From: Nanobdellota archaeon | GTDB taxonomy: Archaea; Nanobdellota; Nanobdellia; CSSed11-243R1 | Direction: 5' to 3' | Length of the DNA stretch: 53,966 nucleotides | NCBI GenBank assembly: GCA_021163365.1 | Contig: JAGGWW010000012.1 | Location: 1 to 53,966 of the forward strand | In this document: one piece after another, positions 1-53,966 of the stretch | Layout of the letters: each line of letters begins with the position of its first letter | How positions within the stretch are numbered: position 1 is the stretch's first letter | Translations under genes and position numbers: made by a program | Notes under the pieces: model-generated | Told to the model about the DNA's origin: nothing | What the model saw: the letters and a program-made list of their open reading frames with translations, nothing else | Database searches by the model: none

Positions 1-134
<134 letters not shown>

Positions 135-200
135 TCATATAAAAATATTTTGTAACTGGAAAGTTTATAAATTATGTATCCTTTTTAAGAAATGATATAA

Positions 201-1298
201 ATGAAGTACTCTGATGCTGGAGTAAATAATCAATTGGGAAATGAAGCATCTAAGATTCTTTATGAAGCAGCAAAGAAAACATGGAAAGTGAGAAAAAACA
301 AGCTAGGAGAGGTAATTACGCCAAATGATGATTTTTCTGGTATTAGATATATCAATGTAAGCAATCTACCTAAAGGAACAGTTATGAACATAAACTTTGA
401 TGGTATTGGAACAAAAGTAGAAATCGCAGAAAGACTTGGAAAATACAACACACTTGGGTTTGATTTAATTGCAATGGTTTGCGATGATGCTGTAGCGCGT
501 GGTGGAGAACCAGTACTTGTTGGAAGCATTCTTGATGTAAATTCATTAGACATTGAAATAATAAAACAAATAGCAGAAGGATATTTAAATGCAGCTGCAG
601 AAGCTGGTGTAGCAATAGTAAACGGCGAATTAGCACAACTTGGAGAAAGAATTAAAGGGTATGGAAAATTCAATCTAAATTGGGGTGCTGCTTGTGTTTG
701 GTTTGCAAAACAAGATAGATTGCTTCCGAAAAAATTAGAAGAAGGAGACTACCTTGTTGGATTAAAAGAGTATGGATTACGTTCTAATGGGTTTTCGCTT
801 GCAAGAAAAATTCTTAAAGAAAATTATGGAGATGAATGGCATGAAGAGTGCGATGCAGAATATATTGCAGATTGGCTATTAACACCATCAACAATTTACA
901 CAAGGGCAATTGTTGAAATGTTTGGTGGAGTGTTTGACGAGCCAAAAGCAGATATAAAAGCATTTGTGCATGTAACTGGCGGTGGAATTCCAGAAAAGCT
1001 TGGAAGGATTTTAAAACCAACTAAATTGGGTGCGTACATAGAAAAAATAGAAGTTCCACAAAACTTTAGAAACTTACAAGCTATTGGTAAAGTGTCAGAT
1101 GAAGAAGCTTATAAAACATGGAACATGGGTGTTGGTGGAATTGTTATAACAGAAAATCCTAACGATGTAATTGATATTGCATATAAGCATGGAATTAATG
1201 CATATAAAATCGGATATTTAACAAAAGATGATTATATTTTTATTGAAAAAGGAAATGGCGCAGAAGAAAAGTATGGTTTACGATTTAAAATAAGATAA
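201..1298 (+). CDS. purM: phosphoribosylformylglycinamidine cyclo-ligase (AIR synthetase)
   Basis: 365-aa ORF with N-terminal YSDAGV plus DGIGTK and DLIAMVCDD motifs and the overall PurM N/C domain layout. TTTATAAA box about 30 nt upstream. Confidence 0.85.
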   Translation: MKYSDAGVNNQLGNEASKILYEAAKKTWKVRKNKLGEVITPNDDFSGIRYINVSNLPKGTVMNINFDGIGTKVEIAERLGKYNTLGFDLIAMVCDDAVARGGEPVLVGSILDVNSLDIEIIKQIAEGYLNAAAEAGVAIVNGELAQLGERIKGYGKFNLNWGAACVWFAKQDRLLPKKLEEGDYLVGLKEYGLRSNGFSLARKILKENYGDEWHEECDAEYIADWLLTPSTIYTRAIVEMFGGVFDEPKADIKAFVHVTGGGIPEKLGRILKPTKLGAYIEKIEVPQNFRNLQAIGKVSDEEAYKTWNMGVGGIVITENPNDVIDIAYKHGINAYKIGYLTKDDYIFIEKGNGAEEKYGLRFKIR

Positions 1299-1336
1299 TC
1301 ATAAGGTTTTTAACTTTTAACAATTTCTAAAATCAC

Positions 1337-1570
1337 ATGGCATACAAAATAATCTTGCCTGACAAATCTGAAATGCGTTTTAATGACAAGGATGGAGCTA
1401 TGAAAGCTGCAAAAGAAAATGCAACAAAGTTAAACAAGGTTATTTCTGTGCATGTGGAAAACAATGGAGACTGGGAACAAGTAGCACTTGTTTACCCAAA
1501 TGGATTTGTACAAGAAGGGACAGGCGGTTTTGGATTTTTTAAGAGATTACCTGTTGGAAGAAGAAGATGA
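1337..1570 (+). CDS. hypothetical small protein
   Basis: 77-aa ORF whose stop overlaps the next start (ATGA). No recognisable motif. Confidence 0.4.
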   Translation: MAYKIILPDKSEMRFNDKDGAMKAAKENATKLNKVISVHVENNGDWEQVALVYPNGFVQEGTGGFGFFKRLPVGRRR

Positions 1571-2070
1571 AAAAAATAATTAAAAAAGCTGTTGTTTACG
1601 CACGAAAGCGCAGAAAAGGAGTTGCATTTATAGTATTCTTCTCATTTTTAATTTCATTTATATTATCTCGCTCATTTGTAATTTTAACTAATGATAAATA
1701 TAGCTTAATGATAAAGGGGTATGAAATACATCACTTAGTTCTTGGCATAATCTTACTTTCAATTGGAGGCGCAATTGGAATAAGTTACAGAAATGGTTTT
1801 ATTAGAACAGCTTCAGTCATCTACGGTGCAGGGCTTGGATTAATAGCTGATGAATTCGGGCTTTTAATTACCTGGGGTGATTATTGGAGTAGATTTGCAT
1901 ATGACTTTGCCTTAATAATTACATTAATCTTTTTGAATATACTATTTTTCTCAAACTTTTGGAGATTTGTAGGAAGGAAAACAATTCTCCCAATGGTTGA
2001 AAGGATTGAAAAAAGATGGGATGCGTTTGTAAAAAAAGCAGAAGAAGAATACAAACATTGGAAACATTAG
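1567..2070 (+). CDS. hypothetical membrane protein
   Basis: 167-aa ORF with several hydrophobic helices, translationally coupled to the upstream ORF. Confidence 0.5.
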   Translation: MKKIIKKAVVYARKRRKGVAFIVFFSFLISFILSRSFVILTNDKYSLMIKGYEIHHLVLGIILLSIGGAIGISYRNGFIRTASVIYGAGLGLIADEFGLLITWGDYWSRFAYDFALIITLIFLNILFFSNFWRFVGRKTILPMVERIEKRWDAFVKKAEEEYKHWKH

Positions 2071-2115
2071 ACAACACCCTAAAGAATAAAAAGAACATTT
2101 TTCATCTTTAGTTTT

Positions 2116-3984
2116 ATGGAATTATTTCCTTTTGATAAGATTAGAGAAGTACAATCAAAGATGATTAGTGATGTTAAAAAAGCATTAGAAGAAGGAAAAC
2201 ATTTAATTGCTCATGCACCAACTGGTTTAGGTAAAACAGCAGCGTCTGTTTCTCCTTCTTTAAGTTATGTTCTTGAAAATGGTGGAACAATAATATTTTT
2301 AACACCAAAGCATACACAGCATCAAATAGTAATTGAAACACTCAAGAAAATAAAAGAAAAGCACAAGGTAAAAATAAATGTAACAGATTTTATAGGAAAA
2401 AGGTGGATGTGTCTTGTTCCTGGAATTCAAGCTTTAAGCACAAGAGATTTCTCAGAATACTGCAAAGAAGCAAAGCTTGAAGAAAGATGTCCTTTTTATA
2501 ACAATGTTTGGAAAAAAACAAAGTTAACACAAGAAGCAAAAAATGTTGTTGGTGAGTTAAAAGAAAAATCGCCGTTGCATGTTGAAGAAGTTATTTCTAT
2601 GTGTGCAAAAAAAGAGATGTGCCCTTATGAAATTTCTTGCTTGCTTGCTAAAGATTCTAACTTTATCATCGCTGATTATTACCACATATTTCACCCACAT
2701 GTAAGAAATGCATTTTTAATTAAAACAAACAAAAGACTCTCAGACTCCATAATAATTGTTGATGAAGCACAAAATTTACCTAACAGAATAAGAGAAGTCC
2801 TCTCATCAAGGATGTCGAACTTTTCTTTAAACAGCGCAATAAAAGAAGCAAGAAGGTTTAATTACATAGACATTGCAAACAACATATCTTATCTTTTAGA
2901 CATACTAAACGAATTAGCAAAAGATTTACTTAAAGAAAAAGAAGAAGCATATATATCAAGAGACGAACTAATAGAACTTATCTCAAAAGTAATTGGAGAT
3001 TATGAAGAGTTTGTTGGCGACTTATTGCTAATAGGTGAACAAATTAGAACTGAAAACAAAAGAAGCTTTGTTGGAAGCATTGGTTCATTTTTACAAGATT
3101 GGTTAACAGAAGAGGAAGGATACACAAGAATAGTGAGAAGAAGCGTATTTAGAGATAAAGAAAAAATTGAGATAATTTTAAGATGTCTTGACCCAGGAAT
3201 ATCTTCAAAAGAACTTTTTGAAGAATGCCATTCTGCCATACTCATGAGCGGAACATTAACACCAACAAGAATGTATAGAGATTTATTAAAAATGGAAAAA
3301 GAAAGAACAATTTGCGCTGAATATCCAAATCCATTTCCAAAAAAGAATAAGTTAACACTTATAGTCCCAGAAACCACAACAAAGTTCACAAGAAGAAAAA
3401 AAGAAGAGTTTGAAAAAATAGCAGATTGGTGCGCGAAAATAGCAAACGCAATACCTGGAAATGTTGCTTTGTTCTTCCCTTCTTATAAATTAAGAGATGA
3501 GGTTTTAAAGCACTTTGAAAGAAAAAGCACAAAAAGCATATTCTTAGAAAGACAAGGCATGAGCAAAAAAGAAAGAATGGATTTATTAAACCAATTTAAA
3601 GAATATTCATCAATCGGTGCTGTGTTTCTTGGAATAGTGAGTGGAAGTTTTGGCGAAGGAGTGGATTTACCTGGAAAGTTTTTAAATGGTGTTGTTATTG
3701 TTGGTGTGCCATTAGATACGCCTGATTTAGAAACACAAGCTTTGATTGATTACTATGACAAGCTTTTTGGCGCTGGTTGGAACTACGGATACATTTATCC
3801 AGCAATGAACAGAGCAATACAAGCATGTGGTAGAGTTATAAGGTCTGAAAATGATAGAGGTGTTGTAGTGCTCCTTGATGAAAGATTTGTTTGGAAAAAT
3901 TACTTTAAGCTGCTTCCACTTGACTGGAAAATAACAGTTACAAAAGAGCCAGTTCGCAGAATTAAGGAGTTTTTCAAGCACTAA
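2116..3984 (+). CDS. xpd: XPD/Rad3-family superfamily 2 DNA helicase
   Basis: Walker A AHAPTGLGKT and a DEAQNL helicase II box. A cysteine-rich insertion between them (MCLVPG, EYC, ERCPF, MCPYEISC) is consistent with the FeS domain. The 622-aa length is typical of archaeal XPD. Confidence 0.8.
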   Translation: MELFPFDKIREVQSKMISDVKKALEEGKHLIAHAPTGLGKTAASVSPSLSYVLENGGTIIFLTPKHTQHQIVIETLKKIKEKHKVKINVTDFIGKRWMCLVPGIQALSTRDFSEYCKEAKLEERCPFYNNVWKKTKLTQEAKNVVGELKEKSPLHVEEVISMCAKKEMCPYEISCLLAKDSNFIIADYYHIFHPHVRNAFLIKTNKRLSDSIIIVDEAQNLPNRIREVLSSRMSNFSLNSAIKEARRFNYIDIANNISYLLDILNELAKDLLKEKEEAYISRDELIELISKVIGDYEEFVGDLLLIGEQIRTENKRSFVGSIGSFLQDWLTEEEGYTRIVRRSVFRDKEKIEIILRCLDPGISSKELFEECHSAILMSGTLTPTRMYRDLLKMEKERTICAEYPNPFPKKNKLTLIVPETTTKFTRRKKEEFEKIADWCAKIANAIPGNVALFFPSYKLRDEVLKHFERKSTKSIFLERQGMSKKERMDLLNQFKEYSSIGAVFLGIVSGSFGEGVDLPGKFLNGVVIVGVPLDTPDLETQALIDYYDKLFGAGWNYGYIYPAMNRAIQACGRVIRSENDRGVVVLLDERFVWKNYFKLLPLDWKITVTKEPVRRIKEFFKH

Positions 3985-4406
3985 TTTTCTTTAAACAATT
4001 TTAAACATTCCATTCTTAGGACTTTTTTCTTTAGTTTTATCTTATTTCCGCCTCTTTTATTAAGAAATTCAGCAGTAACTTTAATTTCTGGAAAACCAAA
4101 TTTTATGGAATCTCGCAAAGTTGCACCATAAACGATTTTAGAAATATTAGTAATCCAGGCCATATAAAAACACATTGGGCATGGTTCGCAAGTAGTATAA
4201 AGTGTACATCCCTTAAGTGTTTTTGTTTTTAGTTTTTTGCAAGCTTTTAAAATTGCTTGGGTTTCAGCATGAAATCTTGCATCGCCTTTAGGTCTTTTTC
4301 CTGCTTTGGCAATAATTTTATTATTTTTTACAACCACAGCACCAAAGCGAAGCCCATATTTTTTGGCATCTCCAATTGCCTGTTTCATAAAATATTCATC
4401 ATCCAA
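3981..4406 (-). CDS. CMP/dCMP-type zinc deaminase (TadA/guanine deaminase-like)
   Basis: HAE...CEPCPMC zinc-binding signature in a 141-aa protein. Confidence 0.75.
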   Translation of the reverse strand: MDDEYFMKQAIGDAKKYGLRFGAVVVKNNKIIAKAGKRPKGDARFHAETQAILKACKKLKTKTLKGCTLYTTCEPCPMCFYMAWITNISKIVYGATLRDSIKFGFPEIKVTAEFLNKRGGNKIKLKKKVLRMECLKLFKEN

Positions 4407-4417
4407 TGGAAGATCAC

Positions 4418-5329
4418 CTATTTGATTTCAATCTTATCAAAGTCATTTGCAGTTTCAACATTTTTGAAAATCTTTTGAGCTTCTTCCTTTAGTTTTGAAA
4501 CATCTGGATATCTTTGAGAAAAATGTGTTAAAATTAATTTCTCAACCTTTGCCTTTTTAGCTAACTTTGCCGCTTCCTTTGCAGTCATATGTGTATACTC
4601 AATTGCTTTCTCCTCTAATTCCTCTGAAAAAGTACCTTCTGAGATAAGCAGCTTTGCACCTTTTGCAATTTTTTCTAACCCTTTAAAATAAATTGTATCA
4701 GTAACATATGCAACCCTTTTATCAGGAGTTAGATAAGTTCCTTTTTCTGGTGTTATCTTCTTCCCTTTGTAAACAATTGTTTCACCCTTTTGTAGCTTTC
4801 CAAGAAGAGGGTGTCTAACAAGTCCAAACTTCTTGGTATACTCTATGTTTATCTTTCTCCTTCCTTTTTCAATAAAAGCATAACTTAAACATGGAACATT
4901 ATGTTCAACTTGCATTGCTTCAAAGGCAAATCTTTCTTCATCAATAATTCTCTTTACAACGCCTTTCTTTATCTTTATCTCATTAACCTCAATCTTATAC
5001 GTTAAACCAAAAGCAAAGGTTTTCAGCAAGTGATAAACTCTCTCGTTTGTTCCTTCTGGACCGTAAATAACTAACTTTCTTTTTCTTCTATTTGCTGCTA
5101 AAGATTGAATTATGCCACCTAAACCAAGAGAATGGTCGCCATGCCAGTGTGTTATGAAGATGTAATCAAGTTTTGTTGGGCTTATTCCAGCTATTCTCAT
5201 TTGCCTTTGGGCTCCTTCTCCACAATCAAATAAAAATCTTACATTCTCATTTCTAACAAAAATGCAGGGATGTGCTCTTTTCTTTGTTGGAAACATGCTT
5301 CCAGTTCCTAAAAAGACAATCTCAATCAT
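4418..5329 (-). CDS. rnz: ribonuclease Z (tRNA 3' endonuclease)
   Basis: Metallo-beta-lactamase fold with an HWHGDH motif, N-terminal FLGTGS, and the 303-aa short-form RNase Z length. Confidence 0.85.
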   Translation of the reverse strand: MIEIVFLGTGSMFPTKKRAHPCIFVRNENVRFLFDCGEGAQRQMRIAGISPTKLDYIFITHWHGDHSLGLGGIIQSLAANRRKRKLVIYGPEGTNERVYHLLKTFAFGLTYKIEVNEIKIKKGVVKRIIDEERFAFEAMQVEHNVPCLSYAFIEKGRRKINIEYTKKFGLVRHPLLGKLQKGETIVYKGKKITPEKGTYLTPDKRVAYVTDTIYFKGLEKIAKGAKLLISEGTFSEELEEKAIEYTHMTAKEAAKLAKKAKVEKLILTHFSQRYPDVSKLKEEAQKIFKNVETANDFDKIEIK

Positions 5330-5381
5330 GAAAATAAAAAGAATTGTAAAATTTAAAAAGGATTAGATTTTACTCAAAAGC

Positions 5382-5579
5382 ATGCCAAAGTGCGAGATTT
5401 GTGGAAAGAATGTAAAAGAAGTGTTTAAGTGCAAAGAATGTGGAGCAAAGTTTTGCAAAAATGATGGAAATGTAGATGCGTTGTTATGCAGATATTGCGA
5501 AGAAGAAATGCAAGAAATGATAAGAGAAGAAAGGGAAGTGATGGACGACATTCAAGAAATAGAACAAGAAACGGATTAA
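5382..5579 (+). CDS. small zinc-finger protein with acidic tail
   Basis: CEICGK...CKECGAKFC...CRYC cysteine pattern followed by a glutamate-rich C-terminus. 65 aa. Confidence 0.5.
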   Translation: MPKCEICGKNVKEVFKCKECGAKFCKNDGNVDALLCRYCEEEMQEMIREEREVMDDIQEIEQETD

Positions 5580-5588
5580 CTTCTGAAA

Positions 5589-7133
5589 ATGGAATTAAAA
5601 ATATCTAACAAATTTAGTATTGATGCAAATAAGTTAGTTAGTGGAAGAATCTGCGTAATAGGACAAAGTGGTTCTGGGAAAAGCTATGCTGTTGCTGTAA
5701 TATGTGAAGAGCTCGCAAAAAATGGAATTGGGTTCTGCATCATAGACACAGAAGGCGAATACTTTAGTTTAAAAGAAAAGTATCCATTGCTGTGGGTTGG
5801 GTTAGATGAAAACAGCGACATAAACATACAAGAAATTGATTTAAATCTCTTAGCTAAGAAATCAATTGAAAAAAACATACCTGTAATCCTCGACATCTCA
5901 GAAGTTGCAAATCCAATTGAAATAGTAAAAAAATTTGTATCAGCAGCGTATAAAATTGAAAGCAGTTTGAAACAACCATATCTTATAATAATTGAAGAAG
6001 CTGATAAGTTTGTGCCTCAAAAAGGGGAGTACATAAAAGAAATTGAAGAAGTTAGCAAAAGAGGTAGAAAAAGAGGGCTTGGCTTAATAATTGCAACACA
6101 AAGACCAGCTTCTGTAAATAAAAATATTCTATCACAATGTAACATTCAACTTATAGGAAGATTAACAATTAAAAATGATATAGATGCAGTTAAACACTTT
6201 TTTCAAAATAAAGAAGATTTAGAAAAGTTACCAGAACTAAAACCTGGAGAATTCTTTGTTAAAGGTGAAATTGCATCTCCAGAGATAGTAAAAATTAGAA
6301 AAAGAGAAACAAAACATAAAGCAACAACACCAAAGGTTGTTCAAAAGAAAATTGATAACAAAGAATTAACTAAGGTTAAAAAAGAATTAACAGAAAAAAT
6401 AGAAATCCCAGAGGAAGTAACTGTACTTTGTGTTGAGCCAAAGTTAGATAAAAATGAAGCTGTTGCAAAGATAAAAAAATGGATTAGATTATTTAAAAGA
6501 AAATCCCTGATTTCAAATGTTAATCTCATACTTAAGCCTATTTATGAATGTGAAATAAAATATCTAAGGAAAAGACTAATGTTAAGAGATTTTGTCACAA
6601 TTAAAAGTTATTTTGATGGAATAAGTGGAGCAGTTCTTTCTCTTGCAAAAGGATATCATAAAATTTGCAATCTTCACGAATTTATTGGATTAAATCAAAA
6701 TGACATCGAAGTCTTTAAAGAACTAATGAAGAAAAAGTTGTCAACCTTAGAATTAGCTCATAAGTTAAAACGTTCACCAGAAGCAATTAGGCTTTCATTA
6801 AAAAATCTTATTTCAAAAAACTTAGTTAGAAGCAAAAGAATTGGAAGGTCGCAAGTATATTTTGTATTTACAAAAGCGCGATTACCAAGCATGAAAAAAT
6901 TATCACAAAAAGAAGTAGAGATAAAGAGAATGAAATTAAGAGGGATAAAACTTGAGGCAAAAGTTAAACCAAAAGATATCTCACCAATTGTAAGAGGAAT
7001 TTATGAAAAAGCTGATATTGTTAAAGAAAAACTTATCTACTATCCAATTTACAAAGCTTTAATATTAAAGGGAAAAACACAAAAAACAATTTACATAGAT
7101 GCTGTAACTGGAAAAAGAATCAAAAAATTCTAA
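5589..7133 (+). CDS. HerA/DUF87-like P-loop ATPase fused to a C-terminal winged-helix region
   Basis: Walker A GQSGSGKS, Walker B LIIIEEADKF, and the RGRKRGLGLIIATQRP arginine-finger region typical of HerA/FtsK-like ATPases. The C-terminal roughly 230 aa contain a wHTH-like stretch (STLELAHKLKRSPEAIRLSLKNLISKNLV). Confidence 0.6.
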   Translation: MELKISNKFSIDANKLVSGRICVIGQSGSGKSYAVAVICEELAKNGIGFCIIDTEGEYFSLKEKYPLLWVGLDENSDINIQEIDLNLLAKKSIEKNIPVILDISEVANPIEIVKKFVSAAYKIESSLKQPYLIIIEEADKFVPQKGEYIKEIEEVSKRGRKRGLGLIIATQRPASVNKNILSQCNIQLIGRLTIKNDIDAVKHFFQNKEDLEKLPELKPGEFFVKGEIASPEIVKIRKRETKHKATTPKVVQKKIDNKELTKVKKELTEKIEIPEEVTVLCVEPKLDKNEAVAKIKKWIRLFKRKSLISNVNLILKPIYECEIKYLRKRLMLRDFVTIKSYFDGISGAVLSLAKGYHKICNLHEFIGLNQNDIEVFKELMKKKLSTLELAHKLKRSPEAIRLSLKNLISKNLVRSKRIGRSQVYFVFTKARLPSMKKLSQKEVEIKRMKLRGIKLEAKVKPKDISPIVRGIYEKADIVKEKLIYYPIYKALILKGKTQKTIYIDAVTGKRIKKF

Positions 7134-7377
7134 GCTCAGCGCATTCATCACAAATAGCTTTCTTTATATCACCATGCTCAGCACAAAAGGACCTTTTACA
7201 ATATTTACAAAACCTTAAAGTAGAATCTGTTGTATGTGAACCAACTTCACAAAGCTTAGAAGCAACAATGTTGCTCATCCTAACCATTTCCTTATATTCT
7301 TCTTGAGCCTTCTTAATAAGCTCTTTTGCTTCTTCTTCATAGCTTTTTTGCCACTCTGATACCATGTAATTCGTCAA
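7120..7377 (-). CDS. small AN1-like zinc-finger protein
   Basis: C-terminal FCKYCKRSFCAEHGD...CDEC pattern in an 85-aa ORF convergent with the ATPase gene. Confidence 0.5.
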   Translation of the reverse strand: MTNYMVSEWQKSYEEEAKELIKKAQEEYKEMVRMSNIVASKLCEVGSHTTDSTLRFCKYCKRSFCAEHGDIKKAICDECAELRIF

Positions 7378-7500
7378 ACCCTTTTAGTAAATAAATTTAT
7401 TGTTAAAATATTAGTAAACTTATTGTAGAACGAAGAAAAGTTGCAAAGCAATTTCGTTATCTTTTGTTAAGATAGTGCATGTTTAGCATCTAACGAAATC

Positions 7501-7508
7501 TTTAAATA
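7501..7508 (+). promoter_or_regulatory. TATA box upstream of pyrB
   Basis: TTTAAATA lies about 32-39 nt upstream of the proposed ATT start, and AGAAGGG (SD-like) sits 5 nt before it. Confidence 0.4.
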
Positions 7509-7539
7509 TAATAACTTCCCTTGATTCAGAAGGGTTACC

Positions 7540-8478
7540 ATTAAAGGATTACACATTTTAGAAATTCAAGAACTTCCAAAAGAATTCTTTCTTGAGTTAT
7601 TTGAATTAGCTAGGGACATAGAAAAAAATCCAGAAAAGTATTCGCACACTTTAGAAGGAAAAGTTGTTGCAACACTTTTCTTCGAGCCAAGCACAAGAAC
7701 AAAAGATAGTTTCATTTCTGCTGTTGAAAAATCAGGAGGAAAGATTATAGGGTTTGACTCTGTCCAAGGTTCAAGTGTTAAAAAAGGAGAAAGCTTAGCT
7801 GACACAATTAGAATGTATGCTGGCTATTCTGATTTAATAGTAATAAGGCATAGCAAAGATGGCGCAGCAAGGCTTGCATCTGAATATTCCATAAAGCCAA
7901 ATACTGGAGAAATAGTGCCTGTAATAAACGGTGGTGATGGACAAAATCAACATCCCACTCAAACAATGCTCGATTTATACACAATAGAAAAAGAATTAGG
8001 AAAACTTAAAGGTTTGCACATTGCTTTGGTTGGAGATTTAAAATATGGAAGAACAACGCATTCCCTTCTTTTTGGCGCAGCAATGTTTGGAATGGAGATA
8101 AGCTTAGTTGCCCCACAACAAATCCAGATGCCAGAAAAGCACTTAGTAAAAGTAAAAGAACTTTATGATGTAAATCCAAAGTTTCACAATTCCATTGAGG
8201 ATATTATTTCTGATGTTGATGTTTTATATATGACAAGAATACAAAAGGAAAGATTTCCAGATATAAATGAATATAGAAAAGTAGCTAATGCGTTTGTACT
8301 TAATTCGAAGCTAATGGAATTAGCAAAGGAAAAAATGATAGTAATGCATCCATTACCAAGAACAAATGAGATAAAACCAGAAGTAGATAAAGATAAAAGA
8401 GCGGCATATTTCAAACAGGCTGAAAATGGTGTTCCTATAAGAAGAGCTTTAATGTATAAGGTTTTGGAAGTGGTATAA
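7540..8478 (+). CDS. pyrB: aspartate carbamoyltransferase catalytic chain; start codon non-canonical (ATT proposed)
   Basis: The frame is open from 7525. The 96 codons upstream of the first ATG (7813) encode clear ATCase sequence (FFEPSTRTKDSF, SSVKKGESLADTIR), and HPLPR lies downstream. No ATG/GTG/TTG occurs between the TGA at 7522 and 7813. Confidence 0.75.
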   Translation: MKGLHILEIQELPKEFFLELFELARDIEKNPEKYSHTLEGKVVATLFFEPSTRTKDSFISAVEKSGGKIIGFDSVQGSSVKKGESLADTIRMYAGYSDLIVIRHSKDGAARLASEYSIKPNTGEIVPVINGGDGQNQHPTQTMLDLYTIEKELGKLKGLHIALVGDLKYGRTTHSLLFGAAMFGMEISLVAPQQIQMPEKHLVKVKELYDVNPKFHNSIEDIISDVDVLYMTRIQKERFPDINEYRKVANAFVLNSKLMELAKEKMIVMHPLPRTNEIKPEVDKDKRAAYFKQAENGVPIRRALMYKVLEVV

Positions 8479-8984
8479 TGCCAGAAGAACTAAAAGTAAG
8501 AAAAATTGAATGTGGTGTTGTATTAGATAAGCTTCCACCTTTCACATCAATAACCGCACTAAAAATACTCGGGCTTCCTTACAATAGACCTGAAAATAGC
8601 TCAGAGTATGTAATAATTCCCTTAATGAATGTGGAAAGCAAAAGCATGGGAAGGAAGGATATATTGAAAATTGAAGGTAGTAGAGACTTATTTTCATTGG
8701 TTGAAAAAAAGAGCGGTGCTTTGGCTTTAATCTCTGAAGAGATTATGATTAACATAATAGAAGATTGGAAAGTAGTGCAGAAATACCACCCAAATGTACC
8801 AAATCATATAATTGGGTTAGTAAATTGTCCACATTACAACTGTATCACTAATAAGTCAAAGGAAGGGAATGACAACTATTCAACCAAATTTGAAGTAATC
8901 CAAAGAATGCCTTTAGAAATAGAATGCATCTATTGCCATACAAGACTAAAAAGAAGAGAAATACTTGAAAATTTGATTGTTTAA
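8478..8984 (+). CDS. pyrI: aspartate carbamoyltransferase regulatory chain
   Basis: Coupled to pyrB (TAATG overlap). Has the N-terminal allosteric domain pattern and a C-terminal zinc domain (CPHYNC...CIYCH). Confidence 0.85.
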   Translation: MPEELKVRKIECGVVLDKLPPFTSITALKILGLPYNRPENSSEYVIIPLMNVESKSMGRKDILKIEGSRDLFSLVEKKSGALALISEEIMINIIEDWKVVQKYHPNVPNHIIGLVNCPHYNCITNKSKEGNDNYSTKFEVIQRMPLEIECIYCHTRLKRREILENLIV

Positions 8985-9043
8985 ATTCTTCAAAATTTTT
9001 CTTTTTAAGAAGATTTAAATAAACAAACAAGCTTAATATATCC

Positions 9044-9628
9044 ATGGTTGAACCAATGAAAGAAGAGGTATGCAAAGATTTATTAGAAACACTAAATGAA
9101 ATAAAAAAAGCATTAGAACTTTTAGATGCTGATGAACTTAGAAACTTAAGCGACCACACAATCCATTGTTCTGCCATACATCAAGAAAAAAGAGCAATTT
9201 ATATTGCAATAATCACGTATTCGCTAAGCAAGATAATAGCAAAAGAAACAATTAGAAAATATCATGAAGAAGAATTTAATGATTTCATAAAAGGTGTGTC
9301 AGAAAATTTAAACGCTTTAATAGATTTTCTTAAAAAAAGAGATTTTGAAAAAGTTGAAGAAATGATAAAAAGCATATTAAAGGCAATTGCTGAGTTTGAT
9401 AAGTCTTTTGGAAAATATGCGCAACATGTTCTTGATTTTGCAAAAATAAAAAAAGGAGCAAAGATTTACGAGCATGGTTTATCCTTATCAAGTGTTGCAA
9501 AAATGCTTGGCATATCAAAATGGGAGCTTATGGAAAAAGTTGGTGAAACAAAACTTCATGAAGAGATTGTGACACCATTAAGCGTGAAAAAGAGATTTGA
9601 AAGATTAAAAAAACTTTTAAAAGAGTGA
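9044..9628 (+). CDS. hypothetical helical protein with C-terminal HTH (possible antitoxin-like partner)
   Basis: 194 aa with an HTH-like LSLSSVAKMLGISKWELMEKVG near the C-terminus. Lies 4 nt upstream of the PIN-like gene. Confidence 0.45.
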   Translation: MVEPMKEEVCKDLLETLNEIKKALELLDADELRNLSDHTIHCSAIHQEKRAIYIAIITYSLSKIIAKETIRKYHEEEFNDFIKGVSENLNALIDFLKKRDFEKVEEMIKSILKAIAEFDKSFGKYAQHVLDFAKIKKGAKIYEHGLSLSSVAKMLGISKWELMEKVGETKLHEEIVTPLSVKKRFERLKKLLKE

Positions 9629-9632
9629 TAAA

Positions 9633-10328
9633 ATGGCGATTGTTGTAGTTGATTCATCTACAATAATATCTTGCGCAATGAATTGTTTAATGTGGGTTTT
9701 CAAAGAATTAAAGCAAAGGGGATTTAGGTTCATTGTTCCAATTGGTGTGAAAAAAGAAATAATCGATAGTGGATTAAGTTCTGAGAGATTTAAATATGAA
9801 GCAATAAGGGTTTCAAAATACTTTGCTGATGAAACTTTTGAGGTTTATAAAAATGAAATTAAAAGACAAACCTCAGAGCTTTTAAACTATGCAAATTCAA
9901 GCTTTTACATAAAAGGCAATCCGTTAAGAATATTGCAAGAAGCAGACGCTGAAGTTGCAGCTCTTGCAAAACATATAAATGCTGATGCAATTTTAACAGA
10001 TGAAAGAACACTTAGATTGTTAATAGAAGCGCCAGATTTAATAAAAGGAAACCTTGAAAGAAAATTCCATGAGAGCGTAAAAGTAAATGAGAGGATGCTT
10101 CACTCTTTTGGAAAAGGTTTTGAAAAAATCCAAATAATAAGGTCTGTTGATTTAATGGCTTTAGCTTATTACTTGGGAATATTTGATCAACTTATGAAAA
10201 AATGCTACATAAGCGAAATAAAAGACTGTGAAAAAACAACAATAGAAGGAGTATTATATGCATTAAAATTTGCTGGGTGCGCAGTATCATTTAAAGAAAT
10301 AAATGACTATGTGAATTTATTAAGATGA
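9633..10328 (+). CDS. PIN-domain-like protein (extended)
   Basis: N-terminal VVVDSSTII, then EADAEVAALA and AILTDERTL acidic motifs in the order expected for PIN catalytic residues. At 231 aa it is longer than VapC. Confidence 0.5.
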   Translation: MAIVVVDSSTIISCAMNCLMWVFKELKQRGFRFIVPIGVKKEIIDSGLSSERFKYEAIRVSKYFADETFEVYKNEIKRQTSELLNYANSSFYIKGNPLRILQEADAEVAALAKHINADAILTDERTLRLLIEAPDLIKGNLERKFHESVKVNERMLHSFGKGFEKIQIIRSVDLMALAYYLGIFDQLMKKCYISEIKDCEKTTIEGVLYALKFAGCAVSFKEINDYVNLLR

Positions 10329-10456
10329 AACTCACCTCAAAAGAAGTTATTGAAGAATTTAAAAAGCACATTCACATACATGTGAGTATCTGGCTGATAC
10401 TTCTTGTAACATTTATTGCGTTTATTGCTCTTACATTAAGCGTATTATTCAGATAA
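10325..10456 (+). CDS. possible 43-aa single-pass membrane microprotein
   Basis: The ATG overlaps the stop of the PIN-like gene (ATGA). MKLTSKEVIEEFKKHIHIHVSIWLILLVTFIAFIALTLSVLFR has one hydrophobic helix. It is below the ORF-track cutoff. Confidence 0.25.
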   Translation: MKLTSKEVIEEFKKHIHIHVSIWLILLVTFIAFIALTLSVLFR

Positions 10457-12805
10457 TTCTTCTTCTCTTGCTATTTCCATAAACTTCTTTCTTTCCTCAG
10501 CTTTAGCAACAATTCTTTTTACTTGTTCAACAACATCAGGATTAACAGAAATAGAATCAATTCCAGCTAAAACTAAAAACTCTGCAAACTCCGGATAAGT
10601 TGATGGTGCTTGTCCACATAAGGAAACAGTTTTGCCATGCTTATGAAATCCTTCAATTATTCTTTTAATTGCCCTAAGCACAGCCTCATTCCTTTCATCA
10701 AAGTATCCCATTTTTCCAAGTGTTTCTGAGTCCCTATCAACACCAAGAGTTAGTTGAGTTAAATCATTACTACCAATAGAAGTCCCATCTATTGGAAGCT
10801 TTGCAAATTCTTCTGGCATAATTGCAACTGCAGGTACCTCTGACATAATCCAAACCTTGAACTGCTCATCTCTTATCAAACCCTCGCTTTCAAGAATCTT
10901 AAGTGCTTTTTTAACTTCGCTTGTGTTTCTTACAAAAGGAAGCATAACCCAAACATTCTTGTACTCTTCTCTTACTTTTCTAATTGCTTTACACTCAAGC
11001 CTAAACGCGGGTTCAAAATCTTCAGATATATATCTTGAAACACCCCTCCATCCAATCATGGGATTATCTTCTTTTGGCTCATACTTTTCTCCACCAACTA
11101 AATTTCTATACTCATTTGTTTTAAAATCACTAAACCTTACAACAACAGGCTTTGGGTAAATTGCAGAAGCAACCTTTTTTATTCCTTGAGCAAGCTTATC
11201 AACATATTCTTGAGCTCTTCCTTGCTCTATCATATGCAATGGGTGTTCTTTTATAACATCTGCAATTATGAATTCAACCCTCATTAAACCAATACCATCA
11301 ATTGGTAAGTTTTTATAATCATCAATTTTTTCAGGAATTCCAAGATTCATATATATCTTTGTTTGTGTTTCAATTCCTTCAATTGGTTCTTCTATTTCTT
11401 TTGGTTTTTCTTTTACCTCACCAACATGAACACCACGATACACAACACCATTTACAGCATCAACAGTTATGACATCTCCATCTTTAAGTATTTGAGTTGC
11501 CTTCTCTGTACCTACAATACAAGGTATGCCCATTTCACGGCTTACAATTGCTGCATGACTTGTAATTCCTCCTTCATCTGTAACAATTGCTATAGCCCTC
11601 TTCATTGCTGGAACAAAATCTGGGTCTGTCATTTTAGTAACTAAAACATCTCCTGGCTGAACCTTGTCAAGCTCATTTACATCCTTAACTATCTTAACCT
11701 TACCAGAAACAACACCATGGCTTGCTGGCAAACCTTTAAGTATGGGTTCAAGTTTTTCAGTTACAAATTTCTCTTCAATGGTTTTTGGTTTATGAAGTGT
11801 GGTAATTGGTCTGCTTTGAACAATGAAAAGCTTTTTGCCTTCTATAGCCCATTCAATGTCTTGTGGAAAATTGTAATGGTCTTCAATCTTTTTAACCATC
11901 TTAGCAAGTTCAATTATTTCATCATCTGTGAGAACCTGAGATGATCTTTTTGGTTCATCAAGCTCAATCTTAACATTTTTACCTTCTGGGCTTCTTATTA
12001 TCATGAAATCTTTTTCAGCTATTTTCTTCTCAACTATTTCCCAATTAATTTTATCAACAACATAATGGTCTGGATTAATTGCTCCAGAAACAATTGCCTC
12101 ACCAAGCCCCCAACCAGCCTCAATAACAATTTTATTTTTATCTTCTGAAATTGGGTCAACAGAAAAAGCCACACCGCTTTTTGTAGAATCTACCATCTTT
12201 TGAACAACAACAGCAATCTTTACCTTGAAATGGTCGAAATTATTTTTTTCGCGATAAAAAATTGCGCGAGCTGTAAACAAAGATGCCCAACAGTTTTTTA
12301 CAGCTTCAAGCAAATCTTTTGCTCCCTTAACATTAAGAAATGTTGCTTGTTGTCCTGCAAAACTTGCACTTGGCAAATCTTCTGCAGTTGCGCTTGACCT
12401 TACTGCAACAAATGGTGGCTCTCTAACTGCGTTTATAAACATGCCAACAGACTTTGGCAAATCATATTTACTTTTATACATAGATTCATATGCTTTAACA
12501 ATTGCATTTGCAATCTCTTGTGGAATCTCCTCTGTTGTTATAATTGTTTGAATTTGTCTTGAAGCAGATTGTAAAGCATCATTATCATCTACGTTTAAAC
12601 CAGTTAAAATTTCTTTAATTTCATTCTTAATGCCTGTTTTATCAAGAAAAACGTCATAAGCGTGCGCAGTTATGCAAAAACCTGGTGGAACAGGAAATCC
12701 AGAATTATACATCTCTCCAAGATTTGCACCTTTTCCTCCAACAAGCCCAACATCTTCTTTGTTTATCTCTTTAAAACTTAATATCAAAGCTTGTGATTTT
12801 TCCAA
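10445..12805 (-). CDS. ppsA: phosphoenolpyruvate synthase (pyruvate, water dikinase)
   Basis: 786 aa with GGKGANLGEM in the ATP-grasp region, the TSHAAIVSREMGIPCIVG phosphohistidine motif and a C-terminal PEP-utilising TIM barrel. Confidence 0.9.
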   Translation of the reverse strand: MEKSQALILSFKEINKEDVGLVGGKGANLGEMYNSGFPVPPGFCITAHAYDVFLDKTGIKNEIKEILTGLNVDDNDALQSASRQIQTIITTEEIPQEIANAIVKAYESMYKSKYDLPKSVGMFINAVREPPFVAVRSSATAEDLPSASFAGQQATFLNVKGAKDLLEAVKNCWASLFTARAIFYREKNNFDHFKVKIAVVVQKMVDSTKSGVAFSVDPISEDKNKIVIEAGWGLGEAIVSGAINPDHYVVDKINWEIVEKKIAEKDFMIIRSPEGKNVKIELDEPKRSSQVLTDDEIIELAKMVKKIEDHYNFPQDIEWAIEGKKLFIVQSRPITTLHKPKTIEEKFVTEKLEPILKGLPASHGVVSGKVKIVKDVNELDKVQPGDVLVTKMTDPDFVPAMKRAIAIVTDEGGITSHAAIVSREMGIPCIVGTEKATQILKDGDVITVDAVNGVVYRGVHVGEVKEKPKEIEEPIEGIETQTKIYMNLGIPEKIDDYKNLPIDGIGLMRVEFIIADVIKEHPLHMIEQGRAQEYVDKLAQGIKKVASAIYPKPVVVRFSDFKTNEYRNLVGGEKYEPKEDNPMIGWRGVSRYISEDFEPAFRLECKAIRKVREEYKNVWVMLPFVRNTSEVKKALKILESEGLIRDEQFKVWIMSEVPAVAIMPEEFAKLPIDGTSIGSNDLTQLTLGVDRDSETLGKMGYFDERNEAVLRAIKRIIEGFHKHGKTVSLCGQAPSTYPEFAEFLVLAGIDSISVNPDVVEQVKRIVAKAEERKKFMEIAREEELSE

Positions 12806-12846
12806 AGTCTCACCAGATAATTAGAAATATACAAAGTTTATATTAA

Positions 12847-13380
12847 TTACTTTTTAACAACTTCTATGTGTCCTTTCATTGGGCATTTGTAAATTGCTTG
12901 CTTTAAAGCTTCTTTTGCAATATCCACGTACTTTTCTGTTGTATCAACATACATAATTTCTTGTCCTTTTTTAACTTGTGCTGCTAAACCAATTGGCTTT
13001 CCAAAAGAATGACTCATACCAGTTTGAAATCTGTCTGCACCAGCACCTGCTGCAAGAGGATTTTCTCTTAACACGTGATGTGGATATACCTTTACCTTAA
13101 AATAATAATTTGCCTCACCAACTTTTTTTGAAAGCTTTTTATTTACTGCAACACGTGCTGCTTCTAAAGCATTGTGTCTTATTTGAACATTATCTTTTGA
13201 TATCAAACTAACTCTATATGGAAAATCAGCGCTTCTATTTCCCATATCAAATAAAACTATTTTCGGATAGGGTGCTCCACGTACATAAGACTTTTCTCTC
13301 TTTCTTGATTTTCTTGTATATGGTCTTTCAATTCTTCTATAACAAACACCCTTTCTTAGCTTTGCCATATCATCACCCAA
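12847..13380 (-). CDS. rpl10e: 50S ribosomal protein L10e (uL16)
   Basis: AKLRKGVCYRRIERPYTRKS N-terminus and overall L10e pattern. The true start may be the second Met (13368). Confidence 0.85.
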   Translation of the reverse strand: MGDDMAKLRKGVCYRRIERPYTRKSRKREKSYVRGAPYPKIVLFDMGNRSADFPYRVSLISKDNVQIRHNALEAARVAVNKKLSKKVGEANYYFKVKVYPHHVLRENPLAAGAGADRFQTGMSHSFGKPIGLAAQVKKGQEIMYVDTTEKYVDIAKEALKQAIYKCPMKGHIEVVKK

Positions 13381-13429
13381 AAATTATAGAAAAGTAAAGT
13401 TTAAGGGTTTAAAAATCTTTCTTATTTAT

Positions 13430-13903
13430 ATGGATTACCTATCTCTACTTAAAGAAGCTAAAAGAGAACTTGGTTTAGCAGACCACATTCTCATGGTTGC
13501 ATTCCCCATTGTTAGAGACAAACACATATTTTTAAATGTGCTTACACATGCTGATAAGAGCGTTATTCTTGCAATAAGGGCGTTTATAGCAAAGAAAAAA
13601 GAAGCGCGTGAGTTAAGAATAATTCCTGAAAGTGAAGAATTAGCAAGAAGGCTTTTTTTTGAAGAGTTTTCAAAAATTGTTGGTATTACACCAAGCGAAA
13701 AACACCTTATTCAAGAGCTAAAAAACGTTGTAATAGCGCATAGAAAAAGCCAAGCTGAAATAAAAAGAGGTGATGAATACATAATCTTTCTTCCAAATTT
13801 TGACTCAATAACTATAAACGAACAAAATGTGAAAAGATATTTAAGCATTGTAAGAGGATTTATTAATAAGATAGAAAAAGTGATGACAAATGGAAAACCT
13901 TGA
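13430..13903 (+). CDS. hypothetical protein
   Basis: 157-aa ORF with coding-like composition and no recognised motif. Confidence 0.4.
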   Translation: MDYLSLLKEAKRELGLADHILMVAFPIVRDKHIFLNVLTHADKSVILAIRAFIAKKKEARELRIIPESEELARRLFFEEFSKIVGITPSEKHLIQELKNVVIAHRKSQAEIKRGDEYIIFLPNFDSITINEQNVKRYLSIVRGFINKIEKVMTNGKP

Positions 13904-14189
13904 GATAGCAAAGATAAGAATAGAAAGAGCAATTAAATTTAGCGAAAGATTTGATGAGATGTCTGATAAAGAATTTAAATGGTTGATAAATTACATTGAC
14001 AACATTTTAAAGTTGCTTCCAAACTCAAAAGATAAGTTATCTATTCAAGCTTATGTGTATAAACTTAAAAAAATGGAATTTAAAAAATACGGTGCAATAT
14101 TCAAAGGGATTTCTCCTTATGGTGGTGTAATAATAAGAAAAAAGGATTTAAACAACTTGGTTTGGTGGCTAAATTCATTGCTTTATTAA
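13890..14189 (+). CDS. hypothetical protein
   Basis: 99-aa ORF overlapping the upstream ORF by 14 nt. Confidence 0.4.
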   Translation: MENLEIAKIRIERAIKFSERFDEMSDKEFKWLINYIDNILKLLPNSKDKLSIQAYVYKLKKMEFKKYGAIFKGISPYGGVIIRKKDLNNLVWWLNSLLY

Positions 14190-15290
14190 AGTTTTTGCTA
14201 TTTCTTTTGCACCATTGCCTTTAAATTTATGCTTCTTTAGGTTTTCCAAATACTCATCTTGTTTGTCAAAAAATGATGATAAAGATGTGTAAACGCTTTT
14301 TTTACTAATTCTTGAATCTAAAACACAAGCTTCACCATATCCTTCTTTCTTAACAAGAAAGGCATTAACCATTTGTTCAACATGATTTCTTATAGGAACA
14401 GTTAAAACAGGTTTTCTAAAAACAACACATTCAGATATAGTTGAATGTCCAGCTGGTGATATAACACCATCAGAAGCTTTTATCAATTCTAATGAGTTTT
14501 TAACAAAAGGAAATATTATCATGTTCTTTGATTTTTTAACCTTATTAACAATGTAATTACTTGAAATAACAAAAAACTTATCATCAAACTCTGGCAAAAC
14601 CTTTTCAAGTATTTTAAAAAAGTGTTTTTCAATCTCAGCACCACCAATGCTAACATAATAAAAACTTTTAACTCCAAGTTTTTCCTTTATTTTTTTTGAT
14701 TGTAAAACTTCATTGGGTTTCTTCCTTACAATTAAATCTACATATTTTATTTTTTCAGAATAAACAACTTTTTTCTCAAAAGATGGAACAAAAAATAAAT
14801 TTCCTCTTGAAAGCATGAACTTAATAAGTTTTTTTAATAAAATGTGTTGAAGAACAATGTTCTTTGTCTTAAGCTTTGGCGGTAAAATATGGTAATGATT
14901 CAATGTTGTTATTAAATTTGTAAGAGTGTAAATTGGAATCCCTCTGTTTGAAGCATAGAAAAATGAGTTTGGCTCGGAGTCTGAAAAAACAATGTCTGGC
15001 TTAAAATCCGTTGCCATCTTTCTAAACTTAATATAATCCTTTCTTATCTTCGTTGGATTTTTAAACAACTCTAATATTTGAGCAAAAACATCAAAAGAAT
15101 ATTCTCTACCTTTATACTCATAGCCACCGAAGTCATAACAAGGAATTTTCATTAACTTAAAATATCTTTGAGCTGCGCCATAAGAAAATATTTTAACTCT
15201 TGCTTTACTTTTTAACTCATTGTAAATTGCATGACTTCTTGTAGCGTGCCCATATCCAATTCCAACAACAGACATAAGTATCTTTTTCAT
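14175..15290 (-). CDS. GT28/MurG-like glycosyltransferase (MJ1255-like)
   Basis: N-terminal GIGYGHATRS glycine-rich loop and a C-terminal SPAGHSTISE nucleotide-sugar binding region. The start is taken at MKKILMSVVG (15290), one nt after the PIG-L stop. The longer track ORF (to 15341) would overlap the PIG-L gene. Confidence 0.6.
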   Translation of the reverse strand: MKKILMSVVGIGYGHATRSHAIYNELKSKARVKIFSYGAAQRYFKLMKIPCYDFGGYEYKGREYSFDVFAQILELFKNPTKIRKDYIKFRKMATDFKPDIVFSDSEPNSFFYASNRGIPIYTLTNLITTLNHYHILPPKLKTKNIVLQHILLKKLIKFMLSRGNLFFVPSFEKKVVYSEKIKYVDLIVRKKPNEVLQSKKIKEKLGVKSFYYVSIGGAEIEKHFFKILEKVLPEFDDKFFVISSNYIVNKVKKSKNMIIFPFVKNSLELIKASDGVISPAGHSTISECVVFRKPVLTVPIRNHVEQMVNAFLVKKEGYGEACVLDSRISKKSVYTSLSSFFDKQDEYLENLKKHKFKGNGAKEIAKTLIKQ

Positions 15291-15291
15291 T

Positions 15292-15933
15292 TTATTCACC
15301 ATAAAAGTACTCAGCATATTTAAAGCCATGCCTTCTTCCATAAATTATTCCCTTTAAAAGAATTAAAGGCTCAAGCAAGTAAATTGATAAAATCTGTGAT
15401 TTAAAGCATGAAAGGGCTTTCATCTTTAGTGGAAATTCTTTAGAAACATCAATTATAACAGTTGGCTCTTTTTTCCCAAAGTCAAATAAATTTATTTGAA
15501 ACTTAAACACTTCTGGCTTATAATCCAACTTAGAAATTATTTCATTCATAATCTTATTTACAGCAATATGATGTGGATGAGCATCTTTAGCAGAATGATA
15601 AAATATCTTTGATGGCTTATATTTTTTAATAATATTAAGCAACTTTTCTCGTTTTTCAAAATCAAATTCATTTTCTATGTCTTCAATTATACCAAGAAAA
15701 ATAGTTTCTGAAACACCAAGAATTGAGCATGCTTTTTTTGACTCCAATATTCTTTTCCTTCTTAATTCTTCTTCGCTCATAAACGGAGGCCAAGATAACA
15801 AAGAACCAGCTTCTCCAGAACCATAAGAAAAGATTACAACAATCACCTTCTCAGTCTTAGCTAACTTTGCAATAGTTGCTCCACACCCAATTACTTCGTC
15901 ATCAGCATGTGCTGCACAAACTAAAACTGTCAT
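15292..15933 (-). CDS. PIG-L/LmbE-family N-acetylglucosaminyl deacetylase
   Basis: VLVCAAHADDEVIGCGATI signature and HPHH metal-binding motif. Confidence 0.75.
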   Translation of the reverse strand: MTVLVCAAHADDEVIGCGATIAKLAKTEKVIVVIFSYGSGEAGSLLSWPPFMSEEELRRKRILESKKACSILGVSETIFLGIIEDIENEFDFEKREKLLNIIKKYKPSKIFYHSAKDAHPHHIAVNKIMNEIISKLDYKPEVFKFQINLFDFGKKEPTVIIDVSKEFPLKMKALSCFKSQILSIYLLEPLILLKGIIYGRRHGFKYAEYFYGE

Positions 15934-15937
15934 AAAT

Positions 15938-16468
15938 TTACTTAGATTTTATTAATTTAAGAATTTTCTCCCCAAGGTGCAAAACTTTTGATTTATTTTT
16001 AATAAAAAAGAATCCAACAGCAACACCAATAAATCCACCAGCCAGCACATCAGTTAAATAGTGTAAACCAAGATATATTCTCGACAAACCAACTATAACA
16101 GCGAACATGTAAAAAAGAAAAGAGTACTTTGGATAAAAATCTGAAAAAAGGACAGCCAATAAAAAAGCTTGTGCTGTGTGGTTTGAAGGGAGAGAATATT
16201 TACTAAATGCCTGTGTTAAAGCAAGAGATGGCCTTGGTCTTGCAACTATTTCTTTGATTATTCCAACTACAAACATGTTTAAGAAAATTGAAGTTGAAAT
16301 TAAAAATAAGTTTAAATTTTTCTTTAAAAGAAAGAAAACGAATAATGCAATTGCAAAAAAAATCAAAATAGGCGTTGAAAATATAAAAGATAAAAATTTT
16401 GCAATACTATCAAAAAAAATATTTCTAAAAGATTGCAAAAAAATAATGCTTAGTATGTCTATGTTCAT
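15938..16468 (-). CDS. PAP2-family lipid phosphatase
   Basis: The KxxxxxxRP (KEIVARPRP), PSNHT and SRIYLGLHYLTDV acid phosphatase motifs sit in a multi-TM protein. Confidence 0.75.
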   Translation of the reverse strand: MNIDILSIIFLQSFRNIFFDSIAKFLSFIFSTPILIFFAIALFVFFLLKKNLNLFLISTSIFLNMFVVGIIKEIVARPRPSLALTQAFSKYSLPSNHTAQAFLLAVLFSDFYPKYSFLFYMFAVIVGLSRIYLGLHYLTDVLAGGFIGVAVGFFFIKNKSKVLHLGEKILKLIKSK

Positions 16469-16695
16469 TTCAATGCAATCATTGTTGATGTTCTTTCAAC
16501 TTCATCTATTCCACGGATGTTTTTAATTAAAAAGTTCTGAAGTTCTTCCATGCTTGGCTTTTCTACTTTTGCGACAATGTCATATTCACCATAAACAACA
16601 CTTACATCCTTAACACCATCCATCTTTGTTAGTCTTTCTGCAACTGTTGATTCTTCTCCTGGTTTTACTATAAGCAAAATATATGCTGTTACCAA
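16465..16695 (-). CDS. stand-alone Lrp/AsnC ligand-binding (RAM) domain protein
   Basis: 76 aa. MVTAYILLIVKPG...VKDVSVVYGEYDIVAKVE matches the AsnC-type effector domain with no HTH. Overlaps the PAP2 start by 4 nt. Confidence 0.7.
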   Translation of the reverse strand: MVTAYILLIVKPGEESTVAERLTKMDGVKDVSVVYGEYDIVAKVEKPSMEELQNFLIKNIRGIDEVERTSTMIALK

Positions 16696-16706
16696 ATTTT
16701 CACCTC

Positions 16707-16937
16707 CTATTTTATGCTTATCATGGTTACAGTTTTTTCAACACCGCTTATTTTTCTTAATTTCTTTATTATGTCTTGCAAATCTTTTAGTTTTTTTACT
16801 TCAACCTTTATAACCAAATCATAGGCACCATAAACCAAATCCAAATATTTTATACCTTTTATCTTTGAAAAGCTTTCTCTTGAAAAATCACTCTTGCTTC
16901 CTGGCTTAAGATTTACAAATATATAAGCTGTTACCAT
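16707..16937 (-). CDS. stand-alone Lrp/AsnC ligand-binding (RAM) domain protein (tandem paralogue)
   Basis: 76 aa with the same MVTAYI...YGAYDLVIKVE pattern as the neighbouring gene. Confidence 0.7.
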   Translation of the reverse strand: MVTAYIFVNLKPGSKSDFSRESFSKIKGIKYLDLVYGAYDLVIKVEVKKLKDLQDIIKKLRKISGVEKTVTMISIK

Positions 16938-16963
16938 TTTTATCTAATTTTTCAAGCAGGGGT

Positions 16964-17506
16964 TTATTTATACTTTTTTCTTTTCTCCTTTATTATCTCT
17001 TTTTTTACAACACTTGAGTTAGGAATTATAGTAAGCCTTCCTTCTTTATCTTCCAATGTTATATTAACTAAATCAATAGAAACAACCTTACCATAGTAAT
17101 TTCCTATTTTTAGGACATCTCCTTTTTTAATTGCTTTAACAGTACTTAGATATATGCCTGCTGCAGCATTTGGGATAAAATCTTTTAAACTAAATAGAAC
17201 AATTGCAATTAAGAATAATGCAATTAAGATTATAATAACATCAAAAACAAATTTTGCAAATCCAAATTGCGAAAGGGCAATTATAAATGTTACAAAGTAA
17301 AAAACATATCTTACCATAAGAACAATTAAGTCTATAATCGGCTCCTCGTATCCAAGGTTTGATATAACTTTCCTTATATGTTTTTGTCTTAAAAAATTAT
17401 TAAGCACATCAGTAACAAGCTTTGTTATAATCATACCTATTCCTATCACTAACGCAAACTGAAGTATGCTAATTATCTGCGCTTGCACTATTTCTTTTAA
17501 TACCAT
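16964..17506 (-). CDS. small MscS-like mechanosensitive channel-related membrane protein
   Basis: Three TM helices followed by GDVLKIGNYYGKVVSIDLVNITLEDKEGRLTIIPNS, the MscS beta-domain signature. Lacks the usual C-terminal domain. Confidence 0.5.
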   Translation of the reverse strand: MVLKEIVQAQIISILQFALVIGIGMIITKLVTDVLNNFLRQKHIRKVISNLGYEEPIIDLIVLMVRYVFYFVTFIIALSQFGFAKFVFDVIIILIALFLIAIVLFSLKDFIPNAAAGIYLSTVKAIKKGDVLKIGNYYGKVVSIDLVNITLEDKEGRLTIIPNSSVVKKEIIKEKRKKYK

Positions 17507-17532
17507 TAAAAAATTTAAAACAAGATAACTTA

Positions 17533-17949
17533 TTAAAGCTTATTAATGTGAGCGTGTGCTTTTCTTAAAACATTTTTTGCATTTTCAAATGTTAGCTGTC
17601 TTAATGCATCTTCATAAGGAAGCCAAATATACCCAACATGCTCATATGAAAGCTTAACTTTCTCTTGTTTTGTTTCAGCAAGGTAGAATATGACTTCTTT
17701 GTAAACAACCTCTTTCCCCCGCCTGAAGAAATATCTTATTCTTTCTCTGAATCCAGGAATGATTTTTAAATCAGTTATCCCAGTTTCTTCATATGTTTCC
17801 CTTTTAACAGTTGTTATCTCATCTTCTCCTTTTTCTATGTGTCCCTTAACAAAATCCCAATGCCCACTACCATAATGAAGCAAAAGATAAATGGGCTTTC
17901 CATTTTCTCTTCTAAAAATCACTGCGCCTGCTGAAATCTCCCTTACCAT
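17533..17949 (-). CDS. NUDIX hydrolase
   Basis: Nudix box GHWDFVKGHIEKGEDEITTVKRETYEETGI. The start is taken at MVREISAGAV because the longer track ORF extends into the divergent promoter. Confidence 0.8.
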   Translation of the reverse strand: MVREISAGAVIFRRENGKPIYLLLHYGSGHWDFVKGHIEKGEDEITTVKRETYEETGITDLKIIPGFRERIRYFFRRGKEVVYKEVIFYLAETKQEKVKLSYEHVGYIWLPYEDALRQLTFENAKNVLRKAHAHINKL

Positions 17950-18054
17950 AAAACATACAAAAACAAAATCATTTATAAAATAATGCAAAACTTTAAAAAT
18001 AAAGCAAATTTTGAAAAATTACCCAATGATAGAAAGCTTGATGGGGGCAATCTT

Positions 18055-18573
18055 ATGGGAATGTACAAATATTTAACAAGACTTTGGCAAGATGCAAAAG
18101 ATTTGCTTGAACCAATTAAGAGAGAAAGAATTCTCCAATGGAGAAAACAACCAGCAATTGTTAGGATTAAAAAGCCAACAAGAATAGATAAAGCAAGAAG
18201 ATTAGGATACAAAGCAAAACAAGGGTTTGTAATAGTAAGGGCAAGAATTAAAAAAGGTGGAAGAAAAAGAAGGCACATACCAAAAGGTAGAAGACCGAAA
18301 AGATATGGAATGTTCTTTACACCAACAAGAAATTTGCAAGCAATTGTTGAGCAAAGAGTAAATAGGAAATTCCCAAACTTAGAAGTTTTAAACAGCTACT
18401 ACGTTGGAGATGATAGTGTTTATGAATGGTACGAAGTAATTCTTGTAGACCCGAACCACCCAGCAATTAAAAATGATAAGGACATTGGTTGGATAGTTAA
18501 TCAAAGAGGAAGAGCATTTAGAGGATTAACTTCTGCTGGAAAACGCTCAAGAAATTCAAGGAGGAAAAAATGA
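18055..18573 (+). CDS. rpl15e: 50S ribosomal protein L15e
   Basis: MGMYKYLTRLWQ...KQGFVIVRARIKKGGRKR typical of L15e. A GGGGG SD-like element precedes the ATG at 18055, so the track's N-terminal extension is unlikely. Confidence 0.9.
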   Translation: MGMYKYLTRLWQDAKDLLEPIKRERILQWRKQPAIVRIKKPTRIDKARRLGYKAKQGFVIVRARIKKGGRKRRHIPKGRRPKRYGMFFTPTRNLQAIVEQRVNRKFPNLEVLNSYYVGDDSVYEWYEVILVDPNHPAIKNDKDIGWIVNQRGRAFRGLTSAGKRSRNSRRKK

Positions 18574-18887
18574 TGTTTCCTGGAATGGATGCAAAAAAAT
18601 TAAAAAAGATGATGAAAGACATGGAACAGATTCCAGCAGAAAGAGTAATAATTGAAGGACAAAAAAAACTTGTAATTGAAGAGCCGCAGGTTATAAGAAT
18701 AAACCTCATGGGGCAAGAAACATATCAAATTGTGGGAAAAGCAAAAGAAATTGAGCAAGAACCTTTTACAAATGAAGATGTTAAGCTTGTAATGGAACAA
18801 ACAGGAAAAACAGAAGAAGAAGTGAGACAAGCGTTAAAAAAGAATGAAGGAGATATTGCAAAAACAATTTTAGAGCTTAAAGGCTAA
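18570..18887 (+). CDS. nac: nascent polypeptide-associated complex protein (NAC with UBA domain)
   Basis: PGMDAKKLKKMMKDM N-terminus, a NAC beta-barrel region and a C-terminal UBA-like EEEVRQALKKNEGDIAKTILEL. Confidence 0.8.
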   Translation: MMFPGMDAKKLKKMMKDMEQIPAERVIIEGQKKLVIEEPQVIRINLMGQETYQIVGKAKEIEQEPFTNEDVKLVMEQTGKTEEEVRQALKKNEGDIAKTILELKG

Positions 18888-20343
18888 TCTTTTCTATTAT
18901 TCTAATAAACATATTTTTTGTTAAAACTAATATTGTTGCTAATCCTATTAAAACAGGGCCGCTTATCCTTGGAAGTATGAAAACAAGCACTCCGAATATT
19001 GCAATAGAAATCAAAAGATAAACATTAAGTTTCTTTGATATTTCTATAAGCTTGCTTTTCATTGCTCCTTCTTTTTTAACTCTTCTTACAATGTAAAATT
19101 GGTATGCGAATGTTGCAACTCCTGCTAAGATAAAGCCAATTAAAGTTTGTAAAGACACTATAGCATTAAATCCTGAAATAGTTCCAACCACAATCGCCAT
19201 TTCTGAGAATCCAAGGGCTAAAGAAGCTATAAATACTTTAGACTTTTTAAGCAAGAAAAATGCTAAAGCAGAACTAAAGATAATAATAAAAGCCCAAATT
19301 GAAAATGATAATTTAACTGCATTTGGATGAAGTGGCTCTATTTCTGAAACTTCAACAACTTTTGCATTAAGTTTACCAGCAACAATTGATTGTGCAAATC
19401 TTAATCTTTTTTCTGCATCTGTTCTTGTTGGCGCCTGCCCGCTAAAAATCGGCTTATAATAAGGAAGGGCTTTGCTTTCTGCGTATATCTCTTCTTTTCC
19501 TATAAGCTTACCATCTATGTAATAATCAATTGTTGCATTTAACAAACATCTATCAAGATGGCAAGATTTAATGCTTAAATTTTTTGTTAAGTCAACAAAT
19601 CTTTCTCCAGCCTCTTTGTTTAAAGACAGTTGAAAACCATAATTCCAAACAACTTCTGTACCTTCTGCTGTTCTATTTGCATAAGGATATAAGTGCATTA
19701 CACAATTAACCCCACTTACACAATAATCTTCTATGTCATCTGTTGTGAAAAACGTTTCATTGCCTATTTTTGCAACAAGCTCTCCTTTTGTTTCAATGAG
19801 AGGAATAATCTTTTCTTTAACTTCAGAAGTTAAAATAACAACATTCCCATTTTCCTTGTAAACAGAAAAATCGTGGATTTTGTTTATTGTTAACCTTTTC
19901 TTGATTATGTCAACTGCATTTGATTGATTTGTTTGAACAACAATTTTATTTCCACCAGAAAGAGAATAGCTAAATCTAAGATTAGAAAACCTTGTTTTAT
20001 CGACAATTATACCTAAATTTGTTTTATTGTCTTTTTCTTCTGCAATAAACAAATGAGTTACACTTCTATAGTTATAAGGAAAGGTTTCTCTTAATACAAT
20101 AATTTCAACAGTATCATTTGGTTTTATTTCACTTGAAACATCGTAAAACTCATCAACGCTTGTTATTAAATTTCCGTTCAAGTAATTAACCAAATCTCCT
20201 TGTCTTAAAACAAGTGAAGCAGGATATTCAACATCTTTTATAACAACAGCCTCTTTCGTAAATGGATGAATTAAGAAAAATGCCCATAAAACTAAGATTG
20301 CAATTAGTGCTGGCCTAAGGTATCTTAAATAACCCATAGACAT
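18877..20343 (-). CDS. membrane protein with PDZ-like domain and a SecD/SecF-like C-terminal TM bundle (tentative)
   Basis: N-terminal TM, a PDZ-like GDLVNYLNGNLITSVDEF...VEIIVLRE, a large extracytoplasmic region and five C-terminal TM helices. One segment (LQTLIGFILAGVATFAYQFYIVRRVKKEG) is loosely reminiscent of SecD/F. Confidence 0.35.
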   Translation of the reverse strand: MSMGYLRYLRPALIAILVLWAFFLIHPFTKEAVVIKDVEYPASLVLRQGDLVNYLNGNLITSVDEFYDVSSEIKPNDTVEIIVLRETFPYNYRSVTHLFIAEEKDNKTNLGIIVDKTRFSNLRFSYSLSGGNKIVVQTNQSNAVDIIKKRLTINKIHDFSVYKENGNVVILTSEVKEKIIPLIETKGELVAKIGNETFFTTDDIEDYCVSGVNCVMHLYPYANRTAEGTEVVWNYGFQLSLNKEAGERFVDLTKNLSIKSCHLDRCLLNATIDYYIDGKLIGKEEIYAESKALPYYKPIFSGQAPTRTDAEKRLRFAQSIVAGKLNAKVVEVSEIEPLHPNAVKLSFSIWAFIIIFSSALAFFLLKKSKVFIASLALGFSEMAIVVGTISGFNAIVSLQTLIGFILAGVATFAYQFYIVRRVKKEGAMKSKLIEISKKLNVYLLISIAIFGVLVFILPRISGPVLIGLATILVLTKNMFIRIIEKISL

Positions 20344-20364
20344 TCACAAAAAGTATCTATTTAA

Positions 20365-20650
20365 GAAGTTTTCTAAAGCGGGCGGGCGCGCCAGCTCTCG
20401 AGAAACCGCACCAGTGGCAGTCCCCAGACCTTTTCTCCACCCCGTATCCTAAGAGCACACGCTATTCTGCTTAGGGCTGCTCCATCCCTGGCCTGACCCG
20501 GTTCACAGAATAACGCATCCCTTAGGGCGAGGCTTCTTAGATACGGCCTGGGCTTACCAAAAATGCGGTAACCCTCAAGCTGGCTTCGGCCCCCCATAAG
20601 GACGGTTTGGGGTTAACAGGCCACGCCCAGCGGCCCACCTAGCCCGCCCA
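20365..20650 (-). ncRNA. signal recognition particle RNA (archaeal 7S/SRP RNA)
   Basis: GC-rich island in an AT-rich genome. The minus strand starts GGGCGGGCUAGGUGGGCCG and ends GCGCGCCCGCCCGCUUU, so the termini pair. Alu-domain motifs CCUGUUAACC and GGGGGGCCGAAGCC are present, as is the helix 8 motif GGGUCAGGCCAGGGAUGGAGCAGCC. About 285 nt. Confidence 0.85.
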
Positions 20651-20670
20651 TTTAAAATAAAAATTTATCA

Positions 20671-20678
20671 TTTAAAAA
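20671..20678 (-). promoter_or_regulatory. TATA box for SRP RNA
   Basis: Minus-strand TTTTTAAA lies 21-28 nt upstream of the SRP RNA 5' end. Confidence 0.5.
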
Positions 20679-20744
20679 GGTTTCATAAAAGAACTATTTC
20701 AAAACTTCCTTTTGTAAGCAGTATAGAAAAAGCCCCGGGTGGGA

Positions 20745-20794
20745 CTTTCACAACCCTTTCTTTCCCAAGGCTTTCTTCGGGAAGAAAGGGTTGG
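20745..20794 (-). other. T-loop 59/60 intron of tRNA-Thr (50 nt)
   Basis: BHB drawn by eye: T stem GUGGG/CCCAC, 4-bp helix UUCA/UGAA, bulges AA|C and AG|U, and inner helix CAACCCUUUCUU../..AAGAAAGGGUUG. Confidence 0.75.
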
Positions 20795-20816
20795 TTTGAA
20801 CCCACGACCTTCGCCT

Positions 20817-20832
20817 CCTTGGATTTAAAGTT
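20817..20832 (-). other. canonical 37/38 intron of tRNA-Thr (16 nt)
   Basis: BHB drawn by eye: anticodon stem UCGCC/GGCGA, 4-bp helix UUGG/CCAA, and 3-nt bulges UA|A and GG|A. Confidence 0.75.
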
Positions 20833-20852
20833 TACCAAGGCGACGCTCTACC

Positions 20853-20901
20853 GATTTCTCCAACCTTTCTTTGGTTGAGCTTTCTTTCCCAAAGAAAGGT
20901 C
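20853..20901 (-). other. D-loop insertion/intron of tRNA-Thr (49 nt; boundary ambiguous by 1 nt)
   Basis: Removal restores the canonical D arm GCUC-AGCUGGUA-GAGC. The insert contains a perfect 12-bp hairpin ACCUUUCUUUGG/CCAAAGAAAGGU. I could not draw a clean BHB. Confidence 0.55.
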
Positions 20902-20940
20902 AGCTGAGCCACCGGGGCTTAAGAAGTCCAATAACCTTTT

Positions 20941-20948
20941 TATTTAAA
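20941..20948 (-). promoter_or_regulatory. TATA box for tRNA-Thr
   Basis: Minus-strand TTTAAATA lies 23-30 nt upstream of G1 of the tRNA. Confidence 0.5.
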
Positions 20949-20969
20949 TAAATTTTTGATTTTTTAATC

Positions 20970-21944
20970 ATGGTTGCACCCTTGCTGATAGTTTTTGGAC
21001 TTCTTGGGCTTTGGTTTGGCTCAGACATGTTTGTTAGAGGAGCCAGAAAGATAGCAAGATTTTTTGGAATATCAGAAATGTTCATTGGCTTAACTATTGC
21101 TTCAATAGGAACATCTATTCCAGAAATTGCTGTTAGTGTTTCTGGTGCTTTAGATATATTAAAAGGAATTCCAACATCAGGCATTGTAATAGGCGACAAA
21201 GTTGGTTCTGTCATAAATCAAATCTCGCTAATCCTTGGAATAGTTGGACTTTTTGCAATACTTTATGTTAAAAAAAGAGAACTAAAAAGAGAAGGAATCA
21301 TGCTTGTTTCATCACTTCTCCTTTTCTTTATTTTCTCTTATGATGGAATATTAACACAGCTTGAAGGACTTGTTATGCTAATAATTTATTTCATTTACTT
21401 TTCCTTGTTAATAAGCGATGAAATAAAAGCCAAGAAAATAAAAGAAAGAAAAGAGAGTGCAACAAGAAAAGAAATCTTACTTAATATAAGTTTAGTTATA
21501 ATCGGCTTAGTTTTAGTTGGATTCTCAGCAAATATAACAATTGAGAGTGGAATTGCTCTTGCTAAAATGTGGGGTGTTAGTCAAGCAGTTATAGGTGTAA
21601 TTGTGATTGGCTTTGGCACAGGACTTGCTGAACTTTCTGTATCACTCACATCTCTTTTTAGAGGCTCTTCAGAATTGGCTGTCGGAAACCTAATTGGAAG
21701 CAACATAACAGACATACTTTTTTCAACAGGTGTTGGTGTAATAATAACAAACTTTGCTGTTAGCGAATCTATAATAAAGATAGACATACCTGTTGCCATA
21801 ATTTTCACATTAGTCGTGCTTGCGATGTTTAGGAAAGGATTAAGCTTGAAAAGAAAAGAAGCAATAACATTACTTGGAATGTATTTAACTTACATTTTCA
21901 TAAGGCTCTTTGTTTTCAAAGAATTTTTGTGGAACAATGGTTGA
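20970..21944 (+). CDS. Na+/Ca2+ exchanger family (CaCA, YrbG-like) membrane protein
   Basis: Two alpha-repeat motifs (GLTIASIGTSIPE and GFGTGLAELSVS) in a roughly 10-TM 324-aa protein. Confidence 0.8.
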   Translation: MVAPLLIVFGLLGLWFGSDMFVRGARKIARFFGISEMFIGLTIASIGTSIPEIAVSVSGALDILKGIPTSGIVIGDKVGSVINQISLILGIVGLFAILYVKKRELKREGIMLVSSLLLFFIFSYDGILTQLEGLVMLIIYFIYFSLLISDEIKAKKIKERKESATRKEILLNISLVIIGLVLVGFSANITIESGIALAKMWGVSQAVIGVIVIGFGTGLAELSVSLTSLFRGSSELAVGNLIGSNITDILFSTGVGVIITNFAVSESIIKIDIPVAIIFTLVVLAMFRKGLSLKRKEAITLLGMYLTYIFIRLFVFKEFLWNNG

Positions 21945-22152
21945 TTTCTATAATTTTTTCTTTTGATGTTTCTCCTTTTAATATCCTAATTTGCGATTTT
22001 TTAACATTAAAAAACTTTGATAAAACATCTATTAATTGAGCATTTGCTTTCCCTTTTTCAGGAGCAGCAGTTAATTTTACATGATAAAAACCATCTTTTT
22101 TTGCAATACTAATTTTTGATGATTTTGGTACAACTTTAACCTTGATTATCAT
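21916..22152 (-). CDS. DUF167/YggU-family protein
   Basis: IKVKVVPKSSK...LTAAPEKGKANAQLIDVLSKFF...IRILKGETSKEK matches the UPF0235 pattern. Confidence 0.65.
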   Translation of the reverse strand: MIIKVKVVPKSSKISIAKKDGFYHVKLTAAPEKGKANAQLIDVLSKFFNVKKSQIRILKGETSKEKIIEINHCSTKIL

Positions 22153-22220
22153 AATTTATCAACTTCTAAAAAACATTTATAAATATTTAACTACTTCAAA
22201 ATAACACAATTGGGGGTGCT

Positions 22221-24032
22221 ATGATGGATTTAGTGAATGGAACGCATGCCTACTGCACAGCTTTCTTTGAACCAAGCAAATACAACTTAACACAAACAGA
22301 AATAAAAACCATGCTTGCACAAATTCCTGCTTTAAGAGCAATTGATAATTTATACATTCTTCAAAAAAGCGGTGTGAATGGATTAAAGATTTGGAAAGGT
22401 GTAAATAGTATTTTAAGAGTTTATGGATACGACACTGGAGGTCAAGGCGGAGTTATACACACAAACTACTCAACAGAGTTATTAAACTATAGAAATGCAT
22501 TCTCTATTTACGGTGCACCATGGGATTCTAAGGGAAATAAAATAAAACTAGAATTCACAGAAGAAGATTGGAAAAGATTTTCTGATGAGATTTCAAAACA
22601 TGGTAATGTTCAAGTTGATTTAAAAGAAATTTTTCAATTAATTAAAAATCCTGGAAAGCCAAAAAAAGCGTACGAAGTTTTCATAAATGATACAGGACTT
22701 TCAGACGAAGAATTTGAAGAAAAGATGTCTAAGCTTTTTGAAGAGGAAATCAAAAGACTAACAGATTTAGAAAAATCTGCAAGACAAAATCCATTTTTAA
22801 GAATTGATTCACGAATAATTGTTAAAGGTAAAGAAATTCCCATGTTAATAGAAACACCATACTACGAAGTGCCTGAATGGGCGCCTTATGTAAAAGAAGC
22901 TGCAGAAGCATTATGGAAAGCATCAAGAATAATCAAAAGCGAATATCCAATCTATAGCTTAATCTTATCATCAACAGCAGAGTCTATGATAACTGGAAAT
23001 ACTGATTTAAGAGATGCCCTTATTGCTCAAAATGATTCTAGGCTTTTTACCCTTGCTGGTGTTTGTGAAGATTACATAGGAATGATGCAAGGTTGGACAT
23101 TTGTTAAAAAAGGAGCCTATGAAATGTTTCTTGGTGTAAAAGACCCTGAAACAACACAGTTAATACAAAAAGCAAAAGACAAATTACCTGAAATGCTAAA
23201 AGAGATTCCAACTGATTTAAGAAATGATTCTATTCCAAACATAAACATAAACGCATATGTGCATGCATGGATTGCTGGTGAAGCAAACCACATGGGTGCT
23301 CAAATTCTTGCAGTTAATTGGCCAAATAAAAACACAATAAACAATGTTTTTCCAACAATTATATTAAACGTTAATGAACACACTTTAAAAGCAAAGCATG
23401 TTTTCTTACCAATGGTTAGAGAAGGACTAATCGAGGACCAATTTGAGAAAAACATAAGTTATGAAACCCTTCCTAAAGCATGGCTTACCCAAACAATAAT
23501 ACATGAGATTTCTCATTCAATTGGTAGGGCAAAAGTTAGAGATAATAGGGCTGAAGAAGGAAAAGCAATAGCTGGCTCATTATTCAATATGAAACATGTA
23601 GCTGAAAAAGAAGTAATGAACAATGCCATTTATTCTTTTCCAGTAGAGCTTATAAGAGCAATTAGAAGAAGAGTCGATAAAAATGGAAAAGTGAATGGTT
23701 CTCATGAAATAGCATCAAATGCAATCTTAGAATATTGTTATGCAAGTGGCGCATTAGATGTTGAAAATAGTAAGTTTGTTATAAAATCACCAAATGAATT
23801 AGTTAATGCTGTTGGTAATTTTTACATAGATGTGTTGAACTTAGCACAAGAATCACAATCAGAAATAGATAAGTTCTTTGATAAATATTCTTCAATCTCT
23901 GAGAAAACAAAAGGTGTAATACAAACCTTAAACAATGCAAACATTCCACTTGACATATTCATTGACAGAGGTTCATTAGATGAATTGGAATATTGGTTAA
24001 GAGAAGCATTAGAATCATCTCCTAACAGATAA
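22221..24032 (+). CDS. HExxH zinc metallopeptidase-like protein, possibly DPP III (M49)-like
   Basis: 603 aa with IIHEISHSIG followed about 10-15 aa later by RAEEGKA, resembling the HExxH / EExxA(E) pair of M49 enzymes. A GGGGGTG SD precedes the ATG. Confidence 0.4.
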   Translation: MMDLVNGTHAYCTAFFEPSKYNLTQTEIKTMLAQIPALRAIDNLYILQKSGVNGLKIWKGVNSILRVYGYDTGGQGGVIHTNYSTELLNYRNAFSIYGAPWDSKGNKIKLEFTEEDWKRFSDEISKHGNVQVDLKEIFQLIKNPGKPKKAYEVFINDTGLSDEEFEEKMSKLFEEEIKRLTDLEKSARQNPFLRIDSRIIVKGKEIPMLIETPYYEVPEWAPYVKEAAEALWKASRIIKSEYPIYSLILSSTAESMITGNTDLRDALIAQNDSRLFTLAGVCEDYIGMMQGWTFVKKGAYEMFLGVKDPETTQLIQKAKDKLPEMLKEIPTDLRNDSIPNININAYVHAWIAGEANHMGAQILAVNWPNKNTINNVFPTIILNVNEHTLKAKHVFLPMVREGLIEDQFEKNISYETLPKAWLTQTIIHEISHSIGRAKVRDNRAEEGKAIAGSLFNMKHVAEKEVMNNAIYSFPVELIRAIRRRVDKNGKVNGSHEIASNAILEYCYASGALDVENSKFVIKSPNELVNAVGNFYIDVLNLAQESQSEIDKFFDKYSSISEKTKGVIQTLNNANIPLDIFIDRGSLDELEYWLREALESSPNR

Positions 24033-24051
24033 AAATATAACAATTGAATGA

Positions 24052-25077
24052 ATGGTGATTAATATGGAAATTGACACAAGTGTTTCTGGTGGATATCTTT
24101 TTTTCAATCCACAAAAGGGTTTTGCAACAGCTCTTGAAAGCATCTATGGAGTAAGCGATGAATTCACAATAGCAGTATTATATGACGATGATAAAATATT
24201 ACAAAGAATCTTAGACGCAATACTGTATCTTGATTATGAAGGTGTTGTAAGGGAAATAAATTTAAATGAATTTGAAAGACCATTAACAAAACTTCCTGAG
24301 AAAATAAAAGAAGAAATAACAGGAATAACACATGCAATCAACATATTTGATGCTTATCCAGAAGAAAGACCATTTAGAGTTAAATTAATTGAAGCTCAAA
24401 CAAAAGCAAAAGCAAAAGTTGTACATTGTCCAGGGCTAACTAATTATATGTTTAGATTAAACGGACCATTAGACATTAACTATCAAGAACTTGTTGAAAA
24501 AGCAGAATTGCTAATAAATAAACTAAATGATTTTGAAGAATTTGAAATTCTTACAGGTCCAAACAAAGAATATAGTTTAAAATTAAATGTTGGAGACAGG
24601 GAGTGGCTAACAGATTTAAAAGTCGAAAAAGGTTTTGGAAATCTCCCAGCTGGTGAAGTTTTTATTGCCCCATTAGAAGAAAGTGCAAATGGAACCCTTT
24701 ATGTTGAACATAGGGCTGGTGAATATGAATTACTGAAGCCTGTTATAATAGAATGGAAAAACGGTGAAATAATTAATATAAAAAGTCAGGATAAAGATAT
24801 TGAAAGAATTCTTAAAGAAGAAATTGAAAAACACGAATATGGAAGTGTTATTGGAGAGTTTGCAATTGGCATTAATTCAAATGCAGACCCAAAAGCACCA
24901 ATTCTTGAAAGTGAAAAAAGTGGCGCACACATTGCAAGAGGGCCACAAAAAGATTTTGGATCAAAATATCAATGCAATGACCATCAAGATTTCTTAATTG
25001 TGAATGCAACAATTTACGGAATTTTACATAATGAGAAAATAAAAATATACGACAAAAGAAAAGTTATCTTGGAATAA
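24052..25077 (+). CDS. M29-family (aminopeptidase T/S-like) metallopeptidase
   Basis: GNLPAGEVFIAP and EFAIGIN...SGAHIA blocks resemble thermophilic metalloprotease M29. 341 aa. Confidence 0.55.
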   Translation: MVINMEIDTSVSGGYLFFNPQKGFATALESIYGVSDEFTIAVLYDDDKILQRILDAILYLDYEGVVREINLNEFERPLTKLPEKIKEEITGITHAINIFDAYPEERPFRVKLIEAQTKAKAKVVHCPGLTNYMFRLNGPLDINYQELVEKAELLINKLNDFEEFEILTGPNKEYSLKLNVGDREWLTDLKVEKGFGNLPAGEVFIAPLEESANGTLYVEHRAGEYELLKPVIIEWKNGEIINIKSQDKDIERILKEEIEKHEYGSVIGEFAIGINSNADPKAPILESEKSGAHIARGPQKDFGSKYQCNDHQDFLIVNATIYGILHNEKIKIYDKRKVILE

Positions 25078-26254
25078 AATCAAACAATCTTTTTTGTTGC
25101 AAAATTTTGCTTTTCTTTCTATATTCTGAAATACTAATTTTTAATTTTGAGTTCATGTAATCCAATGCTTCATTTAAACTTTGGAAAACCTTTGGCTCTT
25201 GCTTCATTGCATTTCTAACATTTTCTCTTACTTGCCAAACACCAAGAGGAACAATATAACCTTCACTTATTTCTCTAAAGACAACAACCTTTGCTTGCTT
25301 TTTCATCTTATCAAGAGCTTCGCAAACAGCAAACCTTGCTGCATAATATCCACCACCTTCTTTTTCTGCATATTTCTTTCTTCCTTCAAATGGCTCATAC
25401 TCTTGAAGAATGAAAGTTTCCTTTGCATTCTTAGCCCAGCTTGAGCCAGGTGCCCAAGCTTCAAAATTTTCATATTCCCAAGAACCTGGCATTAGCAAGA
25501 TTACAAAATGATTGTCAAGATATCTTGATTCATAAACACGATATTCGTTTATCTGAGGATAATTTCTAATTCTTTCCATCATTTGCTTTGCAAGAATATC
25601 ATCAATAGCAGTTATACTCCATCTTGTTGGTACAAGCTTTTGTTCTTTTCCAAGAGCTCCGCTTGTAAAAATGTTTGTTATATAATAAACATCAAAATGC
25701 TTGTAAAGAAGATTAATTTGTTCAACAGCCTTTAATTCATCATTAATGATTTTATCTACTTTTCTTGGAATCTTTGGGTTATCAACTATCTTAAATTTTT
25801 CAATTGTTGCAGAAGCACCCATTGGTTGGGTAATATCTGAAAAACTAATCTTAAAAACTGGCTTCTTTTTGAATCTTAAATCAACATATGTTGGTTTGCT
25901 TGACATTGCTAAAAGCTTGTTTTCTTCAACAAACTTGTTTTTTGATTTAACATTTTCAAGCATTTTTGAACGTATAGTTAAAGAACGCATCTCAATTATT
26001 TTGTTATATGTCATTTGAAACAACTTTGTTGGGTTATCAACAATGTTTTCATTTTCAATTGCACCAATGGGTCCAACAAAAACATTTGGATAGTTTAAAT
26101 GTCCAACAAAAACAGAAGTAGATGGGCCGTAAAACTCTTTTTCAATTTTTATCTTTTGTTTAACATTAAACTTAGCAAAAAGTGGACATGGCTTATGCCC
26201 ACACAAATATCTTCCACCTTTACAAATAACACAAAGGTTAGCTGGCGATACCAT
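25064..26254 (-). CDS. nreA: NreA-like archaeal DNA repair-associated protein (DUF650/651) with C-terminal PIP-like box
   Basis: N-terminal CVICKGGRYLCGHKPCP cysteine cluster, about 400 aa, and a C-terminal QKRLFDFI fitting Qxx[LIM]xxF. Confidence 0.55.
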   Translation of the reverse strand: MVSPANLCVICKGGRYLCGHKPCPLFAKFNVKQKIKIEKEFYGPSTSVFVGHLNYPNVFVGPIGAIENENIVDNPTKLFQMTYNKIIEMRSLTIRSKMLENVKSKNKFVEENKLLAMSSKPTYVDLRFKKKPVFKISFSDITQPMGASATIEKFKIVDNPKIPRKVDKIINDELKAVEQINLLYKHFDVYYITNIFTSGALGKEQKLVPTRWSITAIDDILAKQMMERIRNYPQINEYRVYESRYLDNHFVILLMPGSWEYENFEAWAPGSSWAKNAKETFILQEYEPFEGRKKYAEKEGGGYYAARFAVCEALDKMKKQAKVVVFREISEGYIVPLGVWQVRENVRNAMKQEPKVFQSLNEALDYMNSKLKISISEYRKKSKILQQKRLFDFIPR

Positions 26255-26255
26255 T

Positions 26256-26579
26256 TTAAGAAATCTCAGAGTAAAGTTTGCAGTTATTTCGCAATTCGCA
26301 ATCTAAACAACTATTTAATCCTTTGCTAATTACGCATTTTCTTATCTGACAATCTTTTATACCACCACCATTTTTACATCCTTCACAATACATGTTTTTA
26401 GAAAACCAAATCAATCCCTTTTTAAAATCATCGTAATTAAAACTACCATCTAAAACTTCATCCTTCCATTCATCTAATTTTGAAATTTCAATTGCTTTTA
26501 AAATCTCTTTTGCTTTTTGTGCAAACTTTCCCTTAAACTTAACACATTTTTCACAATCAATGCCACAATATGAAATCAT
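26256..26579 (-). CDS. cysteine-rich DUF3795-like protein
   Basis: MISYCGIDCEKC start and further CEGC / CQIRKC / CLDC clusters. Confidence 0.5.
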   Translation of the reverse strand: MISYCGIDCEKCVKFKGKFAQKAKEILKAIEISKLDEWKDEVLDGSFNYDDFKKGLIWFSKNMYCEGCKNGGGIKDCQIRKCVISKGLNSCLDCELRNNCKLYSEIS

Positions 26580-27169
26580 CTTTTTTCACCAAGCAATTTC
26601 TTTACTTTTGAAACTACAAGCTTCTTTAGTTTTTCTAAAGGTATATCGCCATTTGTTATTATGAGATTATATATCGAAGTATCATTAATATCAATACCAT
26701 AAAGCTTTTTGTAAACTTTTGCATCGTACTCATCCCTTTTTTTAATTTTCTCTTTTGCTTCCTTTATTGTTAACTTATCTCTTTTTGCAACCCTTTTTGC
26801 CTTTAATCTCATTGGCGCTTTTACCCACATCCTAATATCTGCATTATCTCCAGCAACCCAGCCAGTTAGCCTTCCATTTAAAACAACATTTCCTTTTTTT
26901 GCAAGCTCAAGAGTCCTTTTATCTAATTCAATATCTATTTCTGGTTCTCTTATTTTTGAAAATTCCTCAAGTGCTAACTTCCTTCTTTTTGCTTCTGCTC
27001 TAAAGATGTCGCCAGCAGACACATGTTTTAGTTTAAATATTTTTGCAAGTGTCTTGCTTATAACTGTTTTTCCAACACCTGTTTTTCCAGAAACAGTAAT
27101 TGTTATCCCTTTCTTCTTAAAATTTAACCCTTTTTCAAAATCCTTTAACTTTGAAATGTATGTTCCCAC
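26576..27169 (-). CDS. cmk: archaeal-type cytidylate kinase
   Basis: P-loop SGKTGVGKT then HVSAGDIFR, and about 190 aa. Overlaps the downstream gene by 4 nt. Confidence 0.7.
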   Translation of the reverse strand: MGTYISKLKDFEKGLNFKKKGITITVSGKTGVGKTVISKTLAKIFKLKHVSAGDIFRAEAKRRKLALEEFSKIREPEIDIELDKRTLELAKKGNVVLNGRLTGWVAGDNADIRMWVKAPMRLKAKRVAKRDKLTIKEAKEKIKKRDEYDAKVYKKLYGIDINDTSIYNLIITNGDIPLEKLKKLVVSKVKKLLGEKR

Positions 27170-27241
27170 GCAATTTTAAACATTGTTTTTAATTTAAATT
27201 TTTTCAAAAACTTTATAAATAACTACTGATTAGTAGTAATC

Positions 27242-27787
27242 ATGGGATTGGAAAACAGTCTTAAAGAAAAATCAGAATCAAAGCTTGTTAGAATATTAGA
27301 AAAAGCTAATGCTGTTTTACCAACACCAAGAAAAGTAATTGTGAAAGTTAGACATAGTTATAATAAAAAAGAGCCGCATTTGGAAATTGAATATAATCCA
27401 GAAAAAGTGTATAAGGTGCTTAAAGAATTAGGATATGATGTTGATGTAAAAGACATAGGGCATCCTTCTCTTTCTTTAGAATCTCTTGAAGATGGAGTCA
27501 TACCTGAGTATGACTTTGGAGAAACTCTGGTTGCTGCTAAGAAATTAGAAGAAGGAAGGAGAATACACGCAAGAATGTGGGTAGAAAAAAAAGGAGGAAG
27601 AAAATACTATAGGGTGGAGGTACACACAGAAATATATCCAACAAGAGAAGACCTACATTATCCACAAAATGTGTGGGAATGGCTAACAAGAGCAAGATTG
27701 CACATCATAGACCCAAATGCAAATTACAAAGAAGGAGCAGAAATATTTCAAAAGGAAATAGAAGGAAAGTTGAAAATATACAACTAA
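27242..27787 (+). CDS. hypothetical protein
   Basis: 181-aa ORF with no recognised motif. Confidence 0.4.
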   Translation: MGLENSLKEKSESKLVRILEKANAVLPTPRKVIVKVRHSYNKKEPHLEIEYNPEKVYKVLKELGYDVDVKDIGHPSLSLESLEDGVIPEYDFGETLVAAKKLEEGRRIHARMWVEKKGGRKYYRVEVHTEIYPTREDLHYPQNVWEWLTRARLHIIDPNANYKEGAEIFQKEIEGKLKIYN

Positions 27788-30030
27788 AAAGCTGCTTGCA
27801 CTTCTCTTCCAAAAAACTTGCTTGCCTTCTTTGCATTTTTTTCTGAGATTTTTAACATCTTCTCAAGTTCTTTTATATTCTCTTCAGCTTTTTTAACAGA
27901 ATGCTCCATTGTGAAAGAATTACTTGAAATTACTGAAATAGCTCTCTCAGCTTTCTTTAAATCAGTAACAAGTTTATTTGTAGAATTAAGAGTAGTTATT
28001 AACTCTGAGAAAAGTTCTCTTTCCTCTTCTCCAAACAAATCAGGATATTTTTGCATAACATCTTCCAATTTTCTTATCCCTCTTTCTATATCCCACATGC
28101 AGAATTCAGCATTTCGAAGGTCATGAGCAAAATCTTTCTCAAGCAATTTCATTTCTTGATTGTACTCAAAAATTCTTGCAAGCATTAAACCTTCTTCCTT
28201 AAATGTGTTTATTAAAACCTTAACAAAGTTAACATACTCATCTAAGTTTGTTTTATTTTCAAACCACTTTCTAAGATAAGATAGCTCTATCGACTCCTCA
28301 TGCTCTTCTTCACTTAAGTAATGCTCTGCAAGTGAGATGTCTTTAATTATCTTACTTGCGAGAAAACCACCCTTTGCAAACTTAAATCTTGGGGCTTTTT
28401 TAATTGCTTTTCTTATATCATTTGCAGCTGGTGTGAATTCTTTTTTCATTTCAAGATGTCTTTTTTCTAAATCTTTTAACTTTTCCTCAAGTTCAGCTAT
28501 CTTTGCTTTTGTTTCAGCTTCTTCTTCAGCTGTCTTTGGTGCTCCAGCTTTAGCTTCTTCTTTTACTATTTCTTTTTCTTCTTTTAGAGAGTGTTTAAGT
28601 TCATTTATGTCTGCTTTTAAATCTCTAATTGCTTTTTTAGTTCCAGCATCAACTGATTTCTCTATTGCTATAAGAGATTTATCAAACTTCTTTAGATTCT
28701 TTAAAAAAGCATCATTCTCTAATCTGTAAATCAATGACATATCTTTTTCAAGCCTTTTTATAACCCCTTCTTCACCTGCAAACTCCTTAAATATCTCTCT
28801 TCTTTCATTGTCTATGTTTTTTAAAGCAGGAACAAGTGCTTTTTCTGCAAAGTTTGCTATTTTTTCTAAAAAGGTTAGTGCGCCAGATGGGTTTTTCTTT
28901 GCTAATTTGTACGCACTTATCAAAGAATGATTTATCCATGTTAGTTGTGGTTTTAACCTAATATCGCTAATAAGAAGATTGTTTAAAAACCGTGAAATCA
29001 TCTGGGAAAACTTATTCATGTTTTCAAATAAGATTTCTATGTCAGAAAGCTCTTCTTCCATTTGTTTTTCTTCTTTTAAAAGCTCTTTTTCTTCAGAGCT
29101 GAGTAAAGATATGTTTTTACCAATTTCTGCACCATATTTAGCAGCTCCTTTCTTTATCTTTTCTAAGTGCTTCTGTATGTTCTCCATTTTTTTCATTAAC
29201 TTCTTTAATCTCTTAGACACCTTTGCTTCTTTTTTCTCTTTTTTCTCTTCTGCTTTAAACCTCTTTGGAGAACCACCAATTAATTTCTCTATTTTTTCAT
29301 GTTCTTTAATCAGCTCGAAAATATCTTTTATATCACGAGTTATACCATTTATTGCTTTAACCTCTTCCTTCATAAACTTAGCAAAGAAGATTTCCTCTTT
29401 TTGAAAAGTTAACATTAGTTTCTTGTAAAAATGAGCTGCAAAAAATAAACTCATTAATCTCCTTGCATAAATACCCTCTCTCATTGAGAGAGAATACGCT
29501 TTTTCAAGAGATGAAATCTCTTTTTGAGTTAACTTTGCTAATTTCTTATCTCTTCTTGCTTCTTTTTTTAAAATATTTTCACACTTTTTTGTTAATTTCT
29601 CTACTTTCTCTAACTTTGCTCTTATTCGCTTTGGCAGTCTTCTTTCGCTTTGTTCTTCTTCTTTAAGTTCAAATTCTGTTTCTCTAAGCATGGGATAAAG
29701 ATATCTTGCTTGTACAGATATTTCATTTCTTTCCATGCCTATGTATTTAATAAGCATGGATAAAGCCCATGTTTTTTCAGAAAGATATTGAACCAAGCCT
29801 TTTCCTCTACCTCTTCTTGACCTTCCAAAAACAGTTCTTTTAGATGCTTTACCTTTTGCTTCAATTTCTGCACCAGCTGCTTCTGCTAAAGGTTTTGATA
29901 TTTCAGTTACTTCTATGTATTTTGCAATTGCTGAACCAAATTTTTCAAGAAATTGCTCATGTCTTGCAAAAATAGATTCTAAGATATCCAAATTTCGTCT
30001 TAATTGTTCTTCTGCACCTCTTAATTCCAC
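27784..30030 (-). CDS. large lysine/glutamate-rich coiled-coil protein
   Basis: 748 aa, dominated by heptad-like K/E/L-rich helices with no enzymatic motif. The antisense ORFs are S/F-rich shadows. Confidence 0.5.
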   Translation of the reverse strand: MELRGAEEQLRRNLDILESIFARHEQFLEKFGSAIAKYIEVTEISKPLAEAAGAEIEAKGKASKRTVFGRSRRGRGKGLVQYLSEKTWALSMLIKYIGMERNEISVQARYLYPMLRETEFELKEEEQSERRLPKRIRAKLEKVEKLTKKCENILKKEARRDKKLAKLTQKEISSLEKAYSLSMREGIYARRLMSLFFAAHFYKKLMLTFQKEEIFFAKFMKEEVKAINGITRDIKDIFELIKEHEKIEKLIGGSPKRFKAEEKKEKKEAKVSKRLKKLMKKMENIQKHLEKIKKGAAKYGAEIGKNISLLSSEEKELLKEEKQMEEELSDIEILFENMNKFSQMISRFLNNLLISDIRLKPQLTWINHSLISAYKLAKKNPSGALTFLEKIANFAEKALVPALKNIDNERREIFKEFAGEEGVIKRLEKDMSLIYRLENDAFLKNLKKFDKSLIAIEKSVDAGTKKAIRDLKADINELKHSLKEEKEIVKEEAKAGAPKTAEEEAETKAKIAELEEKLKDLEKRHLEMKKEFTPAANDIRKAIKKAPRFKFAKGGFLASKIIKDISLAEHYLSEEEHEESIELSYLRKWFENKTNLDEYVNFVKVLINTFKEEGLMLARIFEYNQEMKLLEKDFAHDLRNAEFCMWDIERGIRKLEDVMQKYPDLFGEEERELFSELITTLNSTNKLVTDLKKAERAISVISSNSFTMEHSVKKAEENIKELEKMLKISEKNAKKASKFFGREVQAAF

Positions 30031-30120
30031 AATGATTTTATAATTTTTTAATTAATAAATTTTTTTTTAGAAATTTGCTTAAGAGCAAACTTTAAAAAGG
30101 CAAATAAATAGTGTTATTTT

Positions 30121-30306
30121 ATGGCAAAATTCAAAGAAGCAGTTGAAAGATTGTTCACAAATGTGTTTGTTTGCAGGGTTTGCAAATCAAAGATAAGAGC
30201 AGACCCCCAAAAAGTAAAGCTTGGAAAAGTTAAATGTAGAAAGTGCTATTCAAAGCAACTTCGTCCAAAGCATAAAGAAGTTAAGGGCGCTGGCGGAAAG
30301 AAATAA
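30121..30306 (+). CDS. rpl40e: 50S ribosomal protein L40e
   Basis: 61 aa with CRVCKSK...CRKC zinc ribbon and a KQLRPKHK tail. Confidence 0.85.
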   Translation: MAKFKEAVERLFTNVFVCRVCKSKIRADPQKVKLGKVKCRKCYSKQLRPKHKEVKGAGGKK

Positions 30307-31845
30307 TTAAACATATTTCTCAAGAATTTCTTTTACTTTTTCTCTGCCAATGTTTTCAATTAATTCAAACAATCTAGGACCTCTTTCTTTGTTTAGCAAA
30401 ATCTTATAGCACACTTTAAAGAACTCCTTTCCAAGCCCGCTTTCTTTTCCAATCTCATAAAGCATGTTCTCAGTTAAACCATCAATTTTTTCAATTAACA
30501 TCTTAATTGCTTGCTTTTCGTTATCGCTTAACTCAAAATGCTTTTCTTCGTGTATTTGGAATTTGTACTTCTCATCTGCATATTTATCTGCCCAATTCCT
30601 TGCCATGTTTATTAGCATTCTAATTCTTTTATCATCAAATTCGTTTAAAGTTTCTTTTAAGTGCCCTGTTTGTTTTAGTTTCTTAATTACCTTATCATCA
30701 TCTCTATAGATTTGTGATAAGAACACCAAATACTTAAAAGGTATCTCAATTGGCAATTCTTTTGGCATCTTAATCATAGACATCTCATAAACTCTTTTCA
30801 GATGCTTTTTCTTCTTTTCATCAACTTCTTCTTTTCCAAAGTAAACTCTTTCTGTGAAGTAAAAATCTTCATAAACCTTAAATATCTCATCATCCATTGG
30901 GATTGCAAATTCTGTATTTGGCCTTGTTCCTGCGTAAAAGTATCTCACAAGTTCTGGAAGATAAATTTCATTTAAATCCTTTAAAGCAATTACATTGCCT
31001 TTTGAACCAGACATTTTCCCTCCTTTACCTTTTAATATTACAAAATCATACATTTGATAAATTGGTGGCTCATAGTTAAAAATCTCCTTTGATATAATAG
31101 AAGATGTATCTCTACTTCCACCTAATGTTGAATGCTCTTTTCCACCAGGTTCAAAGTCAACATTATAATATCTCCAACGCATTGCCCAATCAACTCTCCA
31201 TCTTAACTTAACAACACCTTGCTTAGAAAAATCTATTTCTTCTTCATTTCCACATTTGCATTTATATCTTATCTTATATTCTCCATCATAAGAAATGATT
31301 TTTGTAAAATCCTTTCCACATTTAGTGCAATAAATTTGTACAGGGTACCAATCACTTGGTAGGGGTTCTTTTCTAAACCTATTTAGAATTTCCATTATTT
31401 TTTCTCTTTTATTTAATGCCTCTTTTATCCCATCTTTATATTTACAAGCACCGTACTCTTTATGTTCATAAACATATTCTGGTTGAACACCAACAATTTT
31501 TGCAGCTTCTTCAAATTCCTTTTCAAAATGCTCACCATAACTTTTATGACAACCCCAAGGGTCTGGGACTTTTGAAACAGGCATTCCAATATATTCTTCC
31601 CATTCTTTTGGTACATTTGCTGGAACCTTTCTAAACCTGTCGAAATCATCCCAAGAGTGAATATATCTAACCTTTACACCTTTATCAAGCAAAGCACGTC
31701 TTACAATTTCAACAGTCATTTCTTCTCTAAAATTTCCTATGTGAATAGTTCCACTTGGTGTGATACCGCTTGCAATAACATAAACATCTTTGTTTTTCTC
31801 TAAAATCTTATTTGCAATTTTATCTGCCCAATAAACATCTTCCAT
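30307..31845 (-). CDS. lysK: class I lysyl-tRNA synthetase
   Basis: HIGNFRE (HIGH-type) and KMSGSKGN (KMSKS-type) motifs, a CTKCGK...CKCG zinc insertion, and 512 aa. Confidence 0.9.
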   Translation of the reverse strand: MEDVYWADKIANKILEKNKDVYVIASGITPSGTIHIGNFREEMTVEIVRRALLDKGVKVRYIHSWDDFDRFRKVPANVPKEWEEYIGMPVSKVPDPWGCHKSYGEHFEKEFEEAAKIVGVQPEYVYEHKEYGACKYKDGIKEALNKREKIMEILNRFRKEPLPSDWYPVQIYCTKCGKDFTKIISYDGEYKIRYKCKCGNEEEIDFSKQGVVKLRWRVDWAMRWRYYNVDFEPGGKEHSTLGGSRDTSSIISKEIFNYEPPIYQMYDFVILKGKGGKMSGSKGNVIALKDLNEIYLPELVRYFYAGTRPNTEFAIPMDDEIFKVYEDFYFTERVYFGKEEVDEKKKKHLKRVYEMSMIKMPKELPIEIPFKYLVFLSQIYRDDDKVIKKLKQTGHLKETLNEFDDKRIRMLINMARNWADKYADEKYKFQIHEEKHFELSDNEKQAIKMLIEKIDGLTENMLYEIGKESGLGKEFFKVCYKILLNKERGPRLFELIENIGREKVKEILEKYV

Positions 31846-31880
31846 GAAAACACCAAATTTTGTTTCATTTATTAATTTTA

Positions 31881-32135
31881 TTAAAATAACTTGCTAAAGT
31901 CCTCATAGACGTTTTTTCTATGCCCAATAAACAATGTTATTATCTTGTTCTTTTCAATTTCGTAAATAGCTCTATAATCACCAATCCTCAAACTCCTAAA
32001 GTTAGAATACCTTAGATGTTTACCAAGATTCTTGTTTTCTTTTAATCTTTTAATTTTTTTAAGAATTCTCTCTTTTATCTCTTTATCCACTTTCTTTAAA
32101 AACTTTGCAGCTTTTGGATGAAATAATATCTTCAC
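31881..32135 (-). CDS. relE: RelE/StbE-family type II toxin
   Basis: 84 aa with LRIGDYRAIYEIEKNKIITLFIGHRKNVY, typical of RelE/ParE-fold toxins. Overlaps the antitoxin gene by 4 nt. Confidence 0.7.
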   Translation of the reverse strand: MKILFHPKAAKFLKKVDKEIKERILKKIKRLKENKNLGKHLRYSNFRSLRIGDYRAIYEIEKNKIITLFIGHRKNVYEDFSKLF

Positions 32136-32362
32136 TTTATATCACTTATAGATATTAGGATATCTGGTTTTTCTTTAGCTTCCTTACTTCTTTTTATAAG
32201 CATCTTATAAAATTCCCTAGTTTTTTCTCTTTCTTGATACTCTGCAATCATAAATTTTATAGCCTCACTTCTACTTTGAAATCTTCCTTGCTTTACCCAC
32301 AAATCAATTAATTTAATCATATGCTCTGGAACTCTAAGCTGTACTTGTGTCATGTGTTTCAC
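32132..32362 (-). CDS. ribbon-helix-helix (CopG-like) antitoxin
   Basis: The QVQLRVPEHMIKLIDLWVKQGRFQSRSEAIKFMI pattern fits RHH. Start is either GTG at 32362 or ATG at 32353. Confidence 0.65.
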   Translation of the reverse strand: MKHMTQVQLRVPEHMIKLIDLWVKQGRFQSRSEAIKFMIAEYQEREKTREFYKMLIKRSKEAKEKPDILISISDIK

Positions 32363-32363
32363 C

Positions 32364-32383
32364 TGTAAACATATATGTTTACA
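32364..32383. promoter_or_regulatory. 20-bp perfect palindrome (putative RHH antitoxin operator)
   Basis: TGTAAACATATATGTTTACA lies 2 nt upstream of the antitoxin start, between it and a TTTATAAA box (32386-32393). Confidence 0.5.
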
Positions 32384-32440
32384 TGTTTATAAATCTTCCT
32401 TCAAATTAAATTTATAAACAAGATAAGTTTTGCTATTTTC

Positions 32441-33631
32441 ATGAATTGGGACTTAATTTCAGCCATAGTATTCTATTCCATAGTTGCATTGCTTATTTTC
32501 AAATATCGACATAAATTTGAAGTGATGGAAAAAATCTTCATAGTTCACAAAACAAAAAAAGGATTAAGTCTCATGCACAAACTTTCAAAATACAAGATTT
32601 TTTGGAAAACATTTTCAACAGTTGCCATACCTGTCTCTGTTTTCTTCATGTTATTTGCTGGAAAGCTTTTGTTTGAAAATCTCATAGGAATATTTTCAGG
32701 AACAGCTGGTGCTGGAGTTGGGATTTTAATTCCTGGTGTAAAAATACCTGGCTCACCAATATATGTTCCATTTTGGCAAGGAATAATATCCATAGCTGTA
32801 TTAGCAATTGTTCATGAATTTGCCCATGGAATTGTTGCAGCAATGGAAGGAATAAAAATAAAATCAACAGGCTTTGGTTTCTTAGCAATTTTACCTTTAG
32901 CATTTGTAGAACTTGATGAAAAACAATTAAAAAAAATAAACCCTCTATCACGAATGAGAATTCTTGCAAGTGGCGCATTTGCAAATGTGGTTGTTTGGGC
33001 ATTGCTTATAACATTGATTGGTATAATATTTGTACCATTTTTAAACAACGTAGTTGTTTATGATGGTTTAAAAATCACATCCATAGATAAAGGGATGCCA
33101 GCAGAGCAAGCAGGTTTATCTGTTGATGAAGTAATTTTATCTGTAAACAACAAGCAAGTTAAAGATGTTGAAACATTTCTTAATGTTATGAAAGATATAA
33201 AACCTGGAGAAAAAATAAACATTCAAACAAATAAAGGAAACTACACAATTACAACTGTGCAAAATCCAAAAAATAAGAACCATGCGTATATAGGGATAAC
33301 AGTTACACAACAATCACATATCTCGCAATCAGCAAAAGAAAAGTATGGAATACTTGTTGATATAATCTTTTGGATTTTTGACTTATTAAGATGGATAGCA
33401 ATGATTAACTTACTTGTTGGGATAATGAATTTCCTTCCAATATGGGTGCTTGATGGTGGGAGAATAGTTTACGACTTACTTTCATATGTAATAAAAGATG
33501 TTAAAATACTAAGACTTATTTGCAACATAATTTTTTCCTTTTATTCAGCACTTTTACTGTTAAACATATTTGGCCCATTGCTAATGAAAACACCACTAAA
33601 GTTTATATTTAAGAACAACACCATAAAATAA
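32441..33631 (+). CDS. site-2 protease family (M50) membrane metalloprotease with PDZ domain
   Basis: HEFAHGIVA zinc motif in a TM helix, an internal PDZ (GMPAEQAGLSVDEVILSVNN) and a C-terminal LLVGIMNFLPIWVLDGG motif. Confidence 0.8.
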   Translation: MNWDLISAIVFYSIVALLIFKYRHKFEVMEKIFIVHKTKKGLSLMHKLSKYKIFWKTFSTVAIPVSVFFMLFAGKLLFENLIGIFSGTAGAGVGILIPGVKIPGSPIYVPFWQGIISIAVLAIVHEFAHGIVAAMEGIKIKSTGFGFLAILPLAFVELDEKQLKKINPLSRMRILASGAFANVVVWALLITLIGIIFVPFLNNVVVYDGLKITSIDKGMPAEQAGLSVDEVILSVNNKQVKDVETFLNVMKDIKPGEKINIQTNKGNYTITTVQNPKNKNHAYIGITVTQQSHISQSAKEKYGILVDIIFWIFDLLRWIAMINLLVGIMNFLPIWVLDGGRIVYDLLSYVIKDVKILRLICNIIFSFYSALLLLNIFGPLLMKTPLKFIFKNNTIK

Positions 33632-33632
33632 T

Positions 33633-34406
33633 GTGATTTCAATGGGATTGTTCAACAAAATAAAAAAACTAACAAAAAGAAAAAAGACAGTTAAGAAAAA
33701 AGCAAAAAAGGTTAAGAAACAAGTTAAAAAGAAGGTTGTAAAAAAACCTAAAAAAACCGTGAAGAAACAAAAGAAAAAAACAGCAAAAAAGAAAACAACA
33801 AAGAAAAAAGCAAAAGCACCAGCTAAGAAAGCAAAGAAAACTGCAAAGAAGAAAATTGAAGCACCAAAAAAATTTACAAAATCAAGGGTTGAAAAACTTC
33901 TTTCATTAAAAGATGTAAAAGAATACTTAGTTGACTTATTTGGAATTGAAGGATTTAAAATCATTGAATATTTACTTAAAGCTGGAAAAGAAATTGATGA
34001 ATTCACTCTTGCAGATAAAGTAAAATTACAAATAAACTTTGTTCGCTCATTGCTTTACAAACTTTATGAATACAAACTTGTTGTATTTTCAAGAGAAAGA
34101 GACAAGAAAAAAGGGTGGTTCATATATTCATGGCAAGCAAGACCTGAGCGATTAAAAGAACTTTTGTTAAACAAAAAAGATGAAGAAATAGCAAAACTTA
34201 TGAAAAAATATCTTGATGAACAACAAGTGTTTTATTGCAAAGAGTGCGATAAGATGTTCTCTTATTCAGAAGCAATCGAGCATATGTTCTTTTGCCCTTA
34301 TTGTGGTTCTCAGCTTGAAGCAGTTGAGCAAACAAAATTCAAGCAAAAAATAAAGGAAAAAATTGCAAAACTCCAAAAAGAAAAAAAGGCAATAGAAGCA
34401 ATTTAA
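33633..34406 (+). CDS. tfe: transcription factor E (TFE alpha) with roughly 80-aa lysine-rich N-terminal extension
   Basis: Winged-helix region (GFKIIEYLLKAGKEIDEFTLADKVKLQINFVRSLLYKLYEYKLV, GWFIYSW) and zinc ribbon CKECDK...CPYCGS. The N-terminus is a K/A/T/V low-complexity stretch. Start is GTG at 33633 or ATG at 33642. Confidence 0.75.
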   Translation: MISMGLFNKIKKLTKRKKTVKKKAKKVKKQVKKKVVKKPKKTVKKQKKKTAKKKTTKKKAKAPAKKAKKTAKKKIEAPKKFTKSRVEKLLSLKDVKEYLVDLFGIEGFKIIEYLLKAGKEIDEFTLADKVKLQINFVRSLLYKLYEYKLVVFSRERDKKKGWFIYSWQARPERLKELLLNKKDEEIAKLMKKYLDEQQVFYCKECDKMFSYSEAIEHMFFCPYCGSQLEAVEQTKFKQKIKEKIAKLQKEKKAIEAI

Positions 34407-35332
34407 GCATACATAACTTCTGGACTCTTTTTCTTTAATACTTTTGGTGGACTAACATATAATTTCTTCATATACATTGCTAAAGACATTCCAACACTTG
34501 AAGGTACTACAAAATAATCTTCTTTATCTTCCTTTCTTAATCTTAAAGCAAATGTTGGATTATCTGCACCTAAAACAATTAATCCATTGTTAGATTCAAA
34601 TGTTTCATCATAAAGGTAAACTCCAAGCAAATCAACATTTGAATAAGCAAATATATCAAGAATTAAAGAAGGCAAGTTTTTAACATATAAAAAGTCATCT
34701 AACAAAGGTGTTTCTTCAAACTCTTTACATAAAAACGGTGTATTTGGTGGTGCATATTCCTTTGGTAAATTGTACATAAATAAACCATTGCTGTTTGTGA
34801 AGCTAAGACGATAAACTAAGAAAATATCATTGTTACCAGGATAGTAATTTCTTTCTAGTTGATTTAAAGATAAATCAATAAATTCTTTGGGCTTCTTAAA
34901 ATCAACCCCATTTAAATTTAACTCTTGCGAAATAGGAATAGTATCAACATCGCTCATTCTCAAGTATCTCTCTGGCACATACAAATTAAAATCAACCAAG
35001 GGGAGTGCAAATAAAATCTGTTCTAACCTGTGAAGATTGAGATTATCTCCATCCAAACAAACTTCTGCAATATATCCTGTGGGTTCTTCAAGGACAACAT
35101 AAACATCCATAGATTCAACATTGCAAAATTCAAACATCCTCTTTCCTTCTTTTACCAAGGGATGAAAATGTTTTTTACCATAAGAATCAAGCATAGATAA
35201 TACTTCGCTTTGGAGGAGTCTAACAGCAAAAGAACCTTTGCCTGTTGAAAAAAGGACATATCCAAAAAAATCTTTATCAAGTACTTGAAAACTTGTAACT
35301 TTCTCCATAAAGAAGAAATAGGGATTTTTCAT
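34403..35332 (-). CDS. hypothetical protein
   Basis: 309-aa ORF with no confident motif. Confidence 0.4.
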   Translation of the reverse strand: MKNPYFFFMEKVTSFQVLDKDFFGYVLFSTGKGSFAVRLLQSEVLSMLDSYGKKHFHPLVKEGKRMFEFCNVESMDVYVVLEEPTGYIAEVCLDGDNLNLHRLEQILFALPLVDFNLYVPERYLRMSDVDTIPISQELNLNGVDFKKPKEFIDLSLNQLERNYYPGNNDIFLVYRLSFTNSNGLFMYNLPKEYAPPNTPFLCKEFEETPLLDDFLYVKNLPSLILDIFAYSNVDLLGVYLYDETFESNNGLIVLGADNPTFALRLRKEDKEDYFVVPSSVGMSLAMYMKKLYVSPPKVLKKKSPEVMYA

Positions 35333-35371
35333 TTATAAATATTACCACTAACGAGAAATAAAAAATTTAGA

Positions 35372-35503
35372 TAGCCCCGCGCGGACTTCCGAGCACCCAC
35401 GGATTTTCTTTCCGTGCACGCTTTCTTTTTTAAGAAAGGGTGCGTTCGAACCGCGGTCACAGGGTCCAAAGCCCTGTATGCTTGGCCACTACACCACGGG
35501 GCT
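35372..35503 (-). tRNA. tRNA-Gln (anticodon UUG) with a 59-nt intron at T-loop position 59/60
   Basis: The minus strand reads AGCCCCG UG GUGU AGUGGCCAA GCAU A CAGGG CUUUGGA CCCUG UGAC CGCGG UUCGAA[59 nt]U CCGCG CGGGGCU A. An oligo-U tract follows the 3' end. Confidence 0.85.
35386..35444 (-). other. T-loop 59/60 intron of tRNA-Gln (59 nt)
   Basis: BHB drawn by eye: T stem CGCGG/CCGCG, 4-bp helix UUCG/CGGA, bulges AA|C and AG|U, and inner helix GCACCC/GGGUGC with one extra U. Two internal hairpins: CUUUCUU-AAAAA-AGAAAG and CACGGA-AAGAAAA-UCCGUG. Confidence 0.75.
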
Positions 35504-36704
35504 ATCTCTTTGGAGGCTTACCTCTTCCTCGTATTGCTCCGCCTCTTTTTACTGCATAATAATTTTTCCCTTCTCTTTTTTTGTACTTCTTTTGAAGTTG
35601 GGTTAAAAGCCTGTTAAATGCATCCTGCAATGTAAACATTAAATTATAACCATACCATGGCTCTTTACTTGTTACTACTTCTCCTCTGCCAGCTGACTTA
35701 AGCAAATGAACTTTAATTTCGTAATTCCATTTCTCTGGTGTTGCACCATGTATTTTCTTTATATGTATGTTTATGCTTTCTAAATCTGGGCATATTTGCT
35801 TCATCTTTCTTATGTCTGATTTTAAGTAATCCTTTATTAATTCTATTGTTTCAATTTTTAATGGAAATCCTGAGAAGTGCAACCAAACACCCTCTTTAAA
35901 CTTTCTTTCAGCAAGCTTATCTAAAACTTTCCATCTTTCAAATAAACCAACAACCTTCTTCTCATCATCAACAACTGGAACACCCTTCATGTTTCTATCC
36001 AAAAGAGATTTAAGAACATTAGAAACACTGTCTTTTGGTTTAACTTCTGGCAAATCTCTTATAATCAAAGACTTAACTGGCATTGAAAATGGATTAATCG
36101 CCTTTCCTGCCCTGTCTTTTCTTCCAAGCTTTTCTTTTGGTTTTTTGTAAAATGTTCTTAAAATGTCTAAAGAAGTTATAGCACCTAAAAGTTTTCCTTC
36201 TTCATCAACAACTGGAAGCATGTTCCATCTATTGTGCCTCATCCATCTTCTTGCTTCTGATACACTTTCATCTTCTGTAAGAACCTTTATCTCCTCTTCC
36301 ATAACATCTCTTACTTTGAGCCCTTTTATTCTTCTATCATTTAACAGGCTTTTTAATATATCATAATCAGAAATTAAACCAACAAGTTTTTCCCCATCTA
36401 AAACAGGTATTGCTTCAACACCTGTTTTTACCATAAGCGTTATTACATCTCCAATAGGTGTATCTGGAGAAACAATGGGTGGCTTAATCATTAAAGTTGA
36501 CACTTTTTCTTCTGGGTCAGCCCTTACAAAGTCAAGAATATCGTAGTACGTAACCATGCCAACAAAAATTCCATTTTCAACAATTGGCACTTCTTTTATT
36601 CCATATCTTTCCATCTTTGAAACTACTTTTTTTATTTGTTCATCTGGAGAAGCAGTCTTTACATTTTTAGTCATGATATCTTTAGCTGTTTTCAAATTCA
36701 TCAC
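35502..36704 (-). CDS. four-CBS-domain protein with C-terminal HPF/RaiA (S30AE)-like domain
   Basis: Four consecutive CBS repeats (each ending ..G(I/L)(V/I/F)(T/S)..D(I/V)L). The last roughly 120 aa (LHFSGFPLKIETIELIKDYLKSDIRKMKQ...INIHIKKIHG...YEIKVHL...FTLQDAFNRLLTQLQKKYKK) follow the beta-alpha-beta-beta-beta-alpha sequence pattern of hibernation promoting factor. Confidence 0.7.
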   Translation of the reverse strand: MMNLKTAKDIMTKNVKTASPDEQIKKVVSKMERYGIKEVPIVENGIFVGMVTYYDILDFVRADPEEKVSTLMIKPPIVSPDTPIGDVITLMVKTGVEAIPVLDGEKLVGLISDYDILKSLLNDRRIKGLKVRDVMEEEIKVLTEDESVSEARRWMRHNRWNMLPVVDEEGKLLGAITSLDILRTFYKKPKEKLGRKDRAGKAINPFSMPVKSLIIRDLPEVKPKDSVSNVLKSLLDRNMKGVPVVDDEKKVVGLFERWKVLDKLAERKFKEGVWLHFSGFPLKIETIELIKDYLKSDIRKMKQICPDLESINIHIKKIHGATPEKWNYEIKVHLLKSAGRGEVVTSKEPWYGYNLMFTLQDAFNRLLTQLQKKYKKREGKNYYAVKRGGAIRGRGKPPKR

Positions 36705-36728
36705 CTTACATTATTTTGCATTGTATTA

Positions 36729-38261
36729 TTATAAAGCTTTTGACATATAATAACCTGTTTTTCTATATCCAAACTTCCTGTAATATTCGCGAACACCAAT
36801 TCCAGATATAATGTAAAGTCTTTTGTAGCCATTTTCTTTTGCAATTTTCTCAGCTTCCTTCAAAAGCTTTCTGCCATATCCCCTGTGCTGCCATTTGCCT
36901 TTTTCCCCAATTAACACTTGCTCGCCATATACATGTAGCTCTCTAACTATTGCCATCTTTGAAAGTCGCAATCTTAAAAATCCAATTAAAACATCGTTTT
37001 TATCTTTAAATTGCAAAAAGAACTCTTTACCTCCACTTGCATCATATACTATTGTATGAAGCTTTATTGAACTAACATCTACTTTTCCACCATTTTTTAA
37101 AACATGCCCAACTTCTCTACACCTTATGCACTTACATTTAATTTTCTTCCTCTTAAGCTCTTGTTGTAAAATTTGTCTTAAATTAGTTGCTTTAATTCCA
37201 GCTTGAATTTCTGTACCAGGAATATCTCTTTCTATTCTCATAATCCTTACCCACTCTGGTATATTCTTCTTTAGCTCTATGATAACATCTTTAGCATAAT
37301 CTTCATCAATGGGTTTGTATTTACCTTTTTTCCAATCATTGTAAAGCTTTGAACCTTTTATCACAAGTGTTGGGTATATCTTAAGCATATCAGGTCTAAA
37401 ATCTGGATTTTCAAATATTTCCTTTAAAGCTTTAATATCCCTTTCTTTTGTTGTTCCTGGAAGCCCAAGCATCATGTGATACAAAACCTTAAACCCCCTA
37501 TCTTTTAGTATCTTTGTTGATTCAATTACATCCTTTACAGTATGTCCACGATTAACCTTTTTGTAAACATCGTCATAAATTGTTTGAACCCCAAGCTCAA
37601 CTCTTGTTCCACCAAGCTTAAGCATAAAATCAGCATGCTTTTCCTTTCCATAATCTGGCCTTGTTTCAAAAGTCATTCCAACACAACGTATGTTCGCCTT
37701 TTCATTTGCTTTTTGAACCTTTTCCAAAGAATAACTCTTTTTTGGCTTATCCTTTGGAAACAAGTTCATTGCAAGTAAACAATCTTTTACAAAATTTTCT
37801 TGATATTTCTTTGGCATTGCTGGAAAAGTTCCACCCATTATAATAAGTTCAACTTTTTGTGGAATATGTCCTGTTAAAAATAGCTGATTTAATCTATTTT
37901 GAACTTGTTTGTATGGGTCAAATTTGTTTGCAATTGCTCTTCTAGCTGCAGGTTCTTTTCCAGTATAAGATTCTGGAACATTGTTAACATGCGGGCAATA
38001 AGAACACTTTCCATGAGGACATGGCCAAGGTTTTGCCATAACAGCTATTACAGCAACTCCAGAAATTGTTCTTGTTGGCTTTATTTGTAAAAGCTTTCTA
38101 ACTTTTTCTTTGTCATTTGCAACAGCTAAGATTTCTGCATTTTGTGGGAATTTATCAAGCTTATATTTAATTGCAAGTTCCTTTTTACGCCTAGCTAAAT
38201 CTCTTTTTGTTTTTATCTTTCCTGATTCTATTTCTTTTACTATTTGTTGTAAAACATCCAT
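36729..38261 (-). CDS. elp3: Elp3-type radical SAM/GNAT tRNA U34 modification enzyme
   Basis: Radical SAM cluster region CPHGKCSYCP, a TIM-like core and a C-terminal GNAT (QHRGYGRKLLKEAE). 510 aa. Confidence 0.9.
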   Translation of the reverse strand: MDVLQQIVKEIESGKIKTKRDLARRKKELAIKYKLDKFPQNAEILAVANDKEKVRKLLQIKPTRTISGVAVIAVMAKPWPCPHGKCSYCPHVNNVPESYTGKEPAARRAIANKFDPYKQVQNRLNQLFLTGHIPQKVELIIMGGTFPAMPKKYQENFVKDCLLAMNLFPKDKPKKSYSLEKVQKANEKANIRCVGMTFETRPDYGKEKHADFMLKLGGTRVELGVQTIYDDVYKKVNRGHTVKDVIESTKILKDRGFKVLYHMMLGLPGTTKERDIKALKEIFENPDFRPDMLKIYPTLVIKGSKLYNDWKKGKYKPIDEDYAKDVIIELKKNIPEWVRIMRIERDIPGTEIQAGIKATNLRQILQQELKRKKIKCKCIRCREVGHVLKNGGKVDVSSIKLHTIVYDASGGKEFFLQFKDKNDVLIGFLRLRLSKMAIVRELHVYGEQVLIGEKGKWQHRGYGRKLLKEAEKIAKENGYKRLYIISGIGVREYYRKFGYRKTGYYMSKAL

Positions 38262-38298
38262 ACAAAACTATTTAACCGAGCTATTGTTTTTTAAACTT

Positions 38299-38850
38299 AT
38301 GCGTAAAGATAAATGGATAAAACTACCAAATGAAAATTTAAAGTATGCTGAAGAAGAAATTGAAGTAAAGCTTCCCCAAGAAGAAGTTGGTATTGAAACC
38401 CCACCTATCTGGAAGAGAGCAGTTGCATATCTCATTGACTTAATCTTCTTTTACTTCTCATTTTATCAGATTTTTATGATAATCTATCTACCTCGTGTTG
38501 GCTTGCTATTTTCAAGCGCTGAACAAATGAAATCATTTTTATCAACAAATCCAGAAGCCATGATTAAGGTAATTGTTGGATTAGTTGGAATTTTGTTTAT
38601 ATTATTGTTTTATTTTGTTTTGCTTGAAAAAAACTTTAAAACAACAGTTGGAAAAAGAATAATGGGCATTTCGTTATCTGGCGAAATAACATACAAAAAT
38701 GTTATTATAAGAAACCTAACAAAAAGCGTATTGTTGCCTTTTATTTTAATTGACGTATTGGGTTACCTGTACATTGGTAAAAGATTCAGCGAACTAAAAA
38801 CTAAAGATATATATTCAACGCATTTATTGATTGAATATGGTGAGATTTAA
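38299..38850 (+). CDS. RDD-family membrane protein
   Basis: IWKRAVAYLIDLIFFYF RDD-type motif and three TM helices. The start is taken at ATG 38299 because the TTG-initiated track ORF from 38110 overlaps elp3 antisense. Confidence 0.6.
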   Translation: MRKDKWIKLPNENLKYAEEEIEVKLPQEEVGIETPPIWKRAVAYLIDLIFFYFSFYQIFMIIYLPRVGLLFSSAEQMKSFLSTNPEAMIKVIVGLVGILFILLFYFVLLEKNFKTTVGKRIMGISLSGEITYKNVIIRNLTKSVLLPFILIDVLGYLYIGKRFSELKTKDIYSTHLLIEYGEI

Positions 38851-39704
38851 TGGAAATTGCTAAAACAATAAAAGTTTTTGTAACACTGCTCTTATTTACA
38901 ATATTAACAGCGTTTTTACTTGGTAAAATGTTTGAAACTGAGTATGGGAATGTTGCATTGATAAAAATTTATGGGGAAATCTCTTTTGAAGAATCACCTT
39001 TTGAAAAAACAGCAAATGCTGATAAAATAATAGATAATTTAAAAGAAGCTAAAGAAAACCCTGTTATAAAAGCATTACTTATAGAAATAAACTCTCCTGG
39101 AGGAACAGTTGTTGCGACAAGAAATATTGCTAATTATCTTAAAAGCATAAATAAAACAAAGGTTTGCTTACTTAAGGATGTAGCAACATCTGGCGCATAT
39201 TGGATTGCATCTGCATGCGATGTTATAGTTTCTGATGAATACACTATTACTGGAAGTATTGGAGTAACTGCAAGCTATCTTGAATTCTCTAAGTTTTTTG
39301 AAAAATATGGGATAAACTACGTAAGAATTGTTAGTGGCGAAGAAAAGGACATAGGAACACCATTTAGAGAGCCGACAGAAAAAGAAATTAAAAATCTACA
39401 AGACATAATAAACGAAATGCATAAAGATTTTATAAAAGATGTGGCAGAAAATAGAAATCTATCAATACAAAAAGTTTCTGAAATTGCTGATGGTTCAATA
39501 TTTACAGGAAAAAAAGCATTAGAACTTGGATTAATTGATGTCCTTGGAGATAAAGAAAAAGCAATCCAAATAATTAAACAAAGAACAAATTTAACACAAG
39601 TGAAATTAGTAGAACATGAAGAAAAAATAAGTTTTGTTGATTTGTTATCACAATTTTTATCAAAAAATGTGTTCAGCATGAGCAAACTAAAGATTAGTGT
39701 ATGA
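38850..39704 (+). CDS. sppA: signal peptide peptidase SppA (S49, 36K type)
   Basis: N-terminal TM, then INSPGGTVVATRNI and ATSGAYWIASACD serine protease blocks. Confidence 0.8.
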   Translation: MEIAKTIKVFVTLLLFTILTAFLLGKMFETEYGNVALIKIYGEISFEESPFEKTANADKIIDNLKEAKENPVIKALLIEINSPGGTVVATRNIANYLKSINKTKVCLLKDVATSGAYWIASACDVIVSDEYTITGSIGVTASYLEFSKFFEKYGINYVRIVSGEEKDIGTPFREPTEKEIKNLQDIINEMHKDFIKDVAENRNLSIQKVSEIADGSIFTGKKALELGLIDVLGDKEKAIQIIKQRTNLTQVKLVEHEEKISFVDLLSQFLSKNVFSMSKLKISV

Positions 39705-39913
39705 AGGTAAAGCACCATCCCTTATCTTAATACCAAGAGGAAACAACAATCACTAACTCTTTTGTAAAATTCTGACATCTTATTAAATAAAAAGAAGCCG
39801 CAAAGAGCAATAAAATCTTGCTGAGAAACGCTGTCATCCAACAAAGAAGCAACTGTGAAAGAGTATTGAGAAAACTTTTCTGGTTCTGATTTAAATCTCA
39901 TTGCTTCACCATT

Positions 39914-39950
39914 TCAAAAAAAAATAAAAAAGCAGCGCCTAAACGGCGCC
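39914..39950 (-). terminator. hairpin plus oligo-U terminator downstream of the TrmB-family gene
   Basis: Minus strand GGCGCC-GUUUA-GGCGCU followed by UUUUUUAUUUUUUUUU. Confidence 0.45.
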
Positions 39951-39991
39951 AAAACAAGAGCCGGGGGATGAGACGGCTGCACATGAGAGCA

Positions 39992-40795
39992 TTATTTCTT
40001 TGGTGCGCTCTCCCAGATGCGGTCGAACATTGTTGTTAATGCTGTTGCAATTGGTTGAGAGTTTAACCAAATTCCAACATCGTAGTTTGGATGCAAGTCT
40101 TTGTCATCTAACACCATTAAAACAGCATGCTTTCCATCAACAACTGCAAACCTTGCGTTTAAGTTCTTAACATGCCTCACATCTGCAATTGACTTAAGCT
40201 TTTTAAGAGCTTCAGAATTCTTTTCTGTGAATGGAGCTGCAATCTTTATTGTAACACCTTTTTTCTTTGCATGCTCCAATGCATTCTTAAATGCCTCATA
40301 TTTTCTTATCAACCCATCTCCAGAAGTAACCAAAACAACACTTTGCTTTGCATTCTTTATCAATGATTCTAAATGTGAATAAATATTGTTCCTTCCTTTT
40401 AAAGCACCTGAAAGCTCGCTTGGCTCAATAAAGTTAATTCCTTTTTTGTAAAGATTATCCAATGTTTTAATTAAATCTGTTGATTTAACTTTGTCTAAGT
40501 CCTTAACTTTCCTTTCAGCATGCTCCTTTACATTTTTCTTTGCGCGCTCAACCACATCTTTTGGGGAGACAGCAATATATTGAATTGGTTTTCCTAATTT
40601 CATTACAACAAATCCTTTTCTTTCTAATGATTCTAAAACATCATATGTTCTTGACCTTGGGACTCCAGCCATGTTGCTAAGTTCTCCTGCAGTAGAAATA
40701 CCTCTTGAAAGCAAAGCCACCCATATTTTTACTTCATAGAGATTTAAGTCAAAAATTCTTCTAAGCTTTGCAAGCATTTCATCCTTTAAAACCAT
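39992..40795 (-). CDS. TrmB-family transcriptional regulator
   Basis: N-terminal wHTH (LYEVKIWVALLSRGISTAGELSNMAGVPRSRTYDVLESLERKGFV) plus a C-terminal effector-like domain. 267 aa. Confidence 0.75.
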   Translation of the reverse strand: MVLKDEMLAKLRRIFDLNLYEVKIWVALLSRGISTAGELSNMAGVPRSRTYDVLESLERKGFVVMKLGKPIQYIAVSPKDVVERAKKNVKEHAERKVKDLDKVKSTDLIKTLDNLYKKGINFIEPSELSGALKGRNNIYSHLESLIKNAKQSVVLVTSGDGLIRKYEAFKNALEHAKKKGVTIKIAAPFTEKNSEALKKLKSIADVRHVKNLNARFAVVDGKHAVLMVLDDKDLHPNYDVGIWLNSQPIATALTTMFDRIWESAPKK

Positions 40796-41006
40796 TTCAC
40801 ATCATCCCCCTTTTTTAGTTCTTAATCATAGTCTTTTTTTATTAATATATCTTTCTCCCCTCACCAGTCGCAACTTAAAGCGAACTAATTTATCACCATT
40901 GGTTAGTGATTATAAATCATTGCTCATTTATAAGTTTTTTGATTTAGTGGAAAAATTGGAAACATCCCCACTTTATTAATATAAGAAATCAAACTTTTAA
41001 AAACCT

Positions 41007-41675
41007 ATGCTTAATCTTCCAAAAGATGAGCTTCCAAGAGAAAAACTTATTGAAAAAGGAGCAGACAGTTTATCTAACTCTGAATTAATCTCATTAATAC
41101 TTGGATTTGGATGCAAGAAAAACAATGTGCTTAAATTATCAAGAAAGCTCATAAGAAAATACAATTTAAAAGAATTGTGCAATATGGATGTCCATGAATT
41201 AATGAAAATACTTGGAATTGGAAAAGCAAAAGCGTGCAGGCTTATTGCATGCTTTGAACTTGCAAAAAGATTAACAATTAAAAAAATAAAAAATAAGACA
41301 ATTGAAAACCCAAATGATGTGGTTAATCTACTTTTTCCAAAACTTTTTGGAAACAAAAAGGAAAAACTCATTTGTTTATTGTTAAACTCAAGAATGGGAT
41401 TAATATCAAAATCAATTGTTTCAATTGGGACATTAGATTCTTCAGTAATCCATCCAAGAGAAATATTTAAAGAAGCAATAACTAAATCAGCAGCTGGCAT
41501 AATTTTAGTTCACAATCATCCATCTGGAGATTCAACACCAAGCGAAGAAGACATAGAAATAACAAAAAATCTAATAAAAGCAGGAAAAATTCTTGGCATA
41601 AAATTAGTTGACCATGTTATTATCTCGGACAATGGCTACTTTAGTTTCAAAGAAAACAATTTACTTTTTGATTAA
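41007..41675 (+). CDS. radC: RadC-like JAB-domain protein (UPF0758)
   Basis: N-terminal HhH region (SNSELISLILGFG), the JAMM motif HNHPSGDSTPSEEDIEITK, and 222 aa. Confidence 0.8.
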   Translation: MLNLPKDELPREKLIEKGADSLSNSELISLILGFGCKKNNVLKLSRKLIRKYNLKELCNMDVHELMKILGIGKAKACRLIACFELAKRLTIKKIKNKTIENPNDVVNLLFPKLFGNKKEKLICLLLNSRMGLISKSIVSIGTLDSSVIHPREIFKEAITKSAAGIILVHNHPSGDSTPSEEDIEITKNLIKAGKILGIKLVDHVIISDNGYFSFKENNLLFD

Positions 41676-41933
41676 TTTGTCCCTTATTTCTTTTCCTTCT
41701 TTTGTTAAAACATAAAGTCTTCCTGTTTTTTCTTTTGGGTTCAAACATTTTGCAATTCCTTTTTTAACAAAATCTCTTAAAACCCTACTTGTATGATTAA
41801 GAGAATATCTTGAACGTTTGGCAATTTCAGTTGGTGTTTGCACCTTATCCATAAATTTAATTATTTCCCTTCTTTGCTTGCCTCTTAAAACCCAGCTTAA
41901 TTTCTCAATATTCATAGCAATAGAATTAACCAC
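41661..41933 (-). CDS. small winged-helix transcriptional regulator
   Basis: 90 aa. TPTEIAKRSRYSLNHTSRVLRDFVKKGIAKCLNP...GRLYVLT fits an ArsR/MarR-like wHTH. Confidence 0.55.
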   Translation of the reverse strand: MVNSIAMNIEKLSWVLRGKQRREIIKFMDKVQTPTEIAKRSRYSLNHTSRVLRDFVKKGIAKCLNPKEKTGRLYVLTKEGKEIRDKLIKK

Positions 41934-42054
41934 ATATTAATAATAATCTTATGACAAATCTATAACCAATTTATAATAAAGTTTATAAAAAAGAAATTAC
42001 TTTATAAATCAGCTGGGTAAGGGAGGCAAATCCTAGGTAAGCCACCAAGCCCAG

Positions 42055-42567
42055 CTACTTTTTAAAAAGAATCTTTCTGCTTGCAGGAGCAATGTTAAGT
42101 GCTGCCATGTTCTCGTATTGTTCTCTTGTTAAAACAAGAGGTTGAATTGAATATGCAAATTCCTTTTTAATTGCTTGACATATTTCAATAATCTTTTGAT
42201 GTTTAACATTTCCAATAACTAACACACTTGCTTTGTCTTCAGCTTCGTCAAGTAAGCGTATCTCTTCTGTTCTTTCTTTTGAAACAATTGAAACAAATAT
42301 CTCAAGTGGTGTTTTCTTTGGAAATAACTTTTCAATAACAGCATATGCTTTTGAATTTTGATTAACTTCATAAAAAGATATAACACCATATTTTTGTTTT
42401 TTTAATAAGCCACTTTTTTCAAGCTTTTTAAAAATCCTATAAACAGTTGCAACAGGAATTTTTGTTTTTCTTGCAACCTCTCTTACACCTATAATCTTTT
42501 TTCCAGGAATTTCAGAAATAACAGAAATTGTTTTTTCATCAAATAATGATTTTAATATTTTTTCCAT
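42055..42567 (-). CDS. winged-helix transcriptional regulator with C-terminal domain
   Basis: GVREVARKTKIPVATVYRIFKKLEKSGLLKK HTH in a 170-aa protein. Divergent from the nitroreductase gene. Confidence 0.55.
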   Translation of the reverse strand: MEKILKSLFDEKTISVISEIPGKKIIGVREVARKTKIPVATVYRIFKKLEKSGLLKKQKYGVISFYEVNQNSKAYAVIEKLFPKKTPLEIFVSIVSKERTEEIRLLDEAEDKASVLVIGNVKHQKIIEICQAIKKEFAYSIQPLVLTREQYENMAALNIAPASRKILFKK

Positions 42568-42570
42568 TGT

Positions 42571-42634
42571 GTTTCTACATGAAATTTTAATATAAAAATG
42601 TTTCTATATAGAAACAGCGTTTCAAATTTGAAAC
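42571..42634. promoter_or_regulatory. array of three GTTTC-N-GAAAC palindromic operator-like sites in a divergent promoter
   Basis: Imperfect GTTTCTACATGAAAT (42571-42585), a perfect 18-bp TGTTTCTATATAGAAACA (42599-42616) and a perfect 16-bp GTTTCAAATTTGAAAC (42619-42634). An AT-rich TATA candidate for the nitroreductase gene follows at about 42641-42655. Confidence 0.55.
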
Positions 42635-42673
42635 AGACAATTATTTATATTTAAGTTCATCTTTTAAATTCAT

Positions 42674-43237
42674 ATGGATGTTTTTGAAGCAATCTTTTTT
42701 AGAAGAAGCATAAGAAAATTCATAGACAAACCTGTTGAAGAAGAAAAAATTGCAAGAATATTAGATGCTGCAAGATGGGCACCTTCAATTGGAAACCTAC
42801 AAGAATGTGAATTTATTATCGTTGATGACCTTGGTAAAAAAATACAGCTTTCAGAAGCAGCTTTAGGACAATATTGGATTTCTCAAGCATCTGTTGTAAT
42901 AGTTGTACTAACAAAAAATGACAGAGTTTCGCGTTTATACGGCAAAAAAGCGGATGATTTTGTAAAGTATGATGCAGCTGCTGCAATTCAAAATATGCTT
43001 TTAGCAGCTCATGCTTTAGGACTTGGGGCATGTTGGGTTTCTGTTTTTGAAGAAGAAGCAGTTGAAAGAATTTTAAATATTCCAAGTGAATTAGATGTTC
43101 ATGCATTAATACCAATTGGTTATCCTGCTGAAAAACCAAACCCACCACATAGAAGAGGAATTGAATTTATTACTTATTTCAATGAATATGGAAATAGATG
43201 GATTAAACTAAAAGAAAAACAAACATTTCCTGCTTAG
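42674..43237 (+). CDS. nitroreductase-family flavoprotein
   Basis: FRRSIRKF N-terminal motif, APSIGNLQ, and GLGACWV. 187 aa. Confidence 0.8.
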   Translation: MDVFEAIFFRRSIRKFIDKPVEEEKIARILDAARWAPSIGNLQECEFIIVDDLGKKIQLSEAALGQYWISQASVVIVVLTKNDRVSRLYGKKADDFVKYDAAAAIQNMLLAAHALGLGACWVSVFEEEAVERILNIPSELDVHALIPIGYPAEKPNPPHRRGIEFITYFNEYGNRWIKLKEKQTFPA

Positions 43238-43535
43238 TTTTCCAAAAGAAATGATTAATTGTATTTTTCAAATCAATAATTAAAAAATATAGCTAATTTT
43301 AAATAAAACTATTTAAATATGAACGTATAAGTATTAGATTAATTTTACAGCCCGAATTTAAACAAGTTCTTACCAGCTTGAGCTTTAAATCAGCGAAAGT
43401 TAACTTCACGACTTCTGTTAACTTTCTATTACCCATAAAGAAGGTTCGCATATAAAAACTTTTCGGTCAGCGCATAAGTAAATCGCTGGCCAAAAAGAGC
43501 GGGTAACAAAAAAAGAAAAAAGAGGGAGAGGTAAA

Positions 43536-44615
43536 ATGAGTTTTATCATACAAGATGCCTTAAAGGCTGTAAAAGAACAAGAAGAAAGATGGGCTGAAAG
43601 CTTTGTTGGAAAAGCCAACATAAAGGTAATTGGTGTTGGCGGTGCTGGAAATAATATGGGGGACTGGCTCTATCATAAAGGTGTTAAAGGAGCTGAAATA
43701 ATTCTTGCAAATACAGATAAAGCACATTTAGATGCAAGAGAAGCAGATAAAAAAATCTTAATTGGAAAAGAATCAACAAGAGGACTTGGAGCAGGAGGGT
43801 ACTTAGAAGTTGGTGAGCAAGCAGCAAAAGAATCCCTTCCAGAATTAAAAGAAGCATTAAAAGGAGCAGACATGGTTTTTGTTTGCGCAGGTATGGGTGG
43901 TGGAACAGGAACTGGTGCAAGCCCAATTGTTGCACAAATTGCAAAAGAACAAGGAGCAATAGTTATTGGAACAGTTACAATGCCATTTAAGATTGAAAAA
44001 GCAAGAATAGAAAAAGCAGAAGAAGGATTACAAAGATTAAGAAAGAATTGTGACACTGTTATTGTAATTGATAACAACAGATTAATCGAAATAGCAGGAC
44101 AATTGCCAATTAGCCAGGCATTTGGTGTTGCAAATGAATTAGTTGCAACAATGATTAAAGGAATTGTTGAAATGATTACAGTTCCATCTCTTGTAAACAG
44201 AGACTTTGCAGACATAAAAGCAGTAATGACTGGTGGAGGTGTAGCAGTAATAGGTGTTGGTGAATCAGACACAGAAAATAGAGTTGAAGAAGCTGTTAAA
44301 AGAGCATTGCTTAATCCATTACTTGATGTAAGTTATGAAGGTGCACAAGGTGCATTAATTCACATAACTGGTGGTCCAGATATGACATTAGATGAAGTAA
44401 ATAGAGTTGGTGAAATGGTAACAGCAAGCTTAGACCCAGATGCAATGGTTACATGGGGAGCAAGAGTACAAGACAATATGACAGGAAAACTAAGAGTAAT
44501 GACAATTATTACTGGTGTTAAATCACCATACATACTTGGTCCATCAACAAGCAGAAAAACAGCAGAAAAAGCAGCAAAGGTATCGAACGAACTTGGAATA
44601 GAAATATTGAGGTAA
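43536..44615 (+). CDS. ftsZ: cell division GTPase FtsZ
   Basis: GVGGAGNN, the tubulin signature GMGGGTGTGASPIVA, and NDRL-like DNNRL. A strong SD (GAGGGAGAGGT) precedes the ATG. Confidence 0.95.
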   Translation: MSFIIQDALKAVKEQEERWAESFVGKANIKVIGVGGAGNNMGDWLYHKGVKGAEIILANTDKAHLDAREADKKILIGKESTRGLGAGGYLEVGEQAAKESLPELKEALKGADMVFVCAGMGGGTGTGASPIVAQIAKEQGAIVIGTVTMPFKIEKARIEKAEEGLQRLRKNCDTVIVIDNNRLIEIAGQLPISQAFGVANELVATMIKGIVEMITVPSLVNRDFADIKAVMTGGGVAVIGVGESDTENRVEEAVKRALLNPLLDVSYEGAQGALIHITGGPDMTLDEVNRVGEMVTASLDPDAMVTWGARVQDNMTGKLRVMTIITGVKSPYILGPSTSRKTAEKAAKVSNELGIEILR

Positions 44616-44620
44616 TCTTT

Positions 44621-44815
44621 TTTACCTTTCCTTTTTCCGTAAACGCTTTTGAGCGTGCGGAAAAGGGTTTGATGCTTCAGCGAGCGCATTCGAGGCAGCA
44701 CCTTCCTCTTCCCCCAAGGAAGGGCTGCCTTATCATGCTCTCATCCTAGAGAGCACCCCTTTGCCCTATGACCCGGCTGCAGACTACTTCTAACTGAAAA
44801 GCCGGGTAGGGCAAA
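44621..44815. ncRNA. GC-rich multi-hairpin element between convergent genes (candidate structured RNA; strand and function unknown)
   Basis: At least four stable hairpins in a row: CCUUUUUCCG..ACGCU-UUUG-AGCGU..CGGAAAAGG; GGCAGC-A-CCUUCC-loop-GGAAGG-GCUGCC; UGCUCUC-AUCCUA-GAGAGCA; UGCCCUA-UGA-CCCGGCU-loop-AGCCGGG-UAGGGCA. GC content is clearly above the flanks. Confidence 0.35.
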
Positions 44816-45904
44816 TCAATTAAAACCCTTAGCATGATTTACAATATTTTCAAGTTGCGCTTTTGAATTAACTTGGTTAATTACGTAAACCCTTGGAAAC
44901 CTTCTCATTGGGTCTATTGAAGGATGATGCCAAATTTCTTTAATCTCATGAGGGGCATCCTTTATTAATTTTATAAAGTCTTCATCATAAACAACTTCCA
45001 TTATTTTAACATTAGTATCTGGAATTAATCTTAAGTCGACATTTCCAATCTCATAATTCCAATAACAATTTCCATCATCTTCAAGAACAATGCCTGTTCT
45101 TTTTGCACCAAAATCTTTTAACCATTTAGAAATTTTTCCCATCTGATATTTAACATCTGAAGTATAATTTTCACAATCCTTTACGCAATTAAATGTGAAC
45201 TTTCTTCCTAATTGATTTTTAACAATATCTGAAAGGATATCATTCTTTAAAAGCTCAACATCAATTTCAAAAAGTTTTTTTCCTTCTATGTATCTCATTT
45301 GAAGCTCTTTTACAACTAAATCAGGGGTTATATTATATGGTATAAAAATCTCATCACCAATTAAAGGCTTGCAACGATTAATTCTATCTTCAAGCCCAAG
45401 TTCATATGCAACAACATTTGCAGCAATATGTGTGCAAACAACAGCATAAACCCTGCTTTCATCAGAAATCCTTGAATAAACAGCTTCCTCACATCCGCAA
45501 ACAACATCATACAAACTGCTTACTTCTCCATGTTTTTGCATTAACCCTTTTATTGCAGTTAAATGAACAGTTGGATTTCTATAGCCAGTGCTTCCTTTTC
45601 TTCCACCATGACTTCTTGATTTAACAATAGCATTAGAAACAGTTCCACCATCTGATATTTTTAAAACACCTTGTCTTTTAATTAAATTTAAACTTCCTTT
45701 AACTCTTTTAACACCATTTTCAAGCTCTGAAAAAGAATAATTAGAATGTTCTCTCCAAACTTGTTTCAACTCCTTTTCTGGCCAAACCATTGCATATGCT
45801 TCTGCAAATCTTGATGGAGGAAAAACAATAGTTCTATGTTGTGTATTATAAGCAATGCCATAGCCCCTTGGTATTAAACCAAAGTTAACTGTGTTCTTTG
45901 GCAT
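44816..45904 (-). CDS. hypothetical protein with SWIM-type zinc finger
   Basis: 362 aa. VVCGCEEAVYSRISDESRVYAVVCTHIAANV fits CxCx(n)CxH, with the CxHI(A) context typical of SWIM. Confidence 0.5.
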   Translation of the reverse strand: MPKNTVNFGLIPRGYGIAYNTQHRTIVFPPSRFAEAYAMVWPEKELKQVWREHSNYSFSELENGVKRVKGSLNLIKRQGVLKISDGGTVSNAIVKSRSHGGRKGSTGYRNPTVHLTAIKGLMQKHGEVSSLYDVVCGCEEAVYSRISDESRVYAVVCTHIAANVVAYELGLEDRINRCKPLIGDEIFIPYNITPDLVVKELQMRYIEGKKLFEIDVELLKNDILSDIVKNQLGRKFTFNCVKDCENYTSDVKYQMGKISKWLKDFGAKRTGIVLEDDGNCYWNYEIGNVDLRLIPDTNVKIMEVVYDEDFIKLIKDAPHEIKEIWHHPSIDPMRRFPRVYVINQVNSKAQLENIVNHAKGFN

Positions 45905-46018
45905 TTATTACTCACCAGTAAAATCTAAAAGTTAATTGCTTATAATTTTTATGAAAATTTAAAAATAGAAAGATTTATAAATGAGTAACTACTTCTTAAT
46001 GATAACAGGTGAGGTGGG

Positions 46019-46405
46019 ATGGATATAGGTTATAAAATAAATATAAAGGGATTAAATAACTGGGAAAAAGAAAAAGTTAAAGAGGCTGCAATAGAGCAAC
46101 TTAGTGTCTTACTTGAAGAGATGGATAAAAAGAGCAAAATAGCTGTTAAAAACAATGGAGATGAACTCTTAGTATTAGCAAATCCACAATATGAATTAAA
46201 TGGCAACACACTTTATTTTCTTGGGATACTTGATGGATTATATAATAGAATATTCCAAGAAGCACAAGCAGATTATACTGTTGTTTTAGGAAATAAAGAA
46301 ATTAAACCAGAAGGAATAGCAGTTCAATGGCTTGCAGCAAAGGAGTTCGGAAGTCCTTATGCAAATTGGTTAGAAAAACAGTTAACAAAGCTTGTAAATA
46401 CATAA
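46019..46405 (+). CDS. hypothetical protein
   Basis: 128-aa ORF with a GGTGAGGTGGG SD upstream and no recognised motif. Confidence 0.45.
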   Translation: MDIGYKINIKGLNNWEKEKVKEAAIEQLSVLLEEMDKKSKIAVKNNGDELLVLANPQYELNGNTLYFLGILDGLYNRIFQEAQADYTVVLGNKEIKPEGIAVQWLAAKEFGSPYANWLEKQLTKLVNT

Positions 46406-46462
46406 CCAAAAGATTTATAAATCAAAAAATTTCACGATTTGAAACTATCAAGAGGTGAAAAG

Positions 46463-46657
46463 ATGAATTACAAGTTAATAATACAACCTGGAAGTCAACC
46501 AAGTGGTGCATATAAGATAAAGCTAGATGCATATATGCCTCTCCGCGCAACAATAGGCGATGTTCCAAACAATATTCCACCAAACACATATGGAAAGATG
46601 ATTGGTGGAATATATAGACAACTAAATAATTTATTAGATATTGGTAAGAAAAAGTAA
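46463..46657 (+). CDS. hypothetical small protein
   Basis: 64 aa counted from the ATG at 46463, which is preceded by AGAGGTGA at ideal spacing. The track ORF begins at an upstream TTG. Confidence 0.4.
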   Translation: MNYKLIIQPGSQPSGAYKIKLDAYMPLRATIGDVPNNIPPNTYGKMIGGIYRQLNNLLDIGKKK

Positions 46658-46688
46658 ATTAATAAACTGCTTCTTCTTTTATTTTTGT

Positions 46689-47954
46689 ATGGCTAAGCCA
46701 GGAGATTTAGTTGAGATTGTAACAAAAAACAAAAAGTATGTTGGTATCTTGATGCCAAAACCAGAAATAATTAAGAGCAATACAATTGTCATTAAGCTTG
46801 ATTCTGGATACAACATTGGTATTGAAAAAAAGAAGATTAAAAAAATTAAAGTAATTAAAAAAGCAAAAAAGGGAAAGAAAAAGAACATAAAAATAAAACA
46901 AAGTAAAAAGCTTCCAACTGTTTCAATTCTTTCAACTGGTGGAACAATTTCTTCAAAAGTGGATTATAAAACAGGAGGAACCTATGCATCTTTAACAGCA
47001 GAAGATTTCATTCAGCTTGAACCAAAGATTTTAAAATTCGCAAACATAAGAGCAAAGCAAATAGAACAAATCATGAGTGAAGACATGACTCCAGAGCATT
47101 GGATTAAAATAGCAAAAGAAGTTTATAAAGAGTTAAACAAAAAAGAGGTTTCTGGTGTTGTAATAACACATGGTACAGATACAATGCATTACACAGCTGC
47201 TATGCTTTCTTTTATGTTCCCAAAACTTTCAAAGCCAATTGTGCTGGTTGGTGCTCAACGCTCAACAGATAGAGGTAGCAGTGACACTTTTATGAACTTG
47301 ATTTGTTCTGTTATTGCTGCAACACAAAAGATTGGAGAGGTTATGGTTTGCATGCATGCAACAACAAATGATGACTTCTGCTATCTCCATCGTGGAACAA
47401 AAGTTAGAAAAATGCACACAAGCAGGAGAGATGCTTTTAGATCCATAAACCAAATGCCAATTGCAAAAATATGGCCAGATGGAAGAATCAAATTTTTAAT
47501 TAATTACAAAAAACCAGATAAAACCAATGAATTAAACATAAAAATAAACAAAAAAGTAGCTCTCATCTATGTTTATCCTGGAATAAATCAAAATATTATT
47601 GATTATTATTTGAACAAAGGATATAAAGGGATAGTCATAGCAGGAACTGGCTTAGGACATGTTCCAACATATTTAATTCAAAAAATTAAAAAAGCAGTTA
47701 AAAAAGGAGTTGCTGTTTGCATAACATCCCAGTGCTTTTATGGAAGAACACATTCATTTGTATATTCTAATTTAAGAAGGTTATCGCAAACTGGAGCAAT
47801 ATTTTGTGAGGACATGCTTCCAGAAGTAGCTTATGTTAAACTTATGCATGTTTTAGGAAAAACAAAAAAATTGGAAAAAATAAAAGAATTAATGCAAAAG
47901 AACATTGCTGGAGAAATTAATCCAATTATTTCAAAAGATATGTTTTTGGTGTGA
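46689..47954 (+). CDS. gatD: Glu-tRNA(Gln) amidotransferase subunit D
   Basis: N-terminal MAKPGDLVEIVT beta-domain and an asparaginase-like core (LSTGGTISSK, ITHGTDTM). Start taken at 46689 rather than the track's 46641. Confidence 0.9.
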   Translation: MAKPGDLVEIVTKNKKYVGILMPKPEIIKSNTIVIKLDSGYNIGIEKKKIKKIKVIKKAKKGKKKNIKIKQSKKLPTVSILSTGGTISSKVDYKTGGTYASLTAEDFIQLEPKILKFANIRAKQIEQIMSEDMTPEHWIKIAKEVYKELNKKEVSGVVITHGTDTMHYTAAMLSFMFPKLSKPIVLVGAQRSTDRGSSDTFMNLICSVIAATQKIGEVMVCMHATTNDDFCYLHRGTKVRKMHTSRRDAFRSINQMPIAKIWPDGRIKFLINYKKPDKTNELNIKINKKVALIYVYPGINQNIIDYYLNKGYKGIVIAGTGLGHVPTYLIQKIKKAVKKGVAVCITSQCFYGRTHSFVYSNLRRLSQTGAIFCEDMLPEVAYVKLMHVLGKTKKLEKIKELMQKNIAGEINPIISKDMFLV

Positions 47955-49819
47955 ATATGGATTACAAAAAAATAGGGTTAAAATGCGGATTAGAAATTCA
48001 TCAACAGCTTGATACGCACAAGCTTTTTTGTAAATGTCCTTCTGTTTTAAGAGACGATACTCCACATTTTGAAGTTAAAAGAAAGCTAAAAGCAGTTGCA
48101 GGAGAAATGGGAAAAATAGACATTGCTGCAATTTCTGAGCAAGCAAGGGAAAAAATATTCGTATACGAAGGTTACAATGACACAACGTGCTTAGTTGAAT
48201 TAGATGAAGAGCCACCACATAAATTAAACCAAGAAGCATTAGAAATTGGTTTACAAATTGCACTTCTCCTTAACATGAAGCCATTTGATGAAATACAAAT
48301 TATGAGAAAAACAGTTATTGATGGTTCAAACACTTCTGGATTTCAAAGAACAGCATTAATTGCTGAAGATGGATATATAGAAACAAAAGATGGAAAGGTA
48401 CGTGTTAACATGCTTGCTTTAGAAGAGGATTCTGCAAGAAAAATAAAGGAAGCATATGGTGAAGTACGTTTTAGATTAGATAGATTAGGCATCCCTCTTG
48501 TTGAGCTAAGAACAGAACCAGATATATTTACACCAGAACAAGCAAAGGAAGCAGCAGAAAAAATTGGTTTGTTGATGAGAATGACTGGAAAAGTAAAAAG
48601 AGGGATTGGAACAATAAGACAAGATATAAATGTATCTATAAAAGGTGGGGAAAGAGTTGAAATAAAAGGAGTTCAAGAATTAAATGACATTCCAAAGATA
48701 ATTAAACTTGAAATAGAAAGGCAACAAAGCTTGATAGAGATAAGTAAAAAGCTAAAGCAAAGAAAAGCAAAGCTTGAAAAAAAATTCTTTAGTATTAAAA
48801 AAATTTTAGAGAAATCAGAATCTAACTTAGTAAAAAAAGCAATTGAAAATGAAGAAGAAATAATCGCTGTAAAGCTTTCTGGATTTGCAGGTTTATTGAA
48901 GAAAAAAATTCAAGCTGAAAGATATCTTGCTAAAGATTTAGTTGAATATGTCAAGCATTTTACAGGAATTAAAGGATTTATTCATTCTGACGAGCTTCCA
49001 AATTATGGAATCTCTGAAAACGAAGTTTTTCAAATTAAGAAGTTTTTAAATTGTAAAAACGAAGATGCATTTGCTTTTGTTTTTGCTGAAAAAGAATTAG
49101 CAGAAAAAGCACTTTCATATTTAATTGATAGATGCCAACAGTATGTAAAAGGTGTTCCAAAAGATGTTAGGGATGTAAATGATGATTGCACAACAAGATT
49201 CTTAAGGCCAATGCCTGGAGCTGCAAGAATGTATCCAGAAACTGATGAAATTCCTGTGCCAATTACAAAGGAATTGTTAAAGAAGATAAAAATACCAGAA
49301 AAGCCTGAAGAAAGACTTGCGAAGTTCAAAAAATGGGGGCTTTCAAATGATTTAGCTAATCAAATTTTGCACAGCCAAGATTTAATTACATTTGAAGAGC
49401 TTGTTAAAAGGTTTAAGAAAATCTCTCCAACAATCATTGCATCAACTCTTTTATCAACAAGAGACGAGATAAGAAAAAGATATGGTATTGAAACATCTCC
49501 AATTAAAAAGAGACATTTTGAAGAAACCTTTGAGCTGTTAGATAAAGGAAAAATAGCAAAAGAAGCAATTGTTGAGATTTTAGCTCACTTAGCTGCAAAA
49601 CCACAAATGACTGCTGAAGAAGTTGTTAAAAAATTAAAACTTCAAAAGATTTCTATAAAAGAGTTAAGAAAGATAATTAATAAAATCATTGATGAAAACG
49701 AAGAGCTTGCAAAAAACAAACAATTCAAAGTCCTCATGGGATTTGTTATGCGCAAAGTGCGTGGAAGAATTGATGGCGAAATTGTTGCAAAAGAGCTGAA
49801 AAAGGCGCTAGAGAAATGA
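47951..49819 (+). CDS. gatE: Glu-tRNA(Gln) amidotransferase subunit E
   Basis: GLKCGLEIHQQL N-terminus, the GatB/E core, an AspRS-like insertion and a C-terminal YqeY-like tail. 622 aa. Start is GTG at 47951 or ATG at 47957. Confidence 0.9.
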   Translation: MNMDYKKIGLKCGLEIHQQLDTHKLFCKCPSVLRDDTPHFEVKRKLKAVAGEMGKIDIAAISEQAREKIFVYEGYNDTTCLVELDEEPPHKLNQEALEIGLQIALLLNMKPFDEIQIMRKTVIDGSNTSGFQRTALIAEDGYIETKDGKVRVNMLALEEDSARKIKEAYGEVRFRLDRLGIPLVELRTEPDIFTPEQAKEAAEKIGLLMRMTGKVKRGIGTIRQDINVSIKGGERVEIKGVQELNDIPKIIKLEIERQQSLIEISKKLKQRKAKLEKKFFSIKKILEKSESNLVKKAIENEEEIIAVKLSGFAGLLKKKIQAERYLAKDLVEYVKHFTGIKGFIHSDELPNYGISENEVFQIKKFLNCKNEDAFAFVFAEKELAEKALSYLIDRCQQYVKGVPKDVRDVNDDCTTRFLRPMPGAARMYPETDEIPVPITKELLKKIKIPEKPEERLAKFKKWGLSNDLANQILHSQDLITFEELVKRFKKISPTIIASTLLSTRDEIRKRYGIETSPIKKRHFEETFELLDKGKIAKEAIVEILAHLAAKPQMTAEEVVKKLKLQKISIKELRKIINKIIDENEELAKNKQFKVLMGFVMRKVRGRIDGEIVAKELKKALEK

Positions 49820-50607
49820 AAATACTTGCTGCTGGAGATTTTCATGGAAAATTCCCAAATAAAATAAAAAAGTATTCAAGAGAAGTTGATTTAATCCTAT
49901 CTCCAGGAGATTTATCAGATAGAAAAGAAAGAAAATATCTTTTTAAATATGCCAAAGAAATCTCAATGGGAATCCCTTTAACAGAGTTTGTTTCAAGGAA
50001 AAAACTTGCAAATCTCTTTAAACAAAATCTAAGAAGCATGAGGTATGTTATCAAAGAATTAGATAAACTTCAAAAGCCAGTTTACATAGTCCCTGGAAAC
50101 TGCGATTTTACTGAATTAAGAATTAAGAAAAAAGTACTTAAAGAGTATGGGTTGTCTGGAAAATATCAAACAATGCAAGAAATGATTAAAAAAACAAAAA
50201 ATCTCAAACTATTATTCCATTCAAGAATTAAGCTAAAAGAATTTGATTTAATTGGCTTTTCTATTTATTCTTATTTAAAAAACCCATTAAAAGTTTTAAA
50301 AAAGCTGTTTTCAAAATCAAAAAGAAAAACGCTGCTCTTAACTCATGAACCACCATACAAAACAAAGTTAGACAAAGTAAATAATCCAAAATCACCAATG
50401 AATGGAAAACATGTCGGAGTAAAAATATACAATACAATAGATAAAAAGTATAAACCATTGTTGCACATTTGTGGACACATTCATGAAGCACAAGGTAAAA
50501 CAAGAATTGGAAATACAATTGTTATTAACACTGGCTATGGTGGAGCAGGACATTTTGCATTAATTGAAATAAATAAAGGAAAGATTTCAAATATCCTCTT
50601 AAAGTGA
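49816..50607 (+). CDS. calcineurin-like metallophosphoesterase
   Basis: AAGDFHG, PGDLSD, PGNCD, THEPP and GHIHE motifs occur in the canonical order. Confidence 0.7.
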   Translation: MKILAAGDFHGKFPNKIKKYSREVDLILSPGDLSDRKERKYLFKYAKEISMGIPLTEFVSRKKLANLFKQNLRSMRYVIKELDKLQKPVYIVPGNCDFTELRIKKKVLKEYGLSGKYQTMQEMIKKTKNLKLLFHSRIKLKEFDLIGFSIYSYLKNPLKVLKKLFSKSKRKTLLLTHEPPYKTKLDKVNNPKSPMNGKHVGVKIYNTIDKKYKPLLHICGHIHEAQGKTRIGNTIVINTGYGGAGHFALIEINKGKISNILLK

Positions 50608-50643
50608 GTAAATTATTAAAATAAAGAATACCCTCTTTATCTT

Positions 50644-51015
50644 ATGAAAAAAGAAGTTAATTATGTTTTAAACAAATTAAAAAAGATACCAGAAGTTCAG
50701 GCAGTAATTCTTTTTGGCTCTTATGCAAAAAAAGAACAAAAACCATATTCTGATATAGATATAGCAGTGGTTTTAAATCCAATAAATGAAGAGGTAGAGG
50801 ATGAGATATTTTCTCTATCTTCAAACTCGTTGGATGTCGTCCCATTTAACAAGGTTCCACTTTATATTCAATTTGAAATTTTGAAACATGGAAAAATTTT
50901 ATTTATGAAAAACAAAAGATTTTTTACGGATTTGGTTTATAAAATAATTAGCAACTATCTTGAACAAACAAGAATGTACAAAATCATTGGTGAGCAGATT
51001 GGAGCTAAGATTTAA
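50644..51015 (+). CDS. minimal nucleotidyltransferase (MNT-type antitoxin)
   Basis: ILFGSYAKKEQKPYSDIDIAVV (GSx10-12DxD) in a 123-aa protein. Confidence 0.75.
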   Translation: MKKEVNYVLNKLKKIPEVQAVILFGSYAKKEQKPYSDIDIAVVLNPINEEVEDEIFSLSSNSLDVVPFNKVPLYIQFEILKHGKILFMKNKRFFTDLVYKIISNYLEQTRMYKIIGEQIGAKI

Positions 51016-51394
51016 AACAATTGCTTTAAGAATATTAAAGCACATAAAAACTTCTAGAGAGTTAGTTAGAGAAAACTTAGATGATAAAAAAATTTTCGAC
51101 GCTCTTTCAATGAATTGCTTTCAAACTGTCAATTCTTTAATTGATTTAGCAGAGCTCATAGTTTCAAAGAAATTACTTGGGTTTCCTGCTAACTATTCAG
51201 AACTTTTTGAACTTTTGCATAAAGGAAAAATAATAACAAAAGATGAATTGAAAGCATTTAAAAAGCTAATAAAATATAGAAATTTAATCGCACATGAGTA
51301 TTACCAAATAACTAAAAAAGAAATATATAACATGGTTTCACTTTTCACACATATTGAAAGATTATTAAAAAAGGCCTCCAAGTTGATAAAATGA
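50960..51394 (+). CDS. HEPN/DUF86 (HepT-type toxin) protein
   Basis: YRNLIAHEY carries the Rx4H HEPN motif. The start is uncertain: in-frame TTG/GTG at 50987/50990 would shorten the overlap with the MNT gene. Confidence 0.7.
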   Translation: MNKQECTKSLVSRLELRFKTIALRILKHIKTSRELVRENLDDKKIFDALSMNCFQTVNSLIDLAELIVSKKLLGFPANYSELFELLHKGKIITKDELKAFKKLIKYRNLIAHEYYQITKKEIYNMVSLFTHIERLLKKASKLIK

Positions 51395-52032
51395 CACCAA
51401 TCCCACAAATACCTTCAAAAAAGGACTTAGCAATAATCCTTTCAGCAATTGAAGGATTTAAAGAACCAATTGCAGAACTTGAGCAATATATGACACCTTC
51501 TGAAATCGCAGCTGAGCTTCTATGGATAGCATTTATGGATGAAAACATAAAAGGAAAAGAAGTAATTGACTTAGGATGTGGCACTGGAATCTTTGCTTTT
51601 GGAGCAGCTCTTCTTGGTGCAAAATATGTGATAGGTTATGACATCGACAAAAAAGCATTGAAAATTGCAAGAAAAAATAAAAAAATAATTCAAGGCACAA
51701 AAATTCCAATCTCAAAAATAAGATTTATTCAAAAAGATGTTAAGGATGTTAAAAGAAAATGCGACACTGTAATAATGAACCCCCCATTTGGGGTTCAAAA
51801 AAAAGGCGCTGATAGAGTTTTTCTAAAAAAAGCGTTTGAGATTTCTAAAGTTGTTTATTCGATTCATAAACAAGGAAGTGATAAATTCTTAAAAGCATTT
51901 TCAAAAGAGCATGGGTTTAAAGCAATAAGGCTTGGAAAAAGAACTTTTGTTTTAAAGCCAACAATGCATTTTCATGAAAAATTCAGATACCCTGTAAAAG
52001 TAACCTTGTGGAAATTTATCACCAAAAGGTAA
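51391..52032 (+). CDS. class I SAM-dependent N6-adenine-type methyltransferase (METTL5-like)
   Basis: SAM motif I VIDLGCGTGIF, YDID, and catalytic NPPFG. 213 aa. Confidence 0.7.
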   Translation: MTPIPQIPSKKDLAIILSAIEGFKEPIAELEQYMTPSEIAAELLWIAFMDENIKGKEVIDLGCGTGIFAFGAALLGAKYVIGYDIDKKALKIARKNKKIIQGTKIPISKIRFIQKDVKDVKRKCDTVIMNPPFGVQKKGADRVFLKKAFEISKVVYSIHKQGSDKFLKAFSKEHGFKAIRLGKRTFVLKPTMHFHEKFRYPVKVTLWKFITKR

Positions 52033-52062
52033 GTTTATAAACACATTCTTCATTGAATTTTT

Positions 52063-53052
52063 ATGGTGCTCTTAGATGAATTTAAAGAATTAGAAAAAAT
52101 GGGGTATATAAATGAGGGTTTAAAAAGACAATTACAAAAGCTTGGTTCTGATTTAGAAACATATGAAAGAGAAAAAGGTAAAAAACAAAAAGAGATCGAT
52201 TCTCTTGATGAAGTTATAAACGAATTAGAATTAGCACTAAGTGAAGCAAGAGAAACACACAACAAAAAATTGGAGGAAGTAGTTAAAATCTCTAATAAGT
52301 TTGAACTTGATAAAATAAAAAGCAAAGTTGAAGGAGAATACAACACAATAATAGAGATGACTTACAAACTTCAGAAAAGAAAAGAATTAAGGAATAAATT
52401 ACAAGGAGAGCTTGCAGAGATAATTGAAAAAGGTTCCAAGGTAACAGCATATGCTGATGAAGCAAGAAGCTACATAAGAAAAGTAAAAGAATTAGCTGAT
52501 GTGATAGAAAACTTAGAAAAAGAAAGGGGCGAAACATGCAGTAAGTTTAAAGAAGAAATACCAACAGAAACATACCATGCTTACATTTTCCTTAGAAGAC
52601 TAATAGAAGGAATGCTAGAGAAAAAACATGAATACATTGATGAGATTGGACTTGATTTCTTAACAAAAGAAAAAAGAAAAGGGAAGGGAAGGAAAAAAAT
52701 ATACTTAAAACCAGAACAAGTAACATTAACACCACAGAATATAAACGAATTCTGTGGAAAAATACTTAATTATTGTCAAGGAAAGGCAGGAACAATTCTT
52801 GGAGAAGAAGTTGATAATGTGTTCAAAGAAATAGCTGAGAAGTGCAAAGTAAAAGAGTACCTACCAAACACATTGCTTGAGTGGATAACTAATTTAAAAC
52901 CATTAAATAATTCAGAGAAGTTATCCTTATGCGAACAGTATGCAACAAAAGAATCAGACTATAAAACAAAGATACATAACATCAAAAGCAGGATTGATAT
53001 TGAAACAGCTAACATTATGTCAATGTTAGAAAAAGGAGGCTATAAAGCGTAG
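52063..53052 (+). CDS. coiled-coil hypothetical protein
   Basis: 329 aa. The N-terminal two thirds are heptad-like K/E/L-rich. Confidence 0.45.
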   Translation: MVLLDEFKELEKMGYINEGLKRQLQKLGSDLETYEREKGKKQKEIDSLDEVINELELALSEARETHNKKLEEVVKISNKFELDKIKSKVEGEYNTIIEMTYKLQKRKELRNKLQGELAEIIEKGSKVTAYADEARSYIRKVKELADVIENLEKERGETCSKFKEEIPTETYHAYIFLRRLIEGMLEKKHEYIDEIGLDFLTKEKRKGKGRKKIYLKPEQVTLTPQNINEFCGKILNYCQGKAGTILGEEVDNVFKEIAEKCKVKEYLPNTLLEWITNLKPLNNSEKLSLCEQYATKESDYKTKIHNIKSRIDIETANIMSMLEKGGYKA

Positions 53053-53087
53053 GTGTTATAAACTTTGACTTTCTTCTTTTTTTTAAA

Positions 53088-53588
53088 ATGAAATTTGAGA
53101 TATTAGAAAAAAGATGTAAAGAATGCGCTGAAGAATTTTTAGAACAACTTGAACTACTTCCAATATTTCTTAATTATTATCCAGATGTTAGAGAAGACTG
53201 GCTTGAAGAAATCGGCTTAACAAAAGCAGATATTAAGAGAATTAAAAAAGTTGTAGATGAGTATGCTAGAAGAAAAGTTGAACTTGAAAACAAGAGACTA
53301 CCACAAAAAAGAAAAGAAGTAATACAAATTGAAGATGAAGTTTTAAAACAAATGTATGAGGGGAAACTCATAAAAATTAAAAAAACAAAAGCTCCAAAAA
53401 AGACAGCAAAGCAGCTTATAAAAGAGATGTATCCAAACTGTGCAATCATAGATGACGAGAAACTTAGAAAGCTTGAAACACTTACATTATTTAAAGAACA
53501 TCAAAAAAGATTTCCAATGAATTTCTTGGTGTTTGATCCTGAAAAACTTAAAATAATTGGAATAGAAGTAATTGAAGAGGAGGGATAA
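53088..53588 (+). CDS. hypothetical protein
   Basis: 166-aa charged ORF with no recognised motif. Confidence 0.4.
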   Translation: MKFEILEKRCKECAEEFLEQLELLPIFLNYYPDVREDWLEEIGLTKADIKRIKKVVDEYARRKVELENKRLPQKRKEVIQIEDEVLKQMYEGKLIKIKKTKAPKKTAKQLIKEMYPNCAIIDDEKLRKLETLTLFKEHQKRFPMNFLVFDPEKLKIIGIEVIEEEG

Positions 53589-53589
53589 A

Positions 53590-53784
53590 ATGGCAACAAA
53601 AATGAGTAAAGAAGAACAAATTGGTTTTCATAAAGGTGCATTAGACACCTTAATAAAAGAAAGACAAGAGCTTTACAGACTAATAACAATAGTTGACCAA
53701 TTAATTAAATTACACGCTGAAGCATTACAAAAACTTGGTGTTAAACTAACAAAAGAAGAAGAGAGATTAGAGAAAAAATTGTAA
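53590..53784 (+). CDS. hypothetical small coiled-coil protein
   Basis: 64 aa counted from the ATG at 53590, which is preceded by GAGGAGGGA. The track ORF starts 18 nt earlier. Confidence 0.4.
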   Translation: MATKMSKEEQIGFHKGALDTLIKERQELYRLITIVDQLIKLHAEALQKLGVKLTKEEERLEKKL

Positions 53785-53927
53785 ACACTAAAAAGTAACA
53801 AATAGAAAGGTTTATATAACACAAAAAGCTTAAGATTTAAAAATGAAACCAATAGGCGATTGCCGGAACTGAAACTTTTTCTCAGTTTCTTAGAAGAATT
53901 TCTCTTTTAAAAACGGAGGTGATAAAA

Positions 53928-53966
53928 ATGTCTAGAAGTCTTTCTTTAAAAGGTGGTTATCGGAAC
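53928..53966 (+). CDS. 5' end of an unidentified gene running off the right edge
   Basis: The ATG is preceded by GGAGGTGA at 7-nt spacing. Only MSRSLSLKGGYRN is visible. Confidence 0.3.
   Translation, partial: MSRSLSLKGGYRN

Follow-up and report, generated by a model that had tools for sequence, protein, structure and literature searches.

A tRNA-Thr(GGU) gene interrupted by three introns is present on a 53,966-nt contig (hereafter the window) of an uncultured, AT-rich archaeon of the DPANN group. The gene occupies 188 nt of the minus strand (20918→20731). It is probably a working gene whose three introns, the one in the D-loop being most likely located at 15/16, would be protein-spliced introns of the bulge-helix-bulge (BHB) type. 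A previous reading, based on the DNA letters only and referred to here as the sequence-only reading, had proposed a tRNA-Thr(GGU) interrupted three times, once within the D-loop and once each at positions 37/38 and 59/60. Excision of the intervening sequences does yield a canonical tRNA called by ARAGORN, and the limits proposed for the locus (20731-20918) stand, but its strand had to be corrected. The DPANN-like nature that had been attributed to the host agrees with the best relatives of its proteins, which are 45-52% identical and belong to “Nanoarchaeota archaeon AUK188”, “archaeon Dive96_bin10.467” and Ca. Woesearchaeota.

Deletion of 49, 16 and 50 nt from the 188-nt locus leaves a flawless 73-nt tRNA-Thr(GGU), as had been claimed, with acceptor, D, anticodon and T stems of 7, 4, 5 and 5 bp composed exclusively of Watson-Crick pairs, and with anticodon and T-loops of 7 nt each. 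The invariant and semi-invariant nucleotides U8, A14, G18, G19, U33, G53, U54, U55, C56, A58 and C61 are present and are retained under either of the two D-loop splice models discussed below. ARAGORN identifies the spliced 73-mer as tRNA-Thr(ggt), a call that weighs little by itself because the program is lenient and also calls a tRNA in many artificially spliced products. The signal of the locus exceeds chance, as it forms an island of 0.49 GC within a 31% GC contig and has a fold z-score of -5.4. The TATA-like box TTTAAATA lies upstream of the gene at the spacing usual for archaeal TATA boxes and on this basis may be its promoter, and the T-run following U73 is likely to act as a terminator (Table 1). 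Codons ACU and ACC, which require this tRNA, occur 139 times among the 11,471 codons of the window. The strain is represented by four identical metagenomic copies, and the exact-protein look-up returned the same strain only.

Table 1. Coordinates of the two intron-containing tRNA genes of the window and of their flanking signals
Feature	Position	Strand	Remarks
TATA-like box TTTAAATA	20941..20948	-	-30..-23 from tRNA position 1; read from sequence
tRNA-Thr exon 1, tRNA positions 1-15 (GCCCCGGUGGCUCAG)	20904..20918	-	
tRNA-Thr intron 1, 49 nt, D-loop, most likely 15/16	20855..20903	-	relaxed BHB; module 20902-20866
tRNA-Thr exon 2, tRNA positions 16-37 (UCGGUAGAGCGUCGCCUUGGUA)	20833..20854	-	anticodon GGU
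tRNA-Thr intron 2, 16 nt (AACUUUAAAUCCAAGG), 37/38	20817..20832	-	without repeat module
tRNA-Thr exon 3, tRNA positions 38-59	20795..20816	-	
tRNA-Thr intron 3, 50 nt, 59/60	20745..20794	-	strict hBHBh'; module 20793-20757
tRNA-Thr exon 4, tRNA positions 60-73	20731..20744	-	discriminator U73; CCA not encoded
T-run (UUUU)	20727..20730	-	immediately 3' of U73; read from sequence
tRNA-Gln(UUG) gene, 132 nt	35372..35503	-	hidden second tRNA gene
tRNA-Gln intron, 59 nt, 59/60	35444-35386	-	module 35443-35404

The exon-intron junctions were compared with the BHB motif, defined as two 3-nt bulges separated by a 4-bp helix (H), in which a cut after the second nucleotide of each bulge (↓) gives the mature junction. 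Both the 59/60 and the 37/38 introns conform to this definition in a BHB scan, the former strictly and the latter in a relaxed form. At 59/60, H is complete (UUCA/UGAA, 4/4), the bulges are AA↓C and AG↓U, h corresponds to the 5-bp T stem and h' to 12 bp, and the whole motif appears in the minimum free energy (MFE) fold of the complete precursor. At 37/38, H is also complete (UUGG/CCAA, 4/4), with bulges UA↓A and GG↓A and the 5-bp anticodon stem as h, but the motif does not represent a full hBHBh' because h' is limited to 1 bp. The textbook motifs previously drawn at both sites are thus confirmed at 59/60, but have to be described as relaxed at 37/38. Across lineages, H moreover covaries with the exon, in the combinations UUCA:UGAA/UGGA and UUCG:CGAA/CGGA, in 8/9 complete 59/60 introns.

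The position of the D-loop cut is less evident. Whether excised at 15/16 or at 17/18 the intron measures 49 nt, and we infer that 15/16 is the most likely position, leaving a D-loop of the standard 8 nt (AGUCGGUA). This is the best BHB among all pairs of D-loop cuts, with H formed by GCUC/GAGA (3/4 pairs, with a G10·A mismatch), bulges AG↓C and AA↓U, an h' of 12-14 bp and an h of only 2 bp. The conformer containing it has a predicted energy of -84.2 kcal/mol, about 3 kcal/mol above the MFE (-87.1), in which the D-stem is kept instead of the D-loop BHB. The sequence-only reading was right about the presence and the length of this intron, but its cuts (17/18, 18/19), which produce the D-loop AGCUGGUA, have no BHB-like motif (H 0-1/4, h' 0-1) and were rejected. 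Excision of the D-loop intron at 17/18, or equivalently 18/19, from an otherwise identical gene with the same three introns is therefore unlikely. It would give an equally good cloverleaf, and the D-loop of the Dive96 orthologue, AGCUAGUA, resembles AGCUGGUA more and agrees with it at positions 16-17, but this excision would assign to the exon a part (U17, G18) of a covarying foot helix, whereas in all other members of the intron family, which includes more than 12 related introns, the whole repeat module described below is intronic and the 5' cut is located exactly 1 nt before the foot. Moreover, two introns homologous to intron 1 are inserted at 15/16 in the D-loops of other tRNA genes, L070 and L181, each with a complete H (GUGU/GCAC and GCUC/GAGC, respectively, both 4/4). 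Two alternative pairs of cuts, 16/63 and 21/70, were rejected as they result in non-standard D-loops.

Comparison with the nearest relative, Dive96_bin10.467, gives information on the history of these introns. The tRNA-Thr(GGU) gene of Dive96, which contains one intron, scores 51.2 bits with the Rfam tRNA model, and the spliced tRNA of the window is 88-90% identical to it. From G26 to the 3' end the exons of the two genes differ at two positions, and compensatory changes are found at 4-69 and 12-23. The sole intron of the Dive96 gene is at 37/38, is almost identical to the D-loop (15/16) intron of the window, and leaves uninterrupted D- and T-loops, i.e. empty sites. This distribution indicates that introns were gained or moved since the split from the Dive96 lineage, in line with the recent intron gain put forward previously. 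This pair of genomes captures introns while being gained or relocated, and does so in hosts other than Thermoproteales, nearly the same intron being at 37/38 in Dive96 and at 15/16 in the window, with an additional related copy at 59/60 in the genome of the window only. Over 32 nt, the block extending from the D-arm to the anticodon-arm is identical to intron-less bacterial tRNA-Thr(GGU) genes. The matches of the intron-less exon pattern were all tRNA-Thr genes of bacteria (Dormibacterota, Chloroflexi) and are uninformative on D-loop positions 16-17. A gapped pattern of the T-loop exons had one match, in Rhodoglobus, which was judged to be due to chance, and a gapped pattern of the anticodon-arm exons had 0 matches in metagenome_contigs and 0 in genome_contigs.

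The window contains a second hidden tRNA gene, for tRNA-Gln(UUG), with a single intron (Table 1). Introns 1 and 3 of the tRNA-Thr gene and the tRNA-Gln intron are paralogous, their pairwise alignment scores (36-49) being compared with approximately 10 ± 6 for shuffled sequences, and the observed score was attained by 0/2000 shuffles. The tRNA-Gln intron is also nearly identical to an intron located in another tRNA of AUK188. When the GC islands of the window (44.6 kb and 39.9 kb) were examined for tRNAs with up to two BHB introns, none was found. The large introns do not appear to be random inserts but seem built around a repeat that crosses archaeal phyla. Their core (CCUUUCUU-loop-AAGAAAGC-…-GAAAGAAA) recurs, unexpectedly, archaea-wide. 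In this module of about 40 nt, the stem CUUUCUU/AAGAAAG is accompanied by a foot helix, by a C·C mismatch and by a mirror-image purine tract. The succession of CCUUUCUU, loop, AAGAAAG, linker and GAAAGAAA is found in each of the three introns that bear the module and in over 240 further copies. Among DPANN it occurs within tRNA introns (15/16, 37/38, 59/60) and right after tRNA 3' ends, and ANME-1 and other lineages have it as a free-standing repeat; such free-standing copies in other archaea are intergenic, multi-copy and without orientation bias. The module matched none of the Rfam families and, with 1 match in 2.9 million viral contigs, was rejected as a virus-borne element; a literature search with its sequences as literal strings returned nothing relevant. 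No C box could be read in the sequence of the introns, and on this ground they were rejected as carriers of a box C/D guide RNA.

The multi-copy nature of this core, together with its occurrence elsewhere as an intergenic repeat in both orientations, could fit with a dead or dying tRNA gene, in which a dispersed repeat would have inserted into the D- and T-loops while the functional tRNA-Thr(GGU) would come from another locus, in a genome of which the window covers just 54 kb; the imperfect D-loop BHB points in the same direction. We nevertheless consider this improbable. None of the four exons is damaged, and all are conserved with respect to the relative, with compensatory changes in the stems, and the TATA-like box and the T-run are in place. 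Moreover, the inserts end in 4 nt complementary to their own exon (UGAA:UUCA in tRNA-Thr, CGGA:UUCG in tRNA-Gln and GAGA:GCUC for the D-stem), and introns of this kind are carried by both tRNA genes of the window and, in other genomes of DPANN, by tRNAs of numerous isotypes. That no tRNA gene exists, and that the cloverleaf is an artefact of three freely chosen deletions in structured, GC-rich intergenic DNA, is extremely improbable and effectively refuted by the comparative data, since, even if a great number of artificial deletions in the region also give products that ARAGORN accepts, the exons are close to an Rfam-validated tRNA of the relative and break exactly where that gene is contiguous, they include the block identical to intron-less bacterial genes, and the strict BHB falls exactly at 59/60.

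In a working gene with three spliced introns, transcription would proceed from just downstream of the TATA-like box to the T-run after U73 and generate a pre-tRNA of approximately 190 nt. EndA would cleave each intron within the two 3-nt bulges 4 bp apart, an RtcB-type ligase would join the four exons (15+22+22+14 nt), and CCA would be added later. The 59/60 site would be presented as a strict BHB by the T-stem and UUCA/UGAA, and the 37/38 site by the anticodon stem and UUGG/CCAA, with its 5' site adjoining a loop. In the D-arm, the 5' strand of the D-stem (GCUC) would pair with an intron decoy (GAGA), thereby exposing AG↓C and AA↓U for a cut at 15/16. In this scheme, the three paralogous introns (1 and 3 of tRNA-Thr and that of tRNA-Gln) are built on the conserved archaeal repeat module.

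The layout of the module resembles the class II intrastrand triplex motif, and a triplex structure is putative. Among 175 distinct pairs, the third tract corresponds better to a mirror of the purine strand in 87 and to a direct repeat in 33, and at least 10 asymmetric variant families fit the mirror alignment only; a direct repeat as alternative pairing partner was rejected on its poorer fit in these families. As a mirror of the purine strand, the third tract is compatible with antiparallel reverse-Hoogsteen pairing. The bacterial intrastrand triplex repeats BoxC, PIT and TMECO (Holder et al. 2015, PMC4666352) are similar to the intron core, and to this core only, in their size of 34-40 nt, in their class II order of pyrimidine tract, loop, purine tract, linker and mirror purine tract, in their highly conserved stems and variable loops, and in being multi-copy, intergenic and unbiased in orientation. 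They are G/C-rich, whereas the archaeal module is A/U-rich, shows no sequence homology with them, contains in addition a covarying foot helix of 3-4 bp and a conserved C·C mismatch, and in DPANN is found in sense orientation in tRNA introns or after tRNA 3' ends. The module thus has the tract order and the mirror third tract of class II triplexes but, because it is unrelated in sequence to the described bacterial repeats, it was not assigned to them. The mechanism by which archaeal tRNA introns spread is still called unknown in reviews (PMC4090602). The repeat could tentatively be viewed as a mobile or recombination-prone element, or as an RNA freed during the processing of tRNAs, that gives rise to BHB introns and relocates them; if so, it would be the vehicle by which introns are gained and transposed in archaeal tRNAs. 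Its occurrence in two introns of the tRNA-Thr gene may help to account for the spread of introns, and a dispersed repeat of triplex-like layout at the core of introns offers a concrete and testable handle on this process.

Genes of this kind are already known, since tRNAs with multiple introns and 59/60 introns have been described both in DPANN and in Thermoproteales (PMC3239211; PMC5829648; PMC8450103). The idea that triple-intron tRNAs are rare and found chiefly in Thermoproteales was therefore overstated: in ARMAN-2 (Ca. Micrarchaeum), pre-tRNA-Cys has a 59/60 intron and pre-tRNA-Pro(GGG) has introns at 53/54 and 59/60 (Fujishima 2011, PMC3239211). Multi-intron tRNA genes with “intron transposition” are known from Thermoproteales (Sugahara 2008; Fujishima 2010; summarised in PMC4033280, PMC4090602 and PMC8450103) and share with the present case at least two introns per gene, near-identical introns in different tRNAs or positions, and relaxed BHB motifs. 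They differ by their hyperthermophilic crenarchaeal hosts, the host being here a mesophile-like DPANN with 31% GC, and the apparently mobile introns of the window share a core that is dispersed as a repeat in other archaeal phyla. The cases of ARMAN-2 and of the DPANN survey (PMC3239211, PMC5829648) are similar in their DPANN host, the use of 59/60, the possibility of more than one intron per tRNA and the failure of standard finders to detect the genes; compared with these cases, the present gene has three introns, distributed across the D-, anticodon- and T-loops. The same three-arm distribution exists in one eukaryotic tRNA gene, but there the endonuclease complex is another one and the introns are unrelated in sequence.

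The unspliced gene is difficult to detect. ARAGORN, which had been suggested as a check, reported no tRNA in the window with or without its intron option, the IMG gene caller missed the tRNA-Thr gene, and a search of the whole window with Rfam at the gathering threshold retrieved SRP RNA only. The unspliced locus scores 18.8 bits with the Rfam tRNA model (RF00005), below the 29-bit threshold, a value in keeping with its three introns. Genes of this kind escape ARAGORN, Rfam and the IMG pipeline and help to explain the “missing” tRNAs of DPANN bins, which distort estimates of completeness and codon capacity. Neither EndA nor RtcB was found in the 54-kb window with Pfam and NCBIfam. An α4-type EndA with an extra “L3” loop has been reported in DPANN lineages with many disrupted tRNA genes, including Woese- and Pacearchaeota (Kaneta et al. 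2018, PMC5829648), the EndA of ARMAN-2 being ε2, and the splicing enzyme therefore need not be of the α2β2 or ε2 type that had been expected. Concerning the neighbouring genes, the relatives of the Na/Ca exchanger do not exceed 48% identity, and the 488-aa ORF has two GTDB relatives, which are adjoined at this place by different tRNAs.

The three-intron tRNA-Thr(GGU) gene that the sequence-only reading had placed at 20731-20918 is borne out by the analysis. Removal of 49, 16 and 50 nt from the locus leaves a 73-mer which forms a clean cloverleaf with 7, 4, 5 and 5 Watson-Crick pairs in the acceptor, D, anticodon and T stems and all of the usual invariant nucleotides; ARAGORN, a permissive tool whose verdict carries limited weight, calls it tRNA-Thr(ggt). 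The same program, intron option included, detected no tRNA anywhere in the 54-kb window, and the sole Rfam match in the window was the archaeal SRP (7S) RNA gene (143 bits), located on the same strand 81 nt downstream of the tRNA. The unspliced gene reached only 18.8 bits with the Rfam tRNA model, over its central part and below threshold. The locus is one of the few GC-rich islands of a contig with 31% GC, and its fold is far more stable than those of shuffled sequences (z = -5.4). It is preceded by TTTAAATA at -30 to -23, and a T-run directly follows the discriminator U73. ACU and ACC represent 139 of the 11,471 codons of the window so that, according to archaeal decoding rules, a threonine tRNA with G34 would be needed. 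In the JGI contig L004, identical to the window, the pipeline placed two hypothetical ORFs, one of 79 aa (2389-2628) on top of the SRP RNA and one of 40 aa (2714-2836) covering the 3' part of the tRNA-Thr; both RNA genes are thus unannotated in public data.

Coordinates of the features in the window
Feature	Position	Strand	Remark
Window	1-53,966		entire contig, 53,966 bp
tRNA-Thr(GGU) locus	20918-20731	-	188 nt
Exon 1	20918-20904	-	tRNA positions 1-15
Intron 1	20903-20855	-	49 nt
Exon 2	20854-20833	-	tRNA positions 16-37
Intron 2	20832-20817	-	16 nt
Exon 3	20816-20795	-	tRNA positions 38-59
Intron 3	20794-20745	-	50 nt
Exon 4	20744-20731	-	tRNA positions 60-73
Archaeal SRP RNA	20649-20380	-	
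Hypothetical ORF, 79 aa	20358-20597		over SRP RNA
Hypothetical ORF, 40 aa	20683-20805		over 3' part of tRNA-Thr
tRNA-Gln(UUG)	35503-35372	-	59-nt intron at 59/60 (35444-35386)
CBS-domain ORF	35502-36704	-	
Repeat module copies	20757-20793, 20866-20902, 35404-35443	-	
Class I LysRS	30307-31845		
Structured intergenic segment	44616-44815		
GatD/GatE	46641-49819		
MNT/HEPN gene pair	50644-51394	+	

Bulge-helix-bulge (BHB) motifs were sought as a 4-bp central helix (H) with two 3-nt bulges, each cut after its second nucleotide, and outer helices h and h'. Textbook motifs had been claimed at 37/38 and 59/60, and the claim holds at 59/60, where intron 3 shows a strict hBHBh' (H UUCA/UGAA, bulges AA|C and AG|U, the 5-bp T stem as h and an h' of 12 bp) that is also drawn by the unconstrained MFE fold of the precursor. 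It does not quite hold at 37/38: the H of intron 2 is UUGG/CCAA, its bulges are UA|A and GG|A, and the anticodon stem serves as h, but h' amounts to one A-U pair that closes a 7-nt loop, which leaves the motif relaxed towards the intron.

The D-loop AGCUGGUA of the sequence-only reading needs cuts at 17/18 or 18/19, at which the motif scan found no BHB (0-1 of 4 H pairs). When every cut pair of the region was enumerated, the best BHB lay at 15/16, with 3 of 4 pairs in H (GCUC/GAGA), in which an intron segment acts as a decoy for the 3' strand of the D-stem and pairs with the 5' strand, bulges AG|C and AA|U, an h' of 12-14 bp and an h of 2 bp. This cut again gives a 49-nt intron and a 73-nt product, with the standard D-loop AGUCGGUA, and its conformer lies about 3 kcal/mol above the MFE (-84.2 vs -87.1). 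Homologous introns also speak for 15/16. More than 12 related introns of other archaea have their 5' cut precisely 1 nt upstream of the 3-4-nt foot that leads into C-CUUUCUU, and introns of this kind occur at 15/16 in two tRNA loci, L070 (tRNA-Asp; GUGUAG|U-ACA-C-CUUUCUU, perfect H GUGU/GCAC) and L181 (GCUCAG|U-UGA-C-CUUUCUUU, perfect H GCUC/GAGC). Against it, the D-loop of the orthologue in archaeon Dive96_bin10.467 (hereafter Dive96), AGCUAGUA, is nearer to the product of the sequence-only reading. Provided that the gene is functional, we regard 15/16 as the probable site.

The locus would be transcribed as one precursor, in which EndA would cut the strict motif at 59/60, the loop-relaxed one at 37/38 and the decoy-D-stem-relaxed one at 15/16; the exons would then be joined by an RtcB-type ligase and CCA added after ligation. 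With two relaxed motifs to be cut, the endonuclease would have to be of broad specificity, and introns of this kind have been linked to α2β2, ε2 and L3-loop α4 enzymes (PMC5829648). No EndA or RtcB gene lies within the 54-kb window. [quoted passage not shown]

The window holds a second interrupted gene, tRNA-Gln(UUG), missed by ARAGORN and by Rfam at gathering threshold, so both of its tRNA genes are interrupted at 59/60. The motif (H UUCG/CGGA, bulges AA|C and AG|U) splices to a clean 73-nt tRNA-Gln. The first nucleotides of this gene overlap the stop codon of a CBS-domain ORF, with which it may therefore be co-transcribed. Judged on sequence, the tRNA-Gln intron and the two long introns of the tRNA-Thr (1 and 3) form a set of paralogues, their pairwise alignment scores of 36-49 comparing with about 10 ± 6 for shuffles (0 of 2000 reaching the observed values). 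They share the core CCTTTCTT-N3-5-AAGAAAGC-N4-10-AAAGAAA.

Exon-anchored pattern scans failed to find a tRNA-Thr orthologue, which was obtained by scanning with the shared intron core. This locus, L259 (3330-3450, minus strand; Rfam 51.2 bits), comes from the nearest relative, Dive96, where it shares a contig with the homologue of the ORF neighbouring the window tRNA-Thr, and encodes a tRNA-Thr(GGU) with a single 48-nt intron at 37/38 and uninterrupted D- and T-loops. Once spliced, the two tRNAs are identical from G26 to the 3' end except at positions 55 and 69, and compensatory changes are found at 4-69 (C-G to U-A) and 12-23 (U-A to G-C). The 59|60 exon junction of the window restores exactly the sequence contiguous in Dive96, where this position is thus an empty site. 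The Dive96 37/38 intron resembles intron 1 of the window, being nearly identical over UGACCUUUCUUUGG[A/G]AAAGAAAGCUCAACCAAAGAAA[A]GGUUG, which indicates the same intron at different positions in orthologous genes; likewise, the window tRNA-Gln intron is almost identical to one in a different tRNA (L174) of "Nanoarchaeota archaeon AUK188". Across lineages the H' strand tracks the exon (UUCA with UGAA or UGGA, UUCG with CGAA or CGGA) in 8 of the 9 complete 59/60 introns among the matches listed. L259 also has A18 and G55 in place of the near-universal G18 and U55, which may be a coordinated change in the D-loop/T-loop tertiary pair.

The intron core belongs to a widespread archaeal repeat. Exact-pattern scans, whose counts are lower bounds biased to the subtype of the query and include phylogenetically non-independent copies, retrieved it in at least 120 contigs from metagenomes and in at least 119 from GTDB genomes, 118 of 119 of the latter being archaeal among the matches listed, and once in 2.9 million viral contigs. 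In the DPANN and Altiarchaeota contexts surveyed (Aenigmatarchaeota, Micrarchaeota, Iainarchaeum, Woese-/Nanoarchaeia) it occupies introns at 59/60 and at 37/38 (at least 10 copies each) and, among the matches listed, at 15/16 (3-4 copies), or starts directly after the tRNA 3' end (7 copies). ANME-1/Methanophagales, Methanosarcinales, Syntrophoarchaeum, Bathyarchaeia and others have a uniform free-standing form, AAACCTTTCTTT-NNAA-AAGAAAGCTTTACCAAAGAAA, with several mostly intergenic copies per genome. The loci L056, L034 and L214 show further arrangements: tandem or degenerate tandem copies and, in ANME-1, a pairing of the repeat with an inverted variant family whose UUUUCUUUUU/AAAAAGAAAA stem has a mirror tract to match, reminiscent of REP/BIME-like elements. 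The module matches no Rfam family, and literal sequence searches of the literature found no paper containing it.

The module consists of a foot helix, a C·C mismatch, a CUUUCUU/AAGAAAG stem and a mirror purine tract, GAAAGAAA. Three pairs outside the conserved mismatch covary, being paired in 152-159 of 164 distinct copies among the matches listed, more than in any of 500 shuffles, and they include AU, UA, GC, CG and GU types. In variant families the 3' purine tract mirrors the purine strand of the stem instead of copying it directly, as in AAGAGAAAG to AAAGAGAAG and AAAAGAAAAAGAAAG to AAAGAAAAAGAAAAA; across 175 distinct pairs among the matches listed, the mirror gave the better fit in 87 and the direct copy in 33. 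In its layout the module fits the definition of a class II intrastrand triplex motif, the triplex itself being predicted. This layout is common to the bacterial BoxC/PIT/TMECO repeats, which are 34-37 nt long, intergenic and orientation-neutral, with no assigned function (Holder 2015, PMC4666352); the archaeal module differs by its A/U-richness and its extra foot helix, and has no sequence homology with them. No description linking such tRNA introns to an archaea-wide triplex-type repeat was found in the literature. The distal purine tract of introns 1 and 3 carries an extra GG(G)UUG and pairs with the pyrimidine tract to form the BHB h', so that the hairpin/triplex fold of the module and the splicing-competent fold would be mutually exclusive.

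Two readings of the repeat fit these data. It could be a selfish, recombination-prone or mobile element surviving in the discarded parts of tRNA transcripts (introns, trailers), or an RNA or protein-binding module whose ends would be set by tRNA-processing nucleases. The orientation of the free-standing copies, unbiased relative to flanking ORFs among the matches listed, favours a DNA-level element. RNA strands take part poorly in purine-motif triplexes, and this would also argue for a DNA-level role. Conversely, the sense bias near the tRNA T-arm (31 sense, 2 antisense among the matches listed) favours an RNA-level or polar mechanism. At both antisense loci, L048 and L081, a duplicate of the tRNA 3' end, 16-22 nt long, flanks the repeat, and this looks like a footprint of DNA-level insertion or duplication.

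The window encodes the archaeal markers L15e, L10e, TFE-alpha, Nre, class I LysRS, GatD/GatE, Elp3, RNase Z and FtsZ. The closest protein relatives, only 45-52% identical, come from AUK188, Dive96 and Ca. Woesearchaeota, names which justify the DPANN-like label previously given to the host. The same strain (99.94-100% identity) is present in two JGI and two ENA assemblies, and the tRNA-Thr locus is unchanged in all three contigs spanning it, a single strain offering no variation to probe its structure. An intergenic segment of some 200 nt, GC-rich and with strong structure (fold z-scores of -5.8 on the minus and -7.4 on the plus strand), lies between ftsZ and a convergent ORF and has no Rfam match at E ≤ 1; it was rejected as a tRNA, none appearing after removal of up to two BHB-like introns, and is a candidate structured RNA of no known family. 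A nucleotidyltransferase (MNT) gene paired with a HEPN-type ribonuclease gene is likely a toxin-antitoxin module.

Follow-up and report, generated by a model that had tools for sequence, protein, structure and literature searches.

The window, by which we mean the whole 53,966-nt stretch of DNA analysed, carries two interrupted tRNA genes on its minus strand, for tRNA-Thr(GGU) and tRNA-Gln(UUG), and three of their introns hold a short sequence module that recurs once more elsewhere in the window (Table 1). ARAGORN called zero tRNAs in the unspliced window. Splicing in silico restored a perfect 73-nt tRNA-Thr(ggt) and a perfect 73-nt tRNA-Gln(ttg). Reading of the minus strand confirmed the exact intron coordinates and the shared bulges that the initial annotation had given for both 59/60 sites.

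Table 1 tRNA genes, introns and module copies in the window. Y, pyrimidine tract; R, purine tract of the hairpin; third, second purine tract.
Feature	Position	Strand	Description
tRNA-Thr(GGU) gene	20731..20918	minus	188 nt, three introns; from the sequence and from ARAGORN after intron removal
Thr intron 59/60	20745..20794	minus	50 nt, CCAACCCUUUCUUCCCGAAGAAAGCCUUGGGAAAGAAAGGGUUGUGAAAG; between A59 and U60; strict hBHBh' in the MFE fold
Thr intron 59/60, Y tract	20782-20789	minus	CCUUUCUU
Thr intron 59/60, R tract	20771-20777	minus	AAGAAAG
Thr intron 59/60, third tract	20758-20765	minus	GGAAAGAA
Thr intron 37/38 (canonical)	20817..20832	minus	16 nt, AACUUUAAAUCCAAGG; boundary ambiguous by 1 nt
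Thr D-loop intron	20853..20901	minus	49 nt, holds CCUUUCUUU-GGG-AAAGAAAGC; removal required for the tRNA call
Thr D-loop intron, Y tract		minus	CCUUUCUUU
Thr D-loop intron, R tract	20880-20887	minus	AAAGAAAG
Thr D-loop intron, third tract	20864-20873	minus	C-AAAGAAA-GG
tRNA-Gln(UUG) gene	35372..35503	minus	132 nt, one intron; ARAGORN tRNA-Gln(ttg) once spliced
Gln intron 59/60	35386..35444	minus	59 nt, CGCACCCUUUCUUAAAAAAGAAAGCGUGCACGGAAAGAAAAUCCGUGGGUGCUCGGAAG; BHB-like MFE fold; lower stem GCAC/GUGC
Gln intron 59/60, Y tract	35432-35439	minus	
Gln intron 59/60, R tract	35421-35427	minus	
Gln intron 59/60, third tract	35406-35413	minus	GGAAAGAA
Fourth module copy, diverged	44634..44670	minus	AAAC-C-CUUUU...AAAAG-C-GUUU-AC-GGAAAAAGG; outside recognised tRNAs
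GC-rich, hairpin-rich segment	44671..44816	minus	GC island (~54%) between convergent ORFs; the fourth module copy is its 3' flank

Splice-site folds and homology of the introns

The MFE fold of the Thr 59/60 intron combines the T-stem, a 4-bp helix (UUCA:UGAA) and 3-nt bulges, AA|C and AG|U, and the Gln fold is near-identical, with a UUCG(A):(U)CGGA helix and a 5' bulge of 2-3 nt. In both, the splice sites lie in bulges on opposite strands with a 4-bp helix between them, as in a BHB motif, and the hBHBh' architecture is also found in ~28 T-loop introns of other archaea. In most of these the 5' bulge is AA|N and the 3' bulge AG|U, or else AA|U or AU|U. In 59/60 introns the module is always found at the 5' end, and there its first bases also contribute to the inner BHB helix. 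The initial annotation had pointed to identical bulges as a shared feature; they are present in the Thr fold and near-identical in Gln, but the AA corresponds to the universal A58 and A59, so the shared bulges are set by the T-loop and the BHB rule and provide no independent evidence of homology. In the MFE fold of the Thr D-loop intron the splice sites face each other in a continuous helix beside a 9-nt bulge, and a strict BHB is absent from this fold. We infer that EndA would cleave the predicted splice sites. As far as published descriptions of ARMAN and N. equitans go, an EndA of broad specificity ((alpha-beta)2/epsilon2; PMC3239211, PMC4033280) processes their non-canonical BHB introns, which resemble those of the window in occurring several to a tRNA, in lying outside 37/38 and perhaps in having relaxed motifs (compare the D-loop intron).

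The canonical 37/38 intron of tRNA-Thr lacks the module. For the other three introns, we compared pattern counts, alignment scores and covariance-model scores with chance. The pattern ACCCTTTCTTNNNNAAGAAAGC has two exact copies in the window and CTTTCTTN{3,6}AAGAAAG has four, each against 0.01 expected, and when the three introns were aligned locally in pairs, 0, 10 and 0 of 2000 shuffles reached the observed scores. A covariance model, R1, made from 29 copies that all come from other genomes, recovered the Gln intron (53.0 bits, E = 1.3e-13, 35403-35445), the Thr 59/60 intron (36.9 bits, E = 8e-9, 20755-20795) and the Thr D-loop intron (22.3 bits, E = 1.7e-4, 20864-20905), the last of these bearing out the earlier suggestion that the D-loop insert reuses the module. 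Judged from sequence, the three introns are homologous and share the module well beyond chance, in agreement with the initial annotation, which had proposed homologous introns at different positions (D-loop and 59/60) and in different tRNAs. That annotation had also named two outcomes that would count against it, a similarity no better than expected and a lack of further members; instead, the similarity is far above chance by shuffles, R1 and pattern counts, and many more members occur in other tRNAs and other archaea.

One alternative is that purine/pyrimidine hairpins of low complexity look alike by chance or convergence, the genome having 31% GC. It draws on the AT-rich composition of the genome and on CCTTTCTT, which by itself is only mildly enriched (15 occurrences against 5.6 expected, reached in 1 of 100 shuffles), but is contradicted by the composite patterns (2-4 observed), by intron alignment scores outside the shuffles, by E values of 1e-13 to 2e-4 from a foreign-built model and by the third tract that accompanies the same hairpin in archaeal but not in bacterial matches (below). 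We regard it as extremely improbable, and on the window statistics it is already refuted.

The search for free-standing copies proposed in the initial annotation yielded one in the window, the fourth copy of Table 1. R1 scored it at 21.3 bits (E = 3.4e-4), and over the 54 kb the model found nothing comparable beyond this copy and the three introns. The GC-rich segment that it flanks is probably an RNA gene; Rfam gave no match at 44560-44900. Across the window only SRP RNA scored in Rfam, with the module unmatched, and over 13 module-bearing loci Rfam matched tRNA and rRNA only. By eye, the fourth copy resembles the D-loop intron of a tRNA-Leu at locus L118.

Architecture of the module

The unit measures ~40 nt. 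From 5' to 3' it comprises a lower stem of 3-4 bp, a C.C mismatch, CUUUCUU, a loop of 3-6 nt, AAGAAAG, the return strand of the stem, a linker of 1-3 nt and G-GAAAGAA, and the archaeal consensus reads (N4)C-CTTTCTT-N3-6-AAGAAAG-C(N4)N1-3-GGAAAGAA. The CCUUUCUU/AAGAAAGG hairpin, which had been put forward as the module, is indeed shared, but forms part of a larger unit that also has the lower stem, the C.C mismatch and the third tract. The upper stem and third tract are conserved in sequence, whereas the lower stem is free in sequence and covaries. In the gap-free subset of copies used for the model (alignment A2; in A1, the MAFFT alignment of all 113 copies, 4-nt loops fell out of register), 96% of lower-stem cells pair, pairing collapses when slid, and double-change cells number 45 against 16.6 in shuffles (0 of 500). 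Lower-stem pairing is 69-87% against 36-59% in shuffles across 114 copies among the matches listed, 96 of which have C.C at the mismatch position. An asymmetry of U.G and C.A mismatches, considered as a discriminator between RNA and DNA, was discarded, the apparent mismatches being register artefacts.

The second purine tract is the mirror image of the purine strand of the hairpin. We followed this rule through three scans of sampled MAG loci with patterns blind to the third tract. GAAAGAA lies downstream of AAGAAAG hairpins in 8 of the 15 archaeal matches listed and in none of the 103 bacterial ones (Fisher p = 9e-9). Where the hairpin has AAGAAAAG, the commonest downstream 7-mer is AAAAGAA (67 of the 113 matches listed; direct-repeat cores, 0-5), and AAGAAAAAG is accompanied by AAAAAGAA in 38 of the 93 matches listed (direct cores, 0-4). 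The A-run lengths of hairpin and third tract covary accordingly ([[10,1,0],[1,68,0],[1,1,37]], chi-square 199, p = 8e-42), and among non-canonical hairpins 16 have a perfect mirror copy, where permutations lead one to expect 1.5. Many copies begin the third tract with C in place of the G predicted by the mirror rule. In the Thr introns, the MFE folds pair the third tract with the Y tract along its full length by Watson-Crick bonds. Such pairing fits only the two Thr introns and some introns of AUK188, a Nanoarchaeota MAG, and was rejected as a general rule, since it is the mirror sequence and not the direct one that the third tract obeys.

Several known elements were also considered and set aside. 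The tandem GA pairs of a K-turn/L7Ae site, the RUGAUGA/CUGA of a box C/D guide, the ACA of an H/ACA guide and the GTTRRRY of an integron attC are absent or unconserved across copies, as are, by sequence alone, the defining motifs of a CRISPR repeat, an ORB box and an IS200/IS605 end with its TTAC cleavage site.

The order Y-R-R(mirror) is the code of a class II intrastrand purine-motif triplex, with G*G-C and A*A-T as predicted triplets and a third strand that would lie antiparallel to the purine strand. Triplex motifs are described as having at least 6-8 matched triplets and loops of 1-6 nt (ITxF) or 0-10 nt (Hoyne) (PMC4666352). The module has stems of 7-9 nt, a loop 1 of 3-6 nt and a loop 2 of 6-12 nt that includes the paired lower-stem strand; loop 2 exceeds the ITxF limit and fits the Hoyne limit in most copies, and the 1-3 linker nucleotides beyond the lower stem are geometrically tight for the return of the third strand. 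If a triplex forms, it would most plausibly do so in single-stranded DNA during replication or transcription. RNA strands reportedly form no purine-motif triplexes (Semerad and Maher 1994, cited in PMC4666352), so the structure would have to act in DNA.

Bacteria have class II intrastrand triplex motifs in their BoxC, PIT and TMECO elements, which form stable DNA triplexes in vitro (Hoyne et al. 2000; Holder et al. 2015, PMC4666352); in that account TMECO triplexes went undetected in vivo. Like the module, they consist of a pyrimidine tract, loop, purine tract, loop and mirror purine tract, and are described as short, multi-copy, mostly intergenic and without a known associated gene. They also occur in forward/reverse pairs, comparable to the tail-to-tail modules of composite archaeal introns, and are linked to local genome instability. 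TMECO is G/C-rich (CCCTCNCCC N3-6 GGGNGAGGG N3 GGGNGAGGG) with a 3-nt second loop, whereas the archaeal unit is A/T-rich, holds the return strand of the covarying stem and the C.C mismatch in its second 'loop', lies inside tRNA introns and RNA-gene flanks, and has a triplex that is only predicted. The archaeal consensus does not match that of TMECO/BoxC, and the module would belong to their class as a different family.

Like the module, REP/BIME and MITE elements are short and palindromic, are present in many copies per genome, fall into genome-specific subfamilies, favour 3' intergenic spacers and form tandem or inverted clusters. Unlike MITEs, the module has no terminal inverted repeats identified beyond the hairpin, and its mirror tract is absent from REPs and MITEs alike.

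A hairpin joined by a third strand in a base-for-base code is also seen in the U*A-U RNA triple helices (ENE/MALAT1-like, telomerase, SAM-II). Read on its antisense strand, the module would become mirror(Y)-Y-R, a pyrimidine-motif foldback as in the U*A-U type. Unlike that type, the strand transcribed in tRNA genes has two purine tracts and one pyrimidine tract, and we know of no natural RNA with a purine-motif triplex.

Distribution of the module in archaea

A breadth scan with CCTTTCTTN{3,5}AAGAAAGN{5,11}GGAAAGAA returned, among the matches listed, almost exclusively archaeal MAGs, several of the genomes with multiple copies, from Nanoarchaeota, Aenigmatarchaeota, Iainarchaeum, Woesearchaeota, Micrarchaeota, Altiarchaeota, Thermoplasmata/DHVE2 and Methanophagales. 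The single intron sequence family of the initial annotation therefore holds as far as homology goes, but it is neither intron-specific nor genome-specific and spans many archaeal lineages. ANME-1/Methanophagales, Methanosarcinales and Bathyarchaeia MAGs carry large families of the same architecture, mostly between protein genes and with no tRNA remnants seen. The IMG/VR viral contigs gave no archaeal copies and one unrelated-looking, GC-rich bacterial analogue.

tRNA-like 5' flanks precede ~45% of canonical copies (50 of 111 among the matches listed). At least 23 of 110 copies lie directly after the UUCRA of a T-loop and 6 of the 110 listed just past a tRNA 3' end. Others were read by eye in D-loops, anticodon loops and variable arms; brute-force splicing with ARAGORN was too noisy, so only T-loop intron positions were assigned automatically. 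One copy sits in a 16S leader (L118) and one in a convergent-gene spacer (L076), and tandem arrays occur at L193, L199 and L237, the L199 units differing in their upper stems while keeping the same lower stem and tail. Several copies begin 1-5 nt past a stop codon or directly after a tRNA 3' end. For intergenic copies at the sampled loci, the upstream gene was on the same or opposite strand in 28/18, 27/21 and 13/14 cases, with no strong strand bias, and convergent spacers outnumbered divergent ones by 32 to 15. Such a preference for convergent spacers without strong strand bias is the behaviour of tolerated DNA repeats. Single-module tRNA introns and tRNA trailers are always oriented Y-R-R in the RNA sense, which hints at selection on the transcript or on transcription. 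Composite archaeal introns hold two modules tail-to-tail, the second in opposite orientation, and free-standing copies lack the 3' BHB half.

Copies within a genome can be identical or nearly so. The archaeon SO_2017_SWC_5 has seven identical 36-nt cores (L143, L144, L153, L159, L169, L199), and AUK188 has near-identical 59/60 introns in tRNA-Ala(GGC) and tRNA-Leu(UAA); we count both cases as apparent recent intragenomic spread. The Gln intron of the window is 92% identical over its whole length to these two AUK188 introns (L118, L134). The proteins of the window find few matches at the sampled loci that bear the module, at 29-66% identity, the sole match to the AUK188 MAG being at 32-36%. With a synteny-based search included, the closest relatives available stand at 44-48% protein identity, and further contigs from this organism match the window at 99.8-100% identity. 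An intron identity of 92% despite protein identities of 29-66% could reflect strong purifying selection or function and not recent spread. No direct repeats flanking the module copies of the window were seen by eye.

Origin and spread of the introns

We propose, with a probability of roughly 0.55, that a structure-prone repeat family colonised tRNA genes, where BHB splicing makes its insertions harmless. The three non-canonical introns would be copies of this widespread archaeal family of short repeats, a non-autonomous DNA element multiplying within genomes across DPANN and several euryarchaeal lineages. The repeat would survive in intergenic spacers and RNA-gene flanks, and in tRNA genes where the surrounding sequence pairs with exon bases into a BHB; insertion there would cost nothing because the splicing endonuclease and ligase remove the repeat from the transcript. 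Intron gain would take place in DNA, whether by insertion, by duplication or by gene conversion. If the introns are copies of the family, the similarity of the Thr and Gln introns would reflect common descent, not independent origin. A triplex, if one forms, may promote this spread, and movement would run from the repeat family into tRNA genes. Several points weigh against this proposal: the fixed orientation in single-module introns and trailers, the high identity of the Gln intron to those of a distant lineage, the tight linker, the C that often opens the third tract, and the reported behaviour of purine-motif triplexes in RNA and of TMECO in vivo. In addition, no cognate transposase (RAYT or IS), target-site duplication or empty-site polymorphism came to light among the sequences covered, which are samples of MAG loci.

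The strongest competitor, a possibility we hold to be real although clearly less probable, sees the module as a functional RNA element that selection maintains in discarded RNA (tRNA introns, trailers, rRNA leaders, 3' UTRs). It might bind a conserved archaeal RNA-binding or processing protein, act as a folding clamp by which the BHB is offered to the endonuclease, or set how stable the excised, circularised intron is, with the mirror tract serving as an RNA tertiary contact or as a surface recognised by protein. The constant sense orientation in T-loop introns and tRNA trailers, the full-length conservation of an intron across very distant hosts, the restriction of free variation to the lower stem, the 5' placement of the module in 59/60 introns and the Watson-Crick third tract of the Thr introns are all consistent with such an element. 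Intergenic copies, however, show no clear strand preference relative to genes, the second module of composite introns is reversed, and neither the window nor the 13 loci gave an Rfam family match to the module. Selection for alternative Watson-Crick pairing would favour a direct relation and not a mirror one, mirror repeats are not read by protein dimers, and the purine-motif triplex is reported not to form in RNA (PMC4666352). Near-identical, genome-specific bursts also resemble proliferation. Transcription termination, as the role of a hairpin-type terminator or 3'-end element of AT-rich archaea that is tolerated in introns, would explain the T-rich tracts, the copies that closely follow stop codons and tRNA 3' ends, and the preference for convergent spacers. 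Yet the module lies inside tRNA genes that need read-through transcription, its T runs are interrupted (TTTCTT), its orientation is unbiased relative to the upstream gene, and its mirror third tract contributes nothing to termination; PIT elements of bacteria, which share its class, are also reported to have no terminator activity (PMC4666352). We consider this account very unlikely.

A purely tRNA-based origin merits separate comparison, since intron transposition is already known from Thermoproteales. There, only transposition or gene conversion from tRNA to tRNA would be at work: the family would have arisen inside tRNA genes and moved via conserved D-loop and T-loop flanks, and free-standing copies would be secondary debris, left behind by decaying tRNA genes or by excised introns that had re-integrated. 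Similar introns do occur at different positions and in different tRNA identities (Thr D-loop, Thr 59/60, Gln 59/60), one subfamily occupies 59/60 in Gln, Ala and Leu tRNAs, tRNA-associated copies are in strong excess, and the near-universal GTTCRAA/TCC flanks of the 59/60 site could guide recombination. The Thermoproteales provide precedent (PMC4033280; PMC4090602), and archaeal intron transposition is thought to occur at the DNA level by a mechanism given as unknown (PMC4090602). As summarised in these reviews, the Thermoproteales introns of the 2010 work resemble the module introns in their dependence on BHB and in a gain inferred at the DNA level. They differ in lineage, module introns occurring in a DPANN-like archaeon, Thermoplasmata and ANME-1, and in that the module is structured, is also found outside tRNA genes and extends across phylum-level distances. 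The families between protein genes in ANME-1/Methanophagales, Methanosarcinales and Bathyarchaeia argue against a purely tRNA-based origin, as do the L199 tandem units, which are unlike intron relics, and the missing 3' BHB half of free-standing copies. We therefore judge it unlikely, though less so than a terminator.

Colonisation of tRNA genes by a repeat family can be taken a step further. Tentatively, a pan-archaeal family of triplex elements, Y-R-R mirror repeats carried on a hinged stem, may be the vehicle of tRNA intron gain, with non-B structure in single-stranded DNA at heavily transcribed tRNA genes driving insertion or recombination and the BHB splicing machinery rendering the insertions harmless; alternatively, and under the same reservation, the transcript might be the first natural purine-motif RNA triplex. 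If the family is such a vehicle, there would be a direct link between non-B DNA and the way archaeal tRNA introns arise and spread.

Neither the triplex-type module nor its wide distribution appears to have been described before, the comparison with Thermoproteales intron clusters being made through the summaries in reviews. Intrastrand triplex repeats, characterised so far only in bacteria, are hereby extended to archaea and to an A/T-rich form. Introns that differ in position and in tRNA, and that belong to very distant archaea, share a defined unit of ~40 nt, which is also found outside tRNA genes. This offers a concrete handle on the spread of archaeal tRNA introns and makes intron movement experimentally approachable through triplex formation, polymerase stalling or recombination, and excision at BHB sites. 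Since ARAGORN misses such genes, the tRNA complements of DPANN archaea are likely undercounted where these introns are common.

Two tRNA genes with module-bearing introns

We identified two minus-strand GC-rich islands of the window (GC 31%) as tRNA genes, despite ARAGORN and Rfam both reporting no tRNA in the raw sequence. Once the introns were cut out in silico, 73-nt tRNAs were restored that ARAGORN recognized as Thr(ggt) and Gln(ttg), and the minimum-energy folds of both precursors retain the acceptor stem. In these folds, both 59/60 introns form a strict bulge-helix-bulge splice motif (BHB; hBHBh'), comprising the T-stem, a 4-bp helix between exon U54-A57 and YGRR of the intron, two bulges of 3 nt each (AA|C and AG|U), and an inner helix. 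A strict BHB is absent from the minimum-energy fold of the Thr D-loop intron. The canonical 37/38 intron lacks the shared module, thus the three introns of the tRNA-Thr gene are of two kinds.

Features of the window, with scores of R1, a covariance model built from the 29 foreign module copies of alignment A2
Feature	Position	Strand	R1 bits	E	Remark
tRNA-Thr(GGU) gene	20731-20918	-			three introns
tRNA-Thr D-loop intron	20853-20901	-	22.3	2e-4	module-bearing
tRNA-Thr 37/38 intron	~20817-20832	-			canonical, 16 nt, without module
tRNA-Thr 59/60 intron	20745-20794	-	36.9	8e-9	module-bearing
Archaeal SRP (7S) RNA	20380-20649	-			Rfam, 143 bits; ~80 nt downstream of tRNA-Thr, same strand
tRNA-Gln(UUG) gene	35372-35503	-			single intron
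tRNA-Gln 59/60 intron	35386-35444	-	53.0	1e-13	module-bearing
Fourth module copy	44634-44670		21.3	3e-4	diverged; directly 3' of GC-rich segment
GC-rich segment	44671-44816	-			~150 nt, GC ~54%, between convergent ORFs
Perfect CTTTCTT-AAC-AAGAAAG hairpin	14345-14361				within glycosyltransferase-like ORF 14175-15341 (-)

The initial annotation had placed the Thr and Gln introns in one sequence family, and their similarity is real. Both 59/60 introns contain an identical 22-mer, ACCCTTTCTTNNNNAAGAAAGC (0.01 expected), the window holds four CTTTCTT-N3-6-AAGAAAG hairpins (0.01 expected), and the pairwise local alignment scores of the three module-bearing introns were matched by 0, 10 and 0 of 2000 shuffles. 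The identical bulges, also claimed, are present in both 59/60 introns but are weak evidence taken alone, because A58 and A59 are universal and AA|N also prevails in foreign T-loop introns (about 28 in other archaea, with AG|U, or AA|U and AU|U, on the 3' side).

Proteins of the window matched solely distant relatives, at 44–48% identity in two MAGs (an unclassified archaeon and a Candidatus Nanoarchaeia), with 47–48% for the Na/Ca exchanger adjoining the tRNA gene. Four metagenomes, two from JGI and two from ENA, contain pieces of the same contig at 99.8–100% identity.

Stem covariation and the mirrored third tract

The module is a Y-R-R unit of lower stem, C.C mismatch, hairpin, linker and third purine tract. 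Its upper stem is an invariant 7 bp (CUUUCUU/AAGAAAG), beyond which the C.C mismatch occurs in 96 of 114 copies, followed by a covarying lower stem of 3–4 bp and free sequence that pairs in 69–87% compared with 36–59% in shuffles. In A2, a gap-free alignment, 96% of lower-stem cells are paired, compensatory changes (GC, CG, AU, UA) appear at each of the four lower pairs, and double-change cells number 45, compared with 16.6 for shuffled alignments (0/500); sliding the partners makes the pairing collapse. Run on the window, R1 recovered the three module-bearing introns and a fourth copy outside any recognizable tRNA. The GC-rich segment beside this copy contains several strong hairpins, such as GCCCUACCCGGC...GCCGGGUCAUAGGGC and GGCAGCCCUUCC...GGAAGGUGCUGCC, has neither an Rfam match nor a recognizable tRNA, and is probably an unannotated RNA gene. 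The hairpin in the glycosyltransferase-like ORF lacks both the lower stem and the third tract and probably arose by chance.

Where the purine strand of the hairpin varies between copies, the third tract varies with it in mirror order rather than as a direct repeat. Purine strands AAGAAAAG, AAGAAAAAG, AAAGAAG and AAAAGAAAG are accompanied by (G/C)AAAAGAA, GAAAAAGAA, GAAGAAA and GAAAGAAAA, respectively. Among the matches listed whose hairpins no pattern with the third tract had selected, 16 have a perfect mirror copy, where permutations predict 1.5 and never exceed 6, and 5 have a direct copy. We also scanned genomes and metagenomes with hairpin-only patterns for two variants. Among the matches listed, AAAAGAA is the top 7-mer downstream of AAGAAAAG (67/113; direct cores 0–5 times) and AAAAAGAA follows AAGAAAAAG in 38/93 (direct cores 0–4 times); the canonical hairpin is followed by GAAAGAA in 8/15 archaeal and 0/103 bacterial cases (Fisher p = 9e-9). 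A-runs of 3, 4 and 5 in the hairpin, tabulated against those in the third tract, give rows of 10, 1, 0; 1, 68, 0; and 1, 1, 37 (chi-square 199, p = 8e-42; matches listed).

Neither alternative Watson-Crick pairing nor a dimeric protein would select a mirror relation. By sequence, this relation encodes exactly a purine-motif triple helix (triplets G*G-C and A*A-T, with the third strand running antiparallel to the purine one), which the module may form. The Y-R-R order is "class II" among intrastrand triplex motifs, as in the bacterial BoxC/PIT/TMECO repeats, which form stable DNA triplexes in vitro with none detected in vivo, commonly occur as forward/reverse pairs, mark variable loci and have neither terminator nor promoter activity (PMC4666352). 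A finding cited in that paper is that purine-motif triplexes with RNA strands do not form. The triplex reading has weak points: the linker after the lower stem is short and would be geometrically tight, C rather than G often opens the third tract, and the structure must be placed in DNA.

Distribution and genomic contexts

A hairpin-only scan (CCCTTTCTTNNNNAAGAAAGC, one genome per species) listed predominantly chance bacterial matches; the archaeal matches listed lie in tRNA genes and share an extra tract, GGAAAGAA, a few bases downstream. When the third tract was included, nearly all matches listed were archaeal MAGs. Under lineage names as deposited, mostly for MAGs, these comprise Nanoarchaeota/Nanoarchaeia, Aenigmatarchaeota, Iainarchaeum, Woesearchaeota, Micrarchaeota, Altiarchaeota, Thermoplasmata/DHVE2 and Methanophagales, several with multiple copies per genome. 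A uniform variant, acAAA-C-CTTTTCTT-aga-AAGAAAAG-C-TTT-AC-CAAAAGAA-C (loci L245-L360, e.g. L246, L248, L253, L262, L302), occurs among the matches listed in ANME-1/Methanophagales, Methanosarcinales, Bathyarchaeia, Nitrosotalea and one "Halobacteria" MAG, frequently in several copies per MAG. Viral contigs (IMG/VR) contributed no archaeal module copies to the matches listed.

At least 23 of 110 copies lie in T-loops by flank motif; other tRNA sites, assigned by eye, are D-loops, anticodon loops (37/38 region) and variable arms. At least six copies directly follow a tRNA 3' end, and one lies in a pre-rRNA leader of Nanoarchaeota AUK188, about 110 nt upstream of the 16S rRNA 5' end (L118 5444-5481, +). 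Elsewhere, copies form tandem arrays (L193, L199, L237) or lie between convergent protein genes (L076), and a conserved tail, TTTTTCTTTTAGCACA, comes after the canonical module in L076 and L146. In L199 (~1720-1960, -), hairpins with differing upper stems each lie within AAGCC...GCCUUGGGAAA, so lower stem, mismatch and GGGAAA tail are the constant part in that genome. In L017 (2794-3080, +), a module breaks a tRNA 5' fragment (GCCTTGGTAGCTTAGT), which may be a duplicated or split 5' half; an intact tRNA-Asn with the same GCCTTGGTAGCTCAGT start follows about 80 nt later.

Proposed multiplication of the module

Over its full 59 nt, the Gln intron of the window shares 92% identity with the 59/60 introns of AUK188 tRNA-Ala(GGC) (L134) and tRNA-Leu(UAA) (L118). 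Proteins of the window and the sampled loci gave few matches (29–66% identity), the sole AUK188 match being at 32–36%. By eye, each of these AUK188 genes also has the module in an intron at 37/38, and tRNA-Leu has it in a D-loop intron as well. The archaeon SO_2017_SWC_5 holds at least seven identical 36-nt cores. The longer T-loop introns L166 and L171 contain a second module in opposite orientation, tail-to-tail, also apparent by eye in L131, L205 and L235.

Intron families common to different tRNAs are described in Thermoproteales as products of transposition (PMC4033280; PMC4090602), and the intron transposition or duplication initially proposed here is a new case of this known phenomenon. 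Transposition among tRNA genes only is improbable as a full account, as it leaves the large intergenic families of ANME-1 and related MAGs unexplained. The most economical account is a short structure-prone repeat multiplying at the DNA level, which would persist where harmless; inside tRNA genes it would be harmless when surrounding intron sequence makes a BHB with exon bases. Among the matches listed, intergenic copies favor convergent over divergent spacers (32 vs 15), as would be expected by analogy with tolerated DNA repeats, with no clear bias toward the strand of the upstream gene or its opposite (28/18, 27/21, 13/14). The main rival, an RNA-level function of the module, would fit the very high conservation and the fact that single copies in tRNA genes always have the same sense orientation; we consider it possible but rather unlikely. 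Our results show the family, its covariations, the folds and the restored tRNAs. We infer that a triplex forms, that it aids spread and that the tRNA splicing endonuclease (EndA) cuts the introns; any direction of transfer would be equally conjectural.

In full-text literature searches, judged by title and abstract, no paper tied intrastrand triplex motifs to archaeal tRNA introns. The shared intron unit as a defined, covarying, putatively triplex-coded repeat, its occurrence in many DPANN and euryarchaeal lineages, and its presence both inside and outside tRNA genes appear to be undescribed.

A GC-rich bacterial or phage-borne repeat, ccCCTTTCTTCYCGAAGAAAGGGGACGGAAAGAAgg, has an analogous Y-R-R layout. 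Among the matches listed it occurs in one Clostridiales MAG (UMGS260; L125, L130, L155, L157 and others) and six IMG/VR contigs (L239-L244), within a longer conserved hairpin-rich element and in many copies in one genome.

Follow-up and report, generated by a model that had tools for sequence, protein, structure and literature searches.

A predicted T-loop intron with a relaxed splicing motif in the tRNA-Gln(UUG) gene of a Nanobdellota archaeon, and related introns in tRNA-Thr(GGU)

Introduction

The tRNA-Gln(UUG) gene on contig JAGGWW010000012.1 of a Nanobdellota archaeon (assembly GCA_021163365.1) is broken within its T-loop by an insert of 59 nt, and the question raised by this locus is whether the insert is an intron that is removed to give a working tRNA, the mark of a gene in decay, the trace of an integrating element or of faulty assembly, or an intron that is also kept for a purpose of its own. 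The contig stretch analysed here, 53,966 nucleotides in all, is referred to as the window. An earlier note, made from the sequence of the window without database searches, had read the insert as an intron at 59/60 with a splicing motif of canonical geometry built on the T stem. From the comparisons below we conclude, with a probability of roughly 0.88, that the insert is a 59/60 intron spliced via a relaxed BHB and that it belongs to a family of related structured introns.

Results

The tRNA-Gln(UUG) gene is complete once the insert is removed

The gene lies on the minus strand (Table 1) and runs, in its 5' segments, AGCCCCG UG GUGU AGUGGCCAA GCAU A CAGGG CUUUGGA CCCUG UGAC, followed by CGCGG UUCGAA (59 nt) U CCGCG CGGGGCU A; the anticodon UUG is at 35469..35467, the variable loop has 4 nt and CCA is not encoded. 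When the 59 nt were removed in silico, giving the predicted spliced junction ...GGUUCGAA joined to UCCGCG..., ARAGORN called the resulting 73-mer as tRNA-Gln(ttg) with a regular cloverleaf, in which the anticodon loop CUUUGGA is uninterrupted and the T-loop UUCGAAU has its normal 7 nt. Together with the related gene of the genome L001 described below, this call bears out the coordinates, the isotype and the single 59-nt intron at 59/60 given in the earlier note, as well as its observation that the anticodon loop is intact.

Standard finders did not see the gene. ARAGORN, which permits introns in the anticodon loop only, returned no tRNA in the whole window and none in the unspliced tRNA-Gln gene, and the archaeal SRP RNA (20380-20649) was the sole match to Rfam in the window at the gathering threshold. 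With the cut-off relaxed to E <= 10, the match to the Rfam tRNA model was partial: it covered the 5' two-thirds of the locus and scored 22.9 bits, short of the gathering threshold of 29. The surrounding segment, 35362-35546, is among just five GC-rich islands in a window whose G+C content is 31.6%. In the 12 confident ORFs of the window the codons CAA and CAG stand at 129:13, so that the anticodon UUG corresponds to about 91% of the Gln codons; this tRNA would therefore be heavily used, and its anticodon matters.

The CBS-domain ORF upstream (35502-36704) ends in a TAG stop that overlaps the first two bases of the tRNA. Nothing like a TATA box was seen near -25. The tRNA may be co-transcribed with the CBS-domain mRNA, then needing 5' processing. 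N. equitans is not known to have an RNase P, which makes a possible need for 5' processing of this tRNA notable. The leader AGAU can pair with A73 and the trailer UCU, which makes the acceptor stem 4 bp longer, and the oligo-T run downstream is, from its sequence, a likely archaeal transcription terminator.

Table 1. Positions of the two interrupted tRNA genes, their parts and the amidotransferase genes in the window.
Feature	Position	Strand	Details
Pre-tRNA-Gln(UUG) gene	35503..35372	minus	132 nt; A1 = 35503, discriminator A73 = 35372
Exon 1, nt 1-59	35503..35445	minus	acceptor 5' strand, D arm, anticodon arm, T stem 5' strand, T-loop U54-A59; from 59-nt removal and ARAGORN call
T-loop U54 U55 C56 G57	35450..35447	minus	5' strand of the 4-bp central BHB helix
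Intron at 59/60	35444..35386	minus	59 nt, between A59 and U60
Intron hairpin 1	35438..35421	minus	intron nt 7-24, CUUUCUU/AAGAAAG, followed by linker CGUG; from fold and covariation
Intron hairpin 2	35416..35398	minus	intron nt 29-47, CACGGA/UCCGUG; from fold and covariation
Intron CGGA	35391..35388	minus	intron nt 54-57, 3' strand of the central helix; 4/4 pairs
Exon 2, nt 60-73	35385..35372	minus	U60, T stem 3' strand CCGCG, acceptor CGGGGCU, A73
Oligo-T run	35360..35365	minus	7 nt downstream of tRNA-Gln; from sequence
Pre-tRNA-Thr(GGU) gene	20918..20731	minus	188 nt, three introns; spliced 73-mer = tRNA-Thr(ggt)
tRNA-Thr intron, assigned to 15/16	20903..20855	minus	49 nt; site less certain than 59/60
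tRNA-Thr intron at 37/38	20832..20817	minus	16 nt
tRNA-Thr intron at 59/60	20794..20745	minus	50 nt
gatD	46641-47954	plus	NCBIfam equivalog, E = 2.6e-172
gatE	47951-49819	plus	NCBIfam equivalog, E = 4.1e-241

The T arm and the insert form a relaxed BHB

In the folded precursor the T-loop nucleotides U54 to G57 pair with the 3' end of the insert (U54-A, U55-G, C56-G and G57-C), and this 4-bp helix of exon and intron is stacked beside the T stem CGCGG/CCGCG. The 3' splice site lies next to that exon helix in a bulge of 3 nt, the canonical size, made of the intron dinucleotide AG (35387..35386) and U60. The T stem and loop imitate the anticodon stem and loop, as the earlier note had proposed, with 49-53 corresponding to 27-31, 54-57 to 32-35, 58-59 to 36-37 and 60 to 38.

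On the 5' side A58, A59 and the intron nucleotide C1 are unpaired, and the outer helix GCACC/GGUGC then joins intron nt 2-6 with nt 48-52. One extra nucleotide, intron U53 (window 35392), lies between the outer and central helices, opposite the A58-A59-C bulge. RNAfold pairs U53 with A58, which produces a 5-bp helix and a 2-nt bulge; otherwise the site is a 3x1 internal loop, and in the syntenic intron of the genome L007 the counterpart of U53 is an A that is unable to pair. Because U53 separates the outer helix from the central one, the motif is a relaxed BHB and not a strict 3-4-3 one, departing from the strict hBHBh' form by one extra nucleotide at the 5' site. The claim of canonical geometry was thus right for the 3' half of the motif and wrong for the 5' site. 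The fold of the whole precursor has a minimum free energy (MFE) of -58.2 kcal/mol with z = -3.66 (RNAfold), and the insert itself folds as a three-way junction of the outer helix and two hairpins.

Other placings of the splice sites and of the central helix were considered and ruled out. Splice registers at 58/59 and 60/61 alter the T-loop relative to the L001 orthologue and violate the rule of 4 bp plus 2 nt, and for a central helix of U55-A58 with UCGG the pairing is not conserved, L007 having an A in place of the window's U.

Relatives fix the junction and conserve the pairing

The Elp3 gene of the window (36729-38261, minus strand) is 79-83% identical to those of two metagenome-assembled genomes, L001 (labelled 'Nanobdellati archaeon') and L007 (labelled 'Nanoarchaeota archaeon AUK188'), and both carry a syntenic tRNA-Gln(UUG) gene, which lies downstream of the genes for Elp3 and for a CBS-domain protein. 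These orthologues were located by short-word BLAST; an exact search of the first loci for the anticodon-arm pattern gave no match, and the anticodon stem of the relatives differs. In L001 (13668..13773) the T arm and acceptor are contiguous and 100% identical to nt 46-73 of the spliced window sequence, and this uninterrupted T arm fixes the junction at A59|U60. The L001 gene has a single intron, of 33 nt, in the D-loop at about 21/22, and the T-loop intron is absent. The L007 gene (5627..5868) has inserts of 49 nt at 15/16, 54 nt at 37/38 and 66 nt at 59/60, without which it measures 73 nt. Close relatives thus differ in the introns of the same tRNA, the window gene having the 59/60 intron only, L007 three introns and L001 the D-loop intron only.

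A metagenome scan with the pattern CGCGGTTCGAA-N(40-70)-TCCGCGCGGGGCT returned 16 loci, and 14 of these are tRNA-Gln(UUG or CUG) genes with inserts of 41-66 nt at 59/60, on contigs of low to moderate GC content; many of the genes have further inserts in the D-loop, in the anticodon loop or between acceptor and D arm. In two of them, L016 and L021, an extra short insert follows the acceptor 5' strand (AGCCCCGT[GG/AG]AAG..hairpin..GCGGA-), near positions 8-10, in addition to the insert at 59/60. One scan locus with 73% GC (L013) was a chance match and was set aside. Two further contigs, from JGI metagenomes (L024 and L025), carry a pre-tRNA-Gln sequence identical to that of the window, which is thereby found in three independent assemblies.

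The 3' halves of tRNA genes are common targets of integration, and an insert at this place could in principle have been left by an integrating element, as its scar or attachment site, or have arisen as an artefact of assembly, and not be a spliced intron at all. The scan supplied a locus of that general kind: L008 (minus strand, approximately 1671-1763) has an intact tRNA-Gln-like gene and, 69 nt further on, a direct repeat of its 3' end (TCGAATCCGCGCGGGGCT), which resembles an attachment-site duplication or an integration remnant. The window insert, by contrast, has no direct repeats of exon sequence at its borders, is too short at 59 nt to encode anything and is structured like BHB introns, and an assembly artefact is excluded because the identical precursor is present in the two other metagenome assemblies. 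We regard this explanation as the least probable of those considered.

The pairing between T-loop and intron was tested at 16 inserts, namely 13 non-redundant metagenome loci (L023 being a duplicate of L022), the Gln and Thr genes of the window and L007. The intron nucleotides that end 2 nt upstream of the 3' splice site formed 62 of 64 possible pairs with T-loop positions 54-57, whereas registers slid by 1-3 nt formed 16-39. This agrees with the pairing of UUCG (54-57) with intron CGGA given in the earlier note.

Structure was tested further on an alignment of four homologous 59/60 introns, those of the window, of L007 at the syntenic locus, of L014 and of L019, where the host gene is a tRNA-Gln(CUG). 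Only four related sequences enter this alignment, and its mean column identity is 86%, flanks included. The tested structure comprised the T stem, the central helix, the outer helix and the two hairpins, and 98.3% of its cells were paired, against 35-60% in slid controls. Seven pairs in the intron hairpins showed double compensatory changes, a number equalled in 0 of 500 shuffles, and on the intron side of the central helix three of the four pairs vary (CGGA, CGAG, UGAA) while the invariant UUCG is always paired, so that the pairing is kept in homologues despite sequence change. Within the limits of these four sequences, the covariation supports both the BHB and the three-way junction, the latter as the earlier note had drawn it.

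The same observations bear on whether the gene is a decaying pseudogene, in which the insertion disrupted the T-loop and a functional tRNA is no longer made. Such a gene might well be rejected by standard finders in its unspliced form (ARAGORN, Rfam), lack an obvious promoter and have an imperfect 5' half of the BHB, and all three apply here. Decay is hard to reconcile with exons identical to those of intact relatives, with the exact 4-bp pairing and 2-nt spacing kept in four diverged genomes with compensatory changes, with the same arrangement in 14 metagenome contigs and with an anticodon that serves so large a share of the Gln codons of the window, and we consider it very improbable. A spliced intron remains the preferred reading.

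A second interrupted gene, tRNA-Thr(GGU), was overlooked

The window contains a further tRNA gene that the earlier note had missed, a tRNA-Thr(GGU) with three introns (Table 1). It adjoins the SRP RNA gene, forms a GC-rich island (20731-20918) and was undetected by ARAGORN and by Rfam at the gathering threshold. A TATA-like sequence, TTTAAATA, lies about 23-30 nt upstream. Its 59/60 intron has a strict hBHBh' (3-4-3) motif, with the central helix UUCA/UGAA, the bulges AA|C and AG|U and a directly adjacent outer helix of 12 bp; the same motif appears on the T arm in the MFE fold. The D-loop intron is placed with less certainty, since exhaustive ARAGORN runs accepted any splice boundary there; the assignment to 15/16 comes from BHB geometry and the parallel with L007.

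Introns at different sites resemble one another

Introns at different sites were compared by semi-global alignment against shuffles, and their scores lay overall at z = 5-14 above the shuffled controls. The 59/60 intron of the window tRNA-Gln scored z = 11.1 with the 15/16 intron and z = 8.0 with the 37/38 intron of the L007 tRNA-Gln, and z = 6.9 with the 59/60 intron of the window tRNA-Thr, which in turn scored z = 7.0 with the 15/16 intron of the same gene. None of 300 shuffles reached these scores; the shuffles were mononucleotide ones and the introns are purine/pyrimidine-rich, so that low-complexity bias is controlled only in part. Two of the three tRNA-Thr introns fall in the same sequence family as the Gln intron. 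The plan that the introns share begins with one bulged nucleotide, a GC clamp and a CUUUCUU...AAGAAAG hairpin, continues with a C(G)UGCAC- or CUCAACC-type segment and a purine-rich stretch, and ends with the 3' strand of the clamp, the four exon-pairing nucleotides and AG or AA. A regular expression for the hairpin, of low sensitivity in that it missed the Gln and tRNA-Thr 59/60 copies, matched only the tRNA-Thr D-loop intron and coding sequences in the window.

By sequence likeness, then, related structured introns appear to occupy 15/16, 37/38 and 59/60 of tRNA-Gln and tRNA-Thr. The presence of related introns at three sites in two tRNAs points to introns that spread through duplication or transposition and were later lost in individual lineages.

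Other elements of the window

Both subunits of GatDE, the amidotransferase that forms Gln-tRNA(Gln) from Glu-tRNA(Gln), are encoded in the window (Table 1). The earlier note had tied the tRNA to these genes; their presence is confirmed, and the connection is one of generic archaeal biology with nothing specific to the locus. An Elp3 homologue, a tRNase Z-like protein and a class I LysRS are encoded as well.

At 44625-44825 (minus strand), between ftsZ and an unannotated ORF, there is a GC-rich element about 190 nt long with strong structure (MFE -89.7 kcal/mol, z = -5.76) that is 79-81% identical to the syntenic L001 3433-3597, with two compensatory pairs, and that has no Rfam match even at E <= 10; it is a candidate unclassified non-coding RNA. 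A small GC-rich island with two short hairpins at 39923-39992, just downstream of a TrmB-family ORF (39992-40795, minus strand), could be a terminator or a small RNA. The single match to a query with 39900-40030 was weak (L001 7140-7188, 76% over 50 nt) and lies at the ORF-proximal end, off the island. The ORF for the aspartate carbamoyltransferase catalytic chain at 7813-8478 is short (221 aa), and its match to the N-terminal, carbamoyl-phosphate-binding domain is confined to the last third of that domain; the start of the ORF may be miscalled or the gene split or truncated. The adjoining ORFs at 50644-51394, for an MNT-like nucleotidyltransferase and a HepT/HEPN ribonuclease, look like a toxin-antitoxin module.

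Discussion

Gene structure, junction, pairing and conservation, as read from the window and its relatives, are the ground for the pathway that we propose, in which the splicing itself, its enzymes and the order of steps would be as follows. In the precursor the T stem (49-53/61-65) would stack on the 4-bp helix of U54-G57 with intron nt 54-57, leaving the 3' splice site within the 3-nt bulge (A, G | U60) and the 5' splice site (A59 | C) in the bulge that faces the extra U, beyond which a GC helix of 5-6 bp would close the three-way junction. A broad-specificity EndA, encoded outside the window, would cut both sites, and an RtcB-type ligase would join the exons and restore the T-loop UUCGAAU; among the window ORFs scanned with Pfam neither EndA nor RtcB was found. 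Because U54-G57 would be sequestered in the precursor, the elbow of T-loop and D-loop would presumably form only after splicing, and T-loop modification, CCA addition, glutamylation and amidation by GatDE would come after that. The tRNA-Gln intron predicts a splicing endonuclease of broad specificity in this lineage.

An intron that is spliced could still be kept for a function of its own and not be purely selfish or neutral, for instance as a stable circular RNA, as a checkpoint that delays T-loop modification and the elbow, or as a shield of the tRNA 3' half against integrases. Compensatory changes maintain both intron hairpins, and introns of one architecture sit at three positions in two tRNAs, as such a function would lead one to expect. 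Yet L001 does without an intron at 59/60 while its exon is unchanged, neither a C/D-box nor another recognisable guide motif is present in the intron, Rfam gives no match to it, and the conservation of structure may reflect only the needs of the endonuclease or recent common descent. We think a function of this sort unlikely, and take the insert to be first of all a spliced intron.

How the introns came to lie at several sites invites a wider proposal, which from the present comparisons has about an even chance of being right: that vent-type Nanoarchaeota harbour a proliferating family of structured introns, marked by the GC clamp, the CUUUCUU/AAGAAAG hairpin and a second hairpin, which has inserted repeatedly at 15/16, 37/38 and 59/60 in several tRNAs and is rapidly gained and lost between close relatives. 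If true, this would extend Thermoproteales-style 'intron transposition' to DPANN and could explain part of the DPANN 'missing tRNA' problem. Surveys of DPANN and of Nanobdellota have reported incomplete tRNA sets and unexplained missing tRNAs (PMC5829648; bioRxiv 10.64898/2026.05.13.725050). As ARAGORN and Rfam at the gathering threshold miss both tRNAs of the window, inventories will wrongly report tRNAs as missing unless intron-aware tools are used; tRNAscan-SE 2.0 includes a search for introns of this kind in its default run, using models whose training sets came from Crenarchaeota/Euryarchaeota and Thaumarchaeota (PMC8450103). Related introns at three positions in two tRNAs, variable between relatives, are in any case a compact data set on the spread of archaeal tRNA introns. 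In the literature consulted we came upon no account of a comparable intron family in Nanoarchaeota, and the modestly new element here is the family common to positions and tRNAs in Nanoarchaeota-like genomes.

The 59/60 position as such is not new, contrary to the rarity implied in the earlier note. T-loop introns at 59/60 are a documented archaeal class, to which this tRNA-Gln gene adds one more example; the site appears in a list of archaeal non-canonical intron positions, for which Crenarchaeota and Nanoarchaeota are singled out as rich sources (PMC4090602). The nearest precedent is ARMAN-2 (Ca. Micrarchaeum), in which the 59/60 intron of pre-tRNA-Cys(GCA) has a relaxed motif and was cleaved in vitro by the archaeon's own epsilon2 endonuclease, and whose pre-tRNA-Pro(GGG) has strict introns at 53/54 and 59/60 (Fujishima et al. 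2011, PMC3239211). [quoted passage not shown] ARMAN-2 is likewise a DPANN archaeon with an intron at T-loop 59/60 and, in tRNA-Cys, a relaxed motif; it differs in the tRNAs concerned (Gln and Thr here) and in lineage, which is here Nanoarchaeota-like, with 31.6% GC and vent-type. The relaxation in the window consists of one extra nucleotide opposite the 5' bulge, as against a missing helix in ARMAN-2, and the tRNA-Gln intron, unlike that of ARMAN-2, is a conserved three-way junction.

tRNA genes with several introns, and the transposition of introns, are known from the Thermoproteales (Sugahara 2008 and Fujishima 2010, as cited in PMC4090602 and PMC4033280). The likeness lies in tRNA genes with as many as three introns, at canonical and non-canonical sites, 59/60 among them, in similar introns across tRNAs and positions and in relatives that vary in intron content; the difference is that the Thermoproteales are Crenarchaeota (TACK) whose (alpha-beta)2 enzymes carry the crenarchaeal loop. 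Nanoarchaeum equitans belongs to a related phylum, has disrupted tRNA genes and has an endonuclease that accepts a relaxed BHB, but its tRNA halves are trans-spliced from separate loci and its endonuclease is heteromeric (PMC4090602, PMC4033280), whereas the intron of the window lies in cis. With the canonical archaeal BHB at 37/38 the tRNA-Gln motif shares a 5-bp stem, four loop nucleotides paired with the 3' end of the intron, cleavage behind the sixth nucleotide of the loop and a 3' bulge of two intron nucleotides and one of exon. It departs from that canonical form in the extra nucleotide opposing its 5' bulge and in being built not on the anticodon arm but on the T arm, where the motif would sequester U54-G57 and block the elbow until splicing.

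Follow-up and report, generated by a model that had tools for sequence, protein, structure and literature searches.

A probable HibA/AHA-type ribosome hibernation factor encoded beside an Elp3 homologue in a DPANN archaeon

The fusion of a CBS tetrad to an HPF/RaiA-like domain is already described for Archaea, as HibA and AHA in 2025–2026. HibA is PAB0961 (Q9UYR4) of Pyrococcus abyssi and TK1186 of Thermococcus, with structures in PDB 9SR9–9SRF and 9T7H (Madru et al., Nat Commun 2026; PMC13324472). It was first preprinted in October 2025 as 'Hib' (PMC13324472). AHA was described for Haloferax volcanii (bioRxiv 2026), and its family covers 2,723 archaeal species in 17 phyla (PMC12934967). Cryo-EM structures and knock-outs are published. 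[quoted passage not shown] A HibA loop, residues 190–207, inserts into the peptidyl-transferase centre (PMC13324472). The CBS module binds AMP, ADP and ATP, with a Kd of 12 μM for AMP (PMC13324472; PMC12934967). AMP or ATP caused no detectable change in ribosome binding or conformations of HibA (PMC13324472). Both papers term the HPF domain small and fast-evolving (PMC13324472; PMC12934967). The origin of archaeal HPF is disputed, being placed in LUCA by the AHA paper (PMC12934967) and in an early transfer from Bacteria by the HibA paper (PMC13324472).

The locus studied here lies in a stretch of 53,966 nucleotides, the window. An open reading frame of the HibA/AHA family is located on the minus strand at 35502–36704, with 400 amino acids from a GTG at 36704 and a stop codon at 35502–35504. 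Translation probably starts at a TTG at 36695, yielding 397 amino acids and the N-terminus MKTAKDIM, since the database copy of the protein (P0001, 397 amino acids) and the N-termini of homologues agree with this start. A Shine-Dalgarno-like AGGTGA can be read from the sequence 5 nt upstream of the TTG (36701–36706, minus strand). Public annotation of the database copy is limited to 'CBS domain-containing protein'. A tblastn search with the protein detected no paralogue and no further gene of the CBS/HPF type in the window, and a Pfam scan of 29 other large open reading frames found no further hibernation-related gene.

Very probably, the product of the gene is a ribosome hibernation factor of the HibA/AHA type from a DPANN (Nanoarchaeota/Woesearchaeota-like) archaeon. 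P. abyssi HibA (9sr9_H) is the top PDB sequence match of the full-length protein (E 1.3e-26), with residues 18–354 collinear to HibA residues 17–355 at an identity of about 24%. The architecture is the same: a CBS tetrad in residues 1–269 followed by an HPF/RaiA-like domain in residues 270–392 of P. abyssi HibA, and 1–267 followed by 272–376 in the window protein. AHA (HVO_2384) belongs to the same family under another name; according to its published description, it also has a CBS tetrad, an extended loop 3 in the peptidyl-transferase centre and an HPF domain that occupies the 30S A and P sites. The hosts differ, a low-GC, mesophile-like DPANN archaeon here and a hyperthermophile for HibA. 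For 9L96, a 406-amino-acid CBS protein in the PDB that is related to HibA, a literature search found no publication.

The CBS tetrad occupies residues 1–267 (35904–36704, minus strand). The original prediction of two Bateman modules with four CBS repeats in the N-terminal 270 or so amino acids was borne out by four PF00571 matches over residues 5–266 approximately (E 6.5e-50): CBS1 at about 5–60, CBS2 at 66–120, CBS3 at 129–187 and CBS4 at 208–266. The AlphaFold2 (AF2) model folds four beta-alpha CBS units into a tetrad, with pLDDT values mostly of 85–96, and the tetrads of MJ1225, SriA and AMPK gamma superpose on it (Foldseek, 1e-20). By homology, the tetrad would be both a 50S-binding and an adenine-nucleotide-binding module. 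For the CBS module alone, HibA 9sr9_H is again the best PDB sequence match (E 1.5e-24).

Similar CBS modules occur in other archaeal hibernation factors with CBS tetrads, Dri of Thermoproteota (9E6Q, 9E7F) and SriA–D or ARC-A/P of Methanosarcina (9ZNF–9ZNI). Their chains match the window protein with E values of 1e-16 to 1e-20, at scores under those of HibA. Unlike the window protein, they have no HPF/RaiA domain: Dri consists of two CBS tetrads, and Sri proteins are standalone tetrads on single subunits. The distribution of Dri and Sri is largely exclusive with that of HibA/AHA (PMC13324472; PMC12934967). AMPK gamma and MJ1225 share the tetrad fold (TM 0.65–0.79, target-normalised), and the window protein has canonical adenine-nucleotide motifs. 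The window protein differs from them by the presence of the HPF domain and by a context with no kinase partner. The relation is one of shared module ancestry, not of function.

The HPF/RaiA-like domain comprises residues 272–376 (35577–35891, minus strand). The AF2 model predicts beta1 (274–279), alpha1 (284–304), beta2 (308–322), beta3 (325–336), beta4 (350–353) and alpha2 (355–375), with pLDDT values of about 90 in beta1, alpha1 and beta2. In a Foldseek search of the PDB with the isolated domain, the best 21 matches were all HPF, RaiA or pY (E 2e-6 to 2.5e-3). Chloroplast pY (6eri_BV) matched with a TM score of 0.79 and an rmsd of 2.9 Å, and Escherichia coli HPF (2rql) with 0.75 and 2.7 Å, both TM scores being normalised to the HPF chain. 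The comparison of the model with HPF/RaiA structures thus recovered the S30AE fold, in agreement with the original assignment of the C-terminal 120 or so amino acids to an HPF-like domain. The hand alignment behind that assignment was in register, with LHFSG on beta1, KIETIELIKDYLKSDIRKMKQ on alpha1 and LTQLQKKYKK at the end of alpha2. It agrees with HMM alignments to PF02482, TIGR00741 and the HPFs of Staphylococcus aureus, Listeria and E. coli. Compared with bacterial HPF, the beta2-beta3 hairpin of the model is extended and some 13 residues form a loop between beta3 and beta4; the HMM alignments to bacterial HPF contain almost no gaps. HibA carries two archaeal-specific insertions in this domain relative to bacterial RaiA (PMC13324472).

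Direct sequence searches were less clear. Pfam on the full-length protein reported CBS domains only. Ribosomal_S30AE (PF02482) surfaced only with the C-terminal 130 amino acids alone and stayed sub-threshold (E 0.012, 16.8 bits against a cut-off of 23.7, profile positions 8–87 of 88), so the Pfam scan proposed with the original prediction supported the CBS part and left the S30AE part below the threshold. TIGR00741 behaved likewise (E 0.0034, 17.8 bits against 40.9). A phmmer search of PDB sequences with the same 130 amino acids gave non-significant matches to L3 (E 0.4) and Listeria HPF (E 0.79). A C-terminal profile of the clade only (A2) matched the PDB weakly, with HPF at E 0.021 followed by spurious PARP1 matches. 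The non-significant Pfam and phmmer results for the single sequence are what can be said for a resemblance that arose by chance or from the composition of an AT-rich, lysine-rich proteome. That explanation is scarcely credible and was effectively refuted: 23 homologues conserve the domain (48–76% identity, with invariant G, V, W, F, G, H, E and L positions), its predicted fold is defined, and the fold and profile matches, including the top 21 of Foldseek, are specific for HPF/RaiA.

The S30AE link becomes significant through intermediates. The C-terminal profile, searched against 1.84 billion representatives, retrieved only CBS–HPF proteins of about 360–394 amino acids and standalone proteins of about 92–162 amino acids. 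PF02482 was matched above threshold by 14 of 27 of these relatives (best E 8.3e-9), and the relative P0124, with the same architecture, reached 27.8 bits. A broadened profile (A4) matched bacterial HPFs with E values of 3.1e-5 to 1e-2; those of Listeria, S. aureus, E. coli and Thermus thermophilus aligned over the full domain (3e-5 to 3e-3). Fold topology and full-domain profile alignments connect the domain to bacterial HPF, RaiA (YfiA) and pY, with the same presumed binding site. Bacterial HPF is standalone or has the C-terminal dimerisation domain of long HPF, whereas the window protein carries an N-terminal CBS tetrad instead. By homology, the domain would plug the decoding centre and mRNA channel of the 30S subunit. 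It is followed by a disordered, strongly basic tail (residues 377–400, REGKNYYAVKRGGAIRGRGKPPKR; 35505–35576, minus strand; pLDDT below 50, pI 11.5), whose length and sequence differ among homologues in alignment A1. The PDB chain 9i5v_14 is a 401-amino-acid 'RaiA' with an HPF match at residues 312–400.

Among NCBIfam models, HhpR (NF053603, E 3e-25) matches the full protein best. Together with the sub-threshold S30AE scores and the plain CBS annotation, this match would point to a metabolic or transcriptional CBS-tetrad regulator, HhpR/CM-3-like or MJ1225-like, whose C-terminal extension merely resembles HPF and has no ribosomal role. We regard this as highly improbable and rejected it: the match scores 89 bits where the cut-off is 520, an HPF domain is absent from the CM-3/HhpR proteins described, the first 21 fold matches of the C-terminal domain are all ribosome hibernation factors and relatives pass the PF02482 threshold. 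A C-terminal domain unrelated to the S30AE fold, the outcome named beforehand as speaking against an HPF-like domain, was not what fold and profile matches returned. Pfam, AF2, Foldseek, the relatives and the A4 profile all agree with an archaeal protein that combines a CBS tetrad with an S30AE/HPF fold.

Profiles A2 and A4 did not retrieve P. abyssi HibA 9sr9_H from the PDB. An hhalign comparison of the clade profile A2 with the Thermococcus HibA orthologue was non-significant (probability 1.1%, E 0.047). [quoted passage not shown] In the MAFFT alignment A1, which is of low confidence within this domain, the Thermococcus orthologue has four extra residues behind alpha1 and lacks three ahead of alpha2 relative to the DPANN clade. 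HibA entries (9SR9 and related) were not among the Foldseek matches listed, with a fold library up to 2026-04-08. In the Foldseek search with the full-length model, CBS tetrads dominated the matches.

A feature of the family is an extended loop in or after CBS3. In the window protein, a basic loop after CBS3 (pI 10.6) spans residues 188–209 (KPKEKLGRKDRAGKAINPFSMP; 36078–36143, minus strand). Residues 190–207 align gap-free with residues 190–207 of P. abyssi HibA, an equal length of 18 residues. P189, G200 and P209 are invariant or nearly so in the clade. AF2 pLDDT values below 50 at residues 190–198 are consistent with a flexible loop. From the alignment, the loop appears equivalent to the 'PTC loop' of HibA and 'loop 3' of AHA and is predicted to insert into the peptidyl-transferase centre.

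The nucleotide motifs show differences to HibA and AHA. The motifs of CBS1 (GMVTYYD) and CBS2 (GLISDYD) have the canonical form G-h-h-T/S-x-x-D and do not vary among the 23 sequences of the clade. The CBS3 motif GAITSLD is canonical in the window protein, and its threonine varies within the clade. The CBS4 motif GLFERWK is degenerate, lacking the canonical form with the ribose-binding aspartate and the threonine or serine. By analogy with the described factors, the tetrad probably binds AMP, ADP or ATP. Nucleotides sit between CBS3 and CBS4 in HibA and AHA, as two AMP molecules in the latter, whereas the corresponding CBS4 motif of the window protein is degenerate; this counts against a HibA-type reading. 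The Thermococcus orthologue, taken as a proxy for P. abyssi HibA, has canonical CBS3 and CBS4 and a degenerate Bateman module 1, the inverse of the pattern in the DPANN clade. The invariant CBS1/CBS2 motifs and the degenerate CBS4 may reflect a move of the adenylate site from Bateman module 2 to module 1. A rewired HibA of the DPANN clade, combining this move with a conserved Elp3 transcription unit and an HPF domain nearer in sequence to bacterial HPF than to the Thermococcales HibA domain, is a tentative idea that we hold to be rather unlikely.

[quoted passage not shown] On the large subunit, the CBS tetrad would dock where tRNAs are otherwise accommodated, and the basic loop after CBS3 would extend into the peptidyl-transferase centre. 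With both subunits held by one polypeptide, as proposed, an idle 70S ribosome may be kept assembled, silent and protected from degradation until regrowth.

The contact residues on the large subunit raise another possibility, an HPF-type plug of the small subunit with a CBS tetrad that only senses adenylates, for regulation or sequestration, its role at the 50S subunit and peptidyl-transferase centre having been lost or never acquired in this clade. Many N-terminal residues by which P. abyssi HibA contacts 23S rRNA are changed here; K47, W62, T65 and K66 of HibA correspond to V, A, E and E. Within the clade, no CBS feature is conserved more strictly than the nucleotide motifs of CBS1 and CBS2. 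For HibA itself, 50S-only complexes were not observed (PMC13324472), which suggests weak binding to the large subunit. Such a plug is nevertheless unlikely: the equivalent of the PTC loop is kept at the same length, basic and with conserved P189, G200 and P209; some motifs of the contact region are conserved (D63-P64, K74-P75); and HibA is still the closest solved relative of the CBS module. A HibA/AHA-type factor acting on both subunits is the preferred reading.

A homologue of the tRNA-modifying enzyme Elp3, with radical SAM and GNAT domains (Pfam), lies immediately upstream in the same orientation (36729–38261, minus strand). The distance from its stop codon to the HibA-like gene is 24 nt if counted to the GTG and 33 nt if counted to the TTG. 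This tight adjacency was found in five of six related DPANN loci, and Elp3 is a possible co-transcription partner. The host is archaeal, as indicated by the archaeal SRP RNA, class I LysRS, TFE, Elp3 and GatD/E encoded in the window and by the closest loci, which are in DPANN MAGs.

The original prediction, made from the raw sequence only, had arrived at an architecture that three laboratories reported in 2025–2026 as the principal hibernation factor of archaeal ribosomes. It had also proposed that a single protein would directly couple adenylate status to translation shutdown. The fusion stands; control by adenylates is a hypothesis even for HibA, on whose ribosome binding AMP and ATP had no detectable effect. 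The inverted motif conservation offers an inexpensive, testable way into the question of whether and how HibA/AHA factors are controlled by adenylate status. In practical terms, a gene annotated as 'CBS domain-containing protein' can be renamed HibA/AHA-like. For DPANN archaea, the text of the HibA paper mentions only standalone HPF/RaiA-like proteins (PMC13324472). Full-length HibA with conserved synteny is now documented in these genome-reduced archaea, and a dormant state of these host-dependent cells is biologically plausible. If the HPF domain of this clade is indeed nearer in sequence to bacterial HPF than to the domain of Thermococcales HibA, it would bear on the dispute between an origin in LUCA and an early transfer.

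The HibA-like protein is encoded on the minus strand by an ORF of 400 codons with a GTG start (35502..36704). The reverse complement upstream of the ORF reads ...GCTTTATAA (Elp3 stop) TAATACAATGCAAAATAATGTAAGGTGATGAATTTGAAAACA...; a Shine-Dalgarno-like AGGTGA is located 5 nt before an in-frame TTG at 36695. Initiation at this TTG yields a protein of 397 aa, as in the identical database entry P0001, and the N-terminus MKTAKDIM common to homologues. Given this spacing, length and N-terminus, the originally predicted coordinates 35502-36704 delimit the ORF correctly; the true gene start is probably TTG 36695, 9 nt inside it.

An Elp3 homologue (36729-38261, minus strand) ends 24-33 nt upstream on the same strand. 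This gap is about 24-47 nt in five of six related DPANN loci; the exception is L003, with about 1 kb. Overlapping the Elp3 stop codon is a TATA-box-like string, TTTATAATAA, so the tight gene pair may be co-transcribed or may contain an internal promoter. The order TrmB-SppA-RDD-Elp3-HibA-x-TFE-M50-LysRS is largely kept in the six loci over the extent of each. It may reflect plain synteny among fairly close genomes, as LysRS is 76-84% identical. The closest loci in GTDB genomes belong to MAGs labelled Nanoarchaeota, Nanobdellati, Parvarchaeota, Woesearchaeota and Nanoarchaeia (46-70% identity), followed after the DPANN MAGs by Methanobacteriota loci (32% identity). In the closest related contig, L001 (JAJRVP010000015.1), Elp3 was matched at 4437-5965 in two tblastn segments abutting at residue 312, pointing to a frameshift or misassembly there.

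Directly downstream of the HibA-like gene, a 309-aa ORF (34403-35332, minus strand) has no Pfam match. Although its neighbours are well conserved, its sole match in the related loci is weak (23% identity in L001); the syntenic position is occupied by a gene that either evolves fast or is lineage-specific. The TFE-alpha homologue (33633-34406, plus strand; PF02002 at residues 95-195) carries an extremely lysine-rich N-terminal extension of about 85 residues with KKxxKK repeats. The tblastn matches in related loci span residues ~84-231 only, and the extension is either not conserved or masked as low-complexity sequence.

The window has a GC content of about 31%. An archaeal SRP RNA (20380-20649, minus strand; RF01857, 143 bits) was the only Rfam match at the gathering threshold, and ARAGORN detected no tRNA gene in the 54 kb. 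Further genes encode a class I LysRS, TFE-alpha, Elp3, an M50 protease, SppA, TrmB, XPD, RNase Z, a PEP synthase-like enzyme, Nre, FtsZ and GatD/GatE. A second CBS or HPF gene was not found in the window. Five large ORFs of 329-748 aa (27784-30030, 18877-20343 and 44816-45904 on the minus strand, 22221-24032 and 52063-53052 on the plus strand) matched no Pfam family at E <= 1e-5 (cut-off 1e-3 for the 748-aa ORF) and are typical DPANN 'dark' proteins. A 221-aa ORF resembling aspartate/ornithine carbamoyltransferase (7813-8478, plus strand) aligns only with the final ~50 positions of the profile for the N-terminal domain, which binds carbamoyl phosphate; truncation of the gene or a miscalled start is possible.

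The four predicted N-terminal CBS repeats were recovered by Pfam (E 6.5e-50) and as four units, with pLDDT mostly 85-96, in an AlphaFold2 model built from 24 aligned homologues (mean pLDDT 79). The model superposes on the CBS tetrad of MJ1225 (E 1.4e-20), on ribosome-bound SriA, SriC and SriD of M. acetivorans, on Pyrobaculum Dri and on many AMPK-gamma structures. With the CBS module as sole query, HibA was the top match (90 bits), followed by MJ1225 (77 bits) and Dri (74 bits).

The C-terminal domain is predicted as beta1 (274-279), alpha1 (284-304), beta2 (308-322), beta3 (325-336), beta4 (350-353) and alpha2 (355-375). The topology is the same in the full-length model and in a separate model of residues 268-400, both with a disordered basic tail after alpha2. 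In a Foldseek search of the PDB with the isolated domain, the first 21 places were all HPF, RaiA or plastid pY, among them spinach chloroplast pY 5mmj_y (E 2e-6), 6eri_BV (target-normalised TM 0.79, rmsd 2.9 A), E. coli HPF 2rql (TM 0.75, rmsd 2.7 A) and factors from V. cholerae, Listeria, Borrelia, Coxiella, S. aureus, T. thermophilus, A. baumannii and M. smegmatis. PelC lipoproteins were the next fold class, at TM <0.45.

In sequence profile searches, the protein alone remains sub-threshold for PF02482 (E 0.012, 16.8 bits vs a cut-off of 23.7, profile 8-87 of 88) and TIGR00741 (E 0.0034). A clade-only domain profile (A2) retrieved 28 of 1.84 billion representative proteins at E <= 1e-3; 18 of these are 361-394 aa long and matched at ~260-380, the other 10 have 92-241 aa. 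Scanned singly, 18 of 27 hits contained CBS and 14 of 27 matched PF02482 (best E 8.3e-9); P0124, a relative of the same architecture, exceeds the cut-off with 27.8 bits. The first 15 matches of a profile broadened with intermediates (A4) were all HPF/RaiA. It matches bacterial HPFs over the full domain in Listeria (3.1e-5) and S. aureus (1.8e-4), and E. coli HPF at 4.9e-4 (profile 9-104 on residues 4-91 of 95). Judged by sequence, the S30AE link is thus significant via relatives and sub-threshold for the protein alone. The hand alignment to HPF in the original prediction (LHFSG... in beta1/alpha1, ...QLQKKYKK at the end of alpha2) keeps the register of the models and profile alignments.

The best solved sequence match was 9SR9 chain H with seven related entries (E 1.3e-26). 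The chain, 392 aa deposited as 'Dehydrogenase', aligns collinearly in a single stretch (window residues 18-354, chain H 17-355) with common domain boundaries. According to Madru et al. (Nat Commun 2026, PMC13324472), these entries are 70S ribosome complexes of P. abyssi HibA. HibA genes occur in 47% of archaeal genomes, mostly under the annotation 'CBS domain-containing protein'. [quoted passage not shown] The N-terminal module alone does not inhibit translation, and deletion of HibA in T. barophilus causes smaller 70S pools and delayed recovery (PMC13324472). AHA of H. volcanii, independently described, belongs to the same family, with two bound AMP molecules at CBS3/CBS4, a loop 3 that enters the PTC and homologues across 17 archaeal phyla (Souza et al., PMC12934967). 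The 401-aa chain 9i5v_14, named 'RaiA' (HPF-like match at 312-400), and the 406-aa 'CBS domain-containing protein' 9l96_a, matching the Thermococcus HibA orthologue P0031 at 1.5e-31, look like further solved members or relatives. A literature search for 9L96 found no paper.

The HibA loop 190-207 (RFKAQYGELAGEKIPPFS) aligns without gaps to window residues 190-207 (KEKLGRKDRAGKAINPFS). P189, G200 and P209 show little or no variation across the clade; residues 190-198 have pLDDT <50. Neither A2 nor A4 retrieved the HibA chain from PDB sequences, and hhalign of the clade profile with P0031, which closely matches P. abyssi HibA (E 2e-215), was in register and not significant (E 0.047). The clade domain is nearer in sequence to bacterial HPFs than to the Thermococcales HibA domain, a domain that both papers describe as small and fast-evolving (PMC13324472, PMC12934967). 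Since this C-terminal link is non-significant, membership rests on architecture, fold, loop, collinearity and CBS-module similarity. The protein very probably belongs to the known HibA/AHA family, to which it adds a new, divergent DPANN representative. The fusion of CBS and HPF domains in one archaeal protein is confirmed, and its interpretation is supported; the idea is no longer new, the HibA/AHA papers having appeared from October 2025 to April 2026.

The HibA CBS module binds AMP (Kd 12 uM) most tightly, then ADP, then ATP, with the nucleotide at CBS3/CBS4; the other Bateman module is reported not to bind ATP (PMC13324472). AMP or ATP left ribosome binding of HibA unchanged in vitro (PMC13324472), so the originally proposed direct adenylate control is still unproven. 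The HibA supplement gives the AMP motif as G-h-h-T/S-x-x-D (PMC13324472); this motif was scored in 23 DPANN-clade sequences. CBS1 (GMVTYYD) is canonical, with invariant G and D and T in 22 of 23 (S in one), and CBS2 (GLISDYD) is canonical and invariant. In CBS3, D is kept in 21 of 23 and the T/S position varies; CBS4 (GLFERWK) is degenerate. The Thermococcus orthologue P0031 is the reverse: its CBS3 and CBS4 motifs are canonical, CBS2 carries Ala in place of the Asp and CBS1 is alignable only with a one-residue gap. Because of this reversed motif pattern, the sensing site in the DPANN clade may differ from that of HibA.
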